A DNA stretch of 46,530 nucleotides from a virus: IMG/VR virus record IMGVR_UViG_3300038701_001117, positions 1-46,530 of that record; one strand, given 5' to 3'. Of the stretch, positions 1-46,530 are shown one piece after another (positions within the stretch are counted from its first letter, which is position 1; every line of letters starts with the position of its first letter). The notes beneath the pieces were generated by a model. The model made no database searches, had not been told where the DNA came from, and saw nothing but the letters and a program-made list of their open reading frames with translations. The translations under genes and the position numbers were made by a program.

Positions 1-127
1 TCAATAATACATACAAATACCATGATTTCATAGTATATACAGTTAAAACATTGAAATAATATATACAGGCAGGACAAGGGGTAGGGGGCAAGCTATTATA
101 TAGGGAAATAAGTATTATTAGATATAT
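1..127. repeat. Terminal direct repeat, left copy (identical to 46404..46530)
   Basis: tcaataatacatac...agtattattagatatat compared base by base with the 3' end of the window; exact 127-bp match. Confidence 0.9.
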
Positions 128-421
128 ACCCATAGAACACACATTCTATATTTTCTCCCCCTGGGTTCCTGAATATCTTAAATACGTAGTATTTTTCTGA
201 CACTATAAAAAGAGATAGGGTGTTAATAGGGAATCTATACAGAATTAGAGAGTAAAATCAAGGACTTAGTTTAGATATATTAGCTAAAGTATTGATTTTA
301 TTCGTATTTTTAAAATTTATAGCTCGCTGCTGGCGTTTATCGCCACAGCTCGCTAGAGGGAAACTTAAGAATCCCCAGAGGATTATTGTTCAATTAACTA
401 AATTACTAGGAGTTGGTGGTG

Positions 422-655
422 ATGGACTTAGGTCATGACGGCATATTAGCCTCTCTAGGCGCCTTTTTTATTGGGGCTTGGGGGTATATAGTCCGAAGGC
501 AAAATAATCGTACAGATAAGGCGTATGAGCTTCTAGAGAAGAAATTAGATAAGGAAGATGCTAGATATCTTATTACAGATAAGATAGACCCTATCCAGGA
601 AGATATTCGAGAAATGAAACAAGACATAAAAGATATTAAGAATAGCGTAAAATAA
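422..655 (+). CDS. Small membrane protein with charged coiled-coil tail; holin candidate
   Basis: Track ORF 413..655. ATG at 422 lies 9 nt after AGGAG (408-412). One hydrophobic segment (ILASLGAFFIGAWGYIV) then a K/E/D-rich tail. Sits immediately upstream of terS, as holin gp17.5 does in T7. Confidence 0.5.
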   Translation: MDLGHDGILASLGAFFIGAWGYIVRRQNNRTDKAYELLEKKLDKEDARYLITDKIDPIQEDIREMKQDIKDIKNSVK

Positions 656-666
656 GAGGCATTAGA

Positions 667-1122
667 GTGGCCAAAAGGGGCAGACCTACAAAATATAAAA
701 AGAAGTATTGTGAGGAGGTGATCGAATTATCTAAACAAGGGTATTTTGATTCCATGATATATGCAGAATGGGGTATCTCAAAAGAAACCTATTATGCTTG
801 GAAAAGAGAACACCCTGAATTCAAAGAAGCTGCAGATGTTGCTATTCACCACTTTGAATCATTCATGTGGAAACAACACTTAGAGGGAAAGATACCCTTT
901 AAAACCTTCATTGCAGCTATGAATGCTAAATGCGATTGGAATGGAACCTCCACAAAGCAGTCAAAAACTGGTGATACGGTCAATATAGGACATATGAACG
1001 TATTATCCTCTTCTGATAAAGATGTTAATAAACGACTTGAGTATTTAATGGAAAAACATGGGTATAATCTCCCTTCTAGTGGGGAAACTGGAAACATAAT
1101 AGAACATGACGCAGAAGAATAA
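667..1122 (+). CDS. terS: Terminase small subunit
   Basis: N-terminal MAKRGRPTKY plus an HTH-like segment (GISKETYYAWKREHPEFKEA) typical of phage TerS; overlaps the start of terL. Confidence 0.7.
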   Translation: MAKRGRPTKYKKKYCEEVIELSKQGYFDSMIYAEWGISKETYYAWKREHPEFKEAADVAIHHFESFMWKQHLEGKIPFKTFIAAMNAKCDWNGTSTKQSKTGDTVNIGHMNVLSSSDKDVNKRLEYLMEKHGYNLPSSGETGNIIEHDAEE

Positions 1123-2686
1123 AACCTTAACAGAACAAGAAAAGCTAGAATTACTCCAGATTCTTGAGAAGAAGGATGAAGAGGATAGATATAATAAAGC
1201 GAAGGTATTCTTCTTTCAAGATAAGAAGATTGACCCTGTTACAGGGCAGGATATTAGTAGAGATAAATACACTAAACATTTAGAGGTATTTAAAGCTACT
1301 AAAGACTTTAATGAATTGGCTGTTATTGCTCCAAATAGAACAGGTAAGTCAGAATTAGGGTCTTATTTATTCAGTATCCTGTTAACTAAAGATTATCCTT
1401 CCTGGTGGGAAGGTAGAAGATTAACCCCAGGGGCAAAGGAGTTTATTGCTGTAGGTAAGACTAACTTGGCTACACGTAATGTGCTTCAGAAGAAGCTTCT
1501 AGGGTCTAAGAATGACTTAGGTACGGGTATGATACCCTTAGCCGAAAAGAATAATGGAGTAGGTATTGTCAGTGTGACTACAAAACCTCAACCTAGTGGA
1601 GCTATTCTGGATGCTTGGATTAGAGATGTTAATGGGGATTTAAACCATCTTCAGATGCTATCTCGAGACCAGGACGAAGGTGTTGTAATGGGTATGGAGC
1701 TCGATGCAGCATGGTTCGATGAAGACGATGGAAGTCCTCAGGCGGCTCTCTGGTACAATGAAACGTTAATGCGTATGACTACAACCAAAGGTTTTATTAT
1801 ATCAACGTTTACACCGTGGCCAGATGGTATGACCTCAGCTATTATGCGGTTTATGCCAGGTAGACAATTCCCCGAAGGGAATGTAGTTAAAGATGAGAAT
1901 GGTAAGAACCTAGATAGGTTCTGTATTAATTTCACTTTAGATGATGCTCCTCATTTAACAGATAAAATGAAACAACAGATGTTAGATAAGTATAAAGGGG
2001 CAGAAAGGGATGCTCGTTGTTTTGGCTTACCTAATTTAGGTAAGGGTGCTATTTATCCTATCCCAGCAGACCAATTAGTTGTACCTCCATTTGAAATACC
2101 AGAACATTGGCCCAGAGCGTATGGATTAGACTTTGGACACCAAGAAACAGCGGCAGTATGGGTAGCATGTGACCCTAATACTGATACGCACTATATATAT
2201 GCTGAATATCATCTAGGAGCTCAGACTCCTTATCAACACGTAGAAAATATAAAAAGTAAATGCATTGATGCTAACGGTAATTATATAGCTCTCCAGGGTG
2301 CATGTGACCCTTCCGGAGGCGGTAGATATAAAGAGACTACATTATTAGTAGATGAATTTAGAAATCTAGGATTAGAACTGACTCCAGGTAATAATGCTCT
2401 AGTCCCAGGGATTACACGAGTCCTCAATAGGATGTCAAACGACAGACTTAAAGTATTTGCAACCTGTCCTCACTTTTTAGAAGAATTATCTTTATATCAT
2501 TACAATGATCAAGGTAAACCAGCTAGAGGGCAAGATGATCACGAATTAGATGCTTATCGTTATATAGAAAGTCGATTCGACTATATAGCCACATCTGTAC
2601 AAGAAATAACGATGGCTGAATATAATATCGAGGAAGCTATGCAACAAATGGCTTCCCACACACGTAATAAATGGACGGGTTATTAA
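1106..2686 (+). CDS. terL: Terminase large subunit
   Basis: Walker A-like APNRTGKS, Walker B-like AAWFDEDDG, nuclease-domain acidic motifs (YGLDFGH, DDHELDAYRY); 526 aa. Confidence 0.9.
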   Translation: MTQKNKTLTEQEKLELLQILEKKDEEDRYNKAKVFFFQDKKIDPVTGQDISRDKYTKHLEVFKATKDFNELAVIAPNRTGKSELGSYLFSILLTKDYPSWWEGRRLTPGAKEFIAVGKTNLATRNVLQKKLLGSKNDLGTGMIPLAEKNNGVGIVSVTTKPQPSGAILDAWIRDVNGDLNHLQMLSRDQDEGVVMGMELDAAWFDEDDGSPQAALWYNETLMRMTTTKGFIISTFTPWPDGMTSAIMRFMPGRQFPEGNVVKDENGKNLDRFCINFTLDDAPHLTDKMKQQMLDKYKGAERDARCFGLPNLGKGAIYPIPADQLVVPPFEIPEHWPRAYGLDFGHQETAAVWVACDPNTDTHYIYAEYHLGAQTPYQHVENIKSKCIDANGNYIALQGACDPSGGGRYKETTLLVDEFRNLGLELTPGNNALVPGITRVLNRMSNDRLKVFATCPHFLEELSLYHYNDQGKPARGQDDHELDAYRYIESRFDYIATSVQEITMAEYNIEEAMQQMASHTRNKWTGY

Positions 2687-4707
2687 TGATTGAAAAACTA
2701 TTAAATAATATCCAGAAAGGTAATCTTGCTGAAGATATGGATGAACAGGAACGTAATGAAATCGCTATGGCGGTTGTACGTGACTATGAAATAGATAAAG
2801 ACAGTAGAGAGAAGTGGCTTGAGATTAACCAAGAAGCCATGGATATTATTCATATGGATGGAGACATCGCTGAAGATAGGGATTACCCTTTTAAGAATTC
2901 AGCTAAGGTTATCTACCCACTATTGACAGAATCTATTATTCAATTCTCCTCTATGTTAATACCTCATATAGTAAGAGGGAACAAAGCTATGTTCGTTGAT
3001 GTACATGGCGAAGACCCAGAAGGGTTAATACAAGAAAAAGCCACAGCTGTTTCTAAGTATGTGAATTATGATCTTCTAAAGAGACGAGGCGGAGAATGGG
3101 TATTAGACTCGCATAAGGCTATTACAGTCTTAGTGTCTTGGGGTGTAGTCTTTAAACGAGTTAAATACTCTGTATTGAAAGAAGACATCGTTAGTGAGAT
3201 ATTACATCCACAAGATGTTATTATTAATGCTAATGTTTCTCGTTTGAGTGAATGTCCTAGATATACAATATTAAATTATATTAATAAAAATAATGTTCAA
3301 GCAAGAATTAATGCAGGGGAATTCTGTTCTGATATAGACCCTGAGTTATTATATGAATCCGAGAATCTATCTACAGATAATGATCCTCGAGATTCTGACC
3401 CTATTCAAGAGATAGCAGAACAATATAGATTAATCGATATGGATGATGACGGCTACGCAGAACCTTATATTGCGTATGTTCATATTCCTACTCAAACCTT
3501 ATTAGGTCTATATGCAGCCTATGATGTAGATGATATCATTTTAAATGAAGATCATAAATTAAAAGAAATTAAATCTTCTAAAGAGATTATTGATTTCCAT
3601 TGTATAGATGATCCAGATGGTGGATTCTATAGTTTAGGTTTAAATCATTTATTATTAAACTTAACATTAAGTGCTACTCATGTGTTAAGAAGTTATTTAG
3701 ATGCTTCCACAAGAGCTAATAGTGCTAACGGGTTTGTAACTAAGGCATTAAAAACAAAAGGACAGAATTTACGGTTCACAGAGCCTGATGAATTCAAAGT
3801 GTTGGATGTTATGCCTGACACAGATATCAACAAGCAGTTTGCTATGTTGCCTTATAAAGATGTATCACCAGTGGCATTCCAGTTGCTAGGGTTCCTAACT
3901 CAAGCAGGCGAGAAGATGAGTATGGTAACAGAAGTCCTATCAGGTGAGACCTTAGGACAGAATACCCCAGCCACCAACATGCTAGCAATGATAGAGAATG
4001 GTACAAGAGCATTTAAGCCTGTAGTACAAAAATTAATGTATTCTCAACAACAAGAATTAAGATTAAGATTTAAACTATATCAAAAATATCTAAGTGATTC
4101 TGAATATAGGGAGTTCCATAATAACCCAACCTATATCGTTAAGGACCACTTTAATTTAAAGACATATGATGTATGTCCAGTGGCTGACCCTAACTTAAGC
4201 TCAGAAGCTCATAAATATATGAAGTGGAATGCTATCTTACAATCTATTGAGCTTATTCCAAATAAGATGGCGGTTATTAGAGATTATATGGAAACCTTAG
4301 AGTTACCTGATAATAAAATACAAGAATACTTAACTATGCCTCAACCTCAAGGGCCTAATCCAGATGAGATTGAACTACAGTTAAAAGTACAAGAGCAACA
4401 ACACAAACAAATGGTAGATCAAAAGAAATTAGATCTACAGGTTATGCAACAACAACAAGAGCAATTGAAAGTTGCTAATGAGAAATTGAAAACAACTATT
4501 GCTGAAAGACAGCAACAATTGAAAGAGTATGAATCAGCAGCCAAAGTGCAAAAGATGCAGGCTGACGCACGGAAGGATAGTATGGAAGCTACTCTCAAGG
4601 ATGACCATGTCAGAAACGAAGAGAGGAAGTTAGACATTGAAGAAAGAAGAGTTGATGTTATGGAAAGAACTGCACGTTACAAGGCAGATTCTGAAGAAAA
4701 TAACTAA
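2671..4707 (+). CDS. Portal protein with C-terminal Q/E/K-rich coiled coil (P22-like barrel)
   Basis: 678 aa directly after terL. The last ~100 aa are heptad-like and Q/K/E-rich (QLKVQEQQHKQMVDQKKLDLQVMQQQQEQLK...). Alternative start at ATG 2686 (TAATG overlap). Confidence 0.8.
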   Translation: MDGLLMIEKLLNNIQKGNLAEDMDEQERNEIAMAVVRDYEIDKDSREKWLEINQEAMDIIHMDGDIAEDRDYPFKNSAKVIYPLLTESIIQFSSMLIPHIVRGNKAMFVDVHGEDPEGLIQEKATAVSKYVNYDLLKRRGGEWVLDSHKAITVLVSWGVVFKRVKYSVLKEDIVSEILHPQDVIINANVSRLSECPRYTILNYINKNNVQARINAGEFCSDIDPELLYESENLSTDNDPRDSDPIQEIAEQYRLIDMDDDGYAEPYIAYVHIPTQTLLGLYAAYDVDDIILNEDHKLKEIKSSKEIIDFHCIDDPDGGFYSLGLNHLLLNLTLSATHVLRSYLDASTRANSANGFVTKALKTKGQNLRFTEPDEFKVLDVMPDTDINKQFAMLPYKDVSPVAFQLLGFLTQAGEKMSMVTEVLSGETLGQNTPATNMLAMIENGTRAFKPVVQKLMYSQQQELRLRFKLYQKYLSDSEYREFHNNPTYIVKDHFNLKTYDVCPVADPNLSSEAHKYMKWNAILQSIELIPNKMAVIRDYMETLELPDNKIQEYLTMPQPQGPNPDEIELQLKVQEQQHKQMVDQKKLDLQVMQQQQEQLKVANEKLKTTIAERQQQLKEYESAAKVQKMQADARKDSMEATLKDDHVRNEERKLDIEERRVDVMERTARYKADSEENN

Positions 4708-4864
4708 AGAGATTAGAGACTATGAAGGCGCTGTTATAAATAACAATACAGACGCTAAGGATGCTAGTGAACTTATGGGCATCTATCTAAACCGAGTTGG
4801 TTATATAAGAGGGCTTAAATATATATTTAAGTTATTAGACGAGAGTAAGAGTGAAGAGGAGTAA
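4655..4864 (+). CDS. Hypothetical small protein
   Basis: Track ORF 4637..4864 (TTG start); ATG at 4655 follows a purine-rich stretch; overlaps the portal 3' end in another frame. Confidence 0.35.
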   Translation: MLWKELHVTRQILKKITKEIRDYEGAVINNNTDAKDASELMGIYLNRVGYIRGLKYIFKLLDESKSEEE

Positions 4865-4866
4865 TT

Positions 4867-5277
4867 ATGTCTGTATATGACAAGACTATCATTTACAAAG
4901 GCGTTGAACTTCCTAAACCAGTAGGATGTAGCATACTAATAGAAGTAAGCGACAAATATCTGGATGAAGGAGGAGAAACAAAGTCAGAAGGAGGTATTAT
5001 TATATCTCAAAAAGCTGCTCAACAGGAACGTTATGGTTCATGTGTAGGGACAGTCGTAGCATTAGGTGAGGACACATATAATGATGTTTTCAATCGAGCT
5101 AGAGGATGTAAAGAGCCCTGGTGTCAAGCAGGAGACCTAGTGATGTTAGCATCGCATAGTGGTCGAATTATCCCTAATGAAGCAGGTGCAGAGTTTACCC
5201 ACGGACGATTTCAAATGGTAAATGATGAGCAAATTATTGCTGTTTACGGAGCAAAAAAGAGAGGTGAGAAGAAATGA
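4867..5277 (+). CDS. GroES/Cpn10-like co-chaperonin
   Basis: ETKSEGGIIIS ... GTVVALGED ... AGDLVML ... IIAVYG tracks the GroES pattern ETKSAGGIVLT ... GEVLAVGNG ... VGDIVIF ... ILAIVEA; lies between portal and scaffold. Confidence 0.6.
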   Translation: MSVYDKTIIYKGVELPKPVGCSILIEVSDKYLDEGGETKSEGGIIISQKAAQQERYGSCVGTVVALGEDTYNDVFNRARGCKEPWCQAGDLVMLASHSGRIIPNEAGAEFTHGRFQMVNDEQIIAVYGAKKRGEKK

Positions 5278-6134
5278 GTAATGAAGAAGAAATGAATCTT
5301 CAACAAGAAGAGGAAGCATTAGAACAAGAATTAATGCAAGTAGAAGAAGAAGTAGAAGTTCAAGAGGTAGAAGAAGTACCTGAACGCCCTAATGGATACA
5401 TTGATAATGTAGATGATTTTGTCAGGAAGACAGGACGACCAGCATCAGAGTTTAAAAGTAAAGAGCAATATGATACTTATGGACAACTTATAAATCAAAT
5501 TAAAAAACTTGAAAGCAAGATTCAGACACAAAATAAAGTATCTGAGGAAATGGGTCGTATGTATGTTAAACTAGAACAAGATAGCTATCAAAAAGCTAGA
5601 GCCGACCTCGAACAGCAGTTACAACAAGCTGTTGATATGGGAGACTTTCATCAAGTTCAACAGGTTAACAACGAACTTAACAGAATCAATAGTCAAGAAG
5701 ATTCTTTAAGACAGAGACAAATGTTAGAAGAACGAAACAAGGCTGAGCAGGCGTTCATGGAACGTAATGCTAGCTGGTATAATGAGGCTAATCCTGAATG
5801 GGTACGAAAAGCTAACGAACTAGCAAGTACCTACGCAGCGAGAAACCCTAACTTAACGTTAAATGATGTTTGTGAATTAGTCGAAAAAGAAATGCTTCTA
5901 AATCACGTTAAACAAAACGAAATTAGAAAAACAACACCAGACATTTCACGTAATGAGTCTATGATGAATAAAAGTGCAGCGGTTACAGGCGGAAGCGGTG
6001 GCGCGGCATTTAATCGATTAGATGCTAAACGTAAAAAAGAGTATTTTCAAATGAGAAATCAATTCCAACAAATGGGTGTTGATTATTCAAAAGAGAAGTT
6101 TTTAGAGTATGTCCAAAATGAGTATGGAGAGTAA
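5274..6134 (+). CDS. Scaffolding protein
   Basis: E/Q-rich, coiled-coil-like 286 aa lying between portal and capsid genes; ATGA overlap with the upstream gene. Confidence 0.6.
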   Translation: MSNEEEMNLQQEEEALEQELMQVEEEVEVQEVEEVPERPNGYIDNVDDFVRKTGRPASEFKSKEQYDTYGQLINQIKKLESKIQTQNKVSEEMGRMYVKLEQDSYQKARADLEQQLQQAVDMGDFHQVQQVNNELNRINSQEDSLRQRQMLEERNKAEQAFMERNASWYNEANPEWVRKANELASTYAARNPNLTLNDVCELVEKEMLLNHVKQNEIRKTTPDISRNESMMNKSAAVTGGSGGAAFNRLDAKRKKEYFQMRNQFQQMGVDYSKEKFLEYVQNEYGE

Positions 6135-6135
6135 A

Positions 6136-6645
6136 ATGGTTGATAAAAGTAAGACCAATAAAAAAGTAGATGATAATAATGATATCTTACCAGATGTGTC
6201 ATTAAAAGCAAGAAAAGATATACGGGAGCAATTTAGAGCACCTTTAAATATTCGTTATTTACATGACCTACCAAGTCATTTAAAAGAACCAGGTTTCGTG
6301 TACCGAAGGATAAGAACACACTATAAGACAGATCCCTATCGTATCGATCGTTGCTTCGAGATGGGATGGGAGATGGTATTAACAGACGGCAATGAAGTAT
6401 GCTATTTAGGAAATGCAACGAAAAATAAAGACAATATTAGATTGTCACCAATAGAGGTAACATCCACAGTTCACGGGATCAAATCGTTCTGGATGCGTAT
6501 ACCTCAAGAGAGATTTGATGAGATTAGAGAAGAAAGACGCGAAAAACGTCTACAGCAACAACGTCGTTCAGTTACACGGAAGAGTCAAGGTGATTCAGTA
6601 CGAGAACAAGATAACGACATTTATGATCCCGACACAAATGTATAA
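6136..6645 (+). CDS. Hypothetical head-module protein, basic C-terminus
   Basis: Track ORF 6109..6645; ATG 6136 is preceded by GGAGAG and sits just past the scaffold stop codon. Confidence 0.5.
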   Translation: MVDKSKTNKKVDDNNDILPDVSLKARKDIREQFRAPLNIRYLHDLPSHLKEPGFVYRRIRTHYKTDPYRIDRCFEMGWEMVLTDGNEVCYLGNATKNKDNIRLSPIEVTSTVHGIKSFWMRIPQERFDEIREERREKRLQQQRRSVTRKSQGDSVREQDNDIYDPDTNV

Positions 6646-6673
6646 ACGAAATATTTAATAGGAGTACTAAATT

Positions 6674-7258
6674 ATGGCTGGATTTGGATTCAGAAACCAT
6701 GACGGTACAGTTGTACAACCAATAAAATGTATTGCGTTAGCCGGAGAAGCTAATATTCTTGGTAAAGGTGATGCAGTCATTTTAGGCGGTAGTTCAGGTT
6801 CAATAGGGAAAGACAAGGTAGTACCTTCAATTACCTTAGCATCAGCAGGTGCAGGTAATGCACTATATGGCTTTATTGTAGGATTTGAACAGCACAACGT
6901 AGCGAGTGGTCTATCTTTAGACCGTACACACCGTCCCGCTGAAACAGCGATGTATTGCTTAGTGGAACCTTTTGTTCCAGGCGCAAGGTATCGTATACAA
7001 GCAGACGGAGCACTAGCAGCAACTGATGTTGGTGGACTTTTAAACTTAGCTACTTTAGCTGACGCTGATACTGTAACGGGTATATCAAAAATGCAAGCAT
7101 CTGCTGCATCTATTGATGTTGGCGGATTATCAACCAATGAACAAATGAGATTATTGGGCGTAGTTGACGATGGTAATAATGCTATTACTGACTCTACACC
7201 TGACGTCATTGTTCAGATTAATAATCTACAAACTGTAAATGCTTCAGCAGGCTTATAA
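6674..7258 (+). CDS. Putative capsid decoration / auxiliary capsid protein
   Basis: 194 aa, Gly/Ala-rich, immediately upstream of the major capsid gene (lambda D-E-like order); AGGAG RBS. Confidence 0.4.
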   Translation: MAGFGFRNHDGTVVQPIKCIALAGEANILGKGDAVILGGSSGSIGKDKVVPSITLASAGAGNALYGFIVGFEQHNVASGLSLDRTHRPAETAMYCLVEPFVPGARYRIQADGALAATDVGGLLNLATLADADTVTGISKMQASAASIDVGGLSTNEQMRLLGVVDDGNNAITDSTPDVIVQINNLQTVNASAGL

Positions 7259-7279
7259 TTTAAACGGGAGTAATTAAAA

Positions 7280-8194
7280 ATGGCTTTACAAGGAAAAATG
7301 ACTACCGGTTTAAACCCACGCCAGCTGCAAGAAGGTTTGGATCTTATTATAGACGAAAATCTTAAGCATGCGTATTATGGGATGTTTCAGGAGATCTTTA
7401 AAAAGGTCCCTCATCACAAAGCATACTACGAAATGCAAAAACTAGCTGGTATGGGTGTAGCCGGTGTTAAAGGTGAAGGCGAAGCTATCCAAAGCTACGA
7501 CTCCATCGATCAACATTGGGTTCATCGCTTCCCTATGATTACATACGAGAAATCAGCTCGTATTACTCTGGAAGCTCAAGAATACAACCTATACATGGAC
7601 TATCTACCTAGAATTGGTAAAGAACTTGTGAAAGCACACAAAGTTCGTCAAGATTTAGAAGGCGCTAACATCTTTAATGATGCGTTCGCTTCTGTAACCT
7701 ATGGCGACGGTAAAGTGCTTTGTGCAAATGACCATCCACTTCAAGCAGGCGGAACAGTCGATAACTTAATCTCAGCTGACTTCGATGAAGACGCTATTGA
7801 ACAAATGCGTATTCTCGCTTATCAGATGAAAAATGATGACGGTATTGAAGGTGACTACGAGTTAACTAAACTTGTATATCCTGTCAACCTAACGCACGAA
7901 GTCGATCGTGTTCTTATGTCTCCGTTACGTCCTGCAACCGCAGACAATGACATTAACGTAAACAAAGAACGTGGTGACTTAGAAAAATGCATGTGGAAAC
8001 GTTTAACAGATACTGACGCATTCTTTGCTGTCACTAACGCTGACGACGGTTTCATCTTAGCTGAACATATGGGTATCAAATCTAAACGATTTGGTGAAGA
8101 ATTTACCTGGGATACTGTTGTATCTACAATTTCTATGTGGAGAATGTTAGTAGGTGATTCTGCAAGAGCCTGTATCGGATCTGCTGGCGTTTAA
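7280..8194 (+). CDS. Major capsid protein (HK97 fold)
   Basis: 304 aa at the canonical position; GGGAG RBS; followed by the only clear hairpin plus T-rich tract in the late region; composition typical of an MCP. Confidence 0.75.
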   Translation: MALQGKMTTGLNPRQLQEGLDLIIDENLKHAYYGMFQEIFKKVPHHKAYYEMQKLAGMGVAGVKGEGEAIQSYDSIDQHWVHRFPMITYEKSARITLEAQEYNLYMDYLPRIGKELVKAHKVRQDLEGANIFNDAFASVTYGDGKVLCANDHPLQAGGTVDNLISADFDEDAIEQMRILAYQMKNDDGIEGDYELTKLVYPVNLTHEVDRVLMSPLRPATADNDINVNKERGDLEKCMWKRLTDTDAFFAVTNADDGFILAEHMGIKSKRFGEEFTWDTVVSTISMWRMLVGDSARACIGSAGV

Positions 8195-8205
8195 TTAATC
8201 AACAT

Positions 8206-8270
8206 AAATCACTAGGGGGCCTTGTGCCCCTGATGTGTCCTAAACACGTAGTGATTTATTTATTATTTTA
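8206..8270 (+). terminator. Putative intrinsic terminator/attenuator after the capsid gene
   Basis: aaatcacta (8206-8214) pairs with tagtgattt (8249-8257); inner GC hairpin ggggc-cttgt-gcccc (8216-8230); followed by atttattatttt. Confidence 0.5.
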
Positions 8271-8280
8271 GGAGAATAAA

Positions 8281-9264
8281 ATGACAACTTTTAGTGACCA
8301 AGTATACCAACTAGGCGGAGTACCTACCAATGGTTACTTTGCTGTAGGTAATACATGGTTTGTACGTCCTGGATCAGGTAACGACGGGAATAAAGGTGAT
8401 AAGCCTTCTCGAGCCTTTGCTACTTTAGCTAAAGCTCTTTCTGTTGCTACTGCTGATAACGGTGATGTCGTATATATGATATCAGAAGATAACAGCGCCA
8501 GTGGTACTACAGACTATCAGTCTTCTTCATTAGACTGGAATAAAGATGGTGTTCATTTAATTGGTGTAAACGGCTCAGGTAACTTTGTACAGCAAAGATC
8601 TAGAATCGCTCAACTATCATCAGCAACAGACGTAGATGATTTATTTACAGTCTCAGCTAACAACTGTTTGATTGCAAATATCAGTGTGTTTCATGGTGTA
8701 GACGATGCCGATTCAGTAGGTGCAGTTAAAGTAACCGGAGAACGAAACAGATTCTATAACTGTACTTTTTCAGGTATCGGTAATGCTACAATGGATACAG
8801 CTAATAACTTTAGCTTATCGGTATCAGGCGGTGCTGAAAACATATTTGAAAAATGTTACATTGGTTTAGATACTGTGGCCCGTGGTACAGCGGCTAATAG
8901 CGAGATTCGTTTAGAATCAGGTGCAACACGTAACATGTTTAAAGACTGTGTTATTGCTACCTATGCTGAGGCCAATACTCACCAATTCTTGATCGTCCCA
9001 TCAGCCGGACTAGATAGATGGACTATCTTCGATCATTGTATATTTATGAACATGCCTACTGGGGATGCTTCAGGTACTACAATGACTGAAGCCTTTGATG
9101 TGACTGGCGGCGGGTCGCCAGATGGTATCATATTACTTAACTTCTGTACTTTAGTGGGTGCTACCGATTGGGAAGCAGCTACCGAGTCTGGTAAAGTAGT
9201 GATACGTACTGACGCAGGTACAGCTGTAACTGCTGGTTTAACTGCAGATGTAGACGCATCTTAA
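8281..9264 (+). CDS. Structural protein with right-handed parallel beta-helix repeats (pectate-lyase-like)
   Basis: Periodic N-x-F/I-x-x-C motifs: NCLIANISV, NRFYNCTFSG, NIFEKCYIG, NMFKDCVIAT, TIFDHCIFMN. Confidence 0.5.
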   Translation: MTTFSDQVYQLGGVPTNGYFAVGNTWFVRPGSGNDGNKGDKPSRAFATLAKALSVATADNGDVVYMISEDNSASGTTDYQSSSLDWNKDGVHLIGVNGSGNFVQQRSRIAQLSSATDVDDLFTVSANNCLIANISVFHGVDDADSVGAVKVTGERNRFYNCTFSGIGNATMDTANNFSLSVSGGAENIFEKCYIGLDTVARGTAANSEIRLESGATRNMFKDCVIATYAEANTHQFLIVPSAGLDRWTIFDHCIFMNMPTGDASGTTMTEAFDVTGGGSPDGIILLNFCTLVGATDWEAATESGKVVIRTDAGTAVTAGLTADVDAS

Positions 9265-9266
9265 TA

Positions 9267-9707
9267 ATGATTAAAGAGCCTATAAAGGATTGGGGACATA
9301 TGGATAATGTTCCTTCTATTGACCTAGGAAAGGAATCGACCAGATTGGGTGATAGTTCGCCAGGGAAGGCTCTTTTTATTAAACAGCAGACTCAGTTAAA
9401 TGAGCTGCTAAAAGAGTTATTAGAACCTATCTGCGATGTGGATAGGTTCGAAAGCTTACAATTACATATTCTACCTGCAGGAGACTCCGTAGGAGTACAT
9501 ACAGATAGAAATTGTAATGATCCAACATTAAGAGTATTTCATATAATCTACGAAACAAATGATGGATGTTGGATGAAATTTAAGGATACTAAAATGTATC
9601 TGAAAAAACATCATTTGTATGAAGTCAACTATTCATACCCTCATGAAACAAAAAACGAGGGAAATACAGACAGAATTAATTTATTTATGGAAGCGAGGAT
9701 TAAATAA
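9267..9707 (+). CDS. Aspartyl/asparaginyl beta-hydroxylase-like 2OG-Fe(II) oxygenase
   Basis: LPAGDSVGVHTDRN (HxD) ... LRVFHII ... YPHETKNEGNTDRINLFME (distal His, Arg) matches the Asp/Asn beta-hydroxylase family pattern. Confidence 0.55.
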   Translation: MIKEPIKDWGHMDNVPSIDLGKESTRLGDSSPGKALFIKQQTQLNELLKELLEPICDVDRFESLQLHILPAGDSVGVHTDRNCNDPTLRVFHIIYETNDGCWMKFKDTKMYLKKHHLYEVNYSYPHETKNEGNTDRINLFMEARIK

Positions 9708-10105
9708 TGGCACATGCTATTACAGTAACAACTTTAATGGATACATCAAATATGGCGAAGCTTCATGTGTATATAGATGGAGACAGTAGTGACTCTTCGG
9801 AAATAACAACTGCTGATACTGATGTTATTTTTGATGCTAGTGCCTTAAAAGGCGCAAACAATGCAGGAAGGATTCTAGAGATACGAGGCGCATTAGATGG
9901 TTTTAATGTACAATTGGACTATGACGGTAATACTCCGTTCCCAGCTGTAGTTTTACCAGCGGATTCAGATTTCCGCTTTAAACTGGGAGATATTCCAGGT
10001 AATCAAGCCAGTACTCCGAATGGTGATATTGTTATGTCAACCTTAGGATTAGCTAGCTCGAATGCAGAGGGATGGTTTACTATTCTAGTAAGGAAAGCTG
10101 ATTAA
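9707..10105 (+). CDS. Hypothetical virion-module protein
   Basis: ATGA-type coupling to neighbouring genes; no recognisable motif. Confidence 0.5.
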   Translation: MAHAITVTTLMDTSNMAKLHVYIDGDSSDSSEITTADTDVIFDASALKGANNAGRILEIRGALDGFNVQLDYDGNTPFPAVVLPADSDFRFKLGDIPGNQASTPNGDIVMSTLGLASSNAEGWFTILVRKAD

Positions 10106-10434
10106 TGAGGAAACATGTTAGAAAAAACAGTTTAACTACGTATGTCCCTTGGAAAAAAGGTACCTATAGAGTATACGATGATCTAACAGGCTGGCCTATG
10201 TTAAATACTGAAATGAAGGTTATGCATCTTTACTCAGGGAAAGGGAATCTTATAGCACATAAAGATATAGCATACCCAATAGACCCAAGCTTAGTTCCAT
10301 GGACTCCTCCAGTCGAAAGACCGGGCCCATATTTATCACGAACTAATCACAACAACACTACAGCAGCGGTTGGAGAATTAGACATCAGTACGACTGATCC
10401 TATGTCTATTAGTGACCCTGAAAACGAATTATAA
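10105..10434 (+). CDS. Hypothetical virion-module protein
   Basis: Translationally coupled ORF of 109 aa; no recognisable motif. Confidence 0.5.
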   Translation: MRKHVRKNSLTTYVPWKKGTYRVYDDLTGWPMLNTEMKVMHLYSGKGNLIAHKDIAYPIDPSLVPWTPPVERPGPYLSRTNHNNTTAAVGELDISTTDPMSISDPENEL

Positions 10435-10444
10435 GAGGTAATAC

Positions 10445-11389
10445 ATGGCAACATCAGGAAGTTATAATTTTGCCTTAACACGGGACAATCTTATTAAACG
10501 CTCCTATAGGAAGTGTAACCTATTAGCAGCTAATGAGACTTTACCTTCATATCTAATAGAGGAAGGTGTAGACTTATTAAATATGTTATTGAAATTCTGG
10601 CAGAGTAGAAACTTATTCTTATGGAATAGAAAAGAAGCTACTTTATTCACAGCATATCAAGATTATGAATACACACTAGGGCCTACAGGTGACCATTGTA
10701 CCGAGTCCTATGTGAGTACACAAGTTGCTACCGCAGCAAGCTCAGGAGCATCAACTATCGTCCTGGATTCCACAACGGGAATGACTGCAGCAGATAACGT
10801 TGGGATTGAGCTCGATACAGGCGTTCGACAATGGACTACCATTGCAAGCGTTGATGACTCCACTACTTTAACCTTAGATGATACTTTAGATGGTGCTGTA
10901 GCCGTTGATAATTATGTAGTCACATATACTACGAAAATACAACGCCCTTTAAAGATATTGAATATACGATCTGCTAAACTAAATTCTGATACTGAAATAA
11001 CAATGAAGGATTTAAATTATGATCGTTTCTATGAGTTACCAAATAAGAAATCAGATGTTACAGGAAATGTTTCTTCTTGGATGTACGACAGAAAACTAAC
11101 TAATGGTAAATTATTTTTATATGGACGTCCAGCGGATGTTGATATTATATTAAATTTAACCTATTATGAACCAATTGAAGACATGGATGCAGCCAGTGAT
11201 GATTTTGAATTTCCACAAGAGTATCAATTACCCTTGTATTATGGTTTAGCTGCTTTAATTGCAGATGCTCATAATTTAGTGGAACTATTACCTAATCTTC
11301 AGAAAGAATCAGAAAAATATGTGGCTCTTATGTCCCATTGGGATTCTGACGATGGTAGTATTTTTATTTACCCAAGTTCCATGACATAA
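10445..11389 (+). CDS. Head-to-tail adaptor (P22 gp4-like N-terminus, extended)
   Basis: Position before the tail hub; the N-terminal helix pattern (LTRDNLIKRSYRKCNLL...VDLLNMLLKFWQ) resembles my recollection of gp4-type adaptors. Confidence 0.4.
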   Translation: MATSGSYNFALTRDNLIKRSYRKCNLLAANETLPSYLIEEGVDLLNMLLKFWQSRNLFLWNRKEATLFTAYQDYEYTLGPTGDHCTESYVSTQVATAASSGASTIVLDSTTGMTAADNVGIELDTGVRQWTTIASVDDSTTLTLDDTLDGAVAVDNYVVTYTTKIQRPLKILNIRSAKLNSDTEITMKDLNYDRFYELPNKKSDVTGNVSSWMYDRKLTNGKLFLYGRPADVDIILNLTYYEPIEDMDAASDDFEFPQEYQLPLYYGLAALIADAHNLVELLPNLQKESEKYVALMSHWDSDDGSIFIYPSSMT

Positions 11390-11399
11390 GAGAGATATT

Positions 11400-12884
11400 A
11401 TGAAGGTTAATTTATTAGGCGGTAATTACAGACATAAATATAAAGCTTGGAATAGTCAAGAATGTATCAACTGGTATCCAGTATATCAGACTGCCGTGGA
11501 GAAAAATAAATCATCTATTGCTTTATTTCCGACTCCTGGGTTAACCGAATTCTGTGACTTAACGGGAACCTCTATTAGAGGGTTAATTGTTGTTGATACT
11601 ATTAATGTGTATAGAGCATTTGCTGTTTGTGGAAAAACATTATACGAAATAGGAAAAGACGCATCTTTTACGTCAATGGGCACCTTAAGTTCGTTCCTAG
11701 ATGGAACAGACTCAAAAGTCAGTATGGAGGTAAATAACTCAAACCAATTATATATTGCAGACTCTGCTGCGGGATATGTTTTTAATCTATTGACTGATAC
11801 TTTAACTGAGATTACTGATGCTCAATATGTTGCGGGGAATACCTCGGGATATTTGGACGGTTATATCTTTACGGTTGCTAATGATGCCTCAGGTTCCAGT
11901 AATGAGGGGAGAATTTGGTTTAGTGATATAAGCGACGCAAGTGCTTGGTCCGGGAATGTTATTGATCCAAGCTTTGCATCAGATAAAGCACAGGCTATAG
12001 GTATTGTTAATGACAATTTAGCTTTCATTAATACTAATAGTACAACTGTTTACCGTAATGACGGTACCAATCCTTTTAGTGAGATTTCAGGTTCCACTAC
12101 ACAAATAGGAACAAGAGCCCCTAACTCAGTCGTTTCATTTAAAGAAGGTGTAGTATGGTTAGGTGGGTCTCGTTTAGGTGAAGTTGCAGTTTATTTCCTT
12201 TCAAGAGATTATACTATCCAACAAATATCTCCACCATCTATAACATGGCAATTAAATAATAAAATCAATACTTCAGATGCAGAAGGATTTATTCAACACA
12301 CGAAAGATGGTCATTTGTTTTATTATTTAACTGTACCAGCTTTAGAAACAACTTATGTATATAATTTCATTACAAAGGAATGGCATCAAAGAAAGAGCAG
12401 AAGAGGCTTCCCTACTCAGCAAGGCGAAAACCTTCAATATAGATTCAGAGGAAGGAATTATATTAATTTCCATGGAATGAACTTATTTGGAGACTGGTAT
12501 AGCGGAAAAATCTTTAAAGAAGATTACGATGTATATACCGAAGACTCTCAAATAATTACTAGAGTTTTTTCTTCTCCTGTATATACTGAGGAGAAAAGAC
12601 AAATGCTAATTAATAGTATTGAACTAGATTGTCATTCAGGAGAAGGGGCCACTACAGGACAAGGCGTTGAACCTATTTTAGAATTTAGAAAATCTACAGA
12701 TGGCGGAAGGACCTATAATAACCCACGTATAGTATATTTAAACAGATTAGGACAACGAGAAAATAGAGTTAGATTAACACAATTAGGGAGCGCAAGGGAT
12801 TGGCATGTATCGTTCACGCTTACTGACCCAATAGATTTGGCAGTATTTGACGTTTATGTACACGGTATAGTAGGGGCAATTTAA
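11400..12884 (+). CDS. Tail hub / packaged-DNA stabilisation protein (P22 gp10-like)
   Basis: 494 aa; segments YRAFAVCGKTLYEIG and STDGGRTYNNPR...VRLTQLG resemble the P22 gp10 family as recalled; synteny after the adaptor. Confidence 0.5.
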   Translation: MKVNLLGGNYRHKYKAWNSQECINWYPVYQTAVEKNKSSIALFPTPGLTEFCDLTGTSIRGLIVVDTINVYRAFAVCGKTLYEIGKDASFTSMGTLSSFLDGTDSKVSMEVNNSNQLYIADSAAGYVFNLLTDTLTEITDAQYVAGNTSGYLDGYIFTVANDASGSSNEGRIWFSDISDASAWSGNVIDPSFASDKAQAIGIVNDNLAFINTNSTTVYRNDGTNPFSEISGSTTQIGTRAPNSVVSFKEGVVWLGGSRLGEVAVYFLSRDYTIQQISPPSITWQLNNKINTSDAEGFIQHTKDGHLFYYLTVPALETTYVYNFITKEWHQRKSRRGFPTQQGENLQYRFRGRNYINFHGMNLFGDWYSGKIFKEDYDVYTEDSQIITRVFSSPVYTEEKRQMLINSIELDCHSGEGATTGQGVEPILEFRKSTDGGRTYNNPRIVYLNRLGQRENRVRLTQLGSARDWHVSFTLTDPIDLAVFDVYVHGIVGAI

Positions 12885-14731
12885 TGACCGTCCTTTCGCC
12901 GACTAAAACAATACCAGCTCTAAATCAGAGATTTGTAACTGATGAGATGAAACCAACTCAGTTATGGTATGATTGGTTATTTTTAATCGGAGACCAGTCT
13001 GTTATTGATCTACCAGATTTAGAAGATGTAGCAGTAACCTCACCTAGTGCAGGGGATGTATTAATTTATAATGCTACATCTGGTGTTTGGAATAATTCCT
13101 CATTAACAGCAGCAGGCGGTATAGATATCACTAATGCGGATGCTAGTGTTACTATATCTTCAATTGATTGGACTAATACAACTGAGGATTTCCTAACTAC
13201 AGGTACAGCTGATATTGGTAATATTAATATTGATACTAATACTATTTCTGCTACTAATTCTCATGGGAATATAATTTTAACTCCTAACGGGAATGGTAAC
13301 GTAGATATTTATAGCGCAGAATTAGAAAGCTCTGGTATTAATATTAATGGTACTACTTATTCAAATGCATTAAGGATAAATGATTTCGGAGGCAGTAATG
13401 ACGGAATGTTACATTTACACCGTCATTCAACTACACTACCAACCTCGATTTTAGGTTCAAGATCTAACAGTGATACGACGGGTCATACTGCTGTCACTAA
13501 TGGTCAACAAATGATGAGAGTCGCTGCTACAGGGTGGACAGGGACACATTATGATTTTGTAGCTGATATATTATTTAAGACTTCATCTAGCGGTACAATT
13601 AGTGGGACCAGTTCACCAGGAGCATTAGTCTTCAGAACAGTTCCAGATGGAAGCAATAACCCAGCTACAGTGCTTACATTAGATGAAGATAAAAGTGCCA
13701 CCTTTGCGGGGGCGCTTACTGCCAGTACTACTATTGACTTTGGGTCTGCTTCAAGTCTAGAGATACCAAATAGTGCTACTCCTACAGTAGATGCCGATGG
13801 AGAAATAGCTGTAGATACTACAGTAACAGACTTCTCAGCTGGTGTATTAAAATATTATAGCGGTGAAGAGATGGGTGTAGTGGCAATGCCTATAGCTCAA
13901 TTTACATCACCTACAGACGGATACGTAGTAGCTTATAATGCAACAACTGATGAATTTGAATTAGTATCCGCAGGGTCAGGAGGCGGCGCTCCAACTGACG
14001 CACAGTATGTAACACTGTCAACAGATGGTACTTTATCAGATGAAAGAGTCTTAACTGCTGGTGAAGCGATTGACTTTACAGATGGTGGAGCTGGTTCGAC
14101 TTTAACTATTGACTGTGAAGATGCCTCGACAACAAATAAAGGCGTCGTAGAGTTATCTACTGATGCTGAGGTTGCAACAGGAACTAGTACTTCATTGGTA
14201 CCTACAGTAGACCAACTGGGTTGGGTACTTATATCAACGGCTACAGCATCCGCAAGTTCAACAATTGAATTCACTAATCTGTCCAGTACCTATCATAAAT
14301 ATGTGGTTGTAATAACTGATGTTGATGTTAGTAATGATAATACTCAGTTTAATATGAGAACCAGTACAGATAATGGAAGTACCTGGGATTCAGGAGGTAC
14401 AGATTATGATTGGGCATATATTTATAGACGATCTAATAATACTCAGGCAAACGGTGGTGCTGAAGATGATGACCATATTGAGTTCTTCCAATTTGTAGGT
14501 AGTGGAACTAATGAGTTATGGGCAGCAAATGTAGAGATATTTGGACATGCAGATTCTGAATATACATTTGCATTATGTAACTTTACTAAATCTGATACAG
14601 CTAATAGATATAATATTGGATTTTCAGGAGGACGTAGAGTAAGTGCAGCAGATGTTGATGCAATACAATTTTATATGTCAGCCGGTACATTTACTACCGG
14701 GACATTTAAACTTTATGGAGTTAAAGCATAA
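12884..14731 (+). CDS. Tail fibre / receptor-binding protein
   Basis: 615 aa, Thr/Ser/Gly/Asn-rich repetitive sequence; lies directly after the tail hub. Confidence 0.6.
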   Translation: MTVLSPTKTIPALNQRFVTDEMKPTQLWYDWLFLIGDQSVIDLPDLEDVAVTSPSAGDVLIYNATSGVWNNSSLTAAGGIDITNADASVTISSIDWTNTTEDFLTTGTADIGNINIDTNTISATNSHGNIILTPNGNGNVDIYSAELESSGININGTTYSNALRINDFGGSNDGMLHLHRHSTTLPTSILGSRSNSDTTGHTAVTNGQQMMRVAATGWTGTHYDFVADILFKTSSSGTISGTSSPGALVFRTVPDGSNNPATVLTLDEDKSATFAGALTASTTIDFGSASSLEIPNSATPTVDADGEIAVDTTVTDFSAGVLKYYSGEEMGVVAMPIAQFTSPTDGYVVAYNATTDEFELVSAGSGGGAPTDAQYVTLSTDGTLSDERVLTAGEAIDFTDGGAGSTLTIDCEDASTTNKGVVELSTDAEVATGTSTSLVPTVDQLGWVLISTATASASSTIEFTNLSSTYHKYVVVITDVDVSNDNTQFNMRTSTDNGSTWDSGGTDYDWAYIYRRSNNTQANGGAEDDDHIEFFQFVGSGTNELWAANVEIFGHADSEYTFALCNFTKSDTANRYNIGFSGGRRVSAADVDAIQFYMSAGTFTTGTFKLYGVKA

Positions 14732-15027
14732 TGGCAAATAAAATAGTTAATGGTCGACTAGTTGAGATAGATGATGAAGAAAACAGGGAATTTGAAAAGT
14801 TTCGTCGTAAAGGATACGAACGATTTCTACAAGAAGAGTATAAACATCATCGTAAAGAAGCGTATCCAGATATTGGAGATCAATTGGATGCTTTATTTAA
14901 ACATTTTATACATAATAAAGAAACTTTAGCCCCAGAGTTAAAATCAATAATAAAAACATGGGCCAAAGTAAAAGAAGATTTTCCAAAACTTAATGGAAAA
15001 ATAAACAAAGATAAAGAGAGGAAATAA
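14731..15027 (+). CDS. Hypothetical protein
   Basis: 98 aa, charged; coupled (ATGA-type) to the fibre gene. Confidence 0.5.
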   Translation: MANKIVNGRLVEIDDEENREFEKFRRKGYERFLQEEYKHHRKEAYPDIGDQLDALFKHFIHNKETLAPELKSIIKTWAKVKEDFPKLNGKINKDKERK

Positions 15028-15476
15028 TGAATATAGAATTTATACAAGGCGGTCATTCTTCAGAACGATACGATACTCTACCAGTAGTCAAGAAGACCTC
15101 TGATTCTAGTAAACGTGTCTTGTTTTCTCATAGAGTATTAAACTTGAAAGCAGGTGACGTTATTCAAGTCCTAGGGGAATCGCAGATTACTAATGACTTA
15201 GGGTACAACGTAATGGTAAAGAAAGGTGTGCGACTAGGTTCTTTTGAAGACGATGTGAACGGAAAAGAAATAACGGAATATAATGGAGATAATATAACTC
15301 CAGCTATTCATCATAAAATATATCCAGTAAATGGAATGTATGTTCTCCCTAGGGATTATGATGAAGCTTATATTAATTGGATATTTTATGCTGCTAGTAC
15401 TGGCGCCCAAAGCGGACACACAGTAAAAGTAGATAATGATACTGGACGATTTAATTTAATAGTTTTTAGAAAGTAG
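15027..15476 (+). CDS. Hypothetical protein
   Basis: 149-aa ORF in the late operon. Confidence 0.5.
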   Translation: MNIEFIQGGHSSERYDTLPVVKKTSDSSKRVLFSHRVLNLKAGDVIQVLGESQITNDLGYNVMVKKGVRLGSFEDDVNGKEITEYNGDNITPAIHHKIYPVNGMYVLPRDYDEAYINWIFYAASTGAQSGHTVKVDNDTGRFNLIVFRK

Positions 15477-15479
15477 ATT

Positions 15480-15914
15480 ATGAGAAAAATAAATATAATA
15501 ACTGACCCAATTAAAATAAAACGAGAAGTTATGAAAGATGATCTAAGTCAGGCTATGGGGGTAACTGGATCAATCCAACAGTGGAGACCAGCACTAGATG
15601 ATACTCTCTGGATTCAATTAATTGAGGATAATAAAGCTATTGGTCTTTTAGCAGTAAAACCGATGACAGATGCATCAGCTACATTTCATGGTGGAGTATT
15701 CCGGAATTTCCGGAAAGGTAATGCCGAAGTAGCATTAAAAGATTATTTAAATCAAATTAGAAAACTTATCCCAATAAAAGTATTTTGGACAACAGTAAAC
15801 AAAGATAACAAAAGAGTTATTGATATGTTGAAGCGGGGTAAGTTTAAATTAAGGGGAATTATCCCTAACGGATATATGGACAGTGATATGTTAATTTATA
15901 GTGAGGAAAGATAA
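15480..15914 (+). CDS. Hypothetical protein (weak GNAT-fold resemblance)
   Basis: 144 aa. The pattern LLAVKP...FHGGVFRNFRKGNAEVAL...KFKLRGIIPNGY is loosely acetyltransferase-like; the function call is low confidence. Confidence 0.3.
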   Translation: MRKINIITDPIKIKREVMKDDLSQAMGVTGSIQQWRPALDDTLWIQLIEDNKAIGLLAVKPMTDASATFHGGVFRNFRKGNAEVALKDYLNQIRKLIPIKVFWTTVNKDNKRVIDMLKRGKFKLRGIIPNGYMDSDMLIYSEER

Positions 15915-16756
15915 TGGGTGGAACAGCAGGCGCAATTGCAGGTATTGCGGGTTCAGCTATCAGCGCGTTTGGCGGCGGAGGCGGCGACGGAGGTTCAATT
16001 GATGTGGACACCGATGCTGCAGTATCAAGAGCTAATGCGATTCTTGATCAATCTTTAGATGATGCTTTACAATACACGGAAGGGAACACTAATACTGCAA
16101 TTGATACAATTCAAGATTTTTATATGCAGTCTAGACGTGATGCGCGAGAAGGATTTGAAACTAGCCAAGGGTTATTAGCGCCATATCGAAAAGCATCCTA
16201 TGATGCCTTAGATATGTATTTAGATACTCTTGGTCAAGTTAGACCTGAGAGCTCTTTTGAAGTAGGTGAAGCAATGGCAGGAGCAGCTCAGAAGAGATCT
16301 CTAGAAGGACAAATGGAAGAATTAGCACATCGAATATCAGCACAAGACCCAGATAGATGGGGAGCGCGGGGAGCGTTTGCAGGTAGCGGAGGCTATCAGT
16401 CGCCAGAGCAAGTACAACAAGCTATTGATAAAGGGGACCTTACACCTGATCAAGCTGTTCTTCATAAACTAAGATTAGAAGCTGCTCAAAAAGGCGAATC
16501 TAACAGGGACCCAATTGAATTCTTAAAATATTATACACAACGGGTGCCTATGCTTTATGCTCATGGAAAATCTTCTACTTTAAATGAAGTTAAGCAAGAT
16601 GGTGAGCAGTATAGTTTTGATAACAATATGTTAAGAGAAGTTAGACCTTTACTACAGCAATACGAAACATTATTAGGAGAACAATATTCTCCAGAACGGT
16701 ATGGATTGGCTCAAGCATTTCAAACGGGCCAAATGTCAGCCCCAAAAATTATATAA
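15914..16756 (+). CDS. Internal virion / ejection protein (N-terminal Gly-zipper)
   Basis: MGGTAGAIAGIAGSAISAFGGGGGDGG N-terminus; position in the late operon after the fibre genes. Confidence 0.45.
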   Translation: MGGTAGAIAGIAGSAISAFGGGGGDGGSIDVDTDAAVSRANAILDQSLDDALQYTEGNTNTAIDTIQDFYMQSRRDAREGFETSQGLLAPYRKASYDALDMYLDTLGQVRPESSFEVGEAMAGAAQKRSLEGQMEELAHRISAQDPDRWGARGAFAGSGGYQSPEQVQQAIDKGDLTPDQAVLHKLRLEAAQKGESNRDPIEFLKYYTQRVPMLYAHGKSSTLNEVKQDGEQYSFDNNMLREVRPLLQQYETLLGEQYSPERYGLAQAFQTGQMSAPKII

Positions 16757-16774
16757 ACAAAGGAGAATAGAATA

Positions 16775-17611
16775 ATGATGATGAATGAAGGATTAGGTCG
16801 ATTTCTCCCTAGTTATAGAAATCAATATAACATAGACAGGTACGGTAATCCTGTAGAAGAAGGTTTCGGGGATGACTATGAACAACAATTAGCGCAATAT
16901 GCAGCCCAAAGAGGGAATGTTATTGGACCTCAACTACAAGAGTTTAAAGGCATAAGGAATCCTTATTTAGACCAAGAAGCCACTGAAGTTCCTATGGTAC
17001 AGGCCCAACCTAGTACTGTGTTAGGTAGAATATTTGATCTACCCTCTTATCAATTGATGTTTGGAGCAGGTCCTCAATCAATGGACCCAGCGTTGAGATT
17101 TAGATTTGACCCTGGTTATCAATTTGCGCAAGATGAAGGACTAAGACAAATAGCCCAAAACTCTTCAGCACAAGGATTATTAGGTTCTACCTCAATGGTA
17201 GACCGGATGTTGGAACGATCTCAAGGATTTGCAGATCAAAACTATCAAAGGTGGTTGAGTCAACAAGCCGGGGTATACTCCGATTATCAGAATCGTTTAC
17301 AGGGCTTAATGGGAATGGGGCCAGCGGTATCAGGTGCAGATAATGCTATGGCACTTGGTGGAGCACTATCACAAGGAACTTTAGGTACTGGTGGTGATAT
17401 CGGAGGCTTGTACGCTAATCAAGGGGTATTTGGAGGTAGTGGTATGCTGAATACAGGTGCCGCACAATCAGGTAATATTATGCAAGGATTAGGTATCCAA
17501 GCCCAAGTAGCTGCCGCTAATGCAGCGGGTTCAGGCGGCGGCGGAGGTACCCTCGGTGGTATCGGTTCCGTCCTAAGCGGTGTAGGTAACTTATTTGGAG
17601 GTAGATTCTAA
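16775..17611 (+). CDS. Internal virion / ejection protein (C-terminal Gly-rich)
   Basis: AAGGAG RBS; C-terminus GSGGGGGTLGGIGSVLSGVGNLFGG. Confidence 0.45.
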   Translation: MMMNEGLGRFLPSYRNQYNIDRYGNPVEEGFGDDYEQQLAQYAAQRGNVIGPQLQEFKGIRNPYLDQEATEVPMVQAQPSTVLGRIFDLPSYQLMFGAGPQSMDPALRFRFDPGYQFAQDEGLRQIAQNSSAQGLLGSTSMVDRMLERSQGFADQNYQRWLSQQAGVYSDYQNRLQGLMGMGPAVSGADNAMALGGALSQGTLGTGGDIGGLYANQGVFGGSGMLNTGAAQSGNIMQGLGIQAQVAAANAAGSGGGGGTLGGIGSVLSGVGNLFGGRF

Positions 17612-18930
17612 TGGCGATACCAGTTAATCCAGGAAACTTTTCAGGCTTAGCAGCAGTAGCTGGGAGAGGTGCTCCTAATTTAAGTCTTCCTATCCCAGGC
17701 TCACAGGCACAAAAAGCTGCTCTAGCTAGAGAAGGCCTTTTAGCTCAAGTGTCTGAGAATAGACAAAATAGGGATCTAGAACGAGAGAAACTTGCAGCAG
17801 CTCAGCAGGCTAGACAAACTATGACACCTTATCAACAAGCTCAAGTATCGCATCAGCAGCAAGGTTATCAATTACAAAAAGAAAAATTACAATTACAACA
17901 AAAAGCAATGATGGAAGAGATTAATGGACGTGCCATTCAACAAGTTGAAAGCGAAGAAAAGGATACCATCGAAGCCAAAGCTATGGCTGCTTCTGGGTAC
18001 CTCTCTATGGCGGAAGAAGATAAGAATAGTGGGGAAACTAGACAAGCTTTAGTCGCTGCCGGGGTTCAACAAGGATGGTGGAGCGAAGAAGAAAGTCAAG
18101 CATTACTAGAGATGCCAAGAGAACAGTTTGATGTTTTAGCTAAATCTATGTTATTACAAAGTACTCAAGCCTTGAAGATCCATGGTCAAATGAAGAAAAA
18201 GGCAGAAAGTAGTGCTGAAAAACGTATATATGATCCTGAAACAGGTCAACTTGTTTATGAGACTATGCCTGCTACGAAACCTAATATTAATAAAACACAA
18301 GAAGAAATAGGAAGTCTCGAAGAAACAGCAGCGAATATCGACGTTATAGACCAGAAGTTCGATAGATCTTATTTTGGTCCATGGGCTGAGTATCTAAAGA
18401 CCCCAGTATTGAATACAGCCAGTGGTGTATATAATGCTATTGAAGATATCTCAGGCGGAGATACAACGATACGCCTAGATAAAGACAATGCAGAATGGTT
18501 AACGAGTCGGGCTAATTTTAAAGCTGACTTAATGAGAACAGCAATGGTATTAATCAAACAGCTCTCAGGTGTTCAATACTCAGATAAACAATTAGAATTT
18601 ATGTTTGAGTTTATTCCAGATATCAAAACAGATTCACCTGAAACTGCAGAAGGTAAGATACAATCTCTCAAAGAAGGTTTAAAACGTTCTAGAGGGTTGA
18701 AAGAAGACATCCTAAAAGAAGGGTACAAAGTAGGAAGTCCAGCATATCAAAAAGAATACCTTAGACGAATGAAAGAAAATATTACTACAGGAACTTCTGA
18801 TACTGGTGCTACTTACATGAAAGATGGTAAAACATATTCAATGGATACCATTAAAAGTGCAGCAGATAAATTAGGTATAACTCCACAAGAACTAATCAGA
18901 CAAAGAGGGTTAGAACAATATGCTAAATAA
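17611..18930 (+). CDS. Internal virion / ejection protein (Q-rich coiled coil)
   Basis: 439 aa with Q/E/K-rich central helices; ATGA overlap with the upstream gene. Confidence 0.4.
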   Translation: MAIPVNPGNFSGLAAVAGRGAPNLSLPIPGSQAQKAALAREGLLAQVSENRQNRDLEREKLAAAQQARQTMTPYQQAQVSHQQQGYQLQKEKLQLQQKAMMEEINGRAIQQVESEEKDTIEAKAMAASGYLSMAEEDKNSGETRQALVAAGVQQGWWSEEESQALLEMPREQFDVLAKSMLLQSTQALKIHGQMKKKAESSAEKRIYDPETGQLVYETMPATKPNINKTQEEIGSLEETAANIDVIDQKFDRSYFGPWAEYLKTPVLNTASGVYNAIEDISGGDTTIRLDKDNAEWLTSRANFKADLMRTAMVLIKQLSGVQYSDKQLEFMFEFIPDIKTDSPETAEGKIQSLKEGLKRSRGLKEDILKEGYKVGSPAYQKEYLRRMKENITTGTSDTGATYMKDGKTYSMDTIKSAADKLGITPQELIRQRGLEQYAK

Positions 18931-19921
18931 TATAATAGATGGAATTGGAGGAGCAGTAGGAGGTCTATTCGAAGGGATTGGTAATGCTGCAGGAGGGTTA
19001 GCTAGCGGTGTAGGGTCACTATTAGGCGGGCTACCAGGTTCTTCGCAACCGTCGCAGAATATGCAACAGTCTCCTCCTATGGATATGGGTCAGCCTCCTA
19101 ATCAAATGATTGACCCTAAACAATTCATGGTACCGAGATCTGACCGGTTTAATCGATTCAATGATATGGGTATTCAGCGGCAACCTTATAATCCTAATCA
19201 AGATCCTATGGCAGGAGCACAACAACTACCTCGGAACCCTAGGCAACCATCTGAAATACAGAGACCTATTATGAATCTTGGAGGACAGCAACGACCTAAA
19301 GCTAATCCTAGAGCGGGGTTGGAGAATCCTGTATTCAAAGATTTCTTAAATACAATGCCAGAAAATGTACGGGATAAGTTTGTCAATAGAGGGATGACAT
19401 TAAGCCCTCAAGGATTACAGAAGATCTTTCCTAATGCAGATCCTAAGATCGTAAAGACACTCACAGATAGTAGTGATCTTCTAAAAGAATATGGAATTGA
19501 TACGCCTCAACGGATGAGGCACTTTTTAGCTCAAATGGGGCATGAGTCTGGGAACTTCAAATACTTAAAAGAATTAGGTAGTCCTGGTTATTTTAATAAG
19601 TATGAAGGAAGAAAAAGCCTAGGCAATACTCAACCAGGTGACGGTGCTCGTTATAAAGGGCGAGGTATTATTCAGTTAACTGGTAGATATAATTATAAAA
19701 AATATGGAGATAAGCTTGGTATTGATCTAGTCAATAATCCAGAGCTTGCTTCTAATCCTGATGTAGCACTTCGTATTGCAGCACAGTATTGGAAGGATAA
19801 AGGATTAAATAAACTAGCCGATAACGATGATCTTAGAGGTATCACTAAAAGAATTAATGGTGGACACAACGGATTAAGACATAGGCAGAAACTATACACG
19901 AACCTTGGAGGTATGTTTTAA
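18920..19921 (+). CDS. Virion-associated peptidoglycan hydrolase: Gly-zipper + P/Q/N-rich linker + GH19 lysozyme domain
   Basis: C-terminal HFLAQMGHESGNFKYLKELG...YKGRGIIQLTGRYNY...ITKRINGG is the GH19 (chitinase-like) endolysin signature; N-terminus GIGGAVGGLFEGIGNAAGGLASGVGSLLGG. Confidence 0.75.
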   Translation: MLNNIIDGIGGAVGGLFEGIGNAAGGLASGVGSLLGGLPGSSQPSQNMQQSPPMDMGQPPNQMIDPKQFMVPRSDRFNRFNDMGIQRQPYNPNQDPMAGAQQLPRNPRQPSEIQRPIMNLGGQQRPKANPRAGLENPVFKDFLNTMPENVRDKFVNRGMTLSPQGLQKIFPNADPKIVKTLTDSSDLLKEYGIDTPQRMRHFLAQMGHESGNFKYLKELGSPGYFNKYEGRKSLGNTQPGDGARYKGRGIIQLTGRYNYKKYGDKLGIDLVNNPELASNPDVALRIAAQYWKDKGLNKLADNDDLRGITKRINGGHNGLRHRQKLYTNLGGMF

Positions 19922-19926
19922 AACTC

Positions 19927-20454
19927 ATGATTATTCGTCCAGATCAATTAAATAAATTATTTCCCCGTGCTAAGCCTGGTGTTGTACAAGCCTTAGCTTA
20001 CGGTGATGCTACGTTTAAAAAATTCGAGATTGATACTTTAAAGCGTATTAGACACTTCTTAGCCCAGATGGCTCATGAATCAGTAGGGTTCCGTTATCTA
20101 TATGAATTAGGAGGTAAAAGCTATTTCAGGCGCTATGAGGGCCGAAAGGATTTAGGTAATACCCAACCAGGGGATGGATATAAATATCGCGGTAGAGGGA
20201 TTATACAGCTTACTGGTAGGTATAATTACGATCTATATGGTAAGAAACTAGGGATAGACTTACTAAATAACCCTAAATTAGCTGCTCGACCAGATGTAGC
20301 ATTACAGGTAGCATGTCAATACTGGAAAGATAAAAATCTTAATGCGTACGCGGATAGAGGGGACATACGAACAATTACTAAAAGAATTAATGGTGGATAC
20401 AATGGTTTCAAAGATCGTATCCGATGGCTTAATAAAATTAAAAAGGTTATCTAA
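19927..20454 (+). CDS. GH19-family endolysin (stand-alone)
   Basis: HFLAQMAHESVGFRYLYELG...YRGRGIIQLTGRYNY...ITKRINGG; about 60 percent identical by eye to the C-terminal domain of the upstream gene. Confidence 0.8.
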   Translation: MIIRPDQLNKLFPRAKPGVVQALAYGDATFKKFEIDTLKRIRHFLAQMAHESVGFRYLYELGGKSYFRRYEGRKDLGNTQPGDGYKYRGRGIIQLTGRYNYDLYGKKLGIDLLNNPKLAARPDVALQVACQYWKDKNLNAYADRGDIRTITKRINGGYNGFKDRIRWLNKIKKVI

Positions 20455-20456
20455 TT

Positions 20457-22352
20457 ATGCAACAAGGTACAGTAGACGATCTCATGGGTGCTCAAAACCC
20501 TATATCACCTCAAGCAGGTAGTGTAGATGATTTAGTAGCCGATGCAAAAGAAAAACCAACAAGTAATATAAAGAGAATAGCACAAGCTGCTTATACAGGC
20601 TTCCTAGATTTCGGTACTAACCTGGCTAAGATTAGCCCTTTGAAATATAGTCCGGCAGGAGCAATCATGTCTAAGTTTGCTCCTGAAGGTACAGATACTT
20701 ATAATGAAATGATTCATTCACATTACAAAGATCAAGTACAGGAGTTTCAAGAAGGTGCTCAGGACTCTCCTATATCTTCAAATATTGCCAGGTTCGCAGG
20801 GAGTATGGCAGTACCAGGAGGCGCCGCAGGTAAAGGTGTAACTGCTCTTGCTGGTAACGTTCTACCTAAGATGGCAGCACGTGCAGCAGGAGGTGCCGCT
20901 ATGGGCGGTATGTTTGGCGGTATAGCAGCAGATCCTAATGCAGATCCTAATAAAACATTTGATCCAGCTAGAGCAGCATTAGGGGCCGGTATCGGCGGTG
21001 CTGCGGGACCTATTGTCGGAGCTATAGGTGATAGATATTCTAATATTACGAAACAGCTCCAAGGGATTAAAAAAGACGTTAAAGGATTTAAAGGCCCTAT
21101 TTTAGCTAGAGACTTTAAATCAGATGCCTCGAAGAAAGCAATCGATACTGTATTTGATAATACATTTATGATGACCGGTAGAGCAAGAAATAAATCCATT
21201 GAAGCAGTGGAGCCCTATGTCAAGATGTTTTTACAGAAGGCAAATCAAAGCTCAGGTAAATCTTCAAGAGAAAAACTAGGAAGCATGTTTCGTTCTGCCC
21301 ATAAAACTATGTCGAAGCAACATGAAGAGATTTGGGATAATCTTTATAAGAATATAGACAGAACACAAGGAATCAAGAACTTTGATCTCCAACCATTAAA
21401 GAATTCTTTAAATAATATTCTATCAGAAAATAATCTTCCTAAAGAAGTTCAAAAACAAATGTCAAACTTCCTAAACAATAAAAACATTACATTTAAAGAT
21501 GTACATAATGTGAAACGATTACTATGGAACAGAGCTGAGCGGCTAGATAAATCTAATGCTATAACTCCGGACCAGGAAGATTTGGCAGACCTTCTACGTG
21601 CAACATATCATGATACCAATCGTATGATTGAAAAAGGTTTAAGAGGAAACGAAGATTTATATAGTCAGTTTGTTAGAGCTAATAGTTTCACATCTGCTTA
21701 TCATGAGACCTTTAATGCTAAAACACAAAAACTATTAATGAAAGGATTAGACAAAGCTGATAAGTTAAATCAAAATATGGATAAATTTATTAACTCCTTA
21801 TTTAAAGGTAATGATAAGTTTCAAAGACAATATACAGGACTAGTAGGGCAGAAGGGTGCAAACGAAGCCCAGAACATTATCCTTAGGGATGCTTTTGATT
21901 CATCCTATTCAGGGAACGGTGTGTTTAATGTTAGTGGTTTTCTAGGTAAAGTCTCTAAAATGGAGGAAACACCTTTTCTAAATAATGAAACTATTAAGGC
22001 AATGAAAGGGTTACAACATATCATGAAAGGGGCTACTACTGCTCAGGCAACAAGTAAATCACCTATGGGTACCTTATTGAAATATGGGAGTACGATGGGA
22101 GCAGGTTCTGGTATGGTGGCGCAACCTCTACAGACAACTGCTGTACTTGCAACGGCAAGGACTCTAGGTGCTATATCTACACGTAGTCCTTTAAAGAATT
22201 TATTAATCATGTTGGACAATGCTGCAGACAAAGGGAACGGTAGGGTTATCGACTATTTAACAAGTAAGATAGAAAACATGTTACCAAAAGCAGGAATTAT
22301 CCATAAGACTATAGATAATAATGTTATTCTAGATAAAGAGGAAAAACGATAA
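20457..22352 (+). CDS. Large internal virion / ejection protein
   Basis: 631 aa; N-terminal third has Gly/Ala zipper stretches (AAGGAAMGGMFGGIAA, GAGIGGAAGPIVGAIG). Confidence 0.45.
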   Translation: MQQGTVDDLMGAQNPISPQAGSVDDLVADAKEKPTSNIKRIAQAAYTGFLDFGTNLAKISPLKYSPAGAIMSKFAPEGTDTYNEMIHSHYKDQVQEFQEGAQDSPISSNIARFAGSMAVPGGAAGKGVTALAGNVLPKMAARAAGGAAMGGMFGGIAADPNADPNKTFDPARAALGAGIGGAAGPIVGAIGDRYSNITKQLQGIKKDVKGFKGPILARDFKSDASKKAIDTVFDNTFMMTGRARNKSIEAVEPYVKMFLQKANQSSGKSSREKLGSMFRSAHKTMSKQHEEIWDNLYKNIDRTQGIKNFDLQPLKNSLNNILSENNLPKEVQKQMSNFLNNKNITFKDVHNVKRLLWNRAERLDKSNAITPDQEDLADLLRATYHDTNRMIEKGLRGNEDLYSQFVRANSFTSAYHETFNAKTQKLLMKGLDKADKLNQNMDKFINSLFKGNDKFQRQYTGLVGQKGANEAQNIILRDAFDSSYSGNGVFNVSGFLGKVSKMEETPFLNNETIKAMKGLQHIMKGATTAQATSKSPMGTLLKYGSTMGAGSGMVAQPLQTTAVLATARTLGAISTRSPLKNLLIMLDNAADKGNGRVIDYLTSKIENMLPKAGIIHKTIDNNVILDKEEKR

Positions 22353-23926
22353 TGGCAAAAGCGATAATTAAATTCCATAAAGGGATGACATTCTGGAACG
22401 GTTCAACGTTAGCTGCGGGCTACAAATTTTTCCAGTACCAAGCTGGAACTACAACGAAAGCTAATACGTATACTGACAATACCAAAGGTACTACTAATAG
22501 TAACCCTATGTCTTTAGACTCTGACGGCAGATTACAACAAGATGTATATATTGATCAGTCTATGCGGTTTAAACTAGCTCCTTCTACTGATACGGATCCT
22601 CCCGCCTCTGCTATTTGGGATATTGACAATATAGCGGCCACAGAGTATGCCGTGACCAGCGTCAGCAAGTCTGATGACTACACTATATTGGAAAGTGATA
22701 ATCAAAAATTAATTAAAGTAGACGCCTCAGGTGCAGCTAGGACTATTACTTTATTGGCTGCGGCCACTGCTGGTGATGGGTTTACATTAGAAATTAAGAA
22801 AACAGATAGTTCAGCAAATCTAGTAACTATCGACGGTAACGCATCTGAAACAATTGATGGGGCAACTACAGTTATCCTTGCTGGTCAGAATGGTTCAGTA
22901 AGGCTAATATGTGATGGAAGTAACTGGCATGCTATCGGGAATGGTAGCGGAGTCGACGCACATACGGTGGCTTCTTCAGTTAACAAATTAAAGGTGAGTA
23001 CTGCGGCAACAGGTAATGGTCCAGTAATAGAAGCAGTAGGTAGTGATACAAATATTGATATAGAAGTGCAGCCTAAAGGTACCGGTAATTTAGTAGTTAA
23101 AAGTACTGCAGATGATAGTGCTACTATTCAATTAAATGAAGATACAGATAACGGAACTAACTCTATTTCATTGAAAGCTCCAGCAGCTATTGCGAGTGAT
23201 GTTACTCTCGTTCTCCCTGATGCAGACGGTACAGTTAACCAGGCTATCGTAACTGATGGTTCAGGGGGCTTATCTTTTGCGGACGTGCACGGTTTGAGGT
23301 CTGTTCAAACATTTACTTCTAGTGGCACATGGACACGACCTTCAGGTATTAATTTTGTTAAAATAATAGTTGTAGGGGGCGGAGGCGGCTCAGGTGGTTG
23401 TGCCGCAACCGGAGCCTCGGACAATGCGGAAGCTGGTGGCGGAGGAGCTGGGGGTACTGCTATAAAACTATTAGATGTTTCAAGTATTGCATCTTCAACT
23501 ATAACGGTAGGTGCTGGCGGCACTGCGGGATCAGCAGGTGACAATAATGGTTCCGCTGGAGGAGATTCCTCATGGGCAGATGGGACAAATACTATCACAG
23601 GTTCTGGTGGAGGTTTCGGCGCTGGTTCAGCTGCAGTAAGTGGTTCAGCGGTAAATGATGGAGGATCAGGTGGTTCCTCATCAGGCGGAGATATAAATAC
23701 AACCGGCGGTGATGGCGGTAACGGAAGAATAATAGGAGGCGATCGTGTATTCGCCCACTTCGGGGGAAACTCAATGTACGGCGGGATAACTACAGGTGGT
23801 GATACAGCAAGAGCTGGTCGACAGTATGGAGGAGGAGCCAGTGGTGCCGCGAGTGGTAATAATGAAGCCGCTAAAGCCGGTGCAGCAGGAGATAATGGTA
23901 TTGTTATAGTCTATGAGTATAACTAA
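22352..23926 (+). CDS. Tail fibre with C-terminal glycine-rich domain
   Basis: N-terminus FWNGSTLAAGYKFFQYQAGTTTKANTYTD...LDSDGRL is a common fibre/spike N-terminal pattern; C-terminus FTSSGTWTRPSGINFVKIIVVGGGGGSGG...GIVIVYEY matches the glycine-rich domain family. Confidence 0.65.
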   Translation: MAKAIIKFHKGMTFWNGSTLAAGYKFFQYQAGTTTKANTYTDNTKGTTNSNPMSLDSDGRLQQDVYIDQSMRFKLAPSTDTDPPASAIWDIDNIAATEYAVTSVSKSDDYTILESDNQKLIKVDASGAARTITLLAAATAGDGFTLEIKKTDSSANLVTIDGNASETIDGATTVILAGQNGSVRLICDGSNWHAIGNGSGVDAHTVASSVNKLKVSTAATGNGPVIEAVGSDTNIDIEVQPKGTGNLVVKSTADDSATIQLNEDTDNGTNSISLKAPAAIASDVTLVLPDADGTVNQAIVTDGSGGLSFADVHGLRSVQTFTSSGTWTRPSGINFVKIIVVGGGGGSGGCAATGASDNAEAGGGGAGGTAIKLLDVSSIASSTITVGAGGTAGSAGDNNGSAGGDSSWADGTNTITGSGGGFGAGSAAVSGSAVNDGGSGGSSSGGDINTTGGDGGNGRIIGGDRVFAHFGGNSMYGGITTGGDTARAGRQYGGGASGAASGNNEAAKAGAAGDNGIVIVYEYN

Positions 23927-24345
23927 TCTAGCTCATTCAACCATTCGACTGGTATACGCTTATCAGCATATTTAAAATCATTCTTGGTACACCAATCTGC
24001 ATAAGTGGTCTTTGAGCCTTTGTAAATCTTAGAATTGGAATTATTGAAAACAAAGCGGATGTCTAAATCAGGCATCTGCTTTTTTATTGTCTGATGTTTT
24101 TTACGGTCAGCCATAATAAACCTACCTTTGGTCTCTACGTAGATATCCTTTGTTTTACCTTTTAAACAGAAATCCGGAGTATATGTTCTATTGACCGCCG
24201 GTTGAATATACTTGATCTTCTCTGCTTCATAGTTCGGGTCTATACCATGTTTCCGAATCTGTTCTTCTATATCTTTTTCTAGTCCGGAACGAAAACCATA
24301 TTTAATGGCTACCTGCCTTGGGGTAAACTTATTACTTTTTCCCAT
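23923..24345 (-). CDS. T7 endonuclease I-like Holliday junction resolvase
   Basis: SGLEKDIEEQI...YTPDF...YVETKG...DRKKH...DIRFVF...KIYKGS...IPVEWL is collinear with T7 gp3. Confidence 0.85.
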   Translation of the reverse strand: MGKSNKFTPRQVAIKYGFRSGLEKDIEEQIRKHGIDPNYEAEKIKYIQPAVNRTYTPDFCLKGKTKDIYVETKGRFIMADRKKHQTIKKQMPDLDIRFVFNNSNSKIYKGSKTTYADWCTKNDFKYADKRIPVEWLNELD

Positions 24346-24550
24346 TAAAATAATCCTCTATATTAACCATGTCGTTATCCATATCGTCCATCCAGCCGTA
24401 TTCCTTTCCTTCTAAGAACGCTTCTGCTATATAGTCTTTTAAAATATATAATTGATCTGCTTCTTGTAACTTATCAAAATTCAGAGACTGCATTTCAGTG
24501 TGTAAATCTTTTACTATTTTATCAATAATTTTACCTTTCATTTTAACCAA
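24332..24550 (-). CDS. Hypothetical acidic protein
   Basis: 72-aa ORF overlapping both neighbours within the operon. Confidence 0.5.
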   Translation of the reverse strand: MVKMKGKIIDKIVKDLHTEMQSLNFDKLQEADQLYILKDYIAEAFLEGKEYGWMDDMDNDMVNIEDYFNGKK

Positions 24551-25356
24551 CTCCCGTCAAATATTTTTTCTTTATAGTTACGTTTTATCCAAAGTAATTG
24601 AGCCACTTCTTTTAACCTGGCTTCTGCCGTATTATTAAATACATTCTGATAAATTTTCCAAACCTTCTGAATACCTTGTTTATAGGTTTCAACATCCTGT
24701 AAGGCTCTATAAGTCTTTACCGGACCATAACCGGGTACTCCAGGGATATCATCGGTACTGTCACCTAATAAGAGCTGTGCACAGAACCATAACTGTCCTC
24801 CTCCTATAATCTTCTGTTTCTTTCCTACTAATTTCAATTGAAGAAATCCGGGGTCTGTTATATAGAATATAGCAGAATCTAAGTGAGATTTCAACTCATA
24901 CTTACTTCCATTCTTATAGCTTCTTATCTTTCCTTTCTCAGGGTCGAAATGCCACCCAGGGATCATCCATAAATCTTTATCATTAGTACACAATAATGTT
25001 TTGTCAGTTTGTTCTATACCTAGTACATCATCTACTTCCATCCCAGTAACTAGCTCGGCATCATATTTATCAAACAAATAAGCCCTCATTTCTTTCTCAT
25101 AGAAAGGTCGTCTGTTATCTGTTCTGGATGCTTTATAAGGTTGGGTGACCGCTACTTTATATCTGAAGTTAGATTTCTTATCGTCACCTAAAAAGATACG
25201 GTAGTCTTCTACTTCAGCACTTTTCAATAAACGTTTAATGGTAGTATTTATATTATGGTAAGCATAATGGACGGGGTCCTCGTCAGTGACCATGATGCCA
25301 CTGTTGAATATTAAGTAATCCCCATCGATATGTATTATATTATACTCTGTCGACAT
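24538..25356 (-). CDS. 5'-3' exonuclease / flap endonuclease (T7 gp6 / PolI-N-like)
   Basis: N-terminal IHIDGDYLIF acidic cluster; H3TH-like LLGDSTDDIPGVPGYGPVKT. Confidence 0.8.
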   Translation of the reverse strand: MSTEYNIIHIDGDYLIFNSGIMVTDEDPVHYAYHNINTTIKRLLKSAEVEDYRIFLGDDKKSNFRYKVAVTQPYKASRTDNRRPFYEKEMRAYLFDKYDAELVTGMEVDDVLGIEQTDKTLLCTNDKDLWMIPGWHFDPEKGKIRSYKNGSKYELKSHLDSAIFYITDPGFLQLKLVGKKQKIIGGGQLWFCAQLLLGDSTDDIPGVPGYGPVKTYRALQDVETYKQGIQKVWKIYQNVFNNTAEARLKEVAQLLWIKRNYKEKIFDGSWLK

Positions 25357-26758
25357 CTACAAACTTCACTATATAGCCAGTTAATTCTTCAAAATAGATT
25401 TGAACTAAACGATTGTCTTCTTGGTCAGGGTCAAACTTTCTTTTCATATGAGATTTATATTGTACCCAAACAATTCGTTCTAGTTTATCAAATCGTATGA
25501 TTTCTAATCTGGGGAATAAGTTCTCCATAAGTAACAGGTCTGCATAGAACTTAACTAATTCCTCCTCATCATGGGAAGTACCTAAAATCTCTTGGACATC
25601 ATAGTACATTTCTGATTTAGTAGTATCAAGTTCAAAGGCAAATAAATCAAGATTATCAATTATATCTTTTGTTAAGTACTGTCTTACGAAACTATCGTCC
25701 CGGTAATTAGCAACAACATCTTTAATCTTATCTAAATGATCATCATACCTATTCTGGATATCCTTGAATATCTCATATCCTATCTTATATGGATTAAGTT
25801 GTGTAAATCCCTGTCCGCCATAGTTGTAGTCAGGTTGCATTATCACAGCAGTATGAAGTTCTAATATCTCAAGATAAGCAGAATCGGTTATATATCCTTG
25901 TTCATATAAATCTTTACATATCTCATAACCACACCATGTGGCAAATCCTTCGTTGGCAATCTTGGTTTGAATCTGAGGATAAAAGTATTGTCGAATAGTA
26001 TACACAATTCTGACTATCTCTTTTTCCCATTTCTTCAACACCATACTATTCTTCTCAATGAAGTATAGGAAGTTCTCCTGAGGAAATTGTCCCTCGGTTT
26101 CATACCAATACTTTATTTCATCATAAGTATCTAAGTATTGCCCATACCAATATTGATCTCGGTTGTCATAATAATACTGGATCTTCTCATCTACTTTCTT
26201 CTTAGTGGCAGGAGGTCTTTTATAATGGAATACTCCATAATTCTCCAGAGCATGGCAACTATCTAAAATCCTTTCTACATGTTTCTGACCATGTATGGTA
26301 CTCATTTCACTGATATACTCCTTAGCAAAATTTAGATAAGCTATGATACTACTAGGTCTCGTCCACTGTTTAAATAGGTAATTATTCTTGAAGAAGGCAG
26401 CATGCCCAACAGAGGCATGGGCTAATACCATCGTCTGTGCTGCAGCACTATTATTCTCCATTAGATACGCTATAGGTGGCTCAGTGTTAATGATCATCTC
26501 CAAAGCTAATCCTGACTTTTTATTTTTGTAATCATTAATAAACTGAGTATGATGAGCCCCGAAAGACCAATGAGGGTACATCACAGGTAACCCATTAGTG
26601 GAGTATAAGTATAACATCTGATCATACGTCACTACTTCCATTTGTGAATCAGTATATTCAAATCCATACTTCTCTTCGTTAATAGTTTGAATTCGGTCCC
26701 ATACATTTTTAATTAATGGAACATCCCATTCGTTACCTGTGAATAAATATTTTGACAC
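25340..26758 (-). CDS. spoVR: SpoVR/YcgB family protein
   Basis: 472 aa, matching bacterial SpoVR length; family-like motifs HWSFGAH, LAHASVGHAAFFKNNYLF, ANEGFATW. Confidence 0.75.
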   Translation of the reverse strand: MSKYLFTGNEWDVPLIKNVWDRIQTINEEKYGFEYTDSQMEVVTYDQMLYLYSTNGLPVMYPHWSFGAHHTQFINDYKNKKSGLALEMIINTEPPIAYLMENNSAAAQTMVLAHASVGHAAFFKNNYLFKQWTRPSSIIAYLNFAKEYISEMSTIHGQKHVERILDSCHALENYGVFHYKRPPATKKKVDEKIQYYYDNRDQYWYGQYLDTYDEIKYWYETEGQFPQENFLYFIEKNSMVLKKWEKEIVRIVYTIRQYFYPQIQTKIANEGFATWCGYEICKDLYEQGYITDSAYLEILELHTAVIMQPDYNYGGQGFTQLNPYKIGYEIFKDIQNRYDDHLDKIKDVVANYRDDSFVRQYLTKDIIDNLDLFAFELDTTKSEMYYDVQEILGTSHDEEELVKFYADLLLMENLFPRLEIIRFDKLERIVWVQYKSHMKRKFDPDQEDNRLVQIYFEELTGYIVKFVDVDRV

Positions 26759-26767
26759 ATGTCCTCC

Positions 26768-27271
26768 TTAGAACGGCATCTCATCGTCGTCGTTGTCAAA
26801 GCTATGAACTGCATTAGTTCCTTCTTCATTTAAGGCGTTCATATCTTCATCAGTTACAGTGAACCCATCAGTATCTTCAAATGTACTCACCCCGCCGAAT
26901 TCAACTAGGTCTGTCACTTGTAAGGCTGATAAGCCTAATCCAACTCCTGTCTGGCCGGGTTGTTTTGGGTCGTACTTAAACAAAGTTACAGCAACATTAC
27001 CTTTTGAGCCATTGCCTATAAGTATTGTATCAGGGATAACTTTTCTTTTGGCGTCCACTGTAATAGGTTTAAATTTACTCTTAGCCTGGACAGTAGTGAC
27101 GTTTTTGCCGTCTACGATCTTTTCTTTTATAGGTACACCTTTTTCACTTAGTTTTGTAAGTACTTTCGGGTCTGACGGTATAATGTCAACCGTATAGTTC
27201 CCGTTATCATCCTGCTTGCGAACCTTAGGCCATAACAATGTCCCATTGATTATAAATTGTTTTTTACTCAT
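26768..27271 (-). CDS. ssDNA-binding protein (T7 gp2.5-like)
   Basis: LIGNGSKGNVAVTLFKY...LSALQVTDLVEFGG parallels gp2.5 IIGGGSKLKVKYSLVPY...LESVMLVELATFGG; acidic C-tail ending DNDDDEMPF. Confidence 0.75.
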   Translation of the reverse strand: MSKKQFIINGTLLWPKVRKQDDNGNYTVDIIPSDPKVLTKLSEKGVPIKEKIVDGKNVTTVQAKSKFKPITVDAKRKVIPDTILIGNGSKGNVAVTLFKYDPKQPGQTGVGLGLSALQVTDLVEFGGVSTFEDTDGFTVTDEDMNALNEEGTNAVHSFDNDDDEMPF

Positions 27272-28062
27272 TTCTTTTCACCTCTTTTCTTTGCTAAAAG
27301 TTTATCTGTTGTTGTCTTAAGTCTAGTATCTGTCCATCTGAAACCACATGTACCGCAGTACCATCGTTGTTTAAATCCAACGGATGAAGGGGATAGGCCA
27401 TCTTGTTTTACCTTTTCAGAAGCACAATCCCGACATACTAACCTATCGTCCGTAATTAAAGTCGCTAAGGGTATAGGTAGTTTATCACAATAAGGTACCA
27501 TACTCCAAAATACTTCCTGTAATTCTTCTACATCAATTTTATTATAAGGCCCCATCTTAGTTCTAGGGGATATTTTCTTTTCCTGTATGTCGACCCAGTC
27601 TCTGAATTCTATTCGTAGTTTACCGTCTCCTCCTATGACTTTTGACTTGTAGTCTAACTTATGACTTGTCAACTTAAAGTTTTGTCTTGACATTTTAAGT
27701 GTATCAAGGGTTAAGATATTTGTCAAGGGTGATAATTGCTCTTGCCATAATCTACCTTTAAAAGTCTTTAAATCAAATGCATCACCATTTTGTCCGACAA
27801 GAACAGGATACTTTTGAGCTATCTTAACAAACTTTTCGAGCATAGTTCTATCATCTTGATTTCTATCCCAATATAAAGTCTTGGTTTTCTTCCAGCCTTC
27901 TGCTTTATAGGAAATACAAATAATCTTTTTGTCTTTTTTAATTTGAGTATGATTCACATATTGTTCACCAATACGGTGTGCATACAGTTCAATTAAAGAC
28001 GTTTCGATATCCCAAAATAATAATTTATTCTTAAATTGATCTCGGTTGATTTTATCTCTCAT
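27268..28062 (-). CDS. DEDD/RNase H-fold 3'-5' exonuclease with C-terminal zinc ribbon
   Basis: LFWDIETS (Exo I DxE), VGQNGDAFDL (Exo II); C-terminal CRDC...17 aa...CGTC. Confidence 0.55.
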   Translation of the reverse strand: MRDKINRDQFKNKLLFWDIETSLIELYAHRIGEQYVNHTQIKKDKKIICISYKAEGWKKTKTLYWDRNQDDRTMLEKFVKIAQKYPVLVGQNGDAFDLKTFKGRLWQEQLSPLTNILTLDTLKMSRQNFKLTSHKLDYKSKVIGGDGKLRIEFRDWVDIQEKKISPRTKMGPYNKIDVEELQEVFWSMVPYCDKLPIPLATLITDDRLVCRDCASEKVKQDGLSPSSVGFKQRWYCGTCGFRWTDTRLKTTTDKLLAKKRGEKK

Positions 28063-29324
28063 TACTTTTCCTCGAATAATTCACGGAACCCTTTATATAC
28101 ATCATGTAACCCAGTGGCCACGGAGGTTCCTATTTTGTCGTTATAGATTTCTTTGAGACTCTGCACTTGATGGATAAAGTTGGGACCAAAGCTTACATGT
28201 CCTGTTCCTCTTCCTATATTCAAGTAAGCTAAGAATTGTATTTTCTCCATGAGATTGTTTCTAAGTAGAGAATAAACTCTTGGGTTATCACTGTTCCAAT
28301 TTTCTCCGTCTCCAGTATACGCAATGTATATATTACTACTGTCACTATCGTAGTCTTTTTCTATGATGTCATTAATTAACTGGAACCCTGTGGAGATAAG
28401 TGTTCCTCCGGTATCTCTACCATAGAAGAATGTATGCTCATCTACTTCTTCTGCAGTACTATGGTGACGTATGAATCTAATATCTATATTTTTATATTCT
28501 CGTGATAAGAACAATAAGAAAAGATAAAAGAAATGCTTTGATATAGTTTTTTCTTTTTGACCTAATGACCCACTGACGTCCATTAACAAGAAGACTACAG
28601 CATGTTTAATAGGTTCAGGTTTAGTTACAAATCTACGATAGGATAAATCATGGTCAGTTAAATAGGCAGGTTTCTTTTTCTTAAGTAGTTCTATTTCTTC
28701 TAATAGTATTGCCTTTTTCTTTTTGTCAACTTCTTCTTCGTATGCTTTTTGTAACTCTTCAATGGAGCTCTTAATAGACCCTTTAAAAGGAATAGTTCTC
28801 TTCTTCTTTTCAAAGAAGGTCTTCTTCACATCTAGGTTTACAGGTATACTCTTTCTACAGAAGCCGGCTCGCTTTCTATTCATACGGACAAGCTTCTTAA
28901 TTCCTTTCTTCATAAAGTTAGGTAACCTGATTCGATCAAAATATAGGTCTACAAATTCTTGATGAGATAATATAAATTCAAAGTCATCTTCCCCTTCAGC
29001 AGAATCTCCTGCACCGTTCCCTGAACCTCCTCCGGCAGACCCCTTAGGTACTTTAATCTTATCCCGTTTGGAGAATTTATCATTACCGGACCTAATACCA
29101 CGATACACTCCTTCTCCTGGTTCGTAGTTCCATACAGGTTCTTTAATGGTGTCATGGGGTGCCTTAATGGTTTTTTCTTTACCTTTAACTAGGTCCTTAA
29201 GGTCCCCCTTGGTGATTAAGTCTTCCACCTTATCTTGTAGATAACGTTTCTGTCTCTCGATGAACTTACGTCTAGATAAATTATCTGTGTATTTAGCAGA
29301 CTTTCTTCTATCGATAATACTCAT
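28062..29324 (-). CDS. yeaH: YeaH/YhbH family protein (DUF444, vWA-like)
   Basis: N-terminus MSIIDRRKSAKYTDNLSRRKFIERQKRYL typical of DUF444; MIDAS-like LLMDVSGSLG; 420 aa; start overlaps the prkA stop by 1 nt. Confidence 0.75.
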   Translation of the reverse strand: MSIIDRRKSAKYTDNLSRRKFIERQKRYLQDKVEDLITKGDLKDLVKGKEKTIKAPHDTIKEPVWNYEPGEGVYRGIRSGNDKFSKRDKIKVPKGSAGGGSGNGAGDSAEGEDDFEFILSHQEFVDLYFDRIRLPNFMKKGIKKLVRMNRKRAGFCRKSIPVNLDVKKTFFEKKKRTIPFKGSIKSSIEELQKAYEEEVDKKKKAILLEEIELLKKKKPAYLTDHDLSYRRFVTKPEPIKHAVVFLLMDVSGSLGQKEKTISKHFFYLFLLFLSREYKNIDIRFIRHHSTAEEVDEHTFFYGRDTGGTLISTGFQLINDIIEKDYDSDSSNIYIAYTGDGENWNSDNPRVYSLLRNNLMEKIQFLAYLNIGRGTGHVSFGPNFIHQVQSLKEIYNDKIGTSVATGLHDVYKGFRELFEEK

Positions 29325-31234
29325 TAGCTGTTAACCTTCTTCCGGTTATACCAAGCATATAGGATTTTTGTTTGTCTTGGAGTATATCCTTTCTTCTCCA
29401 TATTCTTGACGAACTTACCCCATTCCTTATTCTTCTCATTTAAGTCCGAAGAGAGTGCTGGGATTAAGCTTTCTGTTTCTTTAAATAACTTCTTCTCTAT
29501 AGCCTCAGCTAACTTCTTATATTCTCTCCAGTTAGGATTCTCTCCTTTATGAGAACTTCTATAGCGTAATACAAAGTTAACAACTTCATGTCTGAAATCC
29601 TTGACGTTAACAATACCTGCTATCTTTTCTATTTCTTCCAGTTCAGCGTTCAACGCTTCTCGGTTATACATTTCCTGAGTATCAGGGTCTCGGTAGTCCT
29701 GCTCTTCAATGAACGCATCAGCATATGTGATGTATTGATTAAATAGTGTTTGTGCATATTCATGATATGAATCCATGAGACATAACCTAATTTGTTTACC
29801 AATCGTTTCAAAGAACTTACTCTCCAGCGCCTCTGCTATAGACTTATATGCTTCAGTGTCCTCTTTAAATACTCCAGTATTAATATACTTATCTATTACT
29901 GCCAACATATGTACAGGGTTAGCAGATACTTCTTCGGAGTCGAAGTTGAATACCTTTGATATAATCTTGAAAGCCTGTCTTGTTGATGTACCTTTAAAGG
30001 CTTCTTTTAAATGTTGTTCTTTATATTCAAAACAAGATTTAATATCTTTGTATTGATCTTTTATGTTATCACCATTATAGATTAACATTTTTCTCCAGAG
30101 CTCGTTTACATCATCATATTCTAAACGTGTAGCCACACAGAACTTAGATAAAATATCTAGTGTAGCAGGTGCACATGGGGCATCTTTTAAATGACTATGA
30201 CCTAAAAGCTTTTTGTATATTTTAATCTCTTCACTATATCGTGTACAATAAGGAACATCGACAATGCAGATTCTATCTAGGAAAGCTTCATTGTCTCTAT
30301 TGTTCTTAAATGTATCCCACTCTGATTCATTCGAGTGAGCTAATATGATACCATCAAAAGGTACTGCTCCAATACCATCTTCTGATGGATTGTAGTTCCC
30401 TTCTTGTGTAGCAGTTAATAGAGGGTGAAGAACTTGTCGTGGTGCTTTAAACATCTCAACAAATTCCATCACACCCCTATTACCTCTACATAGTCCCCCA
30501 CTAAAACTATAAGCATCTGGATCATTTTGACTAAACATTTCTAGTTTTCTTAAATCAATTTTCCCTACGAGAGTAGAAATGTCTTGGTTGTTTTCGTCAC
30601 CTGGCTCTACTTTTTTGATCGCCTGCTGATAGATTTTATTAGGAAACATTTTTACAACTTTGAACTTAGTAATATCTTCATTGAATTCTTTAATTCGCTT
30701 CACTGCCCAGGGGGACAGAAGTCCTGTTAGCTTATGTGCAGGTATATTTAGTTCCTCTGCGTTCTCAGGGAGAAAGAGACCTAAAGGAGATTCAAAAACA
30801 GGGGAAATCTTAAGACCTGTTTCCGTCTCCACGGCTAGAGTATAAAAAGGTTCTTTCTCCATTAGCTCTTTAATTCTTTCTGCGATAGAAGATTTAGCAG
30901 AGCCTACAGGCCCTAGTAAATATAGTACTTGTTTCTTCTCTTCCAAGCCTTGAGCAGCATGTTTAAAATAGGAAACAATATTCTCTATTACTTCTTCCAT
31001 ACCATAAAAATCGTTGAATACAGGATATGTTTTAATAACTCTCTTCTCGAAAATAGTTCCTAGTTTAGAGTCTTTTGCGGTGTCAACCAATACTGGTTCA
31101 CCTATCGCATGTAACAACCTCTCATGAGCTGACCGGTAGCATGCTGGGTCTTTCTTTGCTAAATCTAAGAAATCCTCCAAGGACATTACATCCATTTTTG
31201 TTTTGAATCGCTCATTAAATTTTGTTAACTTCAT
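29324..31234 (-). CDS. prkA: PrkA/YeaG family AAA+ protein (so-called serine protein kinase)
   Basis: 636 aa; P-loop region LYLLGPVGSAKSSIAERIKELME; overall length and N-terminal FLDLAKKDP...SAHERL pattern match the PrkA family. Confidence 0.8.
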   Translation of the reverse strand: MKLTKFNERFKTKMDVMSLEDFLDLAKKDPACYRSAHERLLHAIGEPVLVDTAKDSKLGTIFEKRVIKTYPVFNDFYGMEEVIENIVSYFKHAAQGLEEKKQVLYLLGPVGSAKSSIAERIKELMEKEPFYTLAVETETGLKISPVFESPLGLFLPENAEELNIPAHKLTGLLSPWAVKRIKEFNEDITKFKVVKMFPNKIYQQAIKKVEPGDENNQDISTLVGKIDLRKLEMFSQNDPDAYSFSGGLCRGNRGVMEFVEMFKAPRQVLHPLLTATQEGNYNPSEDGIGAVPFDGIILAHSNESEWDTFKNNRDNEAFLDRICIVDVPYCTRYSEEIKIYKKLLGHSHLKDAPCAPATLDILSKFCVATRLEYDDVNELWRKMLIYNGDNIKDQYKDIKSCFEYKEQHLKEAFKGTSTRQAFKIISKVFNFDSEEVSANPVHMLAVIDKYINTGVFKEDTEAYKSIAEALESKFFETIGKQIRLCLMDSYHEYAQTLFNQYITYADAFIEEQDYRDPDTQEMYNREALNAELEEIEKIAGIVNVKDFRHEVVNFVLRYRSSHKGENPNWREYKKLAEAIEKKLFKETESLIPALSSDLNEKNKEWGKFVKNMEKKGYTPRQTKILYAWYNRKKVNS

Positions 31235-31243
31235 TATTATCTC

Positions 31244-31717
31244 CTAACTTTGTAGTTCTTTAAGGTCGTTATTACCAGTATTATAGACTAATATGTATAT
31301 ATTAGCAAGTATATGAAACTCATGAGATACCTTACTCTCGTCGTCAATTAACTCACCTGATAAATATTTAAATAAATGTCTCCCTATAGCATCCATAATA
31401 TCCGATACCTTTAAAGTATTCTTATATGAAAACAAACCATATTTCGCTGCTCCAAGTTTTGACACTTTAATAATACTTGATAAAATTTCTTCCAATGTAT
31501 ATTTAGTACGTAGATACTCAAATAGATATCTATGAATTTCTTTAATGAATAAATTAATATCTTCGAATTTATCCTGTATAAATAGCTCCAGTAGTCTTTC
31601 GTAATTCAAAGAAAATTCTATTAAAGGTCTATCTGCGTTGACCGCTACAGCAAGCGGACTCATATACATATATCGAGCTGGTGGCTTTTGGGTTCCGTTT
31701 TTTATAGTATTAACCAT
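31244..31717 (-). CDS. DUF5664-like protein (dATP/dGTP pyrophosphohydrolase N-terminal-domain-like)
   Basis: GAAKYG...DAIGRHLFKYLSGELIDDESKVSHEFHILANIYIL matches the GAxKYG...RH...D.ESG..H...N pattern as recalled. Confidence 0.45.
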   Translation of the reverse strand: MVNTIKNGTQKPPARYMYMSPLAVAVNADRPLIEFSLNYERLLELFIQDKFEDINLFIKEIHRYLFEYLRTKYTLEEILSSIIKVSKLGAAKYGLFSYKNTLKVSDIMDAIGRHLFKYLSGELIDDESKVSHEFHILANIYILVYNTGNNDLKELQS

Positions 31718-32091
31718 TAGATAACCTCCTCTAATTCAGGCAATATATCTAAAGGGTCTACATAATCTATAGGCATCCCTGCCGCCGTTGCTATTTTAAT
31801 TTCAGCCTGAACACCTTTTGATTCCTCCCATCCTGGGAGTTTCATTACCATTAACTTGTCACATTTTAATAACATTAATCTATCATGTTCACCCCAATAG
31901 TTCCAACCTGAGTTGTCTATTCCAAAATCAGCGTAGGAAGCAGATTCAGTTATAGGACCAAAAATATGATGACCATCTTGAATTAATTTTGTACCTAAAG
32001 CAGTGACAAGACTCCATCGTAATCTTTCCACCCACTTATCAGGATGGGAATAAGGGGAGGCTAAATATATTAAAGGTTTATCGGTACTCAT
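31717..32091 (-). CDS. DUF1937 / nucleoside 2-deoxyribosyltransferase-like protein
   Basis: LIYLASPYSHPD...FGPITES matches the family N-terminal signature. Confidence 0.5.
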   Translation of the reverse strand: MSTDKPLIYLASPYSHPDKWVERLRWSLVTALGTKLIQDGHHIFGPITESASYADFGIDNSGWNYWGEHDRLMLLKCDKLMVMKLPGWEESKGVQAEIKIATAAGMPIDYVDPLDILPELEEVI

Positions 32092-32098
32092 ATTGATC

Positions 32099-34222
32099 TC
32101 ACTCTTTCAACTCTAACCATGTCTTACCTAAATCATAGTCTACTTTTAGGCCTATGTCAACTTTTTCCCCGAATAATTCCTCATATACTTTATCAGTTGT
32201 CTCGAAGAAATCCCGTATATAATTTATTGCCCATTCAAGATATTCGTCTTTGCAATCAAATTTTATGTCATCATGAGTTTCATTGATAATTAATATTTTA
32301 TCTCTATGATGCTGCAGAGCCCTAAAGAGCCTTCCTACCATCATGTTTACCAGATCAGTAGCGGTACCTTGAATAGGGAAGTTAAGGACACTGGGTTCAT
32401 GGTATCGGCCCCAGACGCCTCTTTTTGTATCCATAAACTTCTTCTCAAAAGTATAACGTTTCCCTGTACAAGTGGTCCACCATCCTGTTGTCTTTTTAAT
32501 ATCTTTAGATTTCCTAATGCTTCTTTTATCTGTCATTAAGATAGGAGCCTCTTCAGGATAAGTTCTCTCATTGTCCTCAATAAAGGACTTACAGATAGCC
32601 AGGTATTGCTGTACTTCAGGGTAACGTTGTTTCTTTTCTTTTAATACTCTCTCCGCTTGCTCATATGTAACCCCACTATTCCTCACTAACGTAGCAGGGT
32701 AGGCCCCATATTGAATGGCAAACGTAATTCCTTTTCCTGGTCTTGTTCGTTTCTGCTTAAATTCATTATGCTTAGGATGTTCAGGATTGATGTACCCTTC
32801 ATAGAATTCTTCATACGGGATACCGAGAGCTAGAGCAGCATGTAGACAATGCTGGTCCAATCCTTTATTTAAGTCCTCTCTAAGCTTCGGACATTTAGTT
32901 ATGAAGGCTTGTATATATACTTCTAATTGAGAGAAGTCAAAACATAGTAAAGTACCTTTATCTTTCCATCGACTATTAAAACACCGACCTAATTCTGCTT
33001 TAGGTATATTCTGAACGTTAGGGTTCTCAGAGGAGAGACGTCCAGTAGGGGGTGATTTTGTATCACTGGAAGAATGGTAACCTACACATACTTTATATTC
33101 ACCATGAATATTCTTGGTATATGGATTCCAACAGTTTTCATATTTATTATAGAATTGTATTTGCTTTTCAAGTTTCCTGTATTTAATAAATAGTTTTCCT
33201 TCTGGGAATGTTTTCAAGGTGTTATCATCCGTACTAAAAATCCCCTGTTTCTTTTTAGGCTCTATATCTGTAGTATCGATTTGATATCCTTTAATATAAA
33301 ATTCTTTCTGCTGGTTCTTATATTTTATCTGTCCAGCTTTCTGTGCTTTTTCCCCATAGCGGATATACTCCCCTTTCTCATTGAGACATGGAACTTTTTC
33401 TACTATTTTAAAAGGGCCACCATACAATAACTTACTAAGATGTTCTGAGCTATTTACATCGAACTCAACTTTATCGGAAGGCCAGTCACTTATGCTTACA
33501 AACTTCTTGATATCCTCGACGACCTGGGCCTTGGTTGCCTCTAGTTTCTTTCTTCGTTGTTTTAATACGTCAATATCTACAGACAATCCATTATACTCCA
33601 TCTCGATAACAGCAAGTAGATGTTCTAAGTATATATCTTGTATCAAAGTTAATTGACCCTGCTTCCTTGCTCTTCTTAATTGTTGTAGATAAACATGTTC
33701 TGTTAAGATAACATCAGTTAAAGCATAGGTTGTATATTCTTTTAATCCTAAACAATCGATAATCTGATTCGTAGTCTTAGGCTCTATTCCTAGCTTCTTG
33801 TCTCCTTTATACATATCTTTCACTGGGTCGTACTTACCTTCACAGCCATAACGCTTACTTACAACATCTAAATTATACTGGAGGAGTTTGTTTTGCCCTT
33901 CTAGGAGGTAGTCAGCTAACATCGTGTCCCATATTTTTCCTCCCCTTTTCAAGAACTCCTGGATATTTTTATTACCCCATAACCACAGTAAATCAAATTT
34001 AATATTATGACCAACAATTATCTGGATATCCTTTAGGTTAATGTCTATATCCCGAGAGATACCTTCAGGGCCATTGTATTTATAGAAGGCGTCTCTTCCT
34101 TGCGTCTTACCTTGCATCATTATAATATCATGAGAAGGCTCAAGAGGATCACAGAATCGATCCCTTACTGTCCTTCCTTCTGTTTCTAAATCAAGTACAA
34201 GATATTTCATAATGTTGTCCAA
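32099..34222 (-). CDS. Family A DNA polymerase with 3'-5' exonuclease domain
   Basis: Exo I VLDLETEG, Exo II HNIKFDLLWL, Exo III YALTDV; SSENPNVQNIP; motif A DFSQLEVYI; motif B RTRPGKGITFAIQYG; motif C ETHDDI. Confidence 0.9.
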   Translation of the reverse strand: MDNIMKYLVLDLETEGRTVRDRFCDPLEPSHDIIMMQGKTQGRDAFYKYNGPEGISRDIDINLKDIQIIVGHNIKFDLLWLWGNKNIQEFLKRGGKIWDTMLADYLLEGQNKLLQYNLDVVSKRYGCEGKYDPVKDMYKGDKKLGIEPKTTNQIIDCLGLKEYTTYALTDVILTEHVYLQQLRRARKQGQLTLIQDIYLEHLLAVIEMEYNGLSVDIDVLKQRRKKLEATKAQVVEDIKKFVSISDWPSDKVEFDVNSSEHLSKLLYGGPFKIVEKVPCLNEKGEYIRYGEKAQKAGQIKYKNQQKEFYIKGYQIDTTDIEPKKKQGIFSTDDNTLKTFPEGKLFIKYRKLEKQIQFYNKYENCWNPYTKNIHGEYKVCVGYHSSSDTKSPPTGRLSSENPNVQNIPKAELGRCFNSRWKDKGTLLCFDFSQLEVYIQAFITKCPKLREDLNKGLDQHCLHAALALGIPYEEFYEGYINPEHPKHNEFKQKRTRPGKGITFAIQYGAYPATLVRNSGVTYEQAERVLKEKKQRYPEVQQYLAICKSFIEDNERTYPEEAPILMTDKRSIRKSKDIKKTTGWWTTCTGKRYTFEKKFMDTKRGVWGRYHEPSVLNFPIQGTATDLVNMMVGRLFRALQHHRDKILIINETHDDIKFDCKDEYLEWAINYIRDFFETTDKVYEELFGEKVDIGLKVDYDLGKTWLELKE

Positions 34223-34527
34223 TACTTATCATGTACTTCTTGTCCTACCAGTTCTTCCCAACTAGCTATATCTTCTAAAAGTTCATCCTCTAGTTGTGGA
34301 TATTCATCTATTGCTTCTTTTACAACTTCATATAACACTTTCCATCCCTCACTTAACGGTGGGTAATGAAACTTAGATTTCCTATCATACATCCCTTCAT
34401 ATCGAATACTTCCATACTTTTCTTTTGAAGATAATGAATAACCTTTTTTATCCATCTCTTTAGAAATATATTCTTCAGCATCTCTAAGATCGTCCCAATG
34501 TTCCCAATCATCACCCCAATAATGCAT
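34207..34527 (-). CDS. Hypothetical Trp/acidic-rich protein
   Basis: 106-aa ORF overlapping the pol start. Confidence 0.5.
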   Translation of the reverse strand: MHYWGDDWEHWDDLRDAEEYISKEMDKKGYSLSSKEKYGSIRYEGMYDRKSKFHYPPLSEGWKVLYEVVKEAIDEYPQLEDELLEDIASWEELVGQEVHDKYWTTL

Positions 34528-34832
34528 TAGTCTTCCTCCTCGTATTCAGATAATTCTATAATATCACCCAGACTAAAGAACAAACGTCTCGTATATTCTA
34601 GTCCTCCGTCAACAGCAATCCCATGGAGTCCTTCATACATCTCTTTAAACTTACTGTCTTTATATATATTTTTTGCATCTAAGTCAGGTCTAGTGTCAAG
34701 ATAGTCATCTATAGCTTTATGAGACTCAGAGTAACACTTACAGACATTGAAGTGGTGTCTATGAGTAGATTCAATAATCTCGTTACAGTTTCTACACTGG
34801 GCTTTATTTGATATCAACTTTTTCGTGGACAT
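34527..34832 (-). CDS. Zinc-ribbon-like hypothetical protein
   Basis: CRNCNEIIESTHRHHFNVCKC ... VDGGLEYTRR. Confidence 0.5.
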   Translation of the reverse strand: MSTKKLISNKAQCRNCNEIIESTHRHHFNVCKCYSESHKAIDDYLDTRPDLDAKNIYKDSKFKEMYEGLHGIAVDGGLEYTRRLFFSLGDIIELSEYEEED

Positions 34833-34980
34833 AATATTTCTTCTCTCTTTTGTCTACTTTTGCTATGGTCCCTATATCAAAATCATGATACAGTATCATA
34901 CCTTCTGTGGCATATATATGAACAGGATTCTCATAAAGCTTTAGAAACTTATCAAATTTCTTTCTACTTATCTCTTTCAT
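34804..34980 (-). CDS. Hypothetical 58-aa protein (below the ORF-track cutoff)
   Basis: Hand-translated MKEISRKKFDKFLKLYENPVHIYATEGMILYHDFDIGTIAKVDKREKKYYVHEKVDIK. Its ATG forms an ATGA overlap with the stop of 34977..35570, and it fills an otherwise empty gap. Confidence 0.4.
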   Translation of the reverse strand: MKEISRKKFDKFLKLYENPVHIYATEGMILYHDFDIGTIAKVDKREKKYYVHEKVDIK

Positions 34981-35570
34981 TTCTTACTCCTCTTAAAATG
35001 TCTACGTATTCTAGTTTTAATATCCTTATCCTCCGCATGTACGTAGATATCTTTATCCTTTATTATTTTCTCGCATTCTTCCTCTGTTAAAAACGGGCAA
35101 TGGTATTCTTTAAAATAACCATGAATCCATTTATTAGTATGTTGAATTAGAGATGTTAGTTCGTTTCCTTTACCGTAGTGGCCTCCTGAATAATTATGAA
35201 ACATTAAAAACGTCCTTTTATTCATACTTAATGAATCACCTGCCAAGGCTAATGTAGCGTGCGCCGAATAACAAGGAGCATCTACAGCCATATGTACTTT
35301 GGCTTTCGATGCATTGATGGCAGATACTATTGATATCAACCCATGACAGTCTCCGCCATACCCAGATAAATAAAACGTAACCACATCAGTTGATGCAGTG
35401 GTTCTAAGTACATGTCGTAAATCTCTATATGTTTCTGCTGTTTCAATATTATTAGAAAGATATATATGTATATAATTTTTACCTGCAACAGGTATTTTCT
35501 TTATAACTACAGGAGCTTCATCGTCACTATCGAAATCTTCTATATTTTCTTTTTCATGAGCATCAGTCAT
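34977..35570 (-). CDS. ClpP/S49-like serine-protease-fold protein, paralog A
   Basis: VTFYLSGYGGDCHGL...CYSAHATLALAGD...LMFHNYSGG parallels ClpP INSPGG...AASMG...MIHQP; clearly paralogous to 39709..40401. Confidence 0.5.
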   Translation of the reverse strand: MTDAHEKENIEDFDSDDEAPVVIKKIPVAGKNYIHIYLSNNIETAETYRDLRHVLRTTASTDVVTFYLSGYGGDCHGLISIVSAINASKAKVHMAVDAPCYSAHATLALAGDSLSMNKRTFLMFHNYSGGHYGKGNELTSLIQHTNKWIHGYFKEYHCPFLTEEECEKIIKDKDIYVHAEDKDIKTRIRRHFKRSKK

Positions 35571-35581
35571 TGCTTTCTCCT

Positions 35582-36844
35582 TTAATCCTCGAATCTACTA
35601 ACATGTGGTTTTAATACACAGGTAAATTTACCTGTTCCACCATTATGTTTGCATCTATCGACTTTAATATTTCTTACATTCTCAATATCATTTGAACACC
35701 CAATACCGATAATAATATCTGTGTTGGCCTGCTTATCTACATTGGACCAGAACGCATCACTTGAACTTATCCATTCTTTGTATTTCTCTGTCTTCTCTAT
35801 TGTATCCCAATACTTACCTCCACCATTAGCCTGGGTCACTCCTATAACAGGAGCATATGTTTGAGCGATTTCTCTTATCTTACCGTAGATATCGTCATAA
35901 GGTCTAGGGCTATTATTCTTCATCTTAGATGGAATAATCTTGTCTACTTGGTCTATTATAATTAAACCAGGGTTGTATTGTTTACATTTCTGTTCTATAA
36001 ACCTAAGAGTCTTCCCTGATGTGTTAATTAGTTCAATATGATTTCCCCTTAATTCCAGATATCTTTCTTGAACCTTCTCTATATTATTACGTAAATATTT
36101 ATTAAAGTTCTCCTCCGGGATTGCTTTTTGATTTATCAATGCAGCTAGCAGTCTCTTTCTAATCTTCTTATTACTTTGTTCATTATTAAAATATAATACT
36201 TTCTTATTAGGCTCCAGTTGTTTTAACATATAGGTAGCCTCACTTACGACGAAGGCTGTCTTCCCGCTGTCATATCCTGCTATCACTAAACAGAAGCTTT
36301 CTTTATCTAATCCTTCTGTGATTCTATTGAGACCATCTAGTCTCCATTGTAGAAAATCTTCTTTATCCTCTTTTATTAAGGTTTTTAAATCATGGGTATA
36401 TAAGTCCTCGTCTTTGTTAGTCTCCTCTGCTAATCGTTGTTCATTGAATTTTAATAAGAGGTCTTCCATCTTAAATGTGTCAAACCCATCCTTCTTTATT
36501 GCAGATAATGTGTCCCACAATACCTTCTTCTGCAATTCTTTTATTGTTTCCTCAGTGTCAACTACAGGAGTCTCGTGGACTCTACTAAATAAACTTTTAT
36601 AGTATGCAGTATCGTTATCATCCATATTAGAATGTAACGACGAAAAGAAAAAAGGTACGAAGGTTTTAAGTTGTATATTCTTATTCTTCTTCTGATTATA
36701 CCACTCTTCGTACCCTTCTAAAATAACCTTAGCTTCATCGGAGATAGATTGTGTATTTACAATCGAGAGGTACTTATAGTAATTATCCCTCTCTGTAAAT
36801 ATTTTCAATAAAGCTAGGTCTAACTCTGGGTTAATTGTTCTCAT
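35582..36844 (-). CDS. Replicative DNA helicase (T7 gp4C/DnaB-like)
   Basis: Walker A IAGYDSGKTAF, Walker B LIIIDQVDKI, followed by GVTQANGGG. Confidence 0.8.
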   Translation of the reverse strand: MRTINPELDLALLKIFTERDNYYKYLSIVNTQSISDEAKVILEGYEEWYNQKKNKNIQLKTFVPFFFSSLHSNMDDNDTAYYKSLFSRVHETPVVDTEETIKELQKKVLWDTLSAIKKDGFDTFKMEDLLLKFNEQRLAEETNKDEDLYTHDLKTLIKEDKEDFLQWRLDGLNRITEGLDKESFCLVIAGYDSGKTAFVVSEATYMLKQLEPNKKVLYFNNEQSNKKIRKRLLAALINQKAIPEENFNKYLRNNIEKVQERYLELRGNHIELINTSGKTLRFIEQKCKQYNPGLIIIDQVDKIIPSKMKNNSPRPYDDIYGKIREIAQTYAPVIGVTQANGGGKYWDTIEKTEKYKEWISSSDAFWSNVDKQANTDIIIGIGCSNDIENVRNIKVDRCKHNGGTGKFTCVLKPHVSRFED

Positions 36845-37547
36845 TTAAACTCTCGTTAATTAATTCTTTTATTCTATCATTTGAATAGAACTTCGGATCA
36901 TGTTCTGTTTCAATATGTTTAACGTCACATGATAATCTTAGACTATTTTGTATCTTTTGTCTACCTTTTTGCCCTGCTTCGTCTCCATCCATCCATATAA
37001 TAAATTTGTGACCTCGTTTAAACAAGAAGGTTCGTAAGTCATCATTAATGGAACATCCTAGTAATGCTATGGCGCTATTGTTCTGCCCTACTTTAATGGC
37101 GCTGATTATGTCCTCTACTAGCACAATGTATTCAGATGAGGGGCGATTCACTACATAAGGATATTTCTTACCCCAAGGGAATTTTTTACATTTGGTAATC
37201 CATTTAGGTTGTGATAAACCTATGAACCTGGCTTGATATCCTACTAGCTCCCCGTCTGGTTTCCTAATAGGGAATATAAGCCTCTTCATCTTAGGGGAGA
37301 AATATATATTATTCCAATCTTTTAAAGAATACTTCACTAAGAAATCTTGATATAACTTAGGAATATCGGGAGTTATATCTGATGGTAGTTTCCCGTCCCA
37401 TTCGTCTTCTATCTTATCTGTGAAGGTAAATGTCACGCGACGTGGCTTATAGTACCCGCAGGCGAAACATTTTGAACCTTTGTCTCCAATAGAGAACCCG
37501 TCACTAGAAGGGCATACGGGACAGGGAATATGAGTTTTATACCACAC
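36831..37547 (-). CDS. DNA primase (zinc finger + TOPRIM)
   Basis: CPVCPSSDG...CFACGY zinc motif; TOPRIM IVLVEDIISA and IIWMDGDEAGQKG; GTG start. Confidence 0.8.
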   Translation of the reverse strand: MWYKTHIPCPVCPSSDGFSIGDKGSKCFACGYYKPRRVTFTFTDKIEDEWDGKLPSDITPDIPKLYQDFLVKYSLKDWNNIYFSPKMKRLIFPIRKPDGELVGYQARFIGLSQPKWITKCKKFPWGKKYPYVVNRPSSEYIVLVEDIISAIKVGQNNSAIALLGCSINDDLRTFLFKRGHKFIIWMDGDEAGQKGRQKIQNSLRLSCDVKHIETEHDPKFYSNDRIKELINESLNENN

Positions 37548-37653
37548 GATAAAAATCTCCTACTAAACCTTGTGATTCAAAAATGATACACAGGGCATAT
37601 ATTAGTATAATAATTAACCATGGTACCATCACTGATATTAAGAATTTCTTCAT
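37537..37653 (-). CDS. 38-aa hydrophobic mini-protein
   Basis: Hand-translated MKKFLISVMVPWLIIILIYALCIIFESQGLVGDFYRVV; TAATG coupling with the upstream ORF. Confidence 0.3.
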   Translation of the reverse strand: MKKFLISVMVPWLIIILIYALCIIFESQGLVGDFYRVV

Positions 37654-37841
37654 TATGATAACAACTTATCTAATAAACGTTTTGTAAAGTATACCGTAAC
37701 GGCAACAAATGCGAACACTAGTATAAAACCTGGGAACACTAAGTTAAATCCTGCTAATACCGCACTAAAAGGTATTACGAATGTAAATAGAAATGCCCAT
37801 GTTACTATACCAATGATTAATAAAAATATATTCTCACTCAT
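37653..37841 (-). CDS. 62-aa two-TM membrane protein
   Basis: Track ORF 37653..37874; the internal ATG 37841 (MSENIFLLIIGIVTWAFLF...) avoids overlapping the upstream mini-ORF. Confidence 0.5.
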   Translation of the reverse strand: MSENIFLLIIGIVTWAFLFTFVIPFSAVLAGFNLVFPGFILVFAFVAVTVYFTKRLLDKLLS

Positions 37842-37953
37842 CGTCTTCTTCCTCTCCGATTGTTTTATCGACAATCATTCCAATAACAAAACCTATCATT
37901 AGACTGACTAAACATACTGCTGCTACTTGGGTAGCAAAATTAAATATCTCCAT
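37834..37953 (-). CDS. 39-aa TM mini-protein with acidic tail
   Basis: Hand-translated MEIFNFATQVAAVCLVSLMIGFVIGMIVDKTIGEEEDDE; GGAGG lies 7 nt upstream. Confidence 0.4.
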   Translation of the reverse strand: MEIFNFATQVAAVCLVSLMIGFVIGMIVDKTIGEEEDDE

Positions 37954-38197
37954 CATTTCCCTCCTCTTTAAAGGCTTGCAGAGCTTTAATATACTCTTTA
38001 TCACGTTTTTCTTGTAGCCTTTTATCTTTTTGAAGGGATTTACATTTTTCTATAACATAACACTTTTCACATTTATAATATGCATAATCAGAATGAGAAC
38101 TATATCCGTCAATTCTATCTGTAAAACCATGACATGTGAAACACTTACCTACTTTATCTGTAGTAGGTTTTGCTAATATAAAATCTATAAAACTCAT
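37940..38197 (-). CDS. Cys-rich (zinc-ribbon-like) small protein
   Basis: CFTCHG ... CEKCYVIEKC; AGGAGA-7 nt-ATG. Confidence 0.55.
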   Translation of the reverse strand: MSFIDFILAKPTTDKVGKCFTCHGFTDRIDGYSSHSDYAYYKCEKCYVIEKCKSLQKDKRLQEKRDKEYIKALQAFKEEGNDGDI

Positions 38198-38208
38198 CTT
38201 TATTTCTC

Positions 38209-38310
38209 CTATAATTCATCAAACATTTCAATAATTGAATTAATCATTAAGTATACACCTAACCCAATAATAGGTAGTATAAATGTACACATAATTAATA
38301 AGAATATCAT
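38209..38310 (-). CDS. 33-aa hydrophobic mini-protein
   Basis: Hand-translated MIFLLIMCTFILPIIGLGVYLMINSIIEMFDEL; AGGAGA-7 nt-ATG. Confidence 0.45.
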   Translation of the reverse strand: MIFLLIMCTFILPIIGLGVYLMINSIIEMFDEL

Positions 38311-38321
38311 AACTCTATCTC

Positions 38322-38555
38322 CTATATCCAAGGTACTTTATGTCTATGTTTACGAATCACCTCAATAATATATTGTAATGTGTTAGTACCAAAATAATAT
38401 AATAACTCTTTTAATATTAACACAACTAGTATAGCCTGTAAAGCTCCTGTCGTATATTTGATAGCGATAAGTGTCATAACTATTTGAATAATAGCAACAA
38501 ATACTTTAGCTAATCTATGGTCGCTCTCATATTCTTTTTTGTTACGTTTATTCAT
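38322..38555 (-). CDS. 77-aa two-TM membrane protein, first gene of the leftward operon
   Basis: Track ORF 38322..38570 (GTG); ATG 38555 is preceded by GGGAGA at 7 nt. Confidence 0.55.
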   Translation of the reverse strand: MNKRNKKEYESDHRLAKVFVAIIQIVMTLIAIKYTTGALQAILVVLILKELLYYFGTNTLQYIIEVIRKHRHKVPWI

Positions 38556-38591
38556 GGTTCTATCTCCCACTTAAATTTCTTCTCTAATATA

Positions 38592-38619
38592 ATTATAGCA
38601 TATAAATTAATTTTAACAA
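38592..38619 (-). promoter_or_regulatory. Sigma70-type promoter for the leftward (early/replication) operon
   Basis: Minus strand reads TTGTTA-16 nt-TGcTATAAT (perfect extended -10); about 30 nt upstream of ATG 38555. Confidence 0.6.
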
Positions 38620-38624
38620 AGGGG

Positions 38625-38653
38625 TTGACAAACATACTTAAAGCACATATACT
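38625..38653 (+). promoter_or_regulatory. Sigma70-type rightward promoter P1
   Basis: TTGACA (38625-30) - 17 nt - TATACT (38648-53); its -35 lies 5 bp from the -35 of the divergent leftward promoter. Confidence 0.6.
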
Positions 38654-38883
38654 ATATATGAGGGTCAAAATATCGACGGATATTGTAGTGGCTGAATAAG
38701 AAATAGGCTGTAGAGCGGTATCTAAGGCATTCTACTGGTTATAGCGACTCTTCCTATAGGTGGCATAAAGTATTACTGAAATACCTGTAGGGAACCTGAG
38801 ATAGCTTCTCAGGAGTAGAAGTTCCCGAATAAGCTTAAAGACAACTGGTCTTCTAGGGATATAGGTGGAAATCCTATCTACAC

Positions 38884-38912
38884 TTGACTCTCACCTAATT
38901 TTATGTTAAGAT
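38884..38912 (+). promoter_or_regulatory. Sigma70-type rightward promoter P2
   Basis: TTGACT (38884-89) - 17 nt - TAAGAT (38907-12), with TGt extended -10. Confidence 0.45.
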
Positions 38913-39304
38913 TTCTATAGGTCTGACACACCTTAAGTTAATTAAGTCTGCTAAGTGCTTGATTGTCATAAAAGCTTAGTGTTAGTAAGGCTCTTTAAGA
39001 GGCGGAGTAGTAAAATAGTAATACTACTATACTAGGAATATAGGTATATTTATTTATATTTTATACTTATTATCACTGTAATAGGATTATTACTAACCAG
39101 AATAAACCGTATCTGGTACTTAAACAGGTTTTATGGGATGCTCAGTTCGCTGTTTGCGAACACAGAACACTTTAATTGGAGTCAATAGGAATGACTTGCC
39201 TGATAAACTTACTAACTTATAACGGATAGGTTTTAAACCTGACACATAGACAGCATGTTAAAGAGTAGGCATCCCTGCCGCCTCTAATGAACCTATGTAA
39301 ATTT

Positions 39305-39310
39305 TATAAT
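39305..39310 (+). promoter_or_regulatory. Perfect -10 hexamer TATAAT (weak -35), candidate regulated promoter P3
   Basis: tataat at 39305-39310; no good -35 at 16-18 nt; the predicted +1 falls inside operator-like repeat R1. Confidence 0.35.
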
Positions 39311-39313
39311 TAG

Positions 39314-39333
39314 ATGTACCCGTACGGTAACAT
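39314..39333 (+). promoter_or_regulatory. Operator-like 20-bp dyad repeat R1
   Basis: ATGTACCCGTACGGTAACAT; inner CCGTACGG is a perfect palindrome; 17/20 identical to R2. Confidence 0.45.
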
Positions 39334-39363
39334 TTCCTAAGGGATAAAGGGAAATAGACATAA

Positions 39364-39383
39364 ATGTTCCCGGTCGGTAACAT
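39364..39383 (+). promoter_or_regulatory. Operator-like 20-bp dyad repeat R2
   Basis: ATGTTCCCGGTCGGTAACAT; outer ATGTT/AACAT arms are perfectly symmetric; starts exactly 50 bp after R1 and abuts the RBS of the 39400 ORF. Confidence 0.45.
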
Positions 39384-39399
39384 AAGGAATACAACAAAA

Positions 39400-39528
39400 A
39401 TGCAAGAAGAATTTGACAAACTATTTGAAACACTCTATACTTTCCTTAACAAGAAAGGGATTCTGAAGGGTAAAAGGGAATGGAAGATAATTAAACGCGG
39501 TAATAGTTATTATCTGGAGAGATTATGA
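39400..39528 (+). CDS. 42-aa hypothetical protein, first ORF of the rightward block
   Basis: Hand-translated MQEEFDKLFETLYTFLNKKGILKGKREWKIIKRGNSYYLERL; AAGGA upstream; ATGA overlap with the next ORF. Confidence 0.4.
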   Translation: MQEEFDKLFETLYTFLNKKGILKGKREWKIIKRGNSYYLERL

Positions 39529-39704
39529 ATAGTAAGAAACCAACTTTTGATACTGCTGACTTTGCTTATGCGTTAAGCAAATGGCAGATAGACAGCGATG
39601 CTAAGGAGCTATGCCGCGCTAAGAGTTTGATGGACCATTATTTTAATGCATGTATGCAAGAGTTATACAAGGATGAGTTTAAAAAGAACACACCCAGGAG
39701 ATAG
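39525..39704 (+). CDS. 59-aa hypothetical protein
   Basis: Hand-translated MNSKKPTFDTADFAYALSKWQIDSDAKELCRAKSLMDHYFNACMQELYKDEFKKNTPRR. Confidence 0.4.
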   Translation: MNSKKPTFDTADFAYALSKWQIDSDAKELCRAKSLMDHYFNACMQELYKDEFKKNTPRR

Positions 39705-39708
39705 AGAA

Positions 39709-40401
39709 GTGAGATTTACAATATTAAATATACTAGGAGTACTAGCTTTTGCAGCATTACTCTTAATAATCAGTGCAGGACCCTTTGTACCACGGGATGC
39801 AACTGCTAACAAGAAAGTTATATCTGGCGTACAAATGGCAAACAAACCGGCCTGTACTAAATTTCAGAAAGAGAAAATTGTAATTCTCCCTACTGAAATC
39901 AAGTTAGAGAAAAGAGATTTGATGTTATTCGATAGATTCTTCAGGGAATTAGATGATAAGACAATGGTAACCATTATCAATCAAGGTTATGGTGGTCGTG
40001 CAGACCAAGCGGGTCGCATTATTTCCGCTATACAAGACAGTAAGGCCTGCGTTAAAATAAAGACTGTAGGGAATGTATACTCTGCTCATGCTTATATTGC
40101 ATTGTCAGGTGACATCTTAGAGATTGATCCAGATGTAACATTAATGTATCATCGAGGTAGTTTCTACAATATGACAGATGAAGTATGTGCTGACGAGAGA
40201 GGCAAAGTAGACAGAGGGTTAAGTGGATATGATAAATGTATTCAGTTCCTGGAAGAATACAATAAACATGAATTACGTTTTATGAAGAGAACGATAGCCC
40301 CATTCTTAACTGAAGATGAGTTCAATAAAGTTCTGAACGGTGAAGATATCTATGTGTTTGGAGATGTCATGATGAAGAGGTTATTAAATGCCAAAAATTA
40401 A
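39709..40401 (+). CDS. Membrane-anchored ClpP/S49-like protein, paralog B
   Basis: Track ORF 39646..40401; in-frame GTG 39709 follows GGAGA by 7 nt. N-terminal TM FTILNILGVLAFAALLLIISAG; NQGYGGRADQAG...VYSAHAYIALSGD...LMYHRGS...PFLTEDE...DIYV shared with 34977..35570. Confidence 0.5.
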   Translation: MRFTILNILGVLAFAALLLIISAGPFVPRDATANKKVISGVQMANKPACTKFQKEKIVILPTEIKLEKRDLMLFDRFFRELDDKTMVTIINQGYGGRADQAGRIISAIQDSKACVKIKTVGNVYSAHAYIALSGDILEIDPDVTLMYHRGSFYNMTDEVCADERGKVDRGLSGYDKCIQFLEEYNKHELRFMKRTIAPFLTEDEFNKVLNGEDIYVFGDVMMKRLLNAKN

Positions 40402-40672
40402 TATAAACAAGCTAGATTTATTTCTACTACTCGGCTCAGCAATGCGATATTGTATGGGCCGACAGTCTTATATAGTAGGTAGTTGTGGAGAATGGTTACA
40501 GCAGCTCGCACCTCATTTAGCTAGAGAAGATATTTCTAAGCTAGCAGATGAAATAAATATGAACATTAAAGTAGCAGAGAGAAAGGGTGAGTTTCTTGGT
40601 ATGGAGATGGACCATAAAGAATGGGTAAAAACAAGAGATATGTTATATAAACTAATAGGTGAAAAAGAATGA
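40388..40672 (+). CDS. Hypothetical protein
   Basis: 94-aa ORF; the AMRYCMGRQSYIV motif recurs in uncharacterised phage proteins, as I recall. Confidence 0.5.
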   Translation: MPKININKLDLFLLLGSAMRYCMGRQSYIVGSCGEWLQQLAPHLAREDISKLADEINMNIKVAERKGEFLGMEMDHKEWVKTRDMLYKLIGEKE

Positions 40673-41181
40673 ACGAATTAAAAAATATATTATTTGATAA
40701 TAGCAGTCCACATTTTACATGTGAAATAGAGATAACACCAGATGAGATCCAAGAAAAACTAGAGTTTGAGGAAGAGCTATTTGACGGTTTATATCCGTTT
40801 AACGGTGATACTGCAAGTGAACCATTAGGCCTTTTCTATCAACATATTATGGAAGAAGCTAACAAACCGATTGGGTCCGTGTCGAATGTTTTCTTAAGCC
40901 CTAGAGACTATGCGTTAATTAGTAAACTATCAATGAAATGGGTAGAACATAATATAAACGAGCGGGCAGGATATGTAGATTTGGATACAGGAGAATGGGC
41001 TGAGGTATTTGATATTAATACACGACGTCATTATAATGCCTGGGCTATGTATAATTTAGATAGAATGCCAAATTACTCATCACAGGTACCTAATAATATG
41101 GTATATATAAGGAAAGATAAGAATGAGCAGATCAAGGAGAAAAACACCAATATGTTCATGGACGGTAGTGGACTCGGATAA
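40669..41181 (+). CDS. Hypothetical acidic protein
   Basis: 170-aa ORF with ATGA coupling. Confidence 0.5.
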   Translation: MNELKNILFDNSSPHFTCEIEITPDEIQEKLEFEEELFDGLYPFNGDTASEPLGLFYQHIMEEANKPIGSVSNVFLSPRDYALISKLSMKWVEHNINERAGYVDLDTGEWAEVFDINTRRHYNAWAMYNLDRMPNYSSQVPNNMVYIRKDKNEQIKEKNTNMFMDGSGLG

Positions 41182-41452
41182 ACCGTTTAAAGTCTATGAG
41201 CATAGAAGAGAGAGAAGGTCTATTACGAATATATTAAGACCACACCTAGCAGAAGAGTTATGGGAAAGAGCCCCACATAGAAAGAAATTTGGAAATGTCT
41301 GGGCGTCATGTAAGGATGGTAAAGGATATTTCGGAGATGTAAAATACAGAGATTGTCCCTATGTATCAAAATCGTTTGGCGTATGGCTAACGATGTGCGA
41401 TGAACAAGGACATTACTGTAGTAAATATTATGATAAACTAATGAGGAAATAA
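41123..41452 (+). CDS. Hypothetical basic, Cys-containing protein
   Basis: MSRSRRKTP... N-terminus; AGGAAA upstream; overlaps the previous ORF by 59 nt. Confidence 0.45.
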   Translation: MSRSRRKTPICSWTVVDSDKPFKVYEHRRERRSITNILRPHLAEELWERAPHRKKFGNVWASCKDGKGYFGDVKYRDCPYVSKSFGVWLTMCDEQGHYCSKYYDKLMRK

Positions 41453-41456
41453 ACCA

Positions 41457-41642
41457 ATGAAAGAAGCAATATTTAATTTAATATTAATGTTAATCGCACC
41501 AGTCATGAAAATGTTGGCAGCTAAGATACCTGATAAAGTATTAGCTGTAATGGATGATGTCAATCCGATTATCGATGAAGTTCAAAAAGAACTCAAAGCG
41601 GAAGCTGATAAACGTGATATTGACAAGAATAAGAAGAAATAA
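41457..41642 (+). CDS. Small protein with hydrophobic N-terminus
   Basis: IFNLILMLIAPVMKMLAA followed by a charged tail. Confidence 0.45.
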   Translation: MKEAIFNLILMLIAPVMKMLAAKIPDKVLAVMDDVNPIIDEVQKELKAEADKRDIDKNKKK

Positions 41643-41644
41643 TC

Positions 41645-42064
41645 ATGGCTTGGTTGAGTTACATAGGAGTAGGCTTAGCAGTCCTTAAGGATGTAGTTCT
41701 AAATGCTCTAAAACATAGAGCTACCCTTAAGGAACTAGAGAAGAAGGCTCAAATAGAGGCTGCCAAAACTAAGACTGAACTCCTGAAAGCAGACAAGGTA
41801 CAGGACACGGCGTTTATTAATTCGTCGTTGTCTCCTACCTTAGGGGATAAAGTAGTCCGTAGAGGACTCTTAATCGCAGTATTCATGCCGTTTCTCATGT
41901 GTATGGTTGACCTATTTGGATATCCTCAATATGGGTCTGAAATAGTAAATAAATACTTTACTACAATAACTTCAGTTTTACCTGTAGAGTATATTATATT
42001 TGTCACCAGCATGGTTAGTGGATACTTTGGTATAGTTAAAGTACGGGAGTTTTTTAAGAAATGA
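41645..42064 (+). CDS. Membrane protein, holin candidate (3 hydrophobic segments + coiled coil)
   Basis: WLSYIGVGLAVL, GLLIAVFMPFLMCMVDLF, YIIFVTSMVSGYFGIV; the architecture resembles 3-TM holins. Confidence 0.35.
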   Translation: MAWLSYIGVGLAVLKDVVLNALKHRATLKELEKKAQIEAAKTKTELLKADKVQDTAFINSSLSPTLGDKVVRRGLLIAVFMPFLMCMVDLFGYPQYGSEIVNKYFTTITSVLPVEYIIFVTSMVSGYFGIVKVREFFKK

Positions 42065-42240
42065 ACATGTTTGACATAGATCCAGAACAAGTTATTGAGG
42101 AACTAGAGAAGTTATTCGAAAATCTCGAAGACGTGAAAAAGCATGTCAATGAGATTATTCATATCCAAGGTAACGATATTATAGCTAGACGTACGAAAGA
42201 GCATGCAGAAGAGATTAAAAAATTCTTGGACCGGTTATAG
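42061..42240 (+). CDS. 59-aa hypothetical helical protein
   Basis: Hand-translated MNMFDIDPEQVIEELEKLFENLEDVKKHVNEIIHIQGNDIIARRTKEHAEEIKKFLDRL; ATGA overlap. Confidence 0.4.
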   Translation: MNMFDIDPEQVIEELEKLFENLEDVKKHVNEIIHIQGNDIIARRTKEHAEEIKKFLDRL

Positions 42241-42242
42241 TC

Positions 42243-42857
42243 ATGAGGTACGTTAAAGGTACTATAGTATTGGTACATGGTATTAACTGGTTAAAAGGGA
42301 CTCATAATACTGTGGACACATTTCAAAAGTTCTTTGAGAAGTCTGGATACCAAGTAGAACAGTTCAAATATGATTTTAATAAAGACTGGCATAAAGGCAA
42401 TTACAGACGCGCTAAGAGATTATTTGAAAAATATACTGACACACCCTTACTCACAGTGATATCGTTCAGTAACGGCTGTGTATTAGCCGCTGAAGCCGCA
42501 TCTATGGGTTTAGAGATAGATAATTTGATAATGTTTGGTTCAGCTTTAGATAGAGACTATATATTTGCACCAACAATAAAAAGAGTCTATAATATATATA
42601 ACCCTAAAGATTGGATACTGAAATTAGATAGATTATTCCCTGATTCATTATACGGTACTTTGGGTAAAGACGGACTTGGTTCTATCTGGCCTCAAAATGA
42701 GGCGATCATGCAGCTAAATGCTGATAAAATACATAAAGTAAGGAGTAGATTCTATGTTCACGGTGATTACTTCAAAGAAAGAAACAGAGAAATCTGGGAA
42801 GGTAATATACTTAGGTGGATCGAAACTGGACCGTTTGAAGAAGTATTTGACAGATAA
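42243..42857 (+). CDS. Alpha/beta-hydrolase-fold protein (putative esterase/lipase)
   Basis: IVLVHG (oxyanion HG), nucleophile elbow ISFSNG (SxSxG), candidate acid NPKDW and His in YVHGDYF. Confidence 0.5.
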   Translation: MRYVKGTIVLVHGINWLKGTHNTVDTFQKFFEKSGYQVEQFKYDFNKDWHKGNYRRAKRLFEKYTDTPLLTVISFSNGCVLAAEAASMGLEIDNLIMFGSALDRDYIFAPTIKRVYNIYNPKDWILKLDRLFPDSLYGTLGKDGLGSIWPQNEAIMQLNADKIHKVRSRFYVHGDYFKERNREIWEGNILRWIETGPFEEVFDR

Positions 42858-43011
42858 CGATATAGAGTTCATAATTAAATCTGAAGATGGTGATATAACA
42901 TTTATGTTACTAAAGAATCTTAAAAAGAGTCAAATTGTTGATTTAAAAGAAGATTTCGATAAAGTCCATCGAAATGAAATAAGATTTAAACTAGAGGTAG
43001 ACCAGTTATGA
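42754..43011 (+). CDS. Hypothetical protein (start uncertain)
   Basis: Track ORF overlaps the hydrolase 3' end by 104 nt; the true start may be a downstream TTG. Confidence 0.35.
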   Translation: MFTVITSKKETEKSGKVIYLGGSKLDRLKKYLTDNDIEFIIKSEDGDITFMLLKNLKKSQIVDLKEDFDKVHRNEIRFKLEVDQL

Positions 43012-43199
43012 TACTACTAGATGAAGAAGATTTAACGCTTTTAAATACAGAAGGTGAAATATTACGATATATGTTTGATGTATTAGCAAGCTTAGAACTT
43101 TCTTATGCTGCTAATTATGGTGAATTATCCACTTGGGAACTAGAGAAGTTATTCGGTGTAGTACGTATTTTAGAAGGGAAACTTGAAGAGGTAGAGTAG
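43008..43199 (+). CDS. Hypothetical acidic protein
   Basis: 63 aa; ATGA overlap. Confidence 0.45.
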   Translation: MILLDEEDLTLLNTEGEILRYMFDVLASLELSYAANYGELSTWELEKLFGVVRILEGKLEEVE

Positions 43200-43201
43200 G
43201 T

Positions 43202-43456
43202 ATGGCTGACAAATATAAAATAGACGATGAGGCTATGAGTAAGCTTACAAAAGTGTCTATGAATTTAACTGAAAAAGACATAGCAAACACAGTAAAATTA
43301 AAGAATCGTCTGCATACTAGGAGTAATGCTGATACGGTTAGCGCCGCACTGTCTATTACTTCCTCTTTATCTGAGCATTTAGCAGAGGGCGAAACATTAC
43401 TTATTCGCACAAAAGATGGAAAAACAGAAAGGGTTGTTATTCCAGGTTTAAACTAG
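43202..43456 (+). CDS. Possible ribbon-helix-helix DNA-binding protein
   Basis: VSMNLTEKDIANTVKLKNRL..SNADTVSAALSI fits a beta-strand/helix/helix (CopG/Arc-like) pattern; weak. Confidence 0.3.
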   Translation: MADKYKIDDEAMSKLTKVSMNLTEKDIANTVKLKNRLHTRSNADTVSAALSITSSLSEHLAEGETLLIRTKDGKTERVVIPGLN

Positions 43457-43469
43457 AGGTAGACTAAGT

Positions 43470-43691
43470 ATGAGTATGGTAAGTAGGATCATAGAAATCA
43501 AAGATGAAGGCTTAATTGAAGAATTAGCTGCAAAATATGAAGAATATGGTGAATTGACCGGTCCGGAGACTGGTGAAGTTATTAAGATAGCATTACGAGC
43601 TATAGGACGAAAGCAACGTATTGAAGAGATATTGGAGGCTACTGGAGATGTTGATACATTGGAAAGATTTAGCGAAGCACAAAGAATTTGA
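43470..43691 (+). CDS. Hypothetical acidic protein
   Basis: 73-aa ORF. Confidence 0.45.
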   Translation: MSMVSRIIEIKDEGLIEELAAKYEEYGELTGPETGEVIKIALRAIGRKQRIEEILEATGDVDTLERFSEAQRI

Positions 43692-43827
43692 AAAACTAGC
43701 TGCTATGCGTAAGATTGATGAAAATAGAGCAAAAGTGTTAAAAGAGACATTTTTTAAACATGAGGACTATGTCTATGTTAATTTCATGGATATATTAGCT
43801 GAACATTGTGGAGAGAATGATAAATGA
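43648..43827 (+). CDS. Hypothetical protein
   Basis: Track ORF 43621..43827 (TTG); ATG 43648 lies 9 nt after GGAGG. Confidence 0.4.
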   Translation: MLIHWKDLAKHKEFEKLAAMRKIDENRAKVLKETFFKHEDYVYVNFMDILAEHCGENDK

Positions 43828-44012
43828 AAATAGATTTTAGCGGTATATACTTACCTGTTATCTCAATCCTAATCACTATATTGGGCATAGTATTTGAGAT
43901 AGGCTTCTGGAAAACCGTGATATATGCAATATTTATACCTATCAGTATACCTTTGGTGATATTTATAATTGCTTTAATATCAATGGTTTACGTGATGAGT
44001 AAGAGTAAATAG
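43824..44012 (+). CDS. 62-aa two-TM membrane protein (holin-like size and topology)
   Basis: YLPVISILITILGIVFEIGFW and IFIPISIPLVIFIIALISMVYV, with a basic C-terminus. Confidence 0.45.
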   Translation: MKIDFSGIYLPVISILITILGIVFEIGFWKTVIYAIFIPISIPLVIFIIALISMVYVMSKSK

Positions 44013-44013
44013 T

Positions 44014-44592
44014 ATGTCTGATTACTATAAGTGGGATAAAACTAATAGAGAACGCTTATATAGTCTGTTATCCAAAGGAGTATCTTACAAAGAAGCAGGT
44101 AAAAAGTTTAATATAAGTAGACAACGAGTGTTTCAGCTGGTTAGAAAATTTAAATGGAACCCAAGAGAGCTTAGTATATATGCTCGTAGAGGTTTAAAAA
44201 AGAATGATGAAAGACAGTATAATTTTAAAAAATATGGATTGATAAAAGGTAGAAAAGACGAACAATACAAAACGGATATATATACAGCCAAAAGAAAAAA
44301 GTTTAATAGAAAAAAAGCCGCAGCGGTAAGATTAGGAATTCCATTTTGTGTAAATTTTGGTGATATAGAATGGCCAGATAAATGTCCTATTTTAGATATT
44401 GAATTAAATTATTTTAATGAGGTATGGGAGGATAATAGTCCTTCATTCGACAGAATAGACCCCGATATAGGATATACAAAAGACAATACACACATAATTA
44501 GCTACAGAGCTAACAGATTAAAGAATGACGCAAGTCTTGAAGAAATAACGAAAATTTATAAATACTTGACAGATTTAGAAAAAAAGGGTTGA
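44014..44592 (+). CDS. HNH homing endonuclease with N-terminal HTH
   Basis: C-terminus CPILDIEL...SFDRIDPDIGYTKDNTHIISYRANRLKN (HNH_3-like); N-terminus VSYKEAGKKFNISRQRVFQLV (HTH). Confidence 0.75.
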   Translation: MSDYYKWDKTNRERLYSLLSKGVSYKEAGKKFNISRQRVFQLVRKFKWNPRELSIYARRGLKKNDERQYNFKKYGLIKGRKDEQYKTDIYTAKRKKFNRKKAAAVRLGIPFCVNFGDIEWPDKCPILDIELNYFNEVWEDNSPSFDRIDPDIGYTKDNTHIISYRANRLKNDASLEEITKIYKYLTDLEKKG

Positions 44593-44599
44593 CAAAAGC

Positions 44600-44628
44600 T
44601 TGCAATTAATAAGAAACGTTGCTATAAT
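44600..44628 (+). promoter_or_regulatory. Sigma70-type promoter
   Basis: TTGCAA (44600-05) - 17 nt - TGcTATAAT (-10 at 44623-28); a TTGACA also overlaps the HNH stop codon (44589-94). Confidence 0.55.
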
Positions 44629-44777
44629 GATAGTACAGCTATCTAAGAAATACTATATTTATAATAAACATAGAAGAGTAATAAAACTAAGCGAAAAGCA
44701 GGATGATAATACAGCCACCCATGACATTTAGGCGAAATCCTATCTCGAGGTGGCATGCTTTTATAAGGTATTAAATT

Positions 44778-45062
44778 ATGTCATTAAAGTTAAAAGAAAA
44801 ACTAGAAATTGAAAGTGATATATCTGATGTAGCTATAAAGCAGGCACTTAAACAAGCAGGAAAAAGCATTGACTTAGAGTACTGGCGTTTATATGTCCAT
44901 CCACACAATATTGGAGAAGCTATTCTCTCTTTAACAGCTATGGATATATTAGCTATAGGAAATCTATCAATAGATATGGATATAAAAGATGCTGATGCGT
45001 GGTATATTAAATGTTGGGATGATAAGCTAAATACAGTAATAATTAATAGTCAAGGTGTTTAA
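44778..45062 (+). CDS. Hypothetical acidic protein
   Basis: 94-aa ORF about 140 nt downstream of the 44.6 kb promoter. Confidence 0.5.
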   Translation: MSLKLKEKLEIESDISDVAIKQALKQAGKSIDLEYWRLYVHPHNIGEAILSLTAMDILAIGNLSIDMDIKDADAWYIKCWDDKLNTVIINSQGV

Positions 45063-45068
45063 AGTATT

Positions 45069-45146
45069 ATGACAGCAGAATATATAGCAATAGGCTTAAT
45101 AGTATTATACTTTGGATTCGCAATACTAATGATGATATCTAAATAA
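45069..45146 (+). CDS. 25-aa hydrophobic mini-ORF
   Basis: Hand-translated MTAEYIAIGLIVLYFGFAILMMISK. Confidence 0.25.
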   Translation: MTAEYIAIGLIVLYFGFAILMMISK

Positions 45147-45162
45147 TAACGAGTAGTTAGAT

Positions 45163-45279
45163 ATGAAAAAACTAATAGACACGAACCCCTACCTCAATAA
45201 AGATGCTGCAACTAGAATCAGGTTGATGAATAGATACATATTAACATCAAGTGCAGTTGAAGGTATAAAGGTATCATAA
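45163..45279 (+). CDS. 38-aa ORF with a Fic inhibitory-helix-like S-x-x-x-E-G motif
   Basis: Hand-translated MKKLIDTNPYLNKDAATRIRLMNRYILTSSAVEGIKVS. TSSAVEGI resembles the SSxIEGI alpha-inh motif of Fic_N/VbhA-type inhibitors. The RBS is weak. Confidence 0.3.
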   Translation: MKKLIDTNPYLNKDAATRIRLMNRYILTSSAVEGIKVS

Positions 45280-45401
45280 TGATACTACTATCTGATATCG
45301 AACAATTAACTAAAGAGAAAATGTATATACTACCTCATGCTATGATAGTATGGGATGAAGATAAACTATATGTATACCCTAATGAAGTAACTATTCATTA
45401 A
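45279..45401 (+). CDS. 40-aa mini-ORF
   Basis: Hand-translated MILLSDIEQLTKEKMYILPHAMIVWDEDKLYVYPNEVTIH; TAATG coupling to the previous ORF. Confidence 0.3.
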   Translation: MILLSDIEQLTKEKMYILPHAMIVWDEDKLYVYPNEVTIH

Positions 45402-45438
45402 TCTATAGAGTATTACAATAGAATAAAGAGAGAAGATT

Positions 45439-45744
45439 ATGACAGCTGATAACAACAAGAAGAAGAAGGATAATAAGAATAAATCTCTAACTAAGAAAGA
45501 ACTAGAGAATATAGTTAATATTACCCATCAAGATAATCTTAAACTAACTGGTATGCTAATGACTATATTAGACCAAGTATACCATGAATATGCACTAGAG
45601 TTCATAGTACCAGAACATATAGAAACATGGTATAAAGAACGTAGTAAAGAAAGAACAGCTAATATAGAGAACTATATAAAGACTAACTTCTCTGATGTAG
45701 TACAAGAACAAATGTTTAATGTATTAAAGAAGAGGTTCAAATAA
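45439..45744 (+). CDS. Hypothetical protein, Lys/Asn-rich N-terminus
   Basis: 101-aa ORF with a purine-rich RBS region (agagagaagattATG). Confidence 0.5.
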   Translation: MTADNNKKKKDNKNKSLTKKELENIVNITHQDNLKLTGMLMTILDQVYHEYALEFIVPEHIETWYKERSKERTANIENYIKTNFSDVVQEQMFNVLKKRFK

Positions 45745-45749
45745 GACCT

Positions 45750-46007
45750 ATGCCTACCTATGATTATATATGTAATGAATGTGAACATACCCTGGATGTA
45801 TGGCAACGTATCACTGATGATGCTTTAACTAAGTGTCCTGAATGTAATCAAAATACCCTCATAAGACAGATAGGCGTATGTAATGTCCTATTCACAGGTA
45901 CAGGCTTCCCTGGTGATGAGATGAAGGATAAGTCTCGACTAAATTCGAAGACTCTTGATAAGTCTAAAGTAAACGCTAAAAAGAATAATAACAATACGCT
46001 ACACTAA
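45750..46007 (+). CDS. FmdB-family zinc-ribbon protein
   Basis: MPTYDYICNECEH...CPECNQ is the CxxC...CxxC signature of the FmdB putative regulatory family. Confidence 0.7.
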   Translation: MPTYDYICNECEHTLDVWQRITDDALTKCPECNQNTLIRQIGVCNVLFTGTGFPGDEMKDKSRLNSKTLDKSKVNAKKNNNNTLH

Positions 46008-46403
46008 TTAACTACTACTAATAATACTAATACTATTGCTAAAAATATAATATTTACATTTACTTTATATTCACTTTATACCCTATATTATACTAATAAC
46101 ATACTAAAAGTGTACTAAATGTAGCATAAAAGGGGACATTTAGGTACTATTATAACCCTAGTCTACAGTATAACTGGATAGTATAGGGAGACTACATGAA
46201 GTATAAGAAGAAGAAGAAGGATAGACTCTAGATAGTACTGATAGATACTAATGATATCAATGACTTACCTACCATACCTACCTACCCTCCCCTTATAGGT
46301 ATTAAATAGAATAGGGAGTAGGCTATGAGTTGTTAATATGCTGTATTGCTATCACATAGCACAAACATTGTCAACAATTAATTAAATATTAACACACAGG
46401 AAC

Positions 46404-46530
46404 TCAATAATACATACAAATACCATGATTTCATAGTATATACAGTTAAAACATTGAAATAATATATACAGGCAGGACAAGGGGTAGGGGGCAAGCTATT
46501 ATATAGGGAAATAAGTATTATTAGATATAT
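46404..46530. repeat. Terminal direct repeat, right copy (identical to 1..127)
   Basis: Exact duplicate of bases 1-127; either an assembly overlap of a circular path or a true short DTR. Confidence 0.9.

Follow-up and report, generated by a model that had tools for sequence, protein, structure and literature searches.

A PrkA-YeaH-SpoVR gene trio in the replication operon of a family of uncultured podophages

The module in bacteria and in described phages

In E. coli, Shewanella, Pseudomonas, Rhizobium etli and Bacillus, the genes yeaG-yeaH-ycgB (or prkA-yhbH-spoVR) form a module that encodes full-length proteins of the PrkA, DUF444 and SpoVR families. The module is an operon that is induced at growth arrest and is controlled by ppGpp and RpoN (PMC3188799), and its genes show cofitness of r>0.7 in six species (10.1101/072470). 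The activity of PrkA is disputed, since the protein has been described as a kinase (E. coli YeaG), as a Lon-like protease (B. subtilis, PMC9512850), and as neither (B. anthracis, PMC13001217). A prkA mutant of R. etli has no stress phenotype, and the effect of the module may therefore be subtle.

The pairs of MoxR-type AAA+ ATPases and VWA proteins (RavA-ViaA, CbbQ-CbbO, NorQ-NorD, BchI-BchD-BchH) offer an analogy, because in these systems, too, a VWA protein with a full metal-ion-dependent adhesion site (MIDAS) is encoded directly behind an AAA+ ATPase. PrkA differs from the MoxR family in having its own Pfam families and a large C-terminal kinase-like domain, and in being closer to Lon around the Walker A motif. 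A putative PrkA-YeaH complex may thus work like the MoxR-VWA pairs, but does not belong to them.

Complete trios, like the one described here, are present in the Thermus phages phiYS40, TMA and phiLo and their relatives, in the Ralstonia jumbo phage RsoM2USA (ORF30-29-28), and in the huge phages LR756502, LR745206 and LR756504. The trio also occurs independently in one marine IMG/VR group, where it lies beside genes for peptide deformylase, ClpX and a zeta-toxin. The published carriers have virulent phage genomes, and the papers that describe them list the genes singly and do not discuss the trio as such. In agreement with the initial annotation, full-text literature searches turned up no work on what the trio does in phages; they yielded only a table of RsoM2USA genes that includes PrkA and SpoVR, and a virome survey in which spoVR is listed as a 'sporulation' AMG.

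The trio of this study lies at 25340-31234 of IMGVR_UViG_3300038701_001117 (positions 1 to 46,530, the whole stretch of DNA that was analysed, called the window in the following). It shares with the bacterial module the three Pfam families, the order of prkA and then yeaH with a coupled junction, the Walker A Lys, the MIDAS and the His/Glu set of SpoVR. The published trio phages are myoviruses or huge phages of 70-640 kb, whereas the present phage is a podophage of ~46 kb. They have no further genes in common with it, and their PrkA proteins are no more than 27% (phiYS40) to 51% (huge phages) identical to the present one. In trees, their trios group with bacteria or by themselves, which suggests that these phages acquired the trio by separate captures.

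The trio within the phage replication operon

The ends of the contig overlap exactly over 127 bp, as expected for a complete circular assembly, and in GC, GC3 and codon usage the trio does not differ from the remaining genes of the genome. A chimeric contig, a concern raised in the initial annotation, is therefore most unlikely. PHROG scans identified terminase, portal, tail fibre, endolysin and replisome genes, and no bacterial genes elsewhere in the contig. The phage had been called lytic, and none of the 61 ORFs scanned matched integrase, excisionase or repressor families; the case for a lytic phage is thus one from absence.

The ORF map and family assignments place the trio, as first annotated, inside a replication operon on the minus strand (23923..37547). 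It starts with primase, DnaB helicase, a ClpP-like peptidase, two small ORFs, PolA, DUF1937, a MazG-like protein and PrkA, and continues with YeaH, an exonuclease, SSB, SpoVR, a 5'-3' exonuclease, a small ORF and an endonuclease; the order from PolA to the 5'-3' exonuclease agrees between the ORF map, Pfam and PHROG. Most of the ORFs overlap or are separated by gaps of <=30 nt, and promoter- or terminator-like sites are not enriched within the operon. The bacterial module, in contrast, has ppGpp-, RpoS-, sigma-54- and sigma-E-dependent promoters.

The ORFs for PrkA (29324..31234, 636 aa), YeaH (28062..29324, 420 aa) and SpoVR (25340..26758, 472 aa) all lie on the minus strand and have the positions and lengths initially assigned to them. 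The ATG of prkA is preceded by the ribosome binding site AGGAG. As had been noticed, prkA adjoins yeaH as in bacteria, and the stop codon of the former shares one base with the start codon of the latter (…AGCTAATGAGT…). Unlike in bacteria, spoVR is parted from yeaH by two genes, again as annotated. The first (27268..28062, minus strand) encodes a DnaQ/PolB-exo-like 3'-5' exonuclease (PHROG 403, 'DNA polymerase exonuclease subunit', 1.2e-43; Pfam DNA_pol_B_exo1 and RNase_H_2). The second (26768..27271, minus strand) encodes a gp2.5-like ssDNA-binding protein (SSB; PHROG 112, 4.5e-18; Pfam Enc34_ssDNA-bd at 2.4e-5, under the cut-off). The exonuclease gene shares one base with yeaH, a junction that recurs in the relative L083, and overlaps the SSB gene by 4 nt. 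The GTG start of spoVR follows 4 nt after GGAGG and 9 nt after the SSB stop.

Directly upstream of prkA lies a gene for a MazG-like dATP/dGTP diphosphohydrolase-N domain protein (31244..31717, minus strand; Pfam PF18909, 2.2e-13). This adjacency is conserved within the phage family, as it is found in L083, L084, L085, L091 and 6/7 further family loci. The ClpP-like (S14) peptidase gene between helicase and PolA (34977..35570, minus strand; PHROG 1827, 6.2e-42; Pfam CLP_protease, 6.7e-5) is one of two ClpP-like genes in the window.

Predicted properties of the three proteins

Profile searches against Pfam matched all three proteins to the proposed families far beyond chance, and the genes are firmly identified. 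The motifs that had been noticed were all found: LLGPVGSAKSS in PrkA, MSIIDRR...NLSRRKF and DVSGS (D249/S251/S253) in YeaH, and HASVGHAAFFKNN (H114/H119) in SpoVR.

PrkA (Pfam PF08298, 1.6e-155, and PF06798, 5.9e-44; PHROG 22605, 2.9e-178) consists of an N-terminal AAA+ ATPase with the Walker A motif GPVGSAKSS (K114), followed by the PrkA C-terminal domain. It is 53-58% identical to proteobacterial orthologues and retains 87 of the 90 columns that are conserved at >=95%. Its best match in the PDB is 9xip (1.6e-46), so far the sole PrkA protein with a solved structure. In the Walker A motif the Lys is preceded by Ala, as in RavA-type P-loops, which had been pointed out as a deviation. This Ala is indeed unusual in comparison with the nearest bacterial orthologues, since GGGKSS rather than GSAKSS is present in 116 of the 120 best homologues, among them all those with an organism name, and only a minority of the PrkA family share the Ala (12/79 representatives). 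However, GSAKS is shared by 15/18 members of the phage family, by RsoM2USA (GSAKSS; phiYS40 has GTAKST) and by 9xip, and is therefore a hallmark of the phage lineage, not a lesion.

The next matches of the PrkA profile, behind 9xip, are Lon (2e-8), around the Walker A motif, and the MoxR ATPase RavA (4e-5). A Lon-like PrkA could degrade host proteins and salvage amino acids or nitrogen for virion synthesis, possibly by feeding the ClpP-like peptidases of the phage. B. subtilis PrkA hydrolyzes casein in an ATP-dependent manner that requires the Walker A Lys (PMC9512850), and protein turnover genes are frequent neighbours of the trio in phages. CLP_protease is present in 7/7 family loci, and ClpP-like homologues lie <10 kb from the trio in 16 loci; Peptidase_M17 aminopeptidases (in 3/7 family loci and in L091/L092), M48 peptidases and GroEL/GroES-like proteins are also encoded, and in the marine IMG/VR group ClpX and peptide deformylase adjoin the trio. 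However, B. anthracis PrkA does not act as a protease when it is highly purified, and a contaminant may account for the activity seen earlier (PMC13001217). Moreover, Pfam recognises no protease domain in PrkA, phage ClpP-like proteins are often prohead proteases, and the co-occurrence of peptidases in one family may reflect mere shared ancestry. We therefore consider a proteolytic device unlikely, and a functional partnership of the ClpP-like peptidase with the trio possible.

YeaH matches PF04285 (5.9e-104) over profile positions 2-417 of 418. A conserved N-terminal IIDRR…R..F motif is followed by a Gly/acidic linker and a C-terminal half that is predicted to be a VWA domain with an intact MIDAS (D249, S251, S253, T308, D339). 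These five residues are invariant across 119 sequences and are among the 51 of 64 conserved columns that YeaH retains. A Foldseek search with the AF2 model (pLDDT 84.5) yielded VWA/MIDAS domains (106 matches at <=1e-3), and the best match of the C-terminal half was the MIDAS domain of the AAA+ protein Rea1/MDN1 (6qtb, 9e-7).

SpoVR (PF04293, 1.3e-101) is mostly helical (AF2 pLDDT 84.3, pTM 0.84), and its model has no fold neighbour in the PDB (best E 0.4). It retains 81/106 highly conserved columns, including nine invariant His and Glu residues (H63, E87, H114, H119, H169, E235, E270, E297, H302). In contrast to the bacterial proteins, it lacks a conserved loop of ~20 aa (deleted after residue ~339), has G277 in place of one near-universal His, and has a divergent C-terminal domain without a Pfam SpoVR_C match. 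The trio had been termed complete, which holds for the three full-length ORFs, but SpoVR is the least preserved member. In view of these losses, and of the two replication genes that split the trio, the phage SpoVR may work differently or less well.

The family names, the sporulation defects of B. subtilis and B. anthracis prkA and spoVR mutants, and the report that spoVR is more abundant in OMZ viromes than any other 'sporulation' AMG (PMC8940887) could suggest that the trio serves to control sporulation of a spore-forming host, as virome surveys read such genes. This is most improbable, because, for all three proteins, the closest homologues with an organism name come from Proteobacteria that do not sporulate (Oceanospirillales, Vibrio, Pseudomonas, Mesorhizobium, Hoeflea), in which the trio is a growth-arrest and nitrogen module, and because Pfam and PHROG scans found no further sporulation gene in the genome.

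Inheritance and possible role in the phage family

The trio is present on >190 IMG/VR contigs, so that it is no oddity of the present phage, and PHROGs has families for all three proteins. The three genes occur together in 150 of the 173 loci examined. At least 20 uncultured podophage-like contigs of ~35-48 kb carry the trio at the matching place, downstream of PolA and the MazG-like gene (L083, L084, L085, L091, L093 and ~15 IMG/VR contigs), even though their PrkA proteins are only 48-72% identical. Judged from these sequences, the trio is conserved throughout a family of related phages. Among 38 PolA-phage loci of >=15 kb, 37, with PolA proteins <=31% identical to that of the window, lack it, and the only carrier, L254 (PolA 36% identical), is a member of the family. 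In comparison with bacterial homologues, each of the three genes splits the family from bacterial and other-phage copies (bootstrap 85 for PrkA, 97 for YeaH and 96 for SpoVR, in unrooted NJ trees in which long-branch effects could inflate the separation). It thus seems that the trio was captured once, long ago, and has been passed on vertically since.

The family data also bear on the possibility that the trio is passenger DNA without a role for the phage, owing to recent capture of a host operon or to an assembly or prophage-boundary artefact. The INPHARED record of Enterobacter phage LAU1, with yeaG at bases 19-1932, resembles such a host flank, and the closest homologues of the present PrkA by identity are bacterial (Oceanospirillales, 55-58%). 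However, no bacterial homologue is more than 58% identical, and passenger DNA is contradicted by the circular contig free of other bacterial genes, by the composition of the trio, by its position in ~20 diverged relatives, by the strong conservation of residues including the Walker A Lys and the MIDAS, and by the family clade that all three genes support. It can hardly be entertained.

A different role would be in DNA metabolism. An AAA+/VWA machine could assemble, activate or metal-load a component of phage replication or nucleotide metabolism, without reprogramming the host, which would explain the place of the trio in the replisome operon by PolA, MazG-like protein, SSB and exonucleases. 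Many MoxR-VWA systems serve to mature a specific enzyme, all family members keep the trio between PolA/MazG-like and exonuclease genes, SSB and exonuclease genes are interleaved with it in the present phage, and a dNMP kinase gene adjoins it in phiYS40. However, other phage groups hold the trio among host-takeover or AMG-type genes instead of replisome genes, in bacteria the module is linked with growth arrest and nitrogen metabolism and not with replication, and co-location in phage operons mostly mirrors the timing of expression. A role of this kind is conceivable, but not probable.

Of these readings we consider it the most likely, although only moderately so, that the trio is a phage-adapted bacterial module that acts on the starved host. 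An ancestor of the ~35-48 kb PolA-type podophages would have captured the module once, and its descendants would have inherited it as a fixed part of the replication (middle-gene) operon. PrkA would be an ATP-driven motor, YeaH its adaptor with the MIDAS-bearing VWA domain, and the His/Glu-rich, helical SpoVR a third subunit or client, in a layout like that of the MoxR-VWA pairs and the BchI-BchD-BchH magnesium chelatase. Expressed with the replisome, and free of host ppGpp/RpoS/sigma-54 control, the machine could impose or override the growth-arrest programme of the host, with its effects on nitrogen and amino-acid metabolism and protein turnover, so that a nutrient-limited cell would be kept supplying phage replication. 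The peptidase and GroEL/GroES-like genes that neighbour the trio in the phages fit this reading, too.

Cyanophage MazG and phage peptide deformylase, auxiliary genes directed at the starvation response of the host, are likewise host-derived genes of lytic phages in nutrient-poor habitats. The likeness extends to the MazG-like gene directly upstream of prkA, and to the marine IMG/VR group, in which a peptide deformylase gene neighbours the trio. However, these are single enzymes with defined chemistry, whereas the trio is a whole three-gene regulatory or remodelling module. The sequences and models show which genes these are, with intact motifs and with the folds described above; synteny and monophyly hold within the phage family, and the trio recurs in other phages. 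We infer that the three proteins may act as one complex, on host proteins and to the benefit of replication in starved hosts. The override of a host dormancy or starvation checkpoint, as proposed in the initial annotation, is a reasonable conjecture for a trio that is already known from phage genomes, and that appears to have been passed down in a large family of uncultured phages as one of its hallmarks.

Position and setting of the trio

The three open reading frames are found where the initial annotation had placed them, all on the minus strand: prkA (yeaG) at 29324-31234 (636 aa), yeaH (yhbH, DUF444) at 28062-29324 (420 aa) and spoVR (ycgB) at 25340-26758 (472 aa). They lie within 5.9 kb. 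The prkA and yeaH genes are contiguous and do share one base between stop and start codon (AGCTAATGAGT), and spoVR lies 1.3 kb further downstream, separated from them by two inserted genes. In E. coli, ycgB is likewise located apart from yeaGH. The spoVR gene starts with GTG, preceded by GGAGG, and the ribosome-binding site of prkA is AGGAG.

The replication genes around the trio are tightly packed on the same strand, as had been described. The order of the minus strand operon is primase, DnaB-type helicase, ClpP-like peptidase, PolA, DUF1937, MazG-like dGTP_diPhyd_N, PrkA, YeaH, DnaQ/PolB-exo-like exonuclease, gp2.5-like SSB, SpoVR, 5'-3' exonuclease and endonuclease. Promoter-like or terminator-like sites are no more frequent inside this operon than in shuffled sequence. 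The gene directly upstream of prkA (31244-31717, minus strand), an adjacency that is kept in relatives, encodes a protein with a MazG-like dATP/dGTP diphosphohydrolase N domain, and lies next to the gene for the DUF1937 protein (nucleoside deoxyribosyltransferase-like; 31717-32091, minus strand). A Z-genome pathway is not implied, because no PurZ-like gene was seen in the window. PADLOC returned no defence-system match for the trio or for the ClpP-like, MazG-like and DUF1937 genes.

The window is a Caudoviricetes phage genome with complete ends, with terminase, portal, tail and lysis genes present. Its plus strand encodes the small and large terminase (TerS, TerL), a portal protein, a P22 gp10-like 'head closure/stabilisation' protein (Hc3/gp10-like), a tail fibre and GH19 lysins/endolysin. 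The ends (1-127 and 46404-46530) are identical over exactly 127 bp, an overlap characteristic of an assembly closed into a circle, and the unique genome amounts to 46,403 bp. The earlier description of the phage as lytic agrees, as an argument from absence, with the lack of integrase, excisionase and repressor families among 61 non-overlapping ORFs of at least 50 aa compared with Pfam and/or PHROGs. No tRNAs were found in the window. The nearest cultured phages appear distant by sequence: EBPR podovirus 1 and a Chlorobiaceae phage for TerL (~35%), Vibrio phage ICP2 for PolA (~30%), and aquatic podoviruses for the gp10-like protein (~30%).

A chimeric contig, or a recent insertion or capture of the trio, was considered and rejected. 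The trio has the same GC content (0.35-0.36) and GC3 (0.31-0.33) as the rest of the genome, and its codon-usage correlation (0.76-0.86) compares with 0.69-0.92 for the other genes of the window. Composition, circular ends and synteny all argue against either origin, and none of them points to the chimera that the initial annotation had named as a possible objection.

Some other features of the genome deserve mention. A GroES/Cpn10-like co-chaperonin gene (4867-5277, plus strand; Pfam 2e-6, above cut-off) is located just after the portal gene, and the related contig L084 encodes Cpn60/GroEL. The gene at 9267-9707 (plus strand), which comes next after that of the putative major capsid protein, encodes a protein with an Asp/Arg beta-hydroxylase-like (cupin) domain. 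Two adjacent genes for GH19 (chitinase-like lysozyme) proteins are present on the plus strand, the first (18920-19921) for a 333-aa protein with a C-terminal domain, possibly a virion-associated lysin, and the second (19927-20454) for a 175-aa endolysin. The region 37600-39650, between the minus strand replication operon and the plus strand early genes, is poor in ORFs. It contains strong sigma-70-like sites on the plus strand (11/12 matches, at 38625-38653 and 39413-39441), a site with 10/12 matches on the minus strand (38619-38592) and also the minimum of the cumulative GC skew. This switch region is likely an early promoter or origin region.

Conservation and divergence of the three proteins

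The family assignments of the initial annotation are unambiguous in Pfam searches, and the sequence motifs that it quoted are present. PrkA is full length for its family (~630-650 aa), with both the AAA domain (PF08298; 1.6e-155, 518 bits, profile positions 1-353 of 358) and the C-terminal domain (PF06798; 5.9e-44, 151 bits, positions 2-251 of 255) far above the gathering score (25 bits in each case). All seven residues that are invariant across 65 diverse members (G108, K114, N302, R321, R419, E536, R548) are present. The sole solved relative is a 'Serine protein kinase' of 692 aa (PDB 9xip/9xiq/9xir; 1.6e-46). After this structure, the PrkA profile finds Lon proteases (2e-8, in the Walker A region) and then RavA, a MoxR ATPase (4e-5, in the region of Walker B/sensor 1). 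Membership of PrkA in the MoxR family (AAA_3/AAA_5-type, ~300-500 aa) was rejected, as the AAA_5 match on the P-loop is sub-threshold (19.7 versus 22 bits), and Lon is ahead of RavA.

The alanine before the Walker A lysine, to which the initial annotation had drawn attention, is indeed unusual, but it does not indicate a defect. Among the 120 best PrkA homologues, 116 have GPVGGGKSS, including every one that bears an organism name. The four exceptions (the window and the PrkA homologues P0003, P0006 and P0008) all belong to a single phage family, discussed below, in which 15 of 18 members have GPVGSAKSS. The same motif is found in the Ralstonia jumbo phage RsoM2USA and in some jumbo-like IMG/VR loci, and similar motifs are present in Thermus phage phiYS40 (GTAKST) and in 9xip (GSAKST). 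Alanine or serine before the lysine is the minority state among PrkA representatives (12 of 79). By these comparisons, the GSAKS P-loop marks the phage lineage of the window. The biochemistry of PrkA is contested even for the bacterial members. B. subtilis PrkA has been reported as an ATP-dependent Lon-like protease without kinase activity (PMC9512850), whereas highly purified B. anthracis PrkA showed neither kinase nor protease activity, yet ATP-linked oligomerisation (PMC13001217).

YeaH matches DUF444 over almost its whole length (PF04285; 5.9e-104, 348.9 bits, positions 2-417 of 418), and the nearly invariant residues of the N-terminal IIDRR…R..F motif (D5, R6, R7, R18, F21) are present. 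The profile has no significant match among PDB sequences, and the VWA domain emerges by fold comparison only. In the AlphaFold2 model (119 sequences, pLDDT 84.5), the C-terminal domain is Rossmann-like. At E<=1e-3, Foldseek lists 106 solved VWA/MIDAS domains for the model, and ranks the MIDAS domain of Rea1, an AAA+ protein, first. The metal-ion-dependent adhesion site (MIDAS; DxSxS…T…D) is complete, with D249, S251, S253, T308 and D339 all invariant. By fold and residues, YeaH is a genuine MIDAS protein. For Rhizobium etli, it was noted earlier that the second gene of the operon encodes a VWA domain (PMC3188799).

The core of SpoVR is equally clear (PF04293; 1.3e-101, 340.7 bits versus a cut-off of 27, positions 1-384 of 407). 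Pfam does not detect the SpoVR_C domain (PF24755) in the protein of the window, although it does so in 115 of 119 other listed homologues and in the relatives L084 and L091. A divergent form of this domain is probably there, because AlphaFold2 still predicts a folded beta/alpha C-terminal domain for residues 398-468. The model as a whole is mostly helical (pLDDT 84.3, pTM 0.84). Comparison with the PDB gave no significant neighbour (best E 0.4), and comparison with the viral structure library BFVD gave one match.

Degeneration at conserved positions, named in the initial annotation as a point that would count against its reading, is largely absent from PrkA and partial in SpoVR. Of 90 columns with at least 95% conservation among 112 homologues from outside the phage family, PrkA keeps 87. 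SpoVR keeps 81 of 106 conserved columns, and none of the other SpoVR proteins in an alignment of more than 60 is as divergent. In this alignment, it alone lacks the conserved ~20-aa 'C.NPxEEDxxWFPD.AG' loop (residue ~339), and it alone has a glycine (G277) instead of the near-universal histidine of the NEG[FW]A[TS]F.H motif. Nine invariant His/Glu residues are among those retained, and this set suggests a metal site. Judged by the alignment, the SpoVR of the window is partly eroded, and it may represent a naturally minimal variant or one with altered function.

The single BFVD match to the SpoVR model is a viral protein of 617 aa (A0A3Q8HYQ4). In phage phiYS40 (L002), a 616-aa protein without Pfam match is encoded at 6112-7962, between SpoVR and PrkA. 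Thermus phages may carry a second, very divergent SpoVR-like gene.

An uncultured podophage family and other phages with the trio

Phage-borne trios are already present in public genomes, and are thus known in kind. A tblastn search with the PrkA of the window over 50,697 phage records led to 17 records, including Thermus phages phiYS40, TMA, phiLo, MN1 and Lalka, RsoM2USA, four 'huge phage' assemblies and one Enterobacter phage. The latter, LAU1 (MN688132.1, 30.8 kb), has yeaG at 19-1932 with 55% identity to the window PrkA, probably as host flank in a prophage-derived record and not as a phage gene. In RsoM2USA, ORF30-29-28 encode contiguous PrkA-DUF444-SpoVR, and in phiYS40, genes 056, 057 and 059 encode DUF444, SpoVR and PrkA. 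PHROGs has families for all three proteins, each labelled 'unknown function'.

IMG/VR contains 126 relatives of PrkA and 191 of SpoVR. The initial annotation had proposed a survey of viral metagenome contigs for the trio. All three genes are present in 150 of the 173 loci fetched, and most of the other 23 end at contig edges. The first 80 IMG/VR PrkA loci belong to different phages, because they have no other gene in common with the window. In a marine group, the neighbours of the trio are peptide deformylase, ClpX, zeta-toxin/AAA_33, phage lysozyme and PAAR, and in a second group they are homing endonucleases, PRPP synthetase and glycosyltransferases. Both surroundings look viral rather than bacterial. 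As the initial annotation had supposed for functional studies, hardly anything has been published on phage copies. In the RsoM2USA paper, PrkA and SpoVR are tabulated under different functional headings (PMC8504454), and a study of oxygen-minimum-zone viromes lists spoVR as the most abundant 'sporulation' auxiliary metabolic gene (AMG; PMC8940887). We found no paper joining PrkA with 'auxiliary metabolic', and no discussion of a phage-encoded trio.

Closer relatives of the window were identified from the lists of PrkA and SpoVR homologues; a search of IMG/VR and GTDB genomes with PolA single-protein patterns found no close phage relatives. Just one PrkA, P0003 (72%), exceeds 58% identity to that of the window, and its 3.6-kb contig repeats the order MazG-like, PrkA, YeaH, exonuclease. 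The best 120 SpoVR homologues from a collection of 5.8 billion proteins are all metagenomic, with longest contigs of at most 50.6 kb, many of them 38-50 kb. The best PrkA homologues, unlike those of SpoVR, include named marine Gammaproteobacteria (55-58%). The family contigs include L084, L085, L091 and L093, together with L098 (45.9 kb), L099 (44.2 kb), L102 (47.8 kb), L106 (47.2 kb), L122, L128, L129 and L132 from IMG/VR. They share primase, helicase, ClpP-like protein, PolA, DUF1937, MazG-like protein, 5'-3' exonuclease, endonuclease and tail fibre with the window at 25-64% identity, and the trio has the same position downstream of PolA. The genes that intervene in the trio vary: there are none in L084, HNH, YopX or metallophosphatase genes in L085, L091 and L093, and exonuclease and SSB genes in the window.

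Neighbour-joining trees were built with 20 named bacterial loci, the jumbo and huge phages, the other IMG/VR groups and the family. In these unrooted trees with long branches, the family is separated from the rest with bootstrap values of 85 (PrkA), 97 (YeaH) and 96 (SpoVR) when locus L148, moved after tree inspection, is placed outside the family, and in 0/100 replicates when it is placed inside. Groupings within the family are largely congruent across the three trees. As a control, we searched IMG/VR with a PolA profile and inspected 38 loci of at least 15 kb among the matches listed, mostly phages with distant PolA. Despite a generic primase-helicase-PolA-exonuclease module, the trio is absent from 37 of them (PolA at most 31% identical to that of the window), and the only locus with the trio, L254, is a family member. 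These sequence data are most simply explained by a single old capture, in which the trio entered a replication module of conventional T7-like type, and by vertical inheritance since then. The trios of Thermus phages, jumbo or huge phages and marine phages would then be separate captures. The trio is a hallmark of this sizeable family of uncultured podophages, which forms its own clade for all three genes.

Possible function and significance

Bacterial prkA, yeaH and spoVR behave as a unit. Their cofitness exceeds 0.7 in six species, where the phenotypes mainly concern the use of nitrogen and amino acids (10.1101/072470), the operon is induced at growth arrest under control of ppGpp and sigma-54 (PMC3188799), and yeaG and ycgB mutations were interchangeable in an evolution experiment.

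In MoxR-VWA remodelling systems, and likewise in magnesium chelatase, an AAA+ motor is combined with a VWA-MIDAS adaptor. The trio, in which the gene for an AAA+ motor translationally abuts that for a VWA/MIDAS adaptor and a third protein is rich in His/Glu, has the same layout, although the likeness of PrkA-YeaH to a MoxR/VWA pair is one of analogy only, not of membership. What the trio does in the phage we infer. Because of the shared architecture, we favour an ATP-driven remodelling or activation machine. Co-transcribed with the replisome, the phage trio would be free of host starvation signalling, and for this reason it would act in every infection, and impose or override a growth-arrest state of the host. 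A role in sporulation, suggested by the name of spoVR and by its current AMG classification, is unlikely, because the nearest named homologues of the trio all come from non-sporulating Proteobacteria.

The neighbours of the trio suggest, if circumstantially, that its output is protein turnover or the supply of amino acids. The window encodes two ClpP-like (S14) paralogues, one in the replication operon (34977-35570, minus strand) and one that leads the plus strand early block (39646-40401, plus strand), and its structural module contains no recognisable prohead protease. The former is as conserved beside the trio as PolA across the family. All seven family loci sampled have a ClpP-like gene, and three of them an M17 aminopeptidase, which is also found in L091/L092; M48 peptidases, and GroEL in L084, are further genes of trio phages.

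Proteostasis and phosphatase genes (Peptidase_M17, Peptidase_M48, Metallophos, YkuD_2, ClpX, peptide deformylase) were repeatedly seen next to the trio in the relatives L091/L092, L098, L100 and L104 and in the marine IMG/VR loci L010/L018/L022. The company of zeta-toxin/AAA_33 and the marine trio may explain the similar depth profiles of the spoVR and zeta-toxin AMGs in oxygen-minimum-zone viromes (PMC8940887).

A joint reading, which we put forward as tentative and rather doubtful, would be that the trio is a core, vertically inherited part of a large undescribed podophage family, and that at least three other phage groups captured it independently. In that case, the phage versions, with GSAKS and a minimal SpoVR, might form a streamlined machine of AAA+, VWA and metalloprotein parts, which in infection acts with the ClpP-like and aminopeptidase genes of the phage, and switches the growth-arrest and protein-turnover programme of the host.

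The presence of the trio in a phage is no surprise for sequence databases, but it offers a promising, neglected route to a long-standing question. YeaG/YeaH/YcgB (PrkA/YhbH/SpoVR) are among the most widely conserved bacterial gene sets of unresolved function, and have been called kinase, protease and neither. To the initial annotation, the present analysis adds the standing of the trio as a family hallmark, its apparently independent recurrence, the GSAKS lineage mark, the MIDAS of YeaH, and a SpoVR that is without solved fold neighbour and partly eroded. Several unrelated phage lineages keep whole trios under purifying selection, with apparently long inheritance in one family. Their retention in unrelated phages suggests that the module has a strong and portable effect on cell physiology that viruses can exploit. 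The marine virome 'spoVR' genes are now read as sporulation genes; our data suggest instead a proteobacterial-type starvation module in phages of non-sporulating hosts. For biochemistry, the phage copies are compact, constitutively expressed and naturally 'mutated' versions, with a variant Walker A and a SpoVR without loop and histidine. If the joint reading were true, these phages would be the first tractable system for a bacterial module that has been 'conserved but obscure' for 25 years.
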